DNA from: Chromera velia
Taxonomy: Eukaryota
Direction: 5' to 3'
Assembly (NCBI GenBank): GCA_018398765.1
Contig: JAHBMJ010000383.1
Location: 1-49,356 of the forward strand
Length of the DNA: 49,356 nucleotides
In this document: positions 1 to 49,356 of the stretch, piece after piece
Position numbering within the stretch: the first letter of the stretch is position 1
Layout: the number at the start of each line of letters is the position of its first letter
Program-made: the position numbers and the translations under genes
Notes under the pieces: model-generated
Seen by the model: the letters and a program-made list of their open reading frames with translations, nothing else
The model's database searches: none
Told to the model about the DNA's origin: nothing

Positions 1-274
1 ATGCATTGTCAGTTTTCGGCACGCAAAAGAGAGGCTTATGGAGCTGTCGTAAGGCATACGAGCGATGTACAGCGATCGATTGAAGAGATGTGTATTAATG
101 CAAATGCATGTATACAAAATACATGCATGCAACGTGCATACTGAGATCAGCGCGCATGCATGGATGGATGACGCACGCACGCATGTAAGGAGGCATCGAT
201 CGCATCATACACCGCCTGAAACACCAAACAACTTCCGTTCTAGCCTACCGATCCACACCCCGTCGGTCTGCCAC

Positions 275-676
275 TGTTATTTATCTATCGCTGTTGGCTT
301 GATTGCATGAACGATCAAACAGGTCAAGATCTGCTAAGAAGGAAAAGAGTTCTTTCAATAGTAAGGGCATGCAAGCGCATGCAAGGGCCCATTTGCAGAA
401 GTCACAAAAGAACTCATGAAGACGAAAGGAAACGAGTCAAACAAGCACGAAGGAAAGAAGGAAGGTCTAGAGGAAGGTTCTAGAAGAAAGGAAAGAAGGA
501 ATCTAACGAACGAAAAAGGAGAGAACCTCAGGGAGTCTGATCCTGAAGCAAGGACTCTTAACAGCAAAACCGGTAGTGCTCCTCCAAACGATCCTCCGAG
601 GCGCCCAGCGGACACACGCGCCCGCCACCCCTTTCTACTGGATCAATTGACGATGATCCAAGGCTTGCATGCAACA
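275..676 (-). mobile_element. Probable 5' LTR of a second LTR retrotransposon whose internal region runs off the left edge of the window
   Basis: On the minus strand the segment starts TGTTG (676) and ends TAACA (275). It is followed immediately by GTGGCAGACCG, the same CA|GTGGCAG junction seen after the 5' LTR of the main element. No partner LTR is in the window. Confidence 0.4.
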
Positions 677-1102
677 ACGAAGCAAGTGATGCCCTTCCAT
701 CATGAAGTCCTTATCCGTGAACCGATTGCTAAATTTATTAATATTATATTATACATGGAATTAAAATAAAATGACAAATATCATCTCAACTAGTGGACAA
801 ATCAAGTTTTTATGTATATACAAGCAAATCTTCAATTTAAAAATTGTATTTTTTTTTTTGTTCTAGTAGTATGCATATATATAGAGAGACATATATATAG
901 ATATATATTATCAATCGATCAATTGAAAACTAAATTAATTAGAATGAAAGATGAATGAATGAATGAATGAATGAATACAGATAACTAATTAAGTGATGAG
1001 TATATTCTTTATTCGTTTATTTTATTAGACTTAAACATGCATATCAATTTGCAAGCAGTTCGAGAAATTAGAGTTGGTGGAGGAGTTTTTTCAGCTCACA
1101 AG

Positions 1103-1588
1103 TGTTGTGCCCTAATTCAGAAAGCGGCAACGGGCCATGGGACGGGCCAGGCGTGTGCGGCCACGGGAGCAGACCCACAGAACGAACGGCCCGCTGAGTG
1201 TGCGTCAGACGTGCAGCAGTCTTAATGGTACAAACAATACAGTTGCAGTAACACTGTCAAAGCAACATATCAACAACAGATGGCAACAGAAGTGAGACTG
1301 ATCTCAGTATCAGAAAGAAGCATAAAGCGTAAACATACAGAGATGAAAAGATGGAAACAGACGTCACGTTGAATCCATGTATGTATCTGAATTCACTTGG
1401 AAAGCGATACAGACGTGCATACACGCGAAGCCAGAATTATTTGACAAGCCATACAGAAAGGATCTTACCAGAACGACTCGAAGTGATGAAAAAGGACCTA
1501 ACAGACGAGTACCGAAGTAGACTCAAATAAGTTGTATATATGTAGAGCCCCATATAGCTCGCTAGCTTGCCCACTAGCAGATTCATCA
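1103..1588 (+). repeat. 5' LTR (TG...CA)
   Basis: Aligns without gaps to 11728-12213 at about 89-90% identity by manual count. Confidence 0.95.
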
Positions 1589-1606
1589 GTGGCAGCAGAG
1601 CATTCC
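1589..1606 (+). promoter_or_regulatory. Putative primer-binding site (GTGGCAGCAGAGC...)
   Basis: TGG begins 1 nt after the LTR terminal CA. The cognate tRNA was not identified. Confidence 0.55.
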
Positions 1607-1755
1607 CGATTTGAGGGACCTCTGCACCCTTTCTTTTTTGCGCCATTCTCGGTTTGCTTCGTTCGGGAAGAAGCTTTCTCAATCCTTCCCTTTCTGCTAA
1701 TATAGAAGAAGCTGACCATGCTCCACTTGCAAGCCTATTCGACCACCTCAACAAC

Positions 1756-5407
<3,652 letters not shown>

Positions 5408-7233
5408 AAGGGAAAAATTTTTAAAACGGTTTCTAATACCAAAACGGTCTCCAAAATAACCCTATCCCGCAGGCATGTTTGGGCAGTAAACAGTGGTTAA
5501 AAAGTAGAAACAAAGAGTTTTAAACATTTTGCAAGTGCATTTTTACGTTCATGAATCATAGTTAGTGAGTGCTATAGAAAAAATGTATTGCGCCTGCACG
5601 TATGATGGTGTGTGACCGAGTGCAAGCCTGCGTCCACGTGCCCCCCCAAATAATTAATAGTCTGCGGCGGCCGCGCGCACTGCGGCTCATAAAGCTTTCA
5701 AGGGGATTTAAAATCGGATCGAAATCCGATTTTGATGCACGCGCGCGGTAGCAGACTTTGGGTGGAACCTCAGCCGTCTCTTTTCTATTGGGCATGGGTT
5801 TATTTCCCCATCTTGTTCTGTCAAGTAGGTTTTGTGAGTAAAATTGGAGAGCGTCGTCTTGCTCCCAATCTTGGATCGACGTCTTGTTCTGCTGCGTGCC
5901 CGAATGCAAGCTTTCGAGCTCTTGCTTGCCTCGCTGGGGGAACTAAGGCTCTCTTCGTCTTCTTTCTGGTGAGTTTAAGGTTCTGTCTCCTCTCAGACGT
6001 GAGCTAGCCGTGACCCTCGTTGCATCATATCAGGCACTCGCCCACCTTTGCCCAAATTCCCATACTTCCTTATCTTCTTGGTATGTATCTGCAGGCAGGA
6101 TTTGGGACTCCCACTAGGCTGTTTAAGGGAGTCAGATCGGCCTTCGCGTGCTCTTCGGTAGGTTTATCCGTTTGTCTTCCTCAAAGCTTGCAAGCCATTC
6201 CAACACATCGGAACATGATGTACCTCAGACTTTCGCCTAGAACTTCTTTTTTTTTTTGCTTTGTGACTGCATACAGGATCTGGGACGCCTTTTTGCCTCT
6301 ACTGAGGAGCTGGGGTTGCTTTCGCCTTTTTCTTGGTGAGTGTTCATTTCCGTCTCTCTGTGTGGGTTAGTATATGATGCATTATCGATCGAGCAGATAT
6401 TTGCTTTAAACGGTCTTTTTTGGCTTTGTTCCCTCTTGCGGATGTGAATGGATGCAGGTTTCGGTGCCTTTGATCGTGCTACCGCTGCTGCGAAACAGCA
6501 TTTGAGGCTCCACATGATGACTATCTCTCTGAGTCAGTGGTTTGTTTTCATGGGGTCTGTGTCAGTTGTTCTATTTTACATCCATGCCTGTCTATCAAAG
6601 TCAGTCATATGTATCTAGTAAGTATGGTTTGGAAAGAGAGGAGAGAGAGTATACCAACCTGAAGAGAACCAAAGGAAGGAGGGGGGGGGTCACCTGCCCC
6701 CGCTTCCTGTTTGTCTCCCTTTCACTGCTTGTCTATCTTTGTTCGGGTCTTTTCTTTGTGTTAAACTTTGAGGCACCCTGGCCCCTGCCCCAGCACTATC
6801 TCGGCTCTGTCTAGCCCCAACGCATGAGTCTCCGTAGAATAGAAAGGCGAAGGAACGAAGAGGAGCGGGCGGAATTCAATCAAAGCAGTGAGCAGGCCGG
6901 AGTGCTGGGCCGGAGCAACGTCCATCTATGGAGGCCGGGGCAAGGACGGAGGCAGGGGTGGCAACCCGCGGTAGCCAGGCCAAGGCGGGGGGCCCGGCCT
7001 GGGGCCGCGCCCAGCGGCGTCACAGTGAGAGGTCCAAGCGACCATGGAGAGCTGAGAGCGAACTAGAGCAAGCAGAGACTTTGCGCTGAGTAAAGGCTAC
7101 GACTGCCGGGGTCGGGGCCGGGGCCGGCGGCGCCATAAGGGGGCAGGGCGGGGCCCGAGGCCGAGGCCGGCGGCGTCACAAGTGAGCCGGGGCCGGAGGC
7201 GTCACAAGTTGGCCGGGGTGGGCGGCAAAGGAG

Positions 7234-7773
7234 CAGAAAATCTGGTGGGAGGCTGGTGGGGGAGAACGGTGAGGAGTTGGGACAATAAAAGTAGATTGGC
7301 TTGTGTCCTGAAGGGTGCCGGTGGCGGCTGTACTGCTCTTTTAGCCTCATTCCACTCTCTTTCCTACCCCAAATTTCTGGTAGTACCATGACCCCCCCCC
7401 TCTGAGAGTTACTGGAAAAAACAGGTCTGATTCTTCCGGTAAAGGGAGGGGAGTCAAAACTTTTTTTTGTCGGAAAACAAAAGAAGTGGTCCCAATTGAT
7501 TACTAATGTCAAAACAACCACTTTTAATTTTTTTTCGACAAAAAAAATCGGTGAACCCCCCCCCTTACCGAAAGAATCAGACCTGTTTTTTCCGGTAATA
7601 ACCAGGAGGGGGGGTCACGGCACTACCAGAAATTTAGGGCAGGATAGAGAGTAGAATGAGGCTAAGGGAGCAGTCTAGCCGCCACCGGCACTCTTGGAGA
7701 CACCAGTTACTCCACTTTTCATGCCCCAACTCCTCACCGTTCTCCCCCATCCGCCTCCCATCTGGGTTCCCTG
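7234..7773. mobile_element. Foldback/MITE-like element with ~220-bp imperfect inverted arms
   Basis: About 7234-7451 is the reverse complement of about 7555-7773 (e.g. GGGGAGAACGGTGAGGAGTTGGG and GGAAAAAACAGGTCTGATTCTT). Termini are CAG...CTG; no TSD seen. Confidence 0.75.
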
Positions 7774-7829
7774 TATGTGTGTGTGAGGGTGTGTGCATGC
7801 ACGTATGTATGTATATGTGTGTATGTGTA

Positions 7830-7864
<35 letters not shown>

Positions 7865-7902
7865 GTGTGTGTGTGTATGTATGCGTGTGTATGTGTGTGT
7901 GT

Positions 7903-7942
<40 letters not shown>

Positions 7943-8598
7943 ATGTGTATGTGTGTGTGTGTGTGTGTATGTGTGTGTGTGTGTATGTGTATGAGGAGAC
8001 AAATCCTTAGGGGCTGGTTTTCAGATTGTTTTGAAACCTTTTGAATTTTCTTTTTTTTTTCTTCTCCCTGTTCTTGCTGTTGTCTTTGACTCTTTTCTAT
8101 GTGTATGTCCTTTGAATGTGCGTTCAGGTAAATCCACCTGAGGGAAGCACCGTCTCTGAGTACCCATGTAGAAGGTGGGTCCATCGTGCGGCATTTGCGT
8201 CAGCGGCTTATTCTTGGTCTGCCAGGCTCTCAAAGCTCTGTTTATTTTCAGCCTTTTCTGTTCCTTTCCGTTTTGAGTCTTTCTACGTCTCTGCGGGCAT
8301 GTATCTTAGTGTGTGTACATGTATGTGTGTTGGTGTAGGTGTAGATGTAGGTGTAGATGTATGTGTGTGTATGTGTGTATGTGTGTGTGTATGTATGTGT
8401 GTGTATATGTGTATGTGTATGTATATGTAAATGCGTGAGAAGGGGGGTCTGTGCATGCTGGAAAGCTATTTCATTTCGGTACTAGCTTTTGCTGCTTGTG
8501 TGTTTGAAACAATGAGCCTGCATGCCCCTATATTCCAATCAGGACACAATTCATGCATGCAGGTATGTGTGTGTATATGTGTGTATGTGTGTGTGTGT

Positions 8599-8630
<32 letters not shown>

Positions 8631-9195
8631 GTATGTGTCTATGTGTATATGTTTGTGCGTTTGTGTATGTGAGAGACAGAGAGAGGAAGAGGGAGAGAGA
8701 GAGAGAATAATAAAAGTAATGCCAACATATGGTTCTACTTCTGGTGACCAGCATGTCTTCGTGAACGTGTGTTTATATGTTTGTGTATGTATATATGTGT
8801 ATGTGTGTGTGTGTGTATGTATGAATGTGTATATGTATGTGTATGTGTGTGTATGTGTATGTGTCTGTGTATGTGTATGTGTGCTCTCCCTCTCTCGGTC
8901 TCTTTCCGTCCCAGCGCTTCTCTGCCTGCTCTTTTCCGGCCCATGTTCCTCTCCTTCCCCCACCACCACCACACACTCTGTCTGTCTGTCTGTCTGTCTG
9001 TATGTGTATGTGTGTGTGTGTATGTGGTGTGTTTGCCTGCATAAGTACATACATACATGCGTGTAAAGCTGTATGAGGGAGGTGAATGAAACGTAGAAAA
9101 CGGTAAAGAAGGAAGAAAAACAAGAAGATATAATAAGATATACATCTGAGGCCTTGTGTATGTATGTGTATATGTGTGTATGTGTGTGTGTGTAT

Positions 9196-9238
<43 letters not shown>

Positions 9239-9300
9239 TGTGTGTATGTGTGTGTGTGTATGTGTGTGTGTGTGTGTGTATGTGTATAACTGGTGTGTGT
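7774..9300. repeat. Cluster of imperfect (TG)n/(TGTA)n microsatellites
   Basis: Visible in sequence; source of the many HT/VC-repeat spurious ORFs. Confidence 0.95.
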
Positions 9301-9904
9301 ATATTCTGTTTTATGATTGAAGCCAGAGTGGACTTCTACTGCATCATGTACAACAATTGCTTCAAGTTCAGTAAGTCATTGGCAGCAAGTCATTGGATAT
9401 GCAGTGCGAAAGATGCTGTAGGTTTCGGTGCCAACTTTTAGAGCGGTACACACTGGCAGGTGAAGGTGCACCTGCATCTATCCTAGATGGTATCTTATGA
9501 ATGTTTATTTATACAAACAACTACTCACCGTTTTATGCCTGTAAATTACTTTAAGGTTTTTATTTCTTTAACTGTTTTTATTTATTTAAAGCAAATTTTA
9601 AATATGAATTAGACCAAATTTAAGAATCAGTTATAGTATTATAAATTTTGTGTATCTGATTCATATATATGTACGTACGTGAATGTATAGTTATATTATA
9701 ATATATATCATCCCAAGTATTATTATTATTAATTCTGCTATACATTCTGATAGTTGAGCTTATTATAAATACAGTTTAAACAACAAAACAATGTTTAATA
9801 TCATTAGAAATTGTTTTAAAATGCTCTAGAAAATATGTAGATACTTCATAATTTTGGAGACCGTTTGGGTGTTGGAGACAATTTTAAAAAATTTTTCTTT
9901 CAAA

Positions 9905-11551
9905 GTGAAGGCTGCGCTTCCCTCTGATCCCTTTGTCTCTGATCTGTTCAGGTATTTGTAGGAAGGAACACTCCCAGTGGAAGCGAGCCGACGCAAGAAT
10001 GTGATGTCGCAGGAGGATTCGTTTGATGTCAGGGATGGGCTCCTCTATCGATATGAAAAGGGGGGGGCTGAGCAGCTGTATGTCTCTCCGGCATTGAGGG
10101 ACACCATCCTGACCATGCATCATGACCACCCAATGGGCAGGCACCCAGCAGTCAAGAGACTTTTTCAGCGACTCCTCGCTGAATTTTGGTGGCCCCGTTT
10201 AAGAAAAGACGCACGTGAGTGGGTGTATAAGTGCCGACCGTGTCAAGAGAGAAGGAATCAGCCGAAGAGCCGAAACCCATAGACTCTTCCCGTTCCCTCC
10301 CGGCCGTTCCAACGAGTCGGTATCGATGTAGTCGGCCCCGTTCCGATGTCCAGGAGGAGGAACCGATTCATGCTTGTCATCACGTGCGCTTTGACCTGGT
10401 GGCCTGAGGTATTTGCATTGCCTAAGGTTCCCGCTTAGAAGGTGGCAAAGATTCTTTTTGAAGAAATCATCTGTCGGTATGGATTTATTGAGAGTCTAAC
10501 CCTTGTTTCTGACCAAGGAACGAATTTTCTTATAAAGATTGTGTAAGAGTTGCTCAAACTGGTAAAAGCCCGTCACTTGACCACCATCAGCTACTACCCA
10601 CAAGGCAACGCGATCCCAGAGAAATTCAACTAAACCTTGGTGCAGGGGTAAAGGAAACAGGTTCATAAAGAGAAGGGGGATTGGGACTTGTATCTACAGC
10701 CCTTCCTAGCCTCCTATAAAACGACGGAGCATGCAGAGACAGGGTACTCTCCCTTTGGTCTTGTGTTCGCATATAACCCTCAGAGCATTCTTCGGGTCAT
10801 GCCCATTCCCGAAGGTATGAGAGCACCGCCTGTCTGTTACGACGAATATGCAGGATTCATTAGGCAGCAACGGATTAAGAGAGTTGACAGGGCAAGGGGA
10901 AGGGCAGAAAGGGAAAAGCAGGCCAGAGAGCACAAGAATCCTCCTCAGATGACAGAGAAATTCCATCTAGAGGATTGTATACTTCTCCAAAAGCCGACAC
11001 CGAATTTGGGAAAACAACCAAAATTTGTAACAAAATTTGAAGAGGGGCAGACATTTGTGGTGGTTGCGGTTCCTCACGACCAACCGCATATTGCTGTCAT
11101 TCGCCCTCTGGGAGGAAAAGAGAGAGACGCCATTAGCACGGATCGTTTGATGTTGTGGCAGCCGGCAAAGAGAGTGGAGAAAGAGACTGAGGAAAGGGCG
11201 TCAGCTGTTGAGAAGGAAAGGGGAGAGAAAATTCCCCCAGGTACCCCCAAGTCATCTTTCCGGGTCGGAGAAGACCCCGATAAGGACGACTTTTTGGATG
11301 AATTAGGATTGGGGGATGAATTGGAGGTGGAGAAAGAACAAGTGAAAGAAAACAGTGCTGGAAACAAGAAGAGAGGGAAACCTCAGCCCACCTACATTCT
11401 GGCTGTTCGAGAAAAAGAAGGAACGGAAGAGTACCGGGTCTCGTTCGATAACGGTACCTTCGCATGGATGCCAGAAGAGGAGGTGGAGGCCCCTGATCTT
11501 GTTCGGGACTTTGAGAAGGAGAGAGAAAGAGTCATACATCAAGTTAATTAA
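9905..11551 (+). pseudogene. pol: pol pseudogene, 3' part: integrase (HHCC zinc finger and catalytic core) plus chromodomain-like tail
   Basis: HHDHPMGRH...CRPCQ, GIDVVGP, SDQG and YPQGNA motifs with in-frame stops. The tail YILAVREKEGTEEYRVSFDNGTFAWMPEEEVEAPDLVRDF matches the chromodomain pattern. Confidence 0.92.
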
Positions 11552-11696
11552 TTTTGCTTGGTCATTTCATTCCCCCGTTGCGTTTATATCCATTGATGGA
11601 TTGGCAGACCTGGCGGGACATCAGAAGGCCCGAAGGTCAAGTAGTTTGTGTCATGTTAACTTGTCTCTTTTTTTTTTTCAGGATTAGATTCTGCTC

Positions 11697-11727
11697 GAGG
11701 ACGAGTAGAGTTAGGGGGGGGAGTGGT
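11697..11727 (+). promoter_or_regulatory. Polypurine tract
   Basis: Purine-rich GAGGACGAGTAGAGTTAGGGGGGGGAGTGG immediately before the 3' LTR. Confidence 0.8.
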
Positions 11728-12213
11728 TATTGTGTCCCAATTTAGAAAGCGGCGACGGGCTGTAGGACGGGCCAGGCATGCTTGGCCATGGGAGCGGACC
11801 TACAGAACGGACGGCTTGCCGAGCATGCGTCAGACGTGTAGCAGTTTTAACGGTGCAAACAACATAGTTGCAGCAACACTGTCAAAGCAACACATTAACA
11901 ACAGATGGCAACAGAAGTAAGACTGATCTCAGTATCAGAAAGAAACATAAAGCGTGAACATACAGAGATGAAAAGATGGAAACAGACGTGATGTTGAATC
12001 CATGTATGTATCTGAATTCACTTGGAAAGCGATACAGACGTGCATACACGTGAAGCCAGAATTACTTGACAAGCCATACAGAAAAGATCTTACCAGAACG
12101 ACTCGAAGTGACGATGAAAGACCCGACAGACGAGTACCGAAGTAGACTCAAGTAAGTTGTGTGTATGTAGAGCCCCGTATAGCTTGCTAGCTTGTCCACT
12201 AGCAGATTTATCA
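11728..12213 (+). repeat. 3' LTR (TA...CA; initial TG mutated)
   Basis: Gapless match to 1103-1588. Confidence 0.95.
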
Positions 12214-12730
12214 ACGAGCATCCCGCACTTAAGATGATGCTGGGTTCACTGCCTGTGGCTGAGCGGGATTGACAAACAATTCATCAAGGTATCCTCCCCA
12301 AGAAAAGTCCAGCCACACATTGTGCAGAACGCAACAGACCAAAGTGTATTTATTCTTTTATCACTTTAACATAGGCGTGGAGCAGTCGAACGAGCTAAAG
12401 GATTTTAAATTTGTTTTTCAACCAGCCGTACATATTGATCTCAACCTGCTTTCGCATCATCTTCAGTCGGGCATTAAATTTTTTTATCCACTGTCTTTTT
12501 GAGGTGGGTGCTGCAGCAATCTCACTCTTTAAAAAAGGCACGATCACTTTGTTGCGTGGCTCAGCCTTCGCGGGGTTGCGTGCGTTGGGCCGGGGCACTT
12601 GCATGATTACGGAGGGATTTGTGCGGATCAGCACTCTTGCTGTATGCATAGGGCCCTTGGCAATTGCAATGCTTAGGCATGCATGCCGGGGCCTGAACGA
12701 TATGTAGCGCATGTCCATGCATGCATGTCG

Positions 12731-13090
12731 TACTATAGTATAGTCCAGTTTTCTCTAACCTGCGTTGTTCCTACTTAATTGATAATGTGTCAAAACTTGG
12801 CATCTGGGACAAACTTTTCTTAGAAATGACATAACACAAAGTTTGTGTACGCCTCTATGCTCCTTTCGTCCACGTACTACGTTGTCTAAAATTCTTTGTC
12901 GCGTGCCTACTCCCGTGTATCCTACTATAGTATAGTCCAGTTTTCTCCAGACCACTTTGATGCCACTTATGTTAAAACTTGGCATCTGGGACAAACTTTT
13001 CTCAGAAATGACAAAACATAAAGTTTGTGTACGCCTCTGTATGCTCGAGCCTTTGGTCCGCGCATACTACGTTGTCCGAAATTCTTCGGT
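12731..13090. repeat. Diverged tandem duplication, ~190-bp unit x2
   Basis: TACTATAGTATAGTCCAGTTTTCTC and AAAACTTGGCATCTGGGACAAACTTTTCT each occur twice about 190 bp apart. Confidence 0.85.
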
Positions 13091-13933
13091 GCGCGATGCG
13101 CGCCCACTCCCATGTAAACATAAACAACTCAAACAACAGTTCTGTGCAACACCCACAAAGTGAACCGGATGTGATCTGTTTAAAGAAAGAGCAGAGAGAC
13201 GTGATCTGATTAGTTTTTTGCGTTTTGGTGTTGTGAGCAAACATGTACCCAGAGAACAACGAGAACAAACTTACGTATCTGAAGATAGAGAGGGATTTGA
13301 ACGACAAAGAATCATACATATGGGGTGTTGTCGAACAAAGGATACATATATAACTGGAGAAAAGTGGAGTGTAAGAGAGAAGTTTAGCAATCGTCTTCCT
13401 TGCACGCGACTGGCTTACCCCTAAAAAGCTTTTCTATAGACAATTTTGTGGCTTTGGCGCCCGGACGCCTTCGGTGTAAGTCCTCTCCCTTTCGTCAGCC
13501 AATCCTTTTATCCTCATTCCCTCTCCCTACCTACCTACGTGCCTACCTAGCTGCCTATGTGTAGAACCTGCGCGTGTTTGACCGTCTCTGCACAGCCCTT
13601 CGTCTCTCCGGACCCGCCCTGCCAGAGCATCGTGACGTATCCGAAGATAGAGAGAGAGTTCGAAACGTACACGTGGGGTGTTGTCGAACAAAGGATAACT
13701 GGAGAAAAGTAGAGTGTGAGAGAGAAGACCATGACAAACCAAAGCAACAAGGGCCGAAAGAAGAAGGAGAACCATTCAGGGTTAGTTGACTGATTGTTTG
13801 AGCACACAGCGCAGACGGGAACCGGACATGGCTTTGCATGTACGCAAAGATCTGCATGCATGATCGGCCAATACGTCCAATATTGAGCGGAAACAGTCGA
13901 ATTTCCTGCTCCACAAGCCATCTTGTAAAGTCC

Positions 13934-14210
13934 GTACAGCTCTCATATACAGTTCTCTCCCTTGTACAGTGTACAACCCTCATGTACAGTTCTCTTCCTT
14001 GTACAGTGTACAACTCTCATGTACAGTTCTCTTCCTTGTACAGTGTACAACTCTCATGTACAGTTCTCTTCCTTGTGCAGTATACAGCTCTCGTGTACAG
14101 TTCTCTTCCTTGTGCAGTGTACAGCTCTCGTGTACAGTTCTCTTCCTTGTAAAGTGCATAGTTCTTGTGTACAGTTCTCCTCCTTATGCAGTGTACAGCT
14201 TTTGTGCAGT
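13934..14210. repeat. 37-bp minisatellite, about 7 copies
   Basis: Unit TGTACAGTTCTCTTCCTTGTACAGTGTACAACTCTCA; starts at 13983 and 14020 are 37 bp apart. Confidence 0.92.
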
Positions 14211-14747
14211 TTCTGAACCTCTCAGGAGAGAGCTCTTGTTACCTCTTGTTCTTTATCGATTGGAAGGCCGATAAATCCCAGAATGACGTGTGTTTTCTTA
14301 CGAGAAAAATGCGGGTAGTCTGGTCTGTTTTCAGGACAGATGGGCCATCATTCTTGGCTGCAGCATTCGTTGCTTTTTGTTGGCCTCCGGCGCTCACTGT
14401 TCCTGGATGCTTGACTGTAGAGCAGTCAAGAGGTCCAGGAGCTTTGGGTGTTGTGGGCGCTCAACGGCAATGACCTCAATACTTTTTTTATGTGGAGTTG
14501 CTTTTTCTGTTGGCCTCTGTTGTTCACTATTCTTGGCTGCTTGACTGCAGAACAGTCAAGACATCCAGAAGCTATGGGCGCTGTAGGCTTTGAATTGCAA
14601 TAACACTCAGAATATGTAGGGGAAGTGCTGTTTGGTGAAGGATAATCTCCTCAGATTTGTCGTCCGCTTTAGTTGGACATGGCGAATTATGCCCTCTTAT
14701 TCAGTCTTCTAACCCAGGATTAATATCCCTCTTTTCTCTTTCTGCAG

Positions 14748-15387
14748 GAAGGACGAAGAATCAGGTAAAGAATCAGATGGGGATACGCCCACTGACGTTC
14801 AGACAGCCGAAAATCCACACTCCCTTGAAGTTCCCTCCTCATCTTCCTCCTCTTCCCCCCTTCCACCCACCCTTCAAGAGAATGACGCCGAGCAGGGTGA
14901 CGCACTGAGTCTGTACGAGGGGGTAGGGGAAGTGGAGGAAAAAGCATGCACGGAAGAGGGCAGTTACTCTGTCGATGGCCATCAATCAGATGGCGATACG
15001 TTGACGCTTGAGACAGCCGAAAATCCACCCTCCCTTGAAGTTCCCTCCTCATCTTCCTCCTCTTCCCCCCTTTCACCCACCCTTCAAGAGAATGACGCTA
15101 AGCAGGGTGACGCACTGAGTCTGCACGAGGAGGTAGGGGAAGTGGAGAAAAAAGCATGCATGGAAGAGGGCAGTTACTCTGTCGATGGCCATCAATCAGA
15201 TGGCGATACGTTGACGCTTGAGACAGCCAAAAATCCACCCTCCCTTGAAGTTCCCTTCTCATCTTCCTCCTCTTCCCCCCTTCCACCCACCCTTCAAGAG
15301 AATGACGCCGAGCAGGGTGAAGCTGCACTGCACGAGGCGGTGTCAGAACTCATGGAGGAAAATAGTTGCAGTTTTAAGGCCGAATAG
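14748..15387 (+). CDS. Putative terminal exon encoding an acidic Ser/Pro-rich 70-aa tandem repeat (210-bp unit, ~2.7 copies); gene unknown, possibly pseudogenised
   Basis: Polypyrimidine tract plus TGCAG acceptor ending at 14747, then an open frame to TAG at 15387. A possible upstream exon near 13597-13780 contains a TGG>TAG stop relative to its duplicate near 13365. Confidence 0.4.
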
Positions 15388-16116
15388 ATTATGCAAGCAG
15401 GCCTCGGATCGGAGAACAGATTTCATCCCATCATCAGCACACATAAGTTTCTACAAAAGAAGAAGTGCATTTTTCGATAAATCAGTTTTTTAATTTATTT
15501 TCCATCTGACTTTTTATTATAGAATTAAGATGAATTAATTCTACCTAGATGAAAGTGTCTGGCCTTATGTATTCATTATATGTAAACCCTTCTCCTCTTT
15601 TGGTATGTCTAAGTCTAGCTTTTGTCTATACTTTTCTTTTTTAAGTTCTTTCTCTTTTAGAGTTGTAATATAAACACCTGCAGCGAATCATCTCTCTTTC
15701 TACCTTTTTGGAGGGAAGAACCCGGATCTCCGATTCAAACTCTAAAGAGAACTCCTAGTATCTCTAAAAGAAAACTCTGGATCTGATATCTCTGGTAAAC
15801 CTACAAGGAGACAGCTGTTCTTAATGATTGTAGCCCTTTTCTCTTTTTATTCATTAAAAAGGTTCGACTCGGTCCCATGTTCATCTCTCATCACACGCCC
15901 TCTACGCAGACATCAAAAACTAAAGAGAAGAATATGTAGGAAGCACGTCTACATATACTACTACCAGCATAAGCAATACATAAACAGCCATACTACAGAT
16001 GGCAAAAGCTTCTCGAAACCGGCTTGCACAAAAAAATACATGCAGCTAGATCAACAGCTTTATGACAATCAGATAAGAAGATCAAATAAAATTGCACCAT
16101 TGCCTGCTGGTAAAAG

Positions 16117-18043
16117 AAAATTGTCAAAAACATTAGATTTTTTTCAGACTATAACCTGAATTGCACCTTTTTAACAATTTGACAAAAATGGCACTTAATT
16201 AAAAAATATTTATATTTTTAAGTTCTAGGGAGTTATAATTTTCCTAGTGTTGACTATTTACAATTGATAAGCGTTTAGTATTCTAGAAGAAAACAATGGC
16301 TAGCGGTGTTTCCCTAGTGTAAAACAGAGTGAACACGTTGTTTATACGAATAAAAAACCGAGCTAACTTAGCCTCAGCTAAGCCTTGCTTCAATTAAAGA
16401 TATATGGTGTGCCGCTCGGTTTGCACTTGAGACCAGTACTTTATAATCAAAACCTGCGCTACCCACCGTAATTGCTGAAGCGTCATCTGTCTTTTTTGTT
16501 CCGTCGCCCGTTGACGCTGGAGGTCCCGTGCCTTTTGGTTATTTTCTTTTTCTTCAGCCGTCAATGCAATTACAAGTAGAAGCGTATGTTCTGGCCGCAT
16601 CTTTTGTGGGATATGATCAATTAATGTTTATTTGAGGACGTATTCAGAGGAAAAGTGATAGTCAGACCATAGAAGATATGAGTCAGTCCGGTAAACATCC
16701 TTAACAACATTATCTCAAAATTTCTGGAATGTTACCAAAACGTGTTCTCACGTAATATTCATGAGCCATTCTTGTCGCGACTCAAACAAACGGGTCAAAC
16801 TCTTTAACCGATATTCTGAAAATAACTCAAGCAAAAGTTTTTCTAGGTACTCCAACCGAGTCTTACTCAGAGTATTTACAAATACTAGAACACACACTAT
16901 AGAGACATCCCATGGATAACATAGGTGGTATTGATTGAACCGCTGGTCAGCAGACTTATGAGTACTGCCAATCTTGATTAAGACTGAACTGCCAATCAAC
17001 GGGTTCTCAAATGCGTACAAAACAGGACGATTAACATTAATAAGACAAGAGATTGCACCTCCTGCAGGCATGTTTATTTTTTATTTATTGTTTGTACATA
17101 CTTTCAAGTTAATATCAAGAAGCATATTTTTTTTCACAATATATATACAAACTGATGAATCATATTAGTGAAAGTATCTGATATATTTTTATTAGATACA
17201 TACGGACAAGAACTCTTGATCAAGCAGGAAAAGAAGATAGAATCTTTATTTTTTTATCTTTTTTTCAATCTTGACAAATCACTTTATGAATATGTTTCAA
17301 TAAGCCTTTGCAGCTAGAAAAAAGGGACACAAAGAAAATGCTACACAATAAAAATTATACATATCCAGTGTATCTCTTATATTTAATTAGATAAAGACTG
17401 CATATTTTCTATTCTCCATCTTTTTCTTTCTTTTCGCATATGTGTGCTTTGACAAACAGACAAAAGCAGAGAAGCGTCAAATAAAATAAACTATTGTAGC
17501 TCATATAACACTGTATCCTACCAAACCTTACAAAAAACATATACAAACGTATACGCAAGGGTTGCTGCAGCTGTGTATACTTTTTTCTACTCTTTTCTAT
17601 TCTATCTGCCCTTCTCACATCTTGTGATGGACATGGATAGATACAAGAACAGAGAGTGAAAAATATAGACAGACCGGCGAATACTGACAAACAAATGTAT
17701 GCACATATACAGACAACCGTTTAACATTCTTTTTATCTGTATGTTTTTGATATATATTGATGTAAATAAATGCATGTTTAGTTTGCAAGTTCTGTATCAA
17801 GCTTCTAGTACAACATAGTATATATTTTACAGTGCTGAAACAGTTATACCTTTCTGGTTTACTGATGACTTTTTTGATACAAAGAGCCACTGTTTTACAA
17901 ACAGAAAAGGTAGAATCTAGTTTATAATAAAATTATCAAAAGTTTCAAGTTTTTTCAACATCACAACCTAAATTGCACCTTCTTGACAATTTGACAAAAA
18001 TGACGCTTAATTGAAAAGTATTTATATTTTTGAATATTAGAGG
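16117..18043. repeat. Pair of ~115-bp diverged direct repeats (about 16117-16230 and 17929-18043) bracketing an AT-rich segment
   Basis: AACCT(G/A)AATTGCACCTT...ACAATTTGACAAAAATG...CTTAATT...TATTTATATTTTT occurs twice. Confidence 0.8.
16394..17071 (-). pseudogene. T5orf172/MUG113-like (GIY-YIG superfamily) domain pseudogene
   Basis: LYAFEN...LIKIGST...QRFNQY...YP...LEKLLLELFSEYRL...QEW resembles the T5orf172 pattern (YKIG.T...RL..L...P...E..LH..F...R...EWF). ORFs 16748-17071 and 16394-16600 are in the same frame, separated only by TGA/TAA stops. Confidence 0.6.
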
Positions 18044-18211
18044 GAAAAGTGTACGGTATAGGTATATTATGCAATAAGCCTCATATTTATAGTTTTGATC
18101 TGGTGGATGTACTCATATATTAAGCTTCTTTCAAAAATGTTACACACACACATACACACACACACACACACACATACACACATACACACATACAAACATA
18201 CATATATATAT

Positions 18212-18255
<44 letters not shown>

Positions 18256-18272
18256 ATTCACATACATATACA

Positions 18273-18317
<45 letters not shown>

Positions 18318-19136
18318 TCTCAGAGAGAGAGAGAAAGAGCTAGGAGAGAGAGAGAGAGAGGCAAGCATACATAGAGACAGAGAGACAGGCAGTTAGGAAC
18401 ACTGACTCACATATATAAACACACAGCCCTGCTCAGGATTTGAAAAAAAAAAAATGGAGAGAGAGGGGAAAAGAACGGGGTTTCGTTTCATACAAAAAAA
18501 AAAATTCTGATGGGAAGTGGTATCTCAACATTAAGAAAAATAACCGATTCTGTGACAAAACGCAAATAGAAAAAAGCTGACAGATTATAAATTTATTATT
18601 CTTTTTAAGCCCAAAGGGCTGTAGATATGGGAAAGGTAAAAAGGCTTTCAAGATCGAAAAAAAGCGTAAGCAGACAGATAGATAGATAGATCGATAGACA
18701 GATGGATGAATGGATAGATAGACAGTCAACTGGCTAGCCAACTAGCCAGTCCACCAGGAATGGAGAAGAGATTGGAAATAGAAAGGGTCGATGATTCAGA
18801 AATAGTTAACTTTCAAAACTTGTGTGGCGCTGAAGGCGAAAGAGTTTGCACAGGCACATTTTTAATATCTCCGCAACCCAGAAATCATGAGCTCACTATG
18901 AATAAAACTGCGGGAGGATCCGAAGTGTTATAGTTTAAAAAGGTCAGTGGTTTACAAAAGGTAAGGGCCAAGGCTCTCCACATAACAAAAATAGACTACG
19001 CACATACATGCAACTTACCAGCATTGGAACACCCTGGCAATTATCTCCCAGAGTATTCGCTTTGCCATCTCTGTCTTTGGGAGGTTCACCACCCTCTCTT
19101 CCTTATAAGCAAATCTCTTCAGGGCTTCAAACGCAT

Positions 19137-20038
19137 CCCGGCAGTGACCTATGTGATAATAGACCCTATTTGGGGCTCTCAGATGGTAAAAAAAATAAAA
19201 ACACTTTGTATAGTAAAGTTAAGCCTATATATAATATGGTTATGACTTTTTTAACACTTTTAAAGGTTTTTTACACATTTTAGCTTGTTTAAAAGTTTAT
19301 ATATTTGCCTTAAAAAAGCTTTAAAAAGGCTTCTTAACTATAGGTATAACATAGATGGGGGCAGGTCCCCTGGAGCGCAGGGAGAGTTCCTTGGATTGCC
19401 AGTGTCTGAGACTCAGTCTAGTAATATACGGTAATACATAGGATCAACAGATGGAAAACAACGATGCAGACGATGAAAACAATGTACAGCTTGTATCTCT
19501 TAGCATTGCGGGGTTACTGGAAACTTAGCATTGCGGGGTTACTGGCAACAGACAATATGCTTAACGGGGTATTGCATGGTAGACAGAGAGATCTGAGGGG
19601 GTGACTGGGGGTGCCGGGTCACCATGGGGCGGCGGGCGGTGGCGGGGCCTCAGCGTCAGTGCGGGGGCTGAGTGTGCAATTCGGAAGGCTCACTAGATCT
19701 AGATATACAATTCTGTGTACCAAATGTTTGAGAGATGCTGGCGTTTTCATAAAAACACCCCTATTTAGCCTACATTTTTATCTCATAATGATTGCCACCT
19801 CCATGATACGTATATTGCCCCCATAGTTGGGAGACCTTTTTAAAGCCTTTTTAAGGCAAATATATAATCTTCTAAACAAGTTAGAACATGTAAAAAACCT
19901 TTAAAAGTGTTAAAAAAGTTATAATTATGCTATATATAGGCTTAATTTTACTATATAAAGTGTTTTTAATTTTTTTACCATCTGAGAGCCCCTTACATAA
20001 GTGAAATAGGGTCCATTATCACATAGATCACTGCCGGG
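19137..20038. mobile_element. Non-autonomous TIR element (~215-bp TIRs, CCCGGCAG termini, 2-bp AT TSD; CMC/EnSpm-like)
   Basis: About 19137-19350 is the reverse complement of about 19812-20038, with an 11-bp indel. Flanks are CGC-AT and AT-GCG, so the empty site would read CGCATGCG. The superfamily is inferred from termini and TSD only. Confidence 0.8.
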
Positions 20039-21060
20039 ATGCGAAGGTAGTTTTTGCTACCCACAAACAACTGTAGTCATTGTGGAAGCGGTTTTACTCC
20101 AGCGCTTCTATTAATAACACCCCAAAGAATCACGCCTTATTATGTGTTTTCTATTTAGAACAGACATCAAAGAAAATTTTGTAAGAGCAATCCATTTTTT
20201 TTTTTATTTTTTTGTTTGTATGTCTTTGTCTCTTCACCTTAAAGTTTCTGTGTTGTTCTGTCCGTAACTATCTACCAGAAGTTCAACTCTGTTTGGATTG
20301 GAGTCTCTCCAGCGGCTTGTTTGCTGTACATCTATTAATCTTCAGCCCCCTGCTGCACATGCATCTTTATAGAGAGCCCGTTCCGTCTGCCTGCGAGACC
20401 TGTACATAAGAAGCAGGGAGGGCCTACAGGGAGGGCGGGTAGCCGGTCTTCTCTCTCTACCCTCATTTTTTCTCACTCCATACAGACGAGCGAGAGAACT
20501 TTCTCAAAACTTCGAACAAGTTCTTAGGGCAATCACCTATATATAGATGGAGGTTGTGTTGGATACCAAGAGACTTCATATAAATATATATCCGTACGTA
20601 TATGACGTACACGTGTTGTTTGTTAGATCTCAGCCTGGTGGCATCCTGGTGGCACCAGACTGAATTTGACTGGCGGGAGCCGCGGCTGGGGACTATATAG
20701 CTGTGCGCGTGCACACCGATACACAGAGAAACGGACAGGACCTATGCCTAGGCAAGATGCATACTGGTCTTACAAAGGACCAGAGAGACACTACACATGC
20801 ATGCAGAGAATCATCAGAGAATCACAAAGAGCATGCATGCATGCATGATTGCACACATGCATGCACCGTCAAGTCGATTCCGGAAGGCGTCCACGATCGA
20901 GGCACTGGAAGTTGCCCAAGTGCTTCAAGAGCGAGAGAAACACCACAGTTCACTCACTAGCTGCTAAAGTCAATCAAACGACGGCGTCTTTCCATCTTTC
21001 GTGAGTCCCAGACGGAAAGAAAAAGTGAAAAGAAGAAAAAAGGCCTGCATGTACGTAAAG

Positions 21061-22875
21061 ATGGGGCCAGCGTGGTCAGTTAAAGTTCTGCTAACGCTTG
21101 GACTCCTCCATCTTCTTCTGCCTGCACAAGCATCTCTGACATGCAGCAGTTCAACAGACAGGGACACTTACCTGAATGCACACTTTCTTCCGGACAGTTG
21201 TTGGACAGCCTTGACCTACAACGACGTCCAATACATTTATGACATCACCCGCTTGATCAACAACCACGGGCACGGAGGCAACCGGGTCCTCGAGTCCCTC
21301 TGCGGGTCCGTCGGCACTTACTACTTCTACTGCAATCACACGTCAGCTGACATCTACAGTGCCGAGAAGGCGGGGTTGATCACTCAGATCTGCGAGGTGT
21401 CTGGTGTCACCGTGACCAGTCAGGACACAGTCAGGTCGGACTGTCTGGCGGGGACCGGAGGGCCGACATCGTCGGGAAGTACAGTAGCGGCCTCGACAGT
21501 GTCCTCTCACGATGCGGCAACTGACTGTTGGACAGCGATAGGGGGGTTGGTGTATGACATCACCAGTTACATGACCATCCACCCTGGAGGGAAGTCCAAC
21601 CTGGTGGCGCGTCTCTGCGGCTTGGATGGCACGGACGTGTTTCGAGATTACCACCCGGACAGTTACCTCCAAGGGGCGATAGACGGGGGTTTCATAGAAC
21701 TCCAAGGGCCCTTGAGCGGATCTCTGACGAGCAATTCCCTCAGCACTACGTACACAGGAATCACGTTGAGTACCCTGCAGAGTCACGCTACGACAACGGA
21801 CTGCTGGACACGGGTCGGTCAGTGTTGCGTGAGAGCATGCATGCTTCCAGTCGGTCAAAACACTGAGAGGCACTTGGCCTACAAATAAGTAACCACTGGG
21901 CGAAATGAGTGGCACTTGTCGGAAACATTTTGATTGTTTGATAAATGTCTCTCAGTGTGCATGTCTCTAAGTGAGAAAAAGAGAAATGGGGAGAAATCAC
22001 TGTTTTGACAGTGTCTGTCGATCTTCCTGTCTCTCTGTCTGCATTTCTGTACTATGGCTGCATCCCGAGCCGTTGAGTCGTTTTTGTCTTGTCACTTCTT
22101 GTTCTGTCTCTTCGCTCAGGTTGGAGACTTCGTGTATGACGTGACAGAATTTCAAAATGCGCACCCGGCAGGCCCCACAGTCTTTACGTGTGGGGGCGAT
22201 AGCACGAACATCTTCAGGTCAGTCAGTCGGTCCATCAGTCCATATTGATTTGGATAGACTACTGTTGGGATGCATTCTCTTTTGTGTTTGTCTCGACCTA
22301 TCCTTTCTGGCTTCTCTTTGTTGTACCTTGTTCGTTCACGACTTTCCTTCCTTCCACAATTTCTGTCATCCACTGGAACATTCTTTCCTTTCCTTGCCTC
22401 TTAGGTGCTGTATAGGGGGGGAAATTGTTGTCTTCAGTTAGAATACTGAGAGGGCAACGCGCAAATGTGCAGTTGGCCCCACTTTTTGCACGTATGTATG
22501 TTTGTTTCTTTGTTAAGGCAACACCTTTGTTCGGATGTTGTTCTTCGTTGAACAGTCGCATTCGAATTCATTGGATACCTTCGAACGTTCTCAGGGGGCA
22601 ACACCCGAACGAGTACCTGACGAGAGATGAGATCACAAAATACCTCAAGGGTCGTCTTTCCGTCTCTGTCTGGTCCGACAGCATCGAGGAAGAAGCATAC
22701 TTCTCCACCCTCACGACGACAACAACGGTGTGTGTTTATTCCTTCCTTCTCTAGCTCTTTATTCTTTTGGACCGCGCTTCCAATGCCATACAGACGACTG
22801 CCCGACGTAGTAGCTTCCGCCAGATGTTTATACACACCTGCTCCTCTGTCCCCCCCCCCCCCNNNNNNNNNNNNN

Positions 22876-22919
<44 letters not shown>

Positions 22920-22974
22920 CTCGCTCTCGCTCTCTCTCTCTCTCTCTCCCTCTCTCTCTCTCTCTTTCTCTCTC

Positions 22975-23011
<37 letters not shown>

Positions 23012-23066
23012 CTCGCTCTCGCTCTCTCTCTCTCTCTCTCCCTCTCTCTCTCTCTCTTTCTCTCTC

Positions 23067-23103
<37 letters not shown>

Positions 23104-23158
23104 CTCGCTCTCGCTCTCTCTCTCTCTCTCTCCCTCTCTCTCTCTCTCTTTCTCTCTC

Positions 23159-23199
<41 letters not shown>

Positions 23200-23254
23200 C
23201 TCGCTCTCGCTCTCTCTCTCTCTCTCTCCCTCTCTCTCTCTCTCTTTCTCTCTC

Positions 23255-23299
<45 letters not shown>

Positions 23300-23362
23300 C
23301 TCGCTCTCGCTCTCTCTCTCTCTCTCTCCCTCTCTCCCTCTCTCTCTCTCTCTTTCTCTCTC

Positions 23363-23413
<51 letters not shown>

Positions 23414-26400
23414 AGTTGCGGGTGTGTGTAGTTGTGGATGTGTATGCATGTACTTGTGCTCTAAGTAAAACAGCACGGGAACTGTATGAGGCGCCCAGGT
23501 AATGCGAGATGCACAGTCAGTCAAGATGTGGATAGAGCTCTCTCTTGAATTCGCTCTCCCTCCCGTTCGGGTTAGTTGTCATGAGTCCATGCAGGTGTTG
23601 TATTCTCTTTTTTTTTTCTGCATAAAAGTAAATGCAGGTGCTGTATTCTGACATGTCGAGCCACAGCAGCTCTTCCGACTGCTGGGTTTCCGTCCACTGC
23701 ACTGTGTACGACGTCACAAATTTTCTCGACGACCACACGGGAGACAGTCTCTTCTCCGACAACGGAGGCATCACAAAGTAAGTAAGTGGGGGATGGGGCC
23801 ATTCAAGTAAGTGGGGGATGGGGCCATTCATTCATTGTTGCCATGCATGGATCTGTGAATGCATCCATCATCCGATCTTTGGTGTTTGTTTGTTTGTTTG
23901 TTTTGTTTGTTTGTTTTTTGTTTGTTTGTTTGTTTGTTTTTTGTTTGTTTGTTTTTTATTTATTTGTTTGTTTGTTTGTTTGTTTTTTGTTTGTTTTTTA
24001 TTTGTTTGTTTGTTTGTTTTTTGTTTGTTTTTTGTTTGTTTGTTTGTTTATTTGTTTGTTTTTTGTTTGTTTGTTTGTTTGTTGTTTGTTTGTTTGTTTG
24101 TTTGTTGTTTGTTTTTTTGTTTGTTGTTTGTTTGTTTGTTTGTTTGTTTTTTGTTTGTTTGTTTGTTTGTTTGTTTTTTGTTTGTTTGTTTGTTTGTTTG
24201 TTTTTTGTTTGTTTTTTGTTTGTTTGTTTTTTGTTTGTTTTTTGTTTGTTTGTTTGTTTGTTTTTTATTTATTTATTTGTTTGTTTGTTTGTTTGTTTGT
24301 TTGTTTTTTGTTTGTTTTTTATTTGTTTGTTTGTTTGTTTGTTTGTTTGTTTGTTTTTTGTTTATTTGTTTGTTAGTTGTTTGTTTGTGTGTTTGTTTGT
24401 TTTTTGTTTGTTTGTTTGTTTGTTTGTTTGTTTTTTGTTTGTTTGTTTGTTTGTTTGTTTTTTGTTTGTTTTTTGTTTGTTTGTTTGTTTTTTGTTTGTT
24501 TGTTTTTTATTTATTTATTTGTTTGTTTGTTTGTTTGTTTGTTTTTTGTTTGTTTTTTATTTGTTTGTTTGTTTGTTTGTTTTTTGTTTGTTTTTTGTTT
24601 GTTTGTTTGTTTGTTTGTTTTTTATTTATCTATTTGTTTGTTTGTTTGTTTGTTTGTTTTTTGTTTGTTTTTTATTTGTTTGTTTGTTTGTTTTTTGTTT
24701 GTTTGTTTGTTTTTTGTTTGTTTGTTTTTTATTTATTTATTTGTTTGTTTGTTTGTTTGTTTGTTTGTTTTTTGTTTTTTATTTGTTTGTTTGTTTGTTT
24801 CTTGTTTGTTTGTTGTTTGTTTGTTTATTTATTTGTTTTTTGTTTGTTTGTTTTTTGTTTGTTTGTTTGTTTGTTTGTTTGTTTGTTTGTTTTTTGTTTG
24901 TTTGTTTGTTTGTTTGTTTGTTTGTGTTTTTGTTGGCCTTTTAGCTTCACGCTTAATTCCCTTGTTTGGTGCATTGAGTTGATTGATTGCAGAAATTGCG
25001 GCACAGACATCACGAATCTGTTCGATGCGATCAGACACCCGAACTCGTACCTCAGGGTGGCCACACTGAAGGGGGCAGTGAAGAAGGGGAGGCTCTCAGG
25101 GTGCAACGAAAACACACTGCATGACACAAGCCTGACGGAAAGAAGCGCATATGAAATCACGGCCACAGCCACTTACACAATCCAGTATGGAGTCACGGGG
25201 GCGGCTGGATTCACAGGATCGACATCAGACATTGCGGCGGCAATCTACGGGCGAATGGTGCGTGCATTTACCTTCATACAGAAAAAAAAAATGAGACATT
25301 GCGGCAGAAATCTTGAGACGAATGGTGCGTGAGAAACAAAAAGGGAGCGAAGGGGGGGAGAAGGGCAGATATGTGCCTTGGATAACACAACTGCAGACAG
25401 ACCGAAAAGGGTGAAATAGGGGGACCCTATACTTCATTGGGAAATATGAAATTCAAAGTCTTACTCTCTTTCCCTCTCTCCCTCTCTTTCTTGTTTTTTC
25501 TCTCTGTTCTGCTGATTCGGTGTCTTCTGCTCCTGTTTACAGGGCGGGTTTTCCAGAGGGTTTTCTGTCTCTGTTTCCAGCTGCACGGCTGCCTCAACCA
25601 ACGTTCTCCAGTGCACAATGACGCTGGGATTCAAGGACTACGACACGATTGAAGACATCCTCTTGTTCATGGACCATCCGAGGGGTTTTGCTAAGGCGAC
25701 CTTCCAGACTGTAGACCCAACTGCTACTTCAGGTCCCTGGGTGGGTGGGTGGGTTGTATTGGGTGGTAGTAGGTAAACTTGGGTTGCCGGAATACTTGAA
25801 ACAAATGTGACAGAGAGCGGGAAAGTTGATGTCGCCTTCAACTTTTTGTTGATGATAATTTTTCAAAATTTCAGTCTCAAAGCTGCACACATCAATGTTT
25901 CCCATGCTGATTCATCTTCTTGCCGTGTCTTTGTTTTTTTGAACATAAATCTTCCTTCTTCCTTCTGTCTGCCTCTGAATTTCTTGCCTCTCAAGTTCAC
26001 CCTGCCCGCCCTCTCTCTGTCCCTTCTATCAGGCCCCACCATCTCGGTCAGCAATTCCCGCAGAAGAACGCAGGAGGAACACCAAGCAGAGATCCGGAGA
26101 AGGTCCCTCCAGTTGGCTTCACAGGTCAGTCAGTTTGAAGATGGCACCAACGTTCGTCAGAATATGTTGTGAGCAAATCTAGAAATTTGCTCGACAAAAT
26201 AGGATGTTTGGATTAAGTGCGCACGTCCCATCTTTGCATCTCTAGCTGTCTTAATCTTCATCGGTTCCCACCTGATGTGTTCCTGAAATGATGTCTCCTT
26301 TTCCTTTTTTCGTTTCATTTTTGGCTGCCCTTTCTTCCATATTCTCTGTCCACACTTGCAGGCTCCAATGGACGCACCACAGTCGCTTGCAGTCCAGGGG

Positions 26401-29400
26401 TGTGTCTTCTCTGCATTGTATGGGCATGCACGCTTGTGTGCGTAGATACAGTTGCCGGATGTGTCTGCCCGCATGCCCAATAAATCAATATCCATCAGTC
26501 CATCCATCCACCCGATTATGTTGTATTCCTTCAGGCCTCCTTGGGGACCTCTTCTCTCCCGCAAGTGGGGATCGGCCAGGTGAGGGGGGGGGGATAGGGG
26601 CAGCTAGGGGGACGAAGAATCAGATTGGGATGGGATGGGAAATAATAAACAAACAAGCATCGTGGACGGGAGCCAATTCAGGTGGCAGTGCACAAACAAT
26701 CAGACGAAGATTGATTAGCCTGTCGTTGATTTCCACAACGATCGAATGGATCTGCTGTAAGTTAGTTGGCTGGCGTTGCATAACTTGCGCGAAGAACCTA
26801 TGCATTACAACTTAGGGGAAAAACTCATGAATCTGTACACGATCAAGCTCAGTGAAGAGAAACGCGAACTTCTTTCTGTATTGATCCGTATGGAACGATG
26901 TTTTCTTCGTGGACTGTCAATAGAATTAATTGTGTGTTCGAACAATTGAGCTGCAGGTGGGGGATCACACCACCTCAGCGGACTGCTGGGTGGCAGTGCA
27001 TTCGAAAGTATACGACTGTGCCCAGGTGCGTTAATTCGTAGACTGGCCCAACGTTGGGTCTATAGGGAATCAGACGGCCGCCTTGCAAGGTGACACCCCG
27101 AGTGTCGCGATCCGATCAGTTCTGTTTTGTGCTTTGACTGTTCTGTTCAGTCAGTGAGTGAGAGAAACAGGGTATAAATTCGATTCTCCCAGGTGTTCTC
27201 TTTATTGACCAATATGCGTGGAAACGAATAATGTGTATTCCTTTGCCAGACAGTTCGGGGATATATTCACATTTTGCCATCTTTTTGACGTTTTGCCACC
27301 AAATCTTTGTGTGTGCGGTGAGCGCGTGAATCATTTTTTAGCTCTTTCTGTCCTTCTCCCTTTCGCTTTTTCTCTGTCTTTCTCTGTGCGTGGCTGTCGC
27401 TCTTAAAGTCTCTCATGATCTCTTCATAGCTAAGAAAATGACCCTTTACCGAGAGATCAAGCTTTTGCACCTTGACTCTAGTGTAGACACATTCGATCCA
27501 ATGTTGTGCAAGAGAAATGAACAGGCAAGAGCCCGTAGCTCACTTCTTGAACTTAGTACCTTTACATGCATGAGTTCAGGGTGCAACTTCCCATCCCGGA
27601 GGTTCCCTGTTCAACAAGGGCTTCTGCGGCGTCGACTCGACCTCATCCTTCAACTCCAAACACGCACTGTCGTACCTGGACGCAGCTCGCATGAGCAACA
27701 TTGGATGCACTCAGGTCGGTTTCCGTTTGGGGCTCTATGGAAAATTGAAATCTTCATCGACTGCATGGAGAGAAAGGGGATGTCATCGGCCTGCAGGGAA
27801 TGAAACAGATCATGCACTGAAGGAAGCGGTAAGCCTGCAAAGGCCGGGAGGTTAATTTGATCTGTTCGGCTGTCATTTTAAGGGGTGGACAAGAAGAAGA
27901 ATGATGACACGTAGAGCCCCGCATGACTGAATTCGGTGAAAGCATCCGTGCGTTCATTCATGCAGGTTGCGACACTTGCAAACCAGATGGGGGCCCGTCT
28001 CTCGGCGGCCTCAGTTCCCGGTGTGATGCCCTCAGTGACTGTCAGCCTCACAGGGGGCGGCACAGAGGCTCTCGAGGCCCATTCAAGCTCTTCTGACTGC
28101 TGGATGGCGATCTGGGGAAATGTCAGTCAGTTGTTACTTCACTCTGTCAGTCTCCTTTTGACGGTCTCATACTTCAGCCAGGCCTCCTTGAAGTTCAACG
28201 TGCTTCCTTGTCTCTAACTTTCTGCCTCCGCAATTAATGTCGGCATGTGAAGTCTCTATCTGCGACCACGGCTCTCTCCAAAGATTCCTTTTAGGTCCCT
28301 ACAGGGAAGCTTGTTGTTGTCTTGAAGTGCATATTCGTTTCAGTGAGGCGCTTCTCGACCTTACATATGAGCTTTAATCGTCACGTATCTGCAGGTGTAC
28401 ACCGCTGGAACGACCATCAGCCAGCACGACGGGGGGTCGGCTGTGGTGGCTGCGCTGTGCGGCATTGACGCGACGGCCTCGTTCACGTGCTGGCACGGAA
28501 CAGAAGAGCTGAACGATGCGATCGCAGACTGGGGATTCGCCCTTGTGGGCACAACGACGTCGCAGCTGGGGAGTGGGTGCTCGTGGAGCGCTCCCGCGAG
28601 TGAGTGAGTGAGTGAGTGAGGGAGTGAGGGAGTGAGGGAGTGAGTGAGGGAGTGAGCGAGAAGGGGAGACAGAGAGAGTCGAAGCGTGGAAGGATGGACT
28701 GGGTGAGAGATTTGGCGAAGAGGAGGAAATGTTTTTGTCTGCTTGTCCGGCATACTGTGAGCCTTTGGTAGCATGATGTACCTGCATGACACATCAATTG
28801 AGCCGCACATGCATGCATGCTCATTTTGCCCCTGTGTGCATCATGAAACTGTTTCTACTGCCTTGTCCTCTTTGAATGTTTGCGTCTCTTCTCTGACTTT
28901 GAGTTCTATTCTGTTCTATGCTATCTTTTTTCTTCATGACAGATCTGGGAGGCGTCGAAGGGACCGAAGTTGCAGCACATAACACAGCGTCCGATTGTTG
29001 GGCTGCCATCAACGGGTAAGAGAGTAAGTGCATGAGGCAGCTAGGCGGCTAGTCAGTCAGAAAGCTGCCGGCACTACAGCAGGGCATGCCGGGGCCTTTG
29101 ACCTCTTTTTTGATGGGCTCTTGCTTGAATGAAGACCCAACCGAAGCAAAGCACAGCATAGTACAGCGAGATAGCCAAAACGCGTCATTTCGGTTTGCGA
29201 GAAAGGAAGTGCGACAGACTCGGCGGACTTGCACTTGTCTTCATTCTTTGCCAGGGTCCATGCAGATTATCATGCCACGTTTTTAGTTTTTGCCGCCCCC
29301 CGGGGTTCCCCCGAACACCCATCAGTTCTTCTTCCTTCTCGGCCATTTATTGTTTTGATTTGATCCGATCGAATCTGATTCTTCATCTATGTGGCATGCA

Positions 29401-30871
29401 GGTACGTGTTCGACCTGACCAACTACGTGTCCAAGCACACTGGTGGGTCGGGATCCATCACCTCTGCCTGTGGGACAGACGCGTCGTCCAGCTTCAATAA
29501 GAACCACAAAGTCGGGTACATGACCACTCTCTACGTCAAGTCAGTCTAGACTGACTGAGCTTAGAACAAAATTGGGGTAGGGGACAAAGAGTGAGTGCTC
29601 TGGAGAGAGGATGTGCATTGTTTCCCTTCCCATGTTGTTAGGCCACTGAATGAACCAACTGTTCCCCTTCGAGAGAGACACTTAAGTGAAGTGAGAGAGT
29701 GCAGCAGCTTGTATGGGCTCCGTGTAGAGACTCTCAATGCCGAAACATCAATCGTTCCCCGCAGTATGTGCATGCATGGCGAGACATGCAATCAATGACA
29801 ATTATACACGCACATCACGTGCATGCGCGCCCAGGCGGAGTAGCACGTTCCCATCTGAGTCAATGAATGGTAGTACAGGAGCACTTAGCACAAAGCACAT
29901 TCATATGAATATTGATTGAGACACCAGGAGTCGAATGTGAATGCTTCAGCTCTCGCCACAGTTTTCGTGAAGAGTGAAAACTCTAACAAACTTGACTCAT
30001 TGCCCACGTTAAAAAACAAAGACTGAGGGGGATGGACCATCGAGAGAAGGCGCTGTAAAAGGACACGATGCTGTCCGAAGAAGCGGGACAGCTAGCTGCA
30101 ATAAAAGGCACCCACTCTCTTCTTGTTCAGTCTCAATTTACGAGAGAGAAAGAGTTGTTCTTACATCATACACATTTGTGGAGGTCTGCTTGTGTGGTTG
30201 CATGCAGAGGAATGCCCGTCAAAGGATCCCTCAGCTCTGCTGTCCCAACGCCCTCCCTAGGCAACGCCAACTACCCTGCTGTAAGCGCAGACGAACTGGC
30301 CCAACACAACACGGCTTCCAACTGCTGGGTGGCAATTCATGGGTAGGCAGTTGCCACGGACCGCTCTTAATTGTCTTTTGAGCAACAAGTCTTAGAAGAC
30401 AGTCTACGTAATTGTCTGAGCCCCCCGTCTGCATATTGTCTGGCAGCGCTATTTTGGAATTGATCGATCGAATGGTTGGCTGCCTACACTTTGTCCCATG
30501 CGAGTCTAGGCCATATGAAGATCTTGAGATGAACTTTTCTTTCTACAGTGAGTGATCTTTGGTTGAATGTTCTTTGCTTGCAGGTACGTCCTCGATGTCA
30601 CTGGGTTCCTCAACCGACACACAGGAGGAGCTTCAACAATTACACCCTCCTGTGGCGCAGATGGAAGCGCATCTTTTGACGGGGCAGGACACCCAGAGGT
30701 ACCTGCACCTTCCTCCTTCTTTCCTTCCTTTTTCCTCTCTTCTTTCCTTCCTTCCTTCCTTCCTTCCTTCCCTCCTTCCTGCCTTCTTTCTTCCTTCCCT
30801 CCTTCCATACTTTCTTTCTTTCTTTCTCTCTTGTGTGTGTATGTGTGTGTGTGTATGTATGTGTGTGAAAG

Positions 30872-30904
<33 letters not shown>

Positions 30905-33900
30905 GATGGAAAGAGAGAGAGAGAGAGGTACCGCGACTACATTCATGTGCTTCCCATGCCATTCTCCCCCCCCAAATGTCTTTGCTTCATCATGCATGCA
31001 TGCAGTCCTATCTCGCAACGATGGTCAACAACGGCCATGCTACCATCTTTCCTTTCATACAGAATTCTTTTTCATGCAAGTAAAAGCAAATCCTGTATGA
31101 AAGTAAATGCAGTCCTATCTCGCAACGATGGTCAACAACGGCCATGCTACCATCAAGGGGTGTCTTGGGGGAGCGTGTGGCAGTTCCGGTACAGACGGAG
31201 GCACCACTGACGGTGGCGGAGGCACAGACGGTACGACCCGTGAGTGCACTGCGTCCGAGCCCCAACCGCCTGCTGACGTCATCATCGACTCCAAAGAATT
31301 GGCCACTCACAACAGCGCTGCAGACTGCTGGCAGGCAATTGGTTGCGGGGTTTACGATGTCACTGCTTACTCGCACTCAGGCGGACAGGGCTTCATCACA
31401 GCCAAGTGCGGCAAAGACGCACATGCTTCATTCTCCGGAAAACACCCAATGACCTACCTCCAGGTACATCAGTGCGTCAGCCTTCCGCTCCCTCTTTCCT
31501 CCTCAGGCGTAGAAGTTCTTTTGCGCATGTTTGCCTCTTTACTGAGGCTGTTGCGCTCTAGCTGGCTAAAGAAACAGACAGACGACTTCGTGCACTCTTT
31601 CCACTCCTTTCTCTTCCTTATTGGGCGAACTGTTCTGTGCGCAGACTTTAGATGGACGGAATCTGTTTGCTTATTTCTTAGTTCTACTTGCGCTTTCTAG
31701 TGGCACTTTTCTGCTTCTGCACGAAAAGAAAGATGGAAGGAGGGACGGTCGAATTGCCTGTCCGACTCCGTCTCTCTACCTGTCCTCCGCAGGTGCTTCT
31801 TGACAAGGGCGCTATATTGAAGGGGAAAGCACAAACTAACACAGATGGAGGAGTGGACAGGCGCACGCCCATTTCCGCATCGGAACTCGCAAAGCACAAC
31901 AAAGCAAACGACTGCTGGAGCTGCATCAATGCGTGCGTCAATGAATGATTTGGGGGACACAGTGTCGGGCGGTGCCAGGAAGAAACTGCGATCGTGCTCT
32001 TACTGACCAATTGCCACCCAAATTACTTTCTTGTCCCTTTACATTTGGGGCATTTCTGTATGAAGTCCATTCTACTTCGTCGTTCCTGTTTCCCTCTTGA
32101 CCCCAACATGGACCGCTGCATGTGAATCAGTCAGACAGCTCGAGTCTATCACCCCTCGGTCGATCCACTTGAGGGAGGGAGGGAGGGAGAGAGTTTCCAG
32201 TCGATCGTGTCTCCCATGCATCCCTTATTCCATCCAACTTGAATCTCTTATTCCATCCAACTTGAATCCCTTATTCTATCCAACTTGAATCTCTTATTCC
32301 ATCCAACTTGAATCTCTTATTCCATCCAACTTGAATCCCTTATTCCATCCAACTTGAATCCCTTATTCCATCCAACTTGAATCCATTATTCCAGCCAATT
32401 TGAACAAACACGAACGCATTCACCTGAATGACACCACAACATGAACGCAGGCAAGTCTACAACCTGACCAACTTCCACGCCGACCACGATGCCGGGTCTG
32501 CCGTTGTCCTTCCGATGTGCGGGGAGGAGTCCACTCTTTCCTACCTCAGGGCTCATGACATGGCGTCCCTCGACGGTATACAGATTGAAGGAAGCTGTAA
32601 TCGGGTGGCTGAATATGTCAGTCGAGCAGCTGCGTGGCATGGCTTCATTGTCGCACAAGGATTTGTCAAACAAGTGAAGTGTAGTTGGGAGTTGTCGTTT
32701 CCTGTTGGAGTTTCTTATGTGCATGTTCGTGTTCTGAATTCGTCTTCTGTATTTCCAAAGCAACTCCCAAACCCCTTTATGCGTCTTCCTTTCCCTCTCT
32801 TACCTGTGCATGCGCAACCAAAACCACTGATCCTGAGAATAGAATGGAATGGGTGGCTGCGTGTTTGCCATTTGCATGCTTGGTTGCTCGCAGAACCCGA
32901 TCAAAATCATGATGTTTTCCAAAACTCTTTCTCTGCATGTTTGTGCATCCGTCTCTCTGTCTGCGTGCAGGCATTCATGATCCAGATGGTTCTCGACGGA
33001 GTCGCCCTCTTTGCCTTCATAATCGTTCCCATCATCTGTGCGTATGCGGCAAAGTATTGGTTCTCGGTCCGCTGGCAGGTTTGTCCGTCCTTCCTTCCTT
33101 GATTGTGGTCGCTCGCGGTAGAGGGGGATGAATGCATCGGGTGTGCACTGTCAAGAACGTACTTTCGTGAGAAGTAATTGAGACACATAGGGACTGGAAA
33201 ACGCGATAGCGGCTGTACTGTGGCAAGGGAGGAGAGCAAATAAGAAAAAGCATGGGAAAGAAAATGAGACAGTGGATTCGGGGCGCTGCCATCTATCACC
33301 TTCCCGCCTCGACCTGCCATGTTCTTCTTCTTCAGAGTTTTCTTCCTTCTTCACTCCTCTCCCACCTAGATTCCTGCATGGCCTGTCTCGTCTAAGTCCA
33401 CCCTGGTCCAACCCATCATCAGTGTAGTCTCGCCGTGCGCCTGCAGGACAGGTGGCTCCGTCGTCCTCTTGCGGAACCGAAAAAGGGGGCGTGGGGGCAC
33501 ACAATAAATGGGTGAGTGGGTGAGTGAGTGAGCGAGTGAGTGAGTGAGTGGGTGAGTGAGTGGATGAGTGAGTGAGTGAGTGCAAACGCGTACGTGTGAG
33601 TCAGAAAAGGTGTGCGAGAGAGCTCTGTATGCATGTAGCGACATGGCACTTCAAGTTGAACCTTCGGTCTTCGCTCCTGGGGGGTGTCTTCCCAGCGGTT
33701 AGACTGAGCTTGCCCAGGAAGGAGACCTGCCTCAAATGCGTTCAACGACCCCATCTATGCACTATCAAGACAAGCCGGGGTTTCCTATCACGCTGAACCC
33801 ACCCAAAGAACGGCAGCCCGCCCATTTGATCAATTTGGCCTTCTTTGGCTGGCATGCGCATCGCTCCCTCTCTAGCTGGAATTCAATCAAAACATCCGAA

Positions 33901-36221
33901 AAATATGATGGACAGTGAGGCGGTCATGTTTGACCAATGAGTTTGGAATATCTCTCCAACAGAACTGACAAACGCAAAAGCATATCGAGCTTCATGGACA
34001 CAAGATGCATTCCTTTCCGTTCAGGTACCTGGAAATGTCCTGGGCACTCTTTTACCTTCTCGTGTACTACTTGGTGATGACCATCGTGTTCATGGCGGTC
34101 TGGGCATATCACTACCTCAAATATTACCCCGTGAGTACCTGTCTGCCCTTAAGTATGCTTATCTGTAATGTCTATCTCTAGCCCTTCCTCTCCCACCTCC
34201 CCTGAGGGAGGACAAGGGGAGGCAGCTTGCAGTTGTCGAGGAGTTTTGTGATTTTTTGCTTCTTTCCTGCATGCACTTTGTTTGTCGGGGGGGGAGCTGC
34301 CAATCTTCCACTACTGCCTAGATTCCACTACTGCAAGGATTTCGCTACTTCATTTGCTCGCTGAGTGTATTACTTTCCTGCAGTCTCTGTTGCTTCGGTT
34401 TTTGCTTGGCTGTGCGAACCTGCCAGAGATAGACAAAATACAATAATGCATGCAATGCATATGCAAAAACAAATGTAAGAGCATCTCTAGATTTAAGGAA
34501 GAAAATTCGTTGACGAAATCGCCTTTGATGGATCCTGCAGGACGAGTACAAAATTGGCGGAGCTGCGGGGAGAAACGCTGTGTATCACATCTGTCTGGCG
34601 ACTTTGATAGGGACTCGCAGATTCACCTGGTCGTGGTGGCTACTCAGACTCCCATACGAGAGGGCTCTGAAGACACACTACGTGGTTGGTTGGTTGGTTT
34701 CCTTGCTTGTCTTCTGTCAATTATTTTTCTTCTGGAGCAGAGATTCCTCAACATACAGTGCACCATTTTATGCGGGCGGAAAGGCGGGAAGACGGGCGGA
34801 AATGTCTGACTGAACCTGTCATCAAAACATACGGATGCACAAAATGAACGTTTCTACATCACGGGCTTTACACACAAAATCAAAGTCTGTTGCGTTGTGC
34901 GTACATCGAAATAAATTTGCTGCTCCTTTCTTTTGCTTTGTTTGTTTCTTGCACATGTACTTTCGCTGCTGACCCATGAACATGCCCCCCCTTTTCATCT
35001 TACTTGAGATGATTGCGAAGGCGGTCAGTTTCATTTCCCCGCTGAGCTGCTGCCGTCCTCCCTCTATCCATCTATCCATGCATCCATCCGTCCATCCACG
35101 TCTCAGGTCGGAAAGGTTGCTGTCCTCTTTGTCCTCATGCACGGTCTTGACTATTTGATCGTGTTCGAAGGGACGCTTCCGGAGACGGTGGCCGTCTCCG
35201 CCTGGTACTTGCTGATCACGACCATTGTCGTGGGCGTCTTCACTGTGCCCAACATCAGAGTCCACTGGTCAGTCAGTCAGTCAGACAGACAGACAGTAAG
35301 TGAGTGGGACAACTCAACTCATCAAGCCACATACCTTCCTTTGAATCAATTAGCACGCATGAACACGCACTTTTGCTTGTGCGAAGGTCCCGATCATATG
35401 CATATGAAATGACGGGAAAAGTGTGTTATCGATACTTCTCTTTGTATGGGTATGTAGATAACATCAACGACCTAACAAGCCCCGTATAGCAAGCAGAAAG
35501 AGAGGAGGCGCTCAATGGCTGAGGGCTCTCCCAAGTGGATTTCTTTCATGATGGCATTCTAAGCATGCATGTGTTCGCTACTGTTCAAGTTCAGCCCGGA
35601 ATCTCCAAGTTGGCTTTCCAGGCGAGACCTGTAAGAAGAAAGTGCAAGCAAAAAAAGAAACAAGGGAAGCAACAAACAAGCAGGTATCAGCGAAGGAGAG
35701 CAGAAAAGAATGCGAGAAAGAGAGACGGCCCACAAAAATGAAGAAAAAGGAAAGAAGGCAGACCGGTTAGCGAGCGAATGGACAGCGGAAACAGTTGCCC
35801 GCTGCTCATTGGTGAACTCCTTCAAGTTTTTTCTTGTCTCTCTCTTAGATATTCGAAAGAGGCGAAACACGGTCTGGTCCGACTGATCGATCCATGCGGA
35901 GGCAAATTCAGTGCTCGACTGTAGAAGAGAAGAAAACCCCCCGAGTGATGCAGAATCCTCCCTTCTCTTTTTTTTTCTGCCTCTCCTTCTAAGTCTCTTG
36001 AGAAGAGGAAAAAGACAAAAGGAAACCGAAAGGCCTGTTGTAGACTTATTCATTCCACTTGAGGTGAACAAAAACGACCAGCAGTTTTTTATTTGGTGAT
36101 CGGAAACCAATGTCTTCCTCTTCTCTGTCAGAGAGCCCTGAACCATATCTCGATCGATCGCGCAAGAAACAGACAGAATACGCTTCGACTTCTCTTCGGC
36201 AATGGCGCGTGTGTGTGTTTA

Positions 36222-36270
<49 letters not shown>

Positions 36271-36929
36271 ACGTGTGTGTGTGTGTGTTGTTTGGTTGGT
36301 TGCAGGTATGGTATTTTTCGCGTCTCTCACTATCTGGCTCCCCTCATTGTGATCATTCTCCTTCTTCATCTGGCTGGTCTCTCAGCAGAGGGCGTACTTG
36401 CCCCCGGGTTCTATCTGACTATTGTATGGACGGCAGTCGCAGCAGGATTTTGGGTGTTTGACTATCTCCAGATGAGCATAGACGCCTACCTGTATCCTGT
36501 GAAGGTCACCGAACCTCCTGTACTGATACCGGCGGAGGGGGACGCAGCGTATGTCTGCTTTGTCGTCTCAAAGACAACCAAACTCTTCTGGGGCTGTTGG
36601 ATGTCTGTCGCCTCGACCCTCGCAGGATCGACGCTTTCTCATCCGTTCACGACTATTGTTAAGAAAACAGGAAAGGAAGCAGGTGAGTCAATGAGAACCT
36701 GAGGAAAATAAGGGGGTATCAGAGCCAAGAAGTCTACGCAGACGAGCATCGTTTGCCCCACTTTCCATTGTGATTCTTTTTTTTGTCTGTCTGTTTCTCT
36801 GTCTGCCATTTTCTCTCTCTTCCTCTTTCCTTGTCTCCGAGTCTCTCTGCCTCACTGTCTCTCTGTTTCTCTGTCACTCTATCTCTGTCTCTCTTCCTGT
36901 CTCTGTCTCTGTCTCTGTCTCTGTCTCTT

Positions 36930-37003
<74 letters not shown>

Positions 37004-37048
37004 CGATCTCTCATTTCTCTCTTTCTCTTTCTCTCTCTCTTTCTCTCT

Positions 37049-37082
<34 letters not shown>

Positions 37083-37712
37083 CTTTCTCTGCGTATGTCA
37101 GTACCAGTATGGGCCTCCTTCCCCCCCTCTGTCCCTTTGTCCATCCAACGATTCGTCCATCCTTTCCCATTTGTGTGTGTACTTCTTTCCTCATGCAATT
37201 TCCTCTGCTGGTTAATTTCCATGCATGAAAGCAGGCGAGAAGGCTCTAATGGAATTCGTCCTGAAGGTCCAGCCGGGACTTTCGTGGACTGCGCGGCTGT
37301 ACAGGGCGATCGAGAAGAGACAGCAGTCGGAGAAGGGTGAAAACTCTCTTGTCGGACAGACAAGCTGTCAGTCAGCGAGTGAGAAATGAGTCAGCAAGTG
37401 AGAGAGTGAGTGAGTGAGTGAGTGAGTAGGACACTTCCATCGCTACATTGATTCAGATCATAGCTGGGGAGAAAAGTGACAAAAAGCACAATCCGCAAAG
37501 CTCTGCCTCTTCACAGCTACAGGGAAGAAGGACAGCTGCAGAAATAATGAGAGTTCAGTGAGTGAGTGAGCAGGACACTTCCATCGCTACATTGATTCAG
37601 ATCATAGCTGGGGAGAAAAGTGACAAAAAGCACAATCCGCAAAGCTCTGCCTCTTCACAGCTACAGGGAAGAAGGACAGCTGCAGAAATACAACGCGATT
37701 TTAGTCGAGAGA

Positions 37713-37761
<49 letters not shown>

Positions 37762-39925
37762 TCTCTCCTTCCGCTCTTTCTTCGATATGCAGGCTGTCCA
37801 TGGCTCTACGTGACTGGCCCCTTTGGTGGCGGTTTGGCGGCGTTTGGCGACTTGAAATACTTTAGCACAATGGTTTTCGTCTCGGCAGGAGTGGGTGTCA
37901 CCCCTGTAGCTTCAATGGTCAGTCAATTGTTGTCATCTCACCCCTGTAGCTTCAATGGTCAGTCAATTGTTGTCATGTCACCCCTGTAGCTTCAATGGTC
38001 AGTCAATTGTTGTCATGTCACCCCTGTAGCTTCAATGATCAGTCAATTGTTGTCATGTCACCCCTGTAGCTTCAATGGTCAGTCAATTGTTGTCATGCAC
38101 ACCCTCACATTTACAAGGTATTCATATGAAGTCGGCTTTGAAGCCACCAACAAGGCCCTAGTGTCTCTGTATGTACATGTGTCTGCCTGTATGTTTTATC
38201 CACACTTCCTGGTATCCCACCGGATGCACACGTGTGTGCCAGTTTGTATCTCTCATCGGCAAGATCGATGAGACTGCGCATCGTAGCCTCCTGGCCTGCC
38301 TGCCTGTCTGCCTGCCTGCCTGATTGCCTGCCTGCCTGCCTGCCTGCCTGCCTCCTGTCTGTCTACCTGCCTGCCTGTCTGTCTACCTGCCTGCCTGCCT
38401 GTCTACCTGCCGGCCTGCATGCATGCCTGCCTGCACGTCTTTCAAAGGAACTTCCCCGTCGATTCAAATGCCCTCGCTGAGGGGACTCTGGTGTGCATGT
38501 GTGTGGGTCTGTCTGTCTGTCTGTGTGCATCTCTCTCACCCTCGGTCAAGGCTGCAGGTGCCTCTGTTTTCTGGACGGAAGGACAAGAAGGTCCACGTAG
38601 TGTGGTCGTTCCGGTCTCTGGGCCTTTTCCGACGCATCGCACCTTACTTCCAGGACATCCCAGCGGAGTCCTGCCATTTTCACTACACGATGCGGAAGGG
38701 AAAGGGGGAAAATGAGGCTCAGCAGGCGGAGGGATCGGGAGGAGAGTGGGCTCTCTCGGTTGGTTGCTGATTGGCAGGCACATTCGCTGTATTCTTGCAT
38801 TACATCATCCTCCATTCCTTCACTCACTCATTCATTCCTTTATTCATTCTATGCTGTTGACTGTTTGAGAGTGCACGTGGAGAGTTCCACGTCATCCAGA
38901 GGGCGCAGAAAAGCTAGCAAGCAGAAGAGAGCCGTCTACATTTTTAGCTGCATAGCACAGTTGGTATGTTTTGAGTTCTCGATCGCCAGTGAGGGAGAAT
39001 GAACAAAAAGGTAGGGTCGGATGATTCCAACAGAAGAAAGTAGCCCCGTATCTCAGTCAGGCTCCCCCCCCTGAAGCGGCCACTGTGCTTCCACGAGCTT
39101 CCGTCTATCAATGCAGCCACAGAAAGCACAGGACGGGGATGAGATGAGGTGAGATCGATTCGGGCACGCTGTTCGCAGGGGAATCGTCAGAATTTCATCT
39201 GAAAGGATTGCTAGCTGCAAATGTGGTACACACCCTTTCGTGTGGGGCTGTGTCGGTTTCCCCTGACTACATTCCGTCCTGCCTCTGTGCAGATTAAGAA
39301 TGGGCGTCCGGACCTCCCGGCCATCTTGAGGGGGGTTCGAGAGCAGGTGTCCGGAGACAACAAGTAAGTAAGTAAGTAAGTAAGTGAGTGAGTAAGTAGC
39401 CGTCTGACCGCACAAATGTCTGATCAGCAGAACTGAGCAAGCTACCAACGCTGAGTGACATCGACCCATGCCGATCAACCGATCAATGTATCGAGTCACC
39501 GTCGGATGCCCGACAGTTCAACGAGAGCAACCGAAGCGCATGCAGGGAAACTGTGCGACCCACAGATACAGACATCAAGTGACCTGAATAAATTTTTGCC
39601 TGTGTACGTTGCAGCTCTTCCTCGTGTGCTCGATCAATCCTCCGTCTCCTTTTGTACATTTCTGGACACCCCTCTCTGATGCACACAGCCAATCAATCTC
39701 TGACCCAAAGATATTCTCTGTCTGTCTGTCTGTCTGTCTGTCTTTCTGTCAAGCATCCGATTTATCATGGCATCATGGCATGCGTGCAGATGGGACGTCG
39801 GGGTTTTTGTGTGCGGTCCCGACGCGATGGTCTGCGATGTTCTGCGCACAACGAGCCAGTTGAACAAGGAGCTCAATGGACAGGGTCTATATTTCCACAC
39901 TCACTCAGAGAGCTTTCAAATGTGA
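21061..39925 (+). CDS. Membrane flavocytochrome: signal peptide + 10 cytochrome b5-like heme domains + ferric reductase (FRD/NOX-family) TM, FAD and NAD(P)H domains; ~1,674 aa, ~30 exons
   Basis: Manual GT-AG model with consistent phases: 21061-21813, 22120-22217, 22595-22727, 23638-23777, 24993-25257, 25543-25732, 26033-26124, 26535-26579, 26957-27025, 27580-27714, 27966-28121, 28395-28599, 28943-29015, 29402-29539, 30208-30342, 30584-30698, 31113-31463, 31793-31932, 32451-32616, 32971-33078, 33447-33511, 34025-34130, 34541-34684, 35107-35267, 36306-36682, 37235-37366 (or -37336), 37793-37917, 38558-38758, 39293-39363, 39790-39925; total 5025 nt. Motifs: ten H..xCW...(V)YD...H.G...CG.D...H units; His pairs Hx13H and Hx12[31 protein letters not shown]; terminal HSESF. 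Donors at 34684, 37366 and 38758 are the least certain. Confidence 0.85.
22863..23400. repeat. Assembly gap (13 N) followed by a (CT)n microsatellite with higher-order periodicity
   Basis: N run at 22863-22875; recurring CGCTCT/CCCT/TTTC/CACT interruptions. Lies in intron 3. Confidence 0.95.
23881..24935. repeat. ~1.05-kb imperfect (TTTG)n microsatellite in intron 4
   Basis: Visible in sequence. Confidence 0.97.
32221..32392. repeat. 23-bp minisatellite (C(C/T)CTTATTCCATCCAACTTGAAT), about 7 copies, intronic
   Basis: Visible in sequence. Confidence 0.93.
37428..37690. repeat. Intronic direct duplication of about 120 bp
   Basis: AGGACACTTCCATCGCTACATTG...CTGCAGAAATA occurs twice about 145 bp apart. 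Confidence 0.92.
37897..38097. repeat. 40-bp tandem repeat x5 spanning an exon end and its splice donor
   Basis: Unit GTCACCCCTGTAGCTTCAATG|GTCAGTCAATTGTTGTCAT; the first copy encodes VTPVASM. Confidence 0.93.
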
Positions 39926-39949
39926 ATCAAGAAACAAAAAAAAAGGAAA

Positions 39950-39988
<39 letters not shown>

Positions 39989-41827
39989 AAGGAGGGAAGG
40001 AAGGAAGGAAAGAAAGACAGACAGACAGACAGACAGACAGAAAGAAAGAAAGAAAGAGGGAGAGAAATGAGAGAGAGAAGGGAAGGAAAGGAAGCTGGAA
40101 AAAGGGAGAGGAAAACAAGTCAGGAAAGGAATGAAAAGAAATGCGACCCATCGATCGTCGTCATCATCATCAAGCATCGGTTCGTTGCATCATCGCTTCG
40201 TTTAAGAACGGACAGAATTAACTCTAAACCGATCTCCAAACTACTCGGAGAACAAAATGTGGACACGACTCATTGTACTTTAATTCTGTGAACCCTGAAG
40301 AAGCGGGTGGGACTTCTTCGAACTGAGAATCGTGGAAACAAGCACGGGACGGGGGCAGCAATAAAGCGAAATGGCTGCTGAAATACAGAACCAACTTTAT
40401 TGAGGAGGTATCTATACCTCCTACAACGTGTTGAGGAAGTTTGTCTTCTGTCCTTTGAAATGATTTTATCTTTTGATCGGGGACTCTTTGCTTGATTCTC
40501 TTTAACGAACACGCAGCTGCTGCATTTTTTTCTCATAAATTATAAGAATGAAACATGTTAAATCTTCCTCTGAATTGTTACGGTAATGTATCACGTATTA
40601 TAAAAGAGTCAAAACAGTTTAGACAATGTCATTAAATTGACATTAGAAGTGCAAAATATACTGCAACAAAATACAGTGAACATTATATTAAAAAATAATA
40701 CTAACTAGAGGCTAGAGTATACGGAAGATCTTCATATGAGTACGCTATAATGAGTACAATCCTGTAAGTTCCATGAATTAAAATAGTGGCACGCCAGCTA
40801 CCCCTAGGGCTATCCAAAATTGAATTGATCCTAGACACTGAATTTATTTGTTTTTAATTTTTACGTATTGTATTGTAAGTCAACGTCCTTGCAAGTTTTA
40901 GCTAGCCGCTAAGTGCTTTATAGTATAGACTATATAGTAGTAGTAAGTATTGGTAATAAGTATACTGTCAATATACATCACAGTACGTGTCTCCTAGCTA
41001 AAATGTGCCGCTTTATGAGTTACCAACAGTCTTAACCCTAATCGCCGATTCTTATCATATCCTATCGATCGGTGTATGAGTATAAAACGCTGATTCTTGT
41101 ATAAATGCTATATGCTATGCTATGCTAAATATACTTAAATAAATACAAAGTATAGTAAACTATAGTAGATTATGCTAGAGACTAGTCTAGGCTAGAGCTC
41201 ATGGGGGAGTCATGGCTTAGCTCATGGCACCGTTCTGTTGATAAATTGATTGCACGTGATGAAAAGAAAAGTAGCGTTATCTTCCAAGGCATCTTTGCAT
41301 GCATGTGAAGGACTCCGGATAGGTTAAGGGAGAAAAGGAAACACGGATTCCATCCATGCGGAAAGAAGGATTAGAAGAAGGAGCACTGGAGCAGTATAGA
41401 TCAGTACATACATTAGAGGAGCAAGTATGAGAATTTTGAAGCTTGAAGTGCACTGGAAAGAGCTCAAAGGACTTGGAAGCGCCGAACAAGAGACGGGATG
41501 CGTATTATAATCAAATCGACACAGGGAGAGAGACACATGGAAACAGAGCTACAGGACGGCATACATGTCCCTCTGACACTCCTTCACTCTATCTCGGTCT
41601 GCCAGAGTCTGTCTGTCTGTCTGTCTAAGACTTCATGTCGAATCATGCACCTCCAGAGCACGATTCGAAAGACTGAACTTCCGTCTATTTCCTCTCATGA
41701 CTGCTTCTCTGTTTTTCAACCCCTCACTAAGCTAGGTTTCCATCATTTAGCTGGCCTAGCTGCCGAATGCGAGGTCCGTCGATCGATCGACCAAGTGATC
41801 TGATCAACGGATGAATCAAACAATCAG

Positions 41828-42823
41828 TTACAAAAACGACGCATCTCTCTTCCAGTTGGGTGTTTGGGTCACGCGGTCGAGACGCGCGATTGCCCCGGCA
41901 GTCATACACACCATTTCATACTCAACCGCTTCGGGAGTCGTGTCGTTGTGATAGTGCCCCCCATACCGTCTCCCCCCCGCCTCTCCCCACCCGTGTGTGT
42001 GCACGAGACGGAGGTCCATGCCTGGGTCTGCGGATGTGGCAACGAACATAAACCGCATCGGTGCCTCTCCCTCCATCCACCGGAGCCACTCATCAACCCC
42101 CTCAGGAGTGCGAATTGGTTCCTTGCTGAAATCTGGCATACAGTGAAGACGCGCCCTTCCCTTCTTCAAAACCAATAACCCCCCAAGGGAGACGGGACGC
42201 GACTCCCCGTAATGCGCCTTCAGACAGTCAGCGATGCACTGAGGGACATCCTTCCCTCTCTCATCCTTCCCCGCACGCCCGCGGAGACGGATTCTGAGTA
42301 CCTCGCCCGGTTTACCTTCTGTCAGCATCACATTGAGGAGAACTGAGGATTTGTTCGAGACGTCGTCCTTCACCTCGTGTTTCTCCTTTCCCGTCTCCTC
42401 TTGGGGAATCATCAGGGCCACCTTGGAAGTGGATGAACCCGTGATGCACGTATTGCAGATCAACTCGGAATTCATGCCATAGACGTGACACGGCCCCGCA
42501 CCCGCACCCACAAGGCATGTGGGGTGCGATGTGAGCCCCAGTTTTTCCACTGCCTGCCTGACTAGGTCGCTGAGGTCGTACAGTTTTTTCTTGTTCGGCC
42601 TCGGAAGAAGGTTGTCAACACCCCCCACATCTAGGATCACATTGCCGTCTCCTGGGGAGGAGAGGCCCTGAAATGAGGACAGGTAGGGCGATTCTCTGAG
42701 GTCGGGGCAGGGAGTGACTTCGACCTCGACCTCTTCAAAGAAAGCGGGAAGGGAGCGAGAGAGAACCTCCTTGACCTCCGTCAGAGACGGCACGTTGAGG
42801 GATTGAACTTCCAAGGGGTACAT
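41828..42823 (-). CDS. C11orf54: Ester hydrolase C11orf54/PTD012 homolog (DUF1907), intronless, 331 aa
   Basis: Family-like motifs PSL.E...L, CPDLR..P, DVGG..NLLP, GAGAGP, HCMPDFS, DPGMDLRL.HTH and GGHYH.DTTP..VEY. First ATG at 42823. Confidence 0.9.
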   Translation of the reverse strand: MYPLEVQSLNVPSLTEVKEVLSRSLPAFFEEVEVEVTPCPDLRESPYLSSFQGLSSPGDGNVILDVGGVDNLLPRPNKKKLYDLSDLVRQAVEKLGLTSHPTCLVGAGAGPCHVYGMNSELICNTCITGSSTSKVALMIPQEETGKEKHEVKDDVSNKSSVLLNVMLTEGKPGEVLRIRLRGRAGKDERGKDVPQCIADCLKAHYGESRPVSLGGLLVLKKGRARLHCMPDFSKEPIRTPEGVDEWLRWMEGEAPMRFMFVATSADPGMDLRLVHTHGWGEAGGRRYGGHYHNDTTPEAVEYEMVCMTAGAIARLDRVTQTPNWKRDASFL

Positions 42824-43662
42824 TGGTTTTTTGAGAGACGGCAAGAGAGAAAGGCAAAGTGGGAACCAGAATCTCTGTATCAAATGAGACGACGCAAAGA
42901 GCCGGTGCAGCAGTCTAGTTTATATGAGGCACAAATTGCGGCGGAACGTGGGATTCTTCCAGATGTATCGACACGTCGTTCACACACTTCAGAACTTCGA
43001 GACGGCCCGATTTGTAATGATTTGTATGGCTGCCTACGGCCTGCATGAAGCTGCATGCGTAGAATTGCGTAGACGGTCAACAAAATTCGCATGACATTTC
43101 GCGTGATCATGTGTGATCTCAGTGTGAAAGACAGTCATGGATCACAGGTCGAGATTGAAAGGTATATATACATCTCTCTGGCTGTTGGCGAAAACACGCA
43201 CGCAGGCCTTGTTTTGGGTAGTGGGAACGCTGCGGGAAGCAATTTCGTGGTGAGTAGACGGCACCAAGCATCTGATTTTGGCTTGACGTGAATGGGAGAC
43301 AGAGCGTGTAACTTCAGACTGTCCGCTTAGTATCTTCCCTCGTGTTCTGCAGCAATCTCCACTGTCCTTCAGCTGTGGCCTGCCTGCCACAGTCTCTTGA
43401 ATAGCCTCAATACCGAGGTGTGGCATTTTTGCCGCGGAGAACGGCCTGTTAGCTTCCTGAGGCACCCCTGCAAAAGAGTGCGCCTGTCGATTTAAATTGA
43501 ATCCGTCCATCGTCCTGGGCCTCTTGGGACGAAGACGACGAGGCGGATCATCTGCTTTCCTCAGCCTCCAGTTCTTGATCAGAAAGCTGCAGGCAGGCTC
43601 AAAGAAGAGAAGCCACAGAACTTAGACAGGCGGGGGGAAACTGAAGAATTAAATTCCTCAAC

Positions 43663-44992
43663 ATGTCGGGAACGGCAGTCTCGACATCGGAGAAAGCTCC
43701 GATTAACTCACAGGTATATACAAAGGAGCCTAACTCCTCTCGCCGTTTTTGCCTTTCCAGCTCTCTCATCCGGAGGCTTGCCCACAGAACTTTTGCAAGC
43801 ATTTGGTCGCCCCGTCGTGTCCACCCCCCGTCTTCCAACTGTGAGGCTGACGCACGGGCTCTCTTTTCGATCGATTGGGGGTTTCCTAACGTGCCCATCC
43901 CCAGCCTGCTTGCCGGCTCTCCAGCCTCTGTGTTTTCCTGCCTGCACGCCTTCTCATACTCACTCCGCTTCTTCTCTGTTTACGGCTAGTCAATGTGTGT
44001 GGGCTTGCGCATCAGTTCAATCGGCTCTGTGGGGTGGTCCAATCAGTTTGATGATTGCGCCGGTGCGAGAGAGTGATCACTTGTGGACCTCCCCTTCTTC
44101 TCCCTTCTTATTCTCGACCGAGCGAGCCTTCCCTTCCCTTCCCTGCAGGACATGATAGAGCTGGGGGACTTTGCGGTTTGGTCCCTGTCCTCAGCCAAGC
44201 CGGGGAATGGAGTCGAGCAGCTGCGGGACGGCAACACAGGCACATTTTGGCAGTCAGTCAGTCAGTCAGTCAGTCAGTCAGTCAGTGCAGTCTTCCCTTG
44301 TACTGTCTATCTGTTGGTCGATTTGTCGATCTGTCTGTCTTCCTCCTCATAAAAAAAAATGCACCGAAAGGACAAAGACAGTCTGCCTCTCCCACACCCA
44401 TTTTGTCCAGTCGATGGCCTCTTTCTGCCGAAACGTCGACAGATAGCGGTAATCAGGATTCTTCCGTCCATCCCGATTTGGACGCTTCAAATTGACGGTA
44501 TTTCTTTTTTTGCTTTGGGCTCTTCAAAATCAGGTCCGACGGACCCCAGCCGCACCTGGTCGACATACAGTTTCCTCACCTGACCGATGTCTCGGTGAGT
44601 GCAGCGTTAACGGGACGCGGGGAGGGGGAGGGGAATGACATCCAGAGTCGATTTCTGTACGTTTCATCAGGAGTCAACAGAAATTAAGTGCCCTCAGCCG
44701 ACTGACGTGCCTGACGGTAAACAGGCTGTAGAAAGTGCAGATAGCTCCTTGCCTGCCTGTCTTGCGCGTGAGTTTTCTTTGTTTGTGTCTTTTCTTTCTC
44801 GTTTTCATTCCGTGTCTCTTTTTGTCAAGCTTTCTCTCTCTGTCTCTATCTGCCTATCCCTATTCCTCCATCCATCATGGTATCACTGTCCTAATCGCTC
44901 TGAGCCCCGCTTCGCTTCACCTCTCTGTTTTTCATTTCTGTTCTGAGGTCCCATCTGCGGGTGCCCATGTCTTCTCTCTCTCTCTCTCTCCC

Positions 44993-45030
<38 letters not shown>

Positions 45031-46970
45031 TCTTCTCTTATCTGCCTGTCTGTCTGCCTGCAGAAGATCGACATCAACGTGAGCCACAACATCGACGAGT
45101 CGTACACCCCTCAGACACTCTCGGTCCGAGCGGGGACGTGTGCAGACAACTTGCAGCCTCTCGGGAAGACCATTGAATTGAAAAAACCAGAAGGGTGGTC
45201 GGTCCGGGTGTTCGACCGAGTGAGGAAGTTCATTTCTTTCCTCAGATCTTGGCTTGGGTTGTGCAGTGCTTCCGCTACAGAATGATGGTCGAATCCGTAT
45301 GAGCAAACGATGAACTCGAAGAGAACAGACCAGCAAATGCTGCTTTGCTCCTCATTGTTCTGGAGAGAGGCAGAAGCGGGCATTCATTCGCTCAGTCTGG
45401 TGCCCTTCCCTCAGTAAATGTCATCTCTCTCTTTATCTCTCTGCTCCGTACCGCCCCCCTCCCCCCTCCCTCTCTCTCTGTGTGTGCTTCCTTTCTTCAC
45501 TTCACACTTCAGCCCTGAGTGTCCCTTCTCCCTGCAGGACCACTATCCCCGTCAGGCCGCCTCGCACGGACCCTAGGAAGGCACAGTCAGTCAGTCAGCC
45601 GACGCAACAGCCACCAGCAAGACATGCAGGCAGCGTCGCAGGGAGACGAATATCGTCGGTCCTCATCCACACGCACAGGGGGCCGTCTGCTTCAGCATGC
45701 ATTTGGATTCCTCACACATACGAAAGTTCTCCAGAACAAGCCGGCAAGCCTCCCTCTATTTTGACGCTCACAGATTTTGTTTTTTTCATTCTGACAGATA
45801 ACCAGAGAACTGTGATTCACGTACACGCAAATTGCATCCTGCCTGAGGTACGTGTCAAGGTTGGATTCATGATCCAAAGAAGAATGCTCGCAAGGGACCG
45901 GAACACTCGGTTCTCCTAGACCGCTATGGTCATTTAGTGCCGATGAATCTCTCTCCTGCAAGCTTGCTTTCGCGCACGATTTATCGTATGCATGTCATTT
46001 TCCCCTCCTTTTGATCATCACGCTCCTTTTTTCAAAATGCGAATAGAATGATCGACGCTCGTGCACGCTTTTCTCTCTCTTTGCAGGAGTGAAGCAGAAG
46101 TCGAGGGAGGGCAGCCAGAATTCGTATCCTGCATGCATTCATTTTCATACAGAGAAATAATTCTGTATGAAAATAAATGCAAGCGCTTTTCTCTTTGCAG
46201 GAGTGAAGCAGAAGTCGAGGGAGGGCAGGCAGAATTCGTATCCTGCATACATTCATTTTCATACAGAGAAATAATTCTGTATGAACATAAATGCAAGCGC
46301 TTTTCTCTTTGCAGGAGTGAAGCAGAAGTCGAGGGAGGGCAGGCAGAATTCGTATCCTGTTTCTTTCTTCAGTTGGCGATATTGAACAACCACCAAAACG
46401 GAAGGGACACCCACCTCAGACAAGTGAAAGTTTGGGGTCCCAAAAAGTCAGTTGCATTTCTTTTTTTCTCCGCCCTCTCGCCAGGGACAACTTTTCACTC
46501 TATCGGATTCCCTGTATGTACGTCTATCGACATGTCTATCTGTAGATCTGTCAGCGTCGATTTATGTACGAAAGAGACCCTTATTTCAGATGGGTGAACG
46601 TCTCAACGAAAGCATGCCATCCGTCCGCGAAAAATCTGCAAGCCTCTTGGCGCTCAATTTCACTGCATGTCTGTTCTCTCTCGCGCTCTCTCTCGTCACT
46701 CACGCCACTGGGCCGCTGTTTGCAATTTTGTTGTCGTCCGCTGAATTGCCCGCTCCTCTGCTTATTTATGCTTTGATTGCTTGCCTGATCGAAACTCTGC
46801 TTAATTATGCTTTGATTGCTTGCCTGATCGAAACTCTGCTTGATTATGCTTTGATTGCTTGCCTGATCGAATCGTGCTGCAGGAATTGTTTGACAGTGAT
46901 TCCCCGGACAGTGAAAGAAGCTGTGGGCGCCCTTCGCCCCGAAGTTTTGACGATGGCCTCGGTGCGTTAG
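43663..46970 (+). CDS. APC10: Anaphase-promoting complex subunit 10 (APC10/Doc1)
   Basis: Exons 43663-43713, 44149-44252, 44534-44594, 45064-45197, 45538-45585, 46315-46446, 46883-46970 are phase-consistent; an extra exon in 45640-45850 is possible. Motifs: [58 protein letters not shown] and a C-terminal VR (IR-tail-like). Confidence 0.93.
46066..46358. repeat. 114-bp tandem repeat (~2.6 copies) containing an APC10 splice acceptor
   Basis: TTGCAG|GAGTGAAGCAGAAG with exon starts at 46087, 46201 and 46315. Confidence 0.93.
46765..46870. repeat. 36-bp tandem repeat x3 in the last APC10 intron
   Basis: TTATGCTTTGATTGCTTGCCTGATCGAAACTCTGC.. repeated. Confidence 0.9.
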
Positions 46971-47695
46971 CTCCACCGGTAGCTTGAAAACATTTGAAAG
47001 CCACTTTGACTAGCTTAGGCTTGCATGGTTCGATTCGTCTGACATACTCTGCCAGTGGGACAAGGTCTCGCCTTGTCAAAGAAGTTTTTGTTTCAGTGCT
47101 TTAATTATTTCACATTACAAATTTAATTGCGAAACCTAGTGCGGAACTCCTGAATGAATTGTTTTTTTTTAATAATTTGAAATATGTATATATTCAATTT
47201 ATCTTTTCAGTTAGCTAATATGCAGTCACACGTATATGATTTTTAGTATAACATAATTTACAGTAGGCTTTGTACTATGTAGGCTTTATAGAATAGGATA
47301 CGATATGATAGGATTTATGTTCCAGGTGCTTCCGAGGTCCTATAAAGTCTATAAAATCCCTCATGATAAGTTTTAACAACAAATGTTATATCAAGTGTTA
47401 TATCTAGTGTTATATGAAGTTTTACAAGAAAATTCAGAAGAGCTCTTCATCATTTCTTAGATAAAATATTTCTGATTAGATTTGTTGTACTTCTAGTTGT
47501 ACTTATAGGCTTGAAGAGTCAATGAAAACATAGCAGTTGAAATGCTGCGGTACTTCCTAGGGTACTTCAACTTAGTCTTCAAGCCTAGTTGAAGCCTTGA
47601 AGGTGCACAATTAGAAAGGTCTCCCAAGCTAGCTCCCAAGGAATCTTTAAAACCCTAGTTAAAACCGTAAGGAGAACGGTCCGAGAACCTGACCA

Positions 47696-48726
47696 CTAAT
47701 GACGAGGGACACCCATGCTAGCACCCATGCAATATGTTGCTGTTGTCACCCCTCTACTACCCTCTACCTGATCTTCGCGCGCACTCAAAACTCTGACAAG
47801 AATGGAATCTACAGAACGGCATGAAAGCAAGCACGAACACGCAGCTAACTTACTGGAAGCCGATCCATCTGGATGCATTCCTTCGAGCTGGAGAGACAAA
47901 CACAGACATAGACAGAGACACGACACTGGACAATGATATGTGGGCAAAAGAAGAGAAGAACAACGCATGTGCACGCACCAATGAGATTCAAGCACGTGGT
48001 TTAAATATCATCTTATGTTGACGACAAACAACAAAACTGCGCTTCCCTGTGCGTCCAGGAATCCTCGTTGTTGATGGACAGTCAAACAGAACAAGAGTCC
48101 ATCTCTTTTCTCGTACCCCCCCCAATCTCTTTTCTCTCTCTGCCTCCACCCTCCCTTTTCCCTTTGTATAAATATGCAGATGCACGTTGCGGTCTCTTGA
48201 TCTTTCATCTTCCTCCTTCGCGTTCTCTTCAAAACACAAACAAAAATCTACAGAAAGAAAAACGAAGCACATAAATATTCGACTGCGTCTACTGTGCAGT
48301 CACTCGTCATGTGAAGGAGGCGAGAAGCCAGGGAGAGAAAAGACTTCATTGTTTCAAGCGAAACACTTCAGCAAAACACGAAAGAAGCAAACACGACATA
48401 CGGGAGGCAGGGAGGGAAAAGGGGAGAAAGAAAGCGAATGACAAAGAGCGAGGGAGAGGCTCATCGATCGAAAAGCAATCAAGAGCCCCCGAATTCTTTC
48501 ACCAACACCGCGCACGTGCACGTTTTTGTCACTTATTCCAACAGAAGAATGTTACAGTGGCTAAGGGAAGAGAGAGAAGTCAAGAGAAAGGAAAAAGAGA
48601 GAGAGAATCCTTTGCCAGACATGCAGCCAGCCTCCTCGATCCCCATTCAGCTTCCTTGGACGCCTCTTTGAGGGCAGGAAGCAAGGGAAGGAGGCAAACG
48701 GGGAACTTCTGTGTTGATATACTCCC

Positions 48727-48800
<74 letters not shown>

Positions 48801-48945
48801 CGCACAACTGCATGGGAAACAAGAAGGAGAAAGGACAGATTTTCAAACAACTGCTTGGCAGCTACAGTTGCTGCTTTAAATTTAAGCAAACAGGCGAAGA
48901 AGCGTGCATGCACGCACGCACGCACGCGAACACACACACACACAC

Positions 48946-49020
<75 letters not shown>

Positions 49021-49356
49021 CGCACACACTGTTTCCACACAGCGAATGTAACTTTCCCTGCCCCCCCCTGAACCCGGCCCATCCAAAGACCTGCCGGTTG
49101 GTTGGTTGAGGGGGTCCCTTCCGAGCAAAGGAAAGGAAGTTCATTCATAGGCAGATAGACTGGCTCTGGCTTTTTGATGGTGATACGAGAGGTGCAAAAA
49201 TACAGTACTGCTGCCCGGCTTCATTTCATACTTCCATACAACGGCTCGGGCAAGGAGGAGAAGAAGAAGAAAAGAAGAACAGAGTCCGGAGAGGATGAGG
49301 GGCAAGGAGGAGGAGAAGAAGAGAAGAAGAACAGAGTCAGGAGAGGATAAGGGGCA
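47696..49356 (-). other. Possible 3' part of an unidentified spliced gene on the minus strand
   Basis: Short segments bounded by minus-strand CAG/GTAAGT signals (e.g. about 47853-47888, LEGMHPDGSAS) between purine-rich and microsatellite tracts. No recognisable domain. Confidence 0.25.

What the first reader, a model, noticed from the sequence alone, without database searches (positions are those of the whole stretch)
21061..39925. Ten tandem cytochrome b5 domains fused to a ferric reductase: candidate single-chain eukaryotic multiheme electron wire
Seen: about 30 phase-compatible exons give a signal peptide, ten b5-like domains and a full FRD module. Every b5 unit keeps both His at the axial-ligand positions (HGHGG/CNH, HPGG/DYH, HPAG/GQH, HTGD/IRH, HPGG/SKH, HDGG/CWH, HTGG/KNH, HTGG/AGH, HSGG/GKH, HDAG/RAH). 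Known: FRE/FRO/NOX proteins move electrons from cytosolic NAD(P)H through FAD and two bis-His membrane hemes, and b5 domains bind one bis-His heme b. Inference: the signal peptide plus an odd number (7) of TM helices puts the b5 array outside the cytosol. That would give up to 12 hemes in series, analogous in function to bacterial decaheme conduits but built from b-type modules, perhaps to reduce insoluble or distant Fe(III). I do not know a described protein with this architecture, but I have not searched.
Basis: partly seen in the sequence, partly recalled or inferred. Interest (0 to 1): 0.92.

Follow-up and report, generated by a model that had tools for sequence, protein, structure and literature searches.

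The report
Ten-heme cytochrome b5 ferric reductase fusion
One gene of the alga Chromera velia, matched domain for domain by a dinoflagellate transcript, fuses ten cytochrome b5 domains to a ferric-reductase-type membrane enzyme; it is predicted to pass electrons from the cytosol onto a ten-heme outer chain, likely to reduce ferric iron.

Summary
Observation confirmed and extended. 31 GT-AG exons (21061-39925) give one 1674-aa frame: signal peptide, ten bis-His b5 units (4 + insert + 6), an extra helix, a six-helix four-His FRD and a dehydrogenase. RNA contigs in 4 of 4 runs splice b5 unit 10 to the membrane part (32616 to 32971). The public model (Cvel_17069, Chromera velia) holds only one b5 and skips five exons. 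An intronless dinoflagellate-like contig (L001) encodes the same chain, 37% identical over 1455 columns, and eight of ten units group by position in a tree. A cercozoan transcript (Mataza) has ten b5 units on an unrelated FRD. In 22 of 39 bacterial genomes of a Saccharibacteria class a membrane-anchored b5 gene follows an FRD gene. A cysteine pair and loop charges place the array outside the cytosol. The NOX histidine is absent. Ten literature searches found no description. The electron path into the array is likely; a rigid 'wire' is not shown (low-confidence linkers, a 170-aa break), the acceptor is unknown, and C. velia reportedly has no surface ferric reductase activity. New variant of a known kind; interest 0.8.

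The parts
21061..39925 (+). Whole gene, 31 exons, 1674 aa (public fragment Cvel_17069 covers exons 18, 21-23, 25, 26, 28-30 only)
21061..21132 (+). Predicted signal peptide (aa 1-24)
   Evidence: hydropathy; a matching hydrophobic N-terminus in L001, P0171 and P0156; no SignalP run
21160..21390 (+). b5 unit 1 (His69, His93)
21487..21708 (+). b5 unit 2
21763..22658 (+). b5 unit 3 (exons 1-3)
23641..25089 (+). b5 unit 4 (exons 4-5)
25141..25713 (+). Non-heme insert, ferredoxin-like alpha/beta fold predicted (SEA-like is a lead only); present at the same place in L001
26033..26579 (+). Exons 7-9: linker with a basic RRR motif; boundaries uncertain, absent from L001
26957..27714 (+). b5 unit 5 (exons 10-11)
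28059..28553 (+). b5 unit 6 (exons 12-13)
28957..29539 (+). b5 unit 7 (exons 14-15)
30284..31160 (+). b5 unit 8 (exons 16-18)
31287..31463 (+). b5 unit 9 (exon 18), the only unit in the public model
31874..32607 (+). b5 unit 10, membrane-proximal (exons 19-20), with an extra conserved Cys pair and a near-constant short link to TM0
32986..33054 (+). Extra helix TM0 (exon 21), spliced directly to unit 10
34038..36468 (+). FRD helices TM1-TM6 with His1282/His1296 (spacing 14) and His1346/His1359 (spacing 13); Tyr at the NOX His119 position
36490..39925 (+). Cytosolic dehydrogenase: HPFT, GPFG, GxGxTP, WxxR, GRP, CGP and terminal ESF motifs

Best explanation
[quoted passage not shown] Shown: one spliced chain, ten bis-His units, four membrane His, dehydrogenase motifs. 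From established FRE/NOX biochemistry: NAD(P)H to FAD to inner heme to outer heme. Inferred: the array is extracytosolic and disulfide-stabilised; unit 10 takes the electron from the outer heme (about 0.75); further units pass it on by transient encounters rather than as a packed stack; the acceptor is ferric iron (about 0.55 given the path).
For: Fusion. FRD core: four His in 12 of 12 family sequences and Tyr at the NOX His119 site in 12 of 12 (criterion from PMC3591440, and PMC9421330); Foldseek top hits NOX2/DUOX, E 1e-16. Topology: K+R 6, 5, 2 in alternate loops against 1, 2, 0, 0 in the others; Cys pair in 363 of 369 units of proteins with a hydrophobic N-terminus against 191 of 260 in the rest, and in none of the units fused to acyl-CoA oxidase, FMN dehydrogenase, FAD_binding_2 or TBC domains. 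Unit 10 as partner: it is the unit kept in the one-b5 Chromera paralogue P0171 and forms its own clade, 99/93; its C-terminal Cys and the start of TM0 are invariant. Three distant FRD lineages are coupled to Cys-pair b5: alveolate fusion, Mataza fusion (20% identical FRD), and a gene pair in 22 of 39 bacterial genomes. Precedent for outer heme domains on FRE: DOMON-FRE (PMC3591440).
Against: [quoted passage not shown] No heme binding, location or iron regulation was tested. No iron-transport gene lies beside it: neighbours are a decayed retrotransposon, DUF1907 and APC10. Pfam FAD_binding_8 is not detected in the family. Many multi-b5 arrays have no FRD on the same chain (only 2 of the 40 hits scanned do), so arrays need not be electron relays.
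Confidence: 0.45

Rival explanations
1. Same electron path, different acceptor: the array is an extracytosolic reductant supply or capacitor that feeds a luminal or cell-wall enzyme, repairs oxidised proteins, or vents surplus photosynthetic electrons.
For: [quoted passage not shown] Fits the reported lack of ferric reductase activity in C. velia. Position-specific conservation of units would suit defined protein partners.
Against: No partner gene nearby; no catalytic domain on the chain; the FRD is FRE-type, a group whose characterised members mostly reduce metals.
Confidence: 0.22
2. The array is a heme trap and relay: units bind environmental heme and hand it to the FRD, which reduces it for uptake, like Candida Frp1/Frp2 with CFEM hemophores.
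For: FRE-related Frp1/2 mediate heme uptake with hemophores related to the FRE outer domain (PMC9635878 abstract) and support heme reductase activity (PMC13581393 abstract). Flexible tandem heme binders fit a relay. Compatible with no detectable reduction of iron chelates.
Against: All 10 units keep the closed bis-His ligand set of redox cytochromes, whereas hemophores use exchangeable sites (recalled). No CFEM or NEAT domain in the orthologues scanned.
Confidence: 0.2
3. It is an atypical superoxide-producing oxidase, the reduced b5 hemes or the outer heme passing electrons to oxygen.
For: Symbiodinium makes extracellular superoxide in the dark (PMC6247811 passages). Exceptions to the His119 rule exist. 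Thr or Ser stands at what appears to be the Thr178 site in 10 of 12 sequences (by eye).
Against: His119 is Tyr in 12 of 12; Gly179 appears in 2 of 12; no EF-hand hit in the orthologues.
Confidence: 0.08
4. The array and the reductase are separate genes, or the distal units are shed or decorative.
For: The public model keeps only one b5 on the FRD. Basic RR motifs in linkers could be cleavage sites. Upstream joins were not tested with C. velia RNA.
Against: RNA joins unit 10 to TM0 in 4 of 4 runs; L001 is one intronless frame from signal peptide into TM5; 20 of 20 units in the two full chains keep both His.
Confidence: 0.05

Closest known systems
DOMON-bearing eukaryotic FRE clade (Naegleria, Albugo, Phytophthora; PMC3591440 passages)
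   Same: FRE core with an extracellular heme-binding domain suggested to transfer electrons; signal peptide predicted in one member.
   Different: One or two DOMON domains there; ten cytochrome b5 domains here; b5 is not among the fused domains named in the figure legend and passages seen.
Fungal FRE and plant FRO ferric reductases (PF01794 + dehydrogenase)
   Same: Six-helix four-His FRD, dehydrogenase motifs, extra N-terminal helix, no His119; ESM Atlas structural neighbours are these clusters.
   Different: A 1140-residue multi-b5 ectodomain; divergent FAD domain below Pfam detection; no reductive uptake reported in this alga.
DUOX and NOX (PDB 8wej, 7d3e)
   Same: Same fold; DUOX shares the layout ectodomain, extra helix, six helices, dehydrogenase.
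   Different: No peroxidase-like domain, no EF-hands, no His119.
Plant CYBDOM proteins (PMC10784544, PMC10784552; search listing only)
   Same: Membrane diheme domain plus an outer heme domain, described as ferric reductases.
   Different: Cytochrome b561 core, one DOMON, no NAD(P)H dehydrogenase.
Candida Frp1/Frp2 with CFEM hemophores (abstracts)
   Same: FRE-related membrane protein working with extracellular heme-binding domains.
   Different: Hemophores are separate CFEM proteins; here the heme domains are fused bis-His b5 units.
Bacterial multiheme conduits MtrC/OmcA/OmcS (recalled)
   Same: About ten hemes outside the cytosol, fed from inside.
   Different: Those are covalent c-type hemes packed in one rigid fold; here b-type sites in separate domains with variable linkers, no CxxCH motif.

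Membership tests
FRD superfamily (FRE/NOX core) | Six-helix membrane domain | tested here: met
   Hydropathy; AlphaFold model of orthologue P0163 has TM0 plus six long helices; Foldseek NOX2 E 1e-16
FRD superfamily (FRE/NOX core) | Four heme His in TM3 and TM5 | tested here: met
   12 of 12 sequences, spacings 14 and 13
FRD superfamily (FRE/NOX core) | FAD-binding domain | tested here: inconclusive
   HPFT invariant and NOX5 dehydrogenase fold matched, E 5e-9, but no Pfam FAD_binding_8 hit
FRD superfamily (FRE/NOX core) | NAD(P)H-binding domain | tested here: met
   GP(F/Y/H)GG, GxGxTP, CGP, ESF conserved; NAD_binding_6 above cut-off in five orthologues
FRE-type ferric reductase | Reduction of Fe(III) or Cu(II) | not testable with these tools
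   No assay; a review reports no such activity in C. velia cells
NOX | Non-ligating His119 in TM3 | tested here: not met
   Tyr in 12 of 12 (criterion)
NOX | Thr178-Gly179 in TM4 | tested here: inconclusive
   Position placed by eye without a NOX2 row: T/S in 10 of 12, G in 2 of 12
Cytochrome b5 domain (PF00173) | Profile match | tested here: met
   13 of 28 exons; 10 stretches in the L001 chain; PDB b5 hits
Cytochrome b5 domain (PF00173) | Two axial His | tested here: met
   10 of 10 here and 10 of 10 in L001
Cytochrome b5 domain (PF00173) | Heme b bound and redox active | not testable with these tools
   No spectra; models carry no heme
DOMON-FRE / CYBDOM | DOMON domain | tested here: not met
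   No DOMON hit in exons or orthologues
Bacterial multiheme c-type conduits | CxxCH heme attachment motifs | tested here: not met
   None among the 38 ectodomain Cys
Bacterial multiheme c-type conduits | Close-packed continuous heme chain | not testable with these tools
   No coordinates or heme distances returned; linkers pLDDT < 50
Frp1/2-CFEM heme uptake | CFEM hemophore domain | tested here: not met
   No CFEM hit
Frp1/2-CFEM heme uptake | Needed for heme use; heme reductase activity | not testable with these tools
   No assay
SEA domain (insert) | SEA fold or profile | tested here: inconclusive
   Atlas score 0.85 to a SEA cluster, rank 6; model pLDDT 49; best fold hits generic ferredoxin-like, Z 8.6; no Pfam hit

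The most novel reading that the evidence does not exclude
A eukaryotic twelve-heme conduit: the conserved inter-domain disulfides hold the b5 units in a defined chain that carries photosynthetic or respiratory electrons many nanometres across the cell wall to mineral iron or to a partner cell, in chromerids and in the dinoflagellate family that includes coral symbionts; invented again in Cercozoa and mirrored by FRD plus b5 gene pairs in Saccharibacteria-class bacteria.
Probability: 0.2. Interest if true: 0.93.

Novelty: new variant of a known kind. Interest (0 to 1): 0.8.

Why it matters
Multiheme extracellular electron transfer is known from prokaryotes with c-type cytochromes (recalled; one search listed only prokaryotic systems). 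A b-type, modular version in microbial eukaryotes would be new, and it is not a one-off: the ten-unit order is shared by Chromera and a dinoflagellate close to Effrenium (Symbiodiniaceae), so it predates their split. It gives a concrete, testable candidate for how these algae move electrons to the outside, whether for iron, heme or redox balance. It also shows a recurring partnership between FRD reductases and disulfide-type extracytoplasmic b5, hidden because gene models are fragmented and the FRD falls near or below Pfam cut-offs.

Tried and rejected
No whole genome is held, so the paralogue count and iron-uptake gene set of this genome were not examined. No run on record as RNA was listed; four guessed-RNA runs were, and their splice joints show they are RNA. 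RNA cover of exons 1-18 and 23-31 was not obtained. Exon 1 against longer proteins found only a bacterial-type array; exon 26 found only the public fragment. Complex prediction of unit 10 with the FRD helices and three hemes gave no verdict (score 0.00, alignments unused); it is no evidence either way. The single-sequence model of the insert was poor and its fold search generic. No relative in viral contigs. The family FRD profile scores bacterial FRDs at 30 bits or less and Mataza at 43, so a direct transfer from those bacteria is not supported. A C. velia mercury transcriptome paper does not mention Cvel_17069 in text or in its one held supplement. A search for the disulfide of bacterial cytochrome b558 found nothing relevant, so 'Cys pair = disulfide' rests on co-occurrence only. 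No earlier finding of this scan matched. A plastid destination was considered: no Phe after the predicted cleavage site in either full chain (rule recalled), so not favoured, not excluded.
Full report
Observation. I rebuilt the gene from the sequence. Thirty-one exons between 21061 and 39925, each intron with GT and AG ends, join in phase to 5025 nt and 1674 residues without an internal stop. The chain reads: hydrophobic N-terminus, four b5 units, a non-heme stretch of about 170 residues, six b5 units, one helix (TM0), six further helices and a dehydrogenase. All ten units keep both axial histidines and a pair of cysteines. Of 28 exon translations scanned, 13 hit Pfam Cyt-b5 at E up to 0.1 and 5 pass the cut-off; the reductase exons alone give only a marginal NAD_binding_6 hit. 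An N gap lies in intron 3, and exons 7-9 are the least certain part.

Source and public annotation. Exon 26 retrieved a 524-aa protein labelled Chromera velia CCMP2878, Cvel_17069. That model starts inside exon 18, holds one b5, and lacks exons 19, 20, 24, 27 and 31; exon 24 carries the first membrane histidine. Where it shares exons with mine, the boundaries agree. It is named only as a b5 protein, which helps explain why the architecture was not noticed.

One transcript. Contigs of four runs from one study were laid on 32401-33505. All four show the joints 32616 to 32971 and 33078 to 33447 with GT..AG ends, no cover of introns, and loose ends at 32451 that match the end of exon 19 with one silent difference. 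So unit 10 is spliced to TM0 and on towards the reductase, and the public model's skip is wrong. The other joins were not covered by RNA of this species.

Relatives. A whole-library search with exon 1 gave 6597 proteins at E up to 0.001, of which 150 were listed. A search with the reductase part of the best relative gave 11 proteins among 7988 candidates; 8 carry Cyt-b5 and the other 3 begin within or after unit 10. They include Effrenium voratum (Symbiodiniaceae) and a Chromera paralogue with a signal peptide and a single b5 (P0171). A metagenome scan found two loci. L001 has no introns and matches the intron-bearing L002 in six blocks at 97-100%, so it is most likely an mRNA contig. Its frame encodes a signal peptide, ten b5 units with the insert after unit 4, TM0 and the reductase up to one frameshift in TM5; the near-identical P0163 is intact there. 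The Chromera model aligns to it in one piece, residues 10-1354, 36.9% over 1455 columns. P0163 is 77% identical to the Effrenium protein, so I infer a dinoflagellate. These relatives also contain the five exons that the public model omits.

Age and recurrence. In a tree of 84 b5 units (72 columns, supports rough), Chromera and dinoflagellate units group by position for units 1, 3, 5, 6, 7, 8, 9 and 10; units 2 and 4 do not. By plain identity the same-numbered unit is best in 7 of 10. The ten-unit order therefore predates the split of chromerids and dinoflagellates, and positions have kept their identity. A transcriptome protein of Mataza (Cercozoa) also has a signal peptide, ten b5 units, a helix and a full FRD, but its FRD is 20% identical, it has a long loop after the helix, and 9 of its 10 units fall in a Mataza-only clade (99/97). 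I infer an independent fusion; no FRE or NOX reference rows were in hand to test this properly. Actinobacterial, Ploeotia and Perkinsus arrays each form their own clade. Tandem b5 arrays as such are thus common, up to 11 units, and only 2 of the 40 hits scanned carry an FRD.

A bacterial parallel. One locus, from a Saccharibacteria genome, has a full FRD gene overlapping a membrane-anchored b5 gene. Among 151 genomes of its class, 77 have an FRD match, 48 a b5 match and 39 both; in 22 of the 39, the seed included, b5 lies within 3 kb downstream on the same strand. All 22 such b5 proteins read out have a hydrophobic N-terminus and the Cys pair. These genomes are related, so the count is not 22 independent events. 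Their FRDs are distant from the alveolate family. Three lineages thus couple an FRD to an extracytoplasmic b5, which is the best argument that the two are redox partners.

Topology. Loops after TM0, TM2 and TM4 hold 6, 5 and 2 basic residues; the stretch before TM0 and the loops after TM1, TM3 and TM5 hold 1, 2, 0 and 0. The AlphaFold model of P0163 has seven long helices. The Cys pair occurs in 363 of 369 units of proteins with a hydrophobic N-terminus and in 191 of 260 of the rest, a class that includes N-truncated fragments; it is absent from arrays fused to acyl-CoA oxidase, FMN dehydrogenase, FAD_binding_2 and TBC domains. The set of 171 proteins is redundant and one enzyme fusion fell in the first class by threshold. 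I infer disulfides and an extracytosolic array. Cell surface, ER, vacuole and endosome cannot be told apart.

The reductase. Four histidines are present in 12 of 12 family sequences, with the FAD and NAD(P)H motifs. Foldseek ranks NOX2 and DUOX first and the Atlas lists FRE clusters as structural neighbours. The NOX-defining His119 (PMC3591440 passages; PMC9421330 passages) is Tyr in all 12. It is an FRD member of FRE type by sequence, not a NOX; its activity is untested.

How it likely works. NAD(P)H to FAD to two membrane hemes follows from the family. Unit 10 is the likely next carrier: it is the unit that the one-b5 paralogue keeps, it has an extra invariant Cys just before TM0, and the link is nearly constant in length. 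Beyond it the picture weakens. Units start 86-129 residues apart, linkers vary between species and have pLDDT under 50, pTM is 0.53, and the insert puts about 240 residues between units 4 and 5. That suggests tethered carriers acting as relay and store more than a packed wire, although 38 ectodomain cysteines, several conserved outside the cores, could stiffen it. The acceptor is open. Fe(III) is the family default, but a review states that C. velia has no ferric reductase activity and takes iron up non-reductively (PMC7676907 passages; I did not see the primary paper). If iron is the target, an internal compartment or an untested condition is needed. Rivals are supply of reductant to an outer enzyme (YedZ-YedY precedent), heme capture as with Frp1/2 (abstracts) and superoxide production (passages).

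What is known. The FRD survey lists ferredoxin, Rieske, DOMON and peroxidase-like domains as fused electron carriers, and one or two DOMON domains as the outer heme module of an FRE clade; b5 is not among them in the passages and section I read. Ten searches of the open library listed no paper describing a b5-FRD fusion, a tandem b5 array or the bacterial gene pair; I judged most from listings only. Subscription papers and bioRxiv supplements were out of reach, and automated databases may list the architecture for Mataza or Effrenium without comment.

Verdict. Real, expressed, conserved and apparently undescribed. It works like a DOMON-FRE with its outer heme module multiplied tenfold and made of b5. 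It is a member of the FRD superfamily and not of the c-type conduit families. New variant of a known kind, interest 0.8; a true long-range wire has probability about 0.2.

Noticed in passing
L008:3109-5264 and L039-L058: FRD gene followed by a membrane-anchored Cys-pair cytochrome b5 gene in 22 of 39 genomes of a Saccharibacteria class that hold both; not found described.
   Followed up: partly
L003:4416-8124, L004:4470-7536; G002, G003: Actinomycete genomes with 22 and 20 b5 matches, in clusters of secreted 5-8-unit arrays and DUF2231-b5 fusions; DUF1775 and CopC genes lie nearby in L003.
   Followed up: partly
P0010/P0156 and P0030 (Mataza, Cercozoa): Second ten-b5 FRD fusion on an unrelated FRD, and a five-b5 single-helix paralogue.
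   Followed up: partly
P0171 (Chromera velia): Paralogue with signal peptide, one b5 and a full FRD: the minimal form and the easiest to express.
   Followed up: partly
P0025, P0016: Arrays of 5-6 b5 units without the Cys pair fused to a multi-helix membrane domain; P0025 is labelled succinate dehydrogenase, putative, in Perkinsus marinus.
   Followed up: no
P0006, P0009, P0035, P0024: Eleven-unit anchored b5 array; six-unit type I membrane array in Ploeotia; five-unit array with a C-terminal hydrophobic tail; five b5 units fused to a Rab-GAP TBC and a rhodanese domain.
   Followed up: no
window 1040-12230: Decayed LTR retrotransposon with protease and RNase H hits, similar terminal repeats near 1100-1560 and 11720-12210, interrupted by an unrelated insert at about 5400-9900.
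   Followed up: partly
window 41831-42823 (-) and 44150-46450 (+): Intronless DUF1907 gene and a spliced APC10 gene downstream; no link to the finding seen.
   Followed up: partly
window 23589-23651, 25229-25330, 30998-31150, 37890-38100: Short duplications of splice-site regions (acceptors of exons 4 and 18, donors of exons 5 and 28), which may mislead gene predictors.
   Followed up: no
window 33010: T read as G in all four runs, a Phe to Val change in TM0; strain difference or assembly error.
   Followed up: no
window 19180-19360 and 19830-20020: Long imperfect inverted repeat upstream of the gene, possibly the ends of a small DNA transposon; seen by eye only.
   Followed up: no
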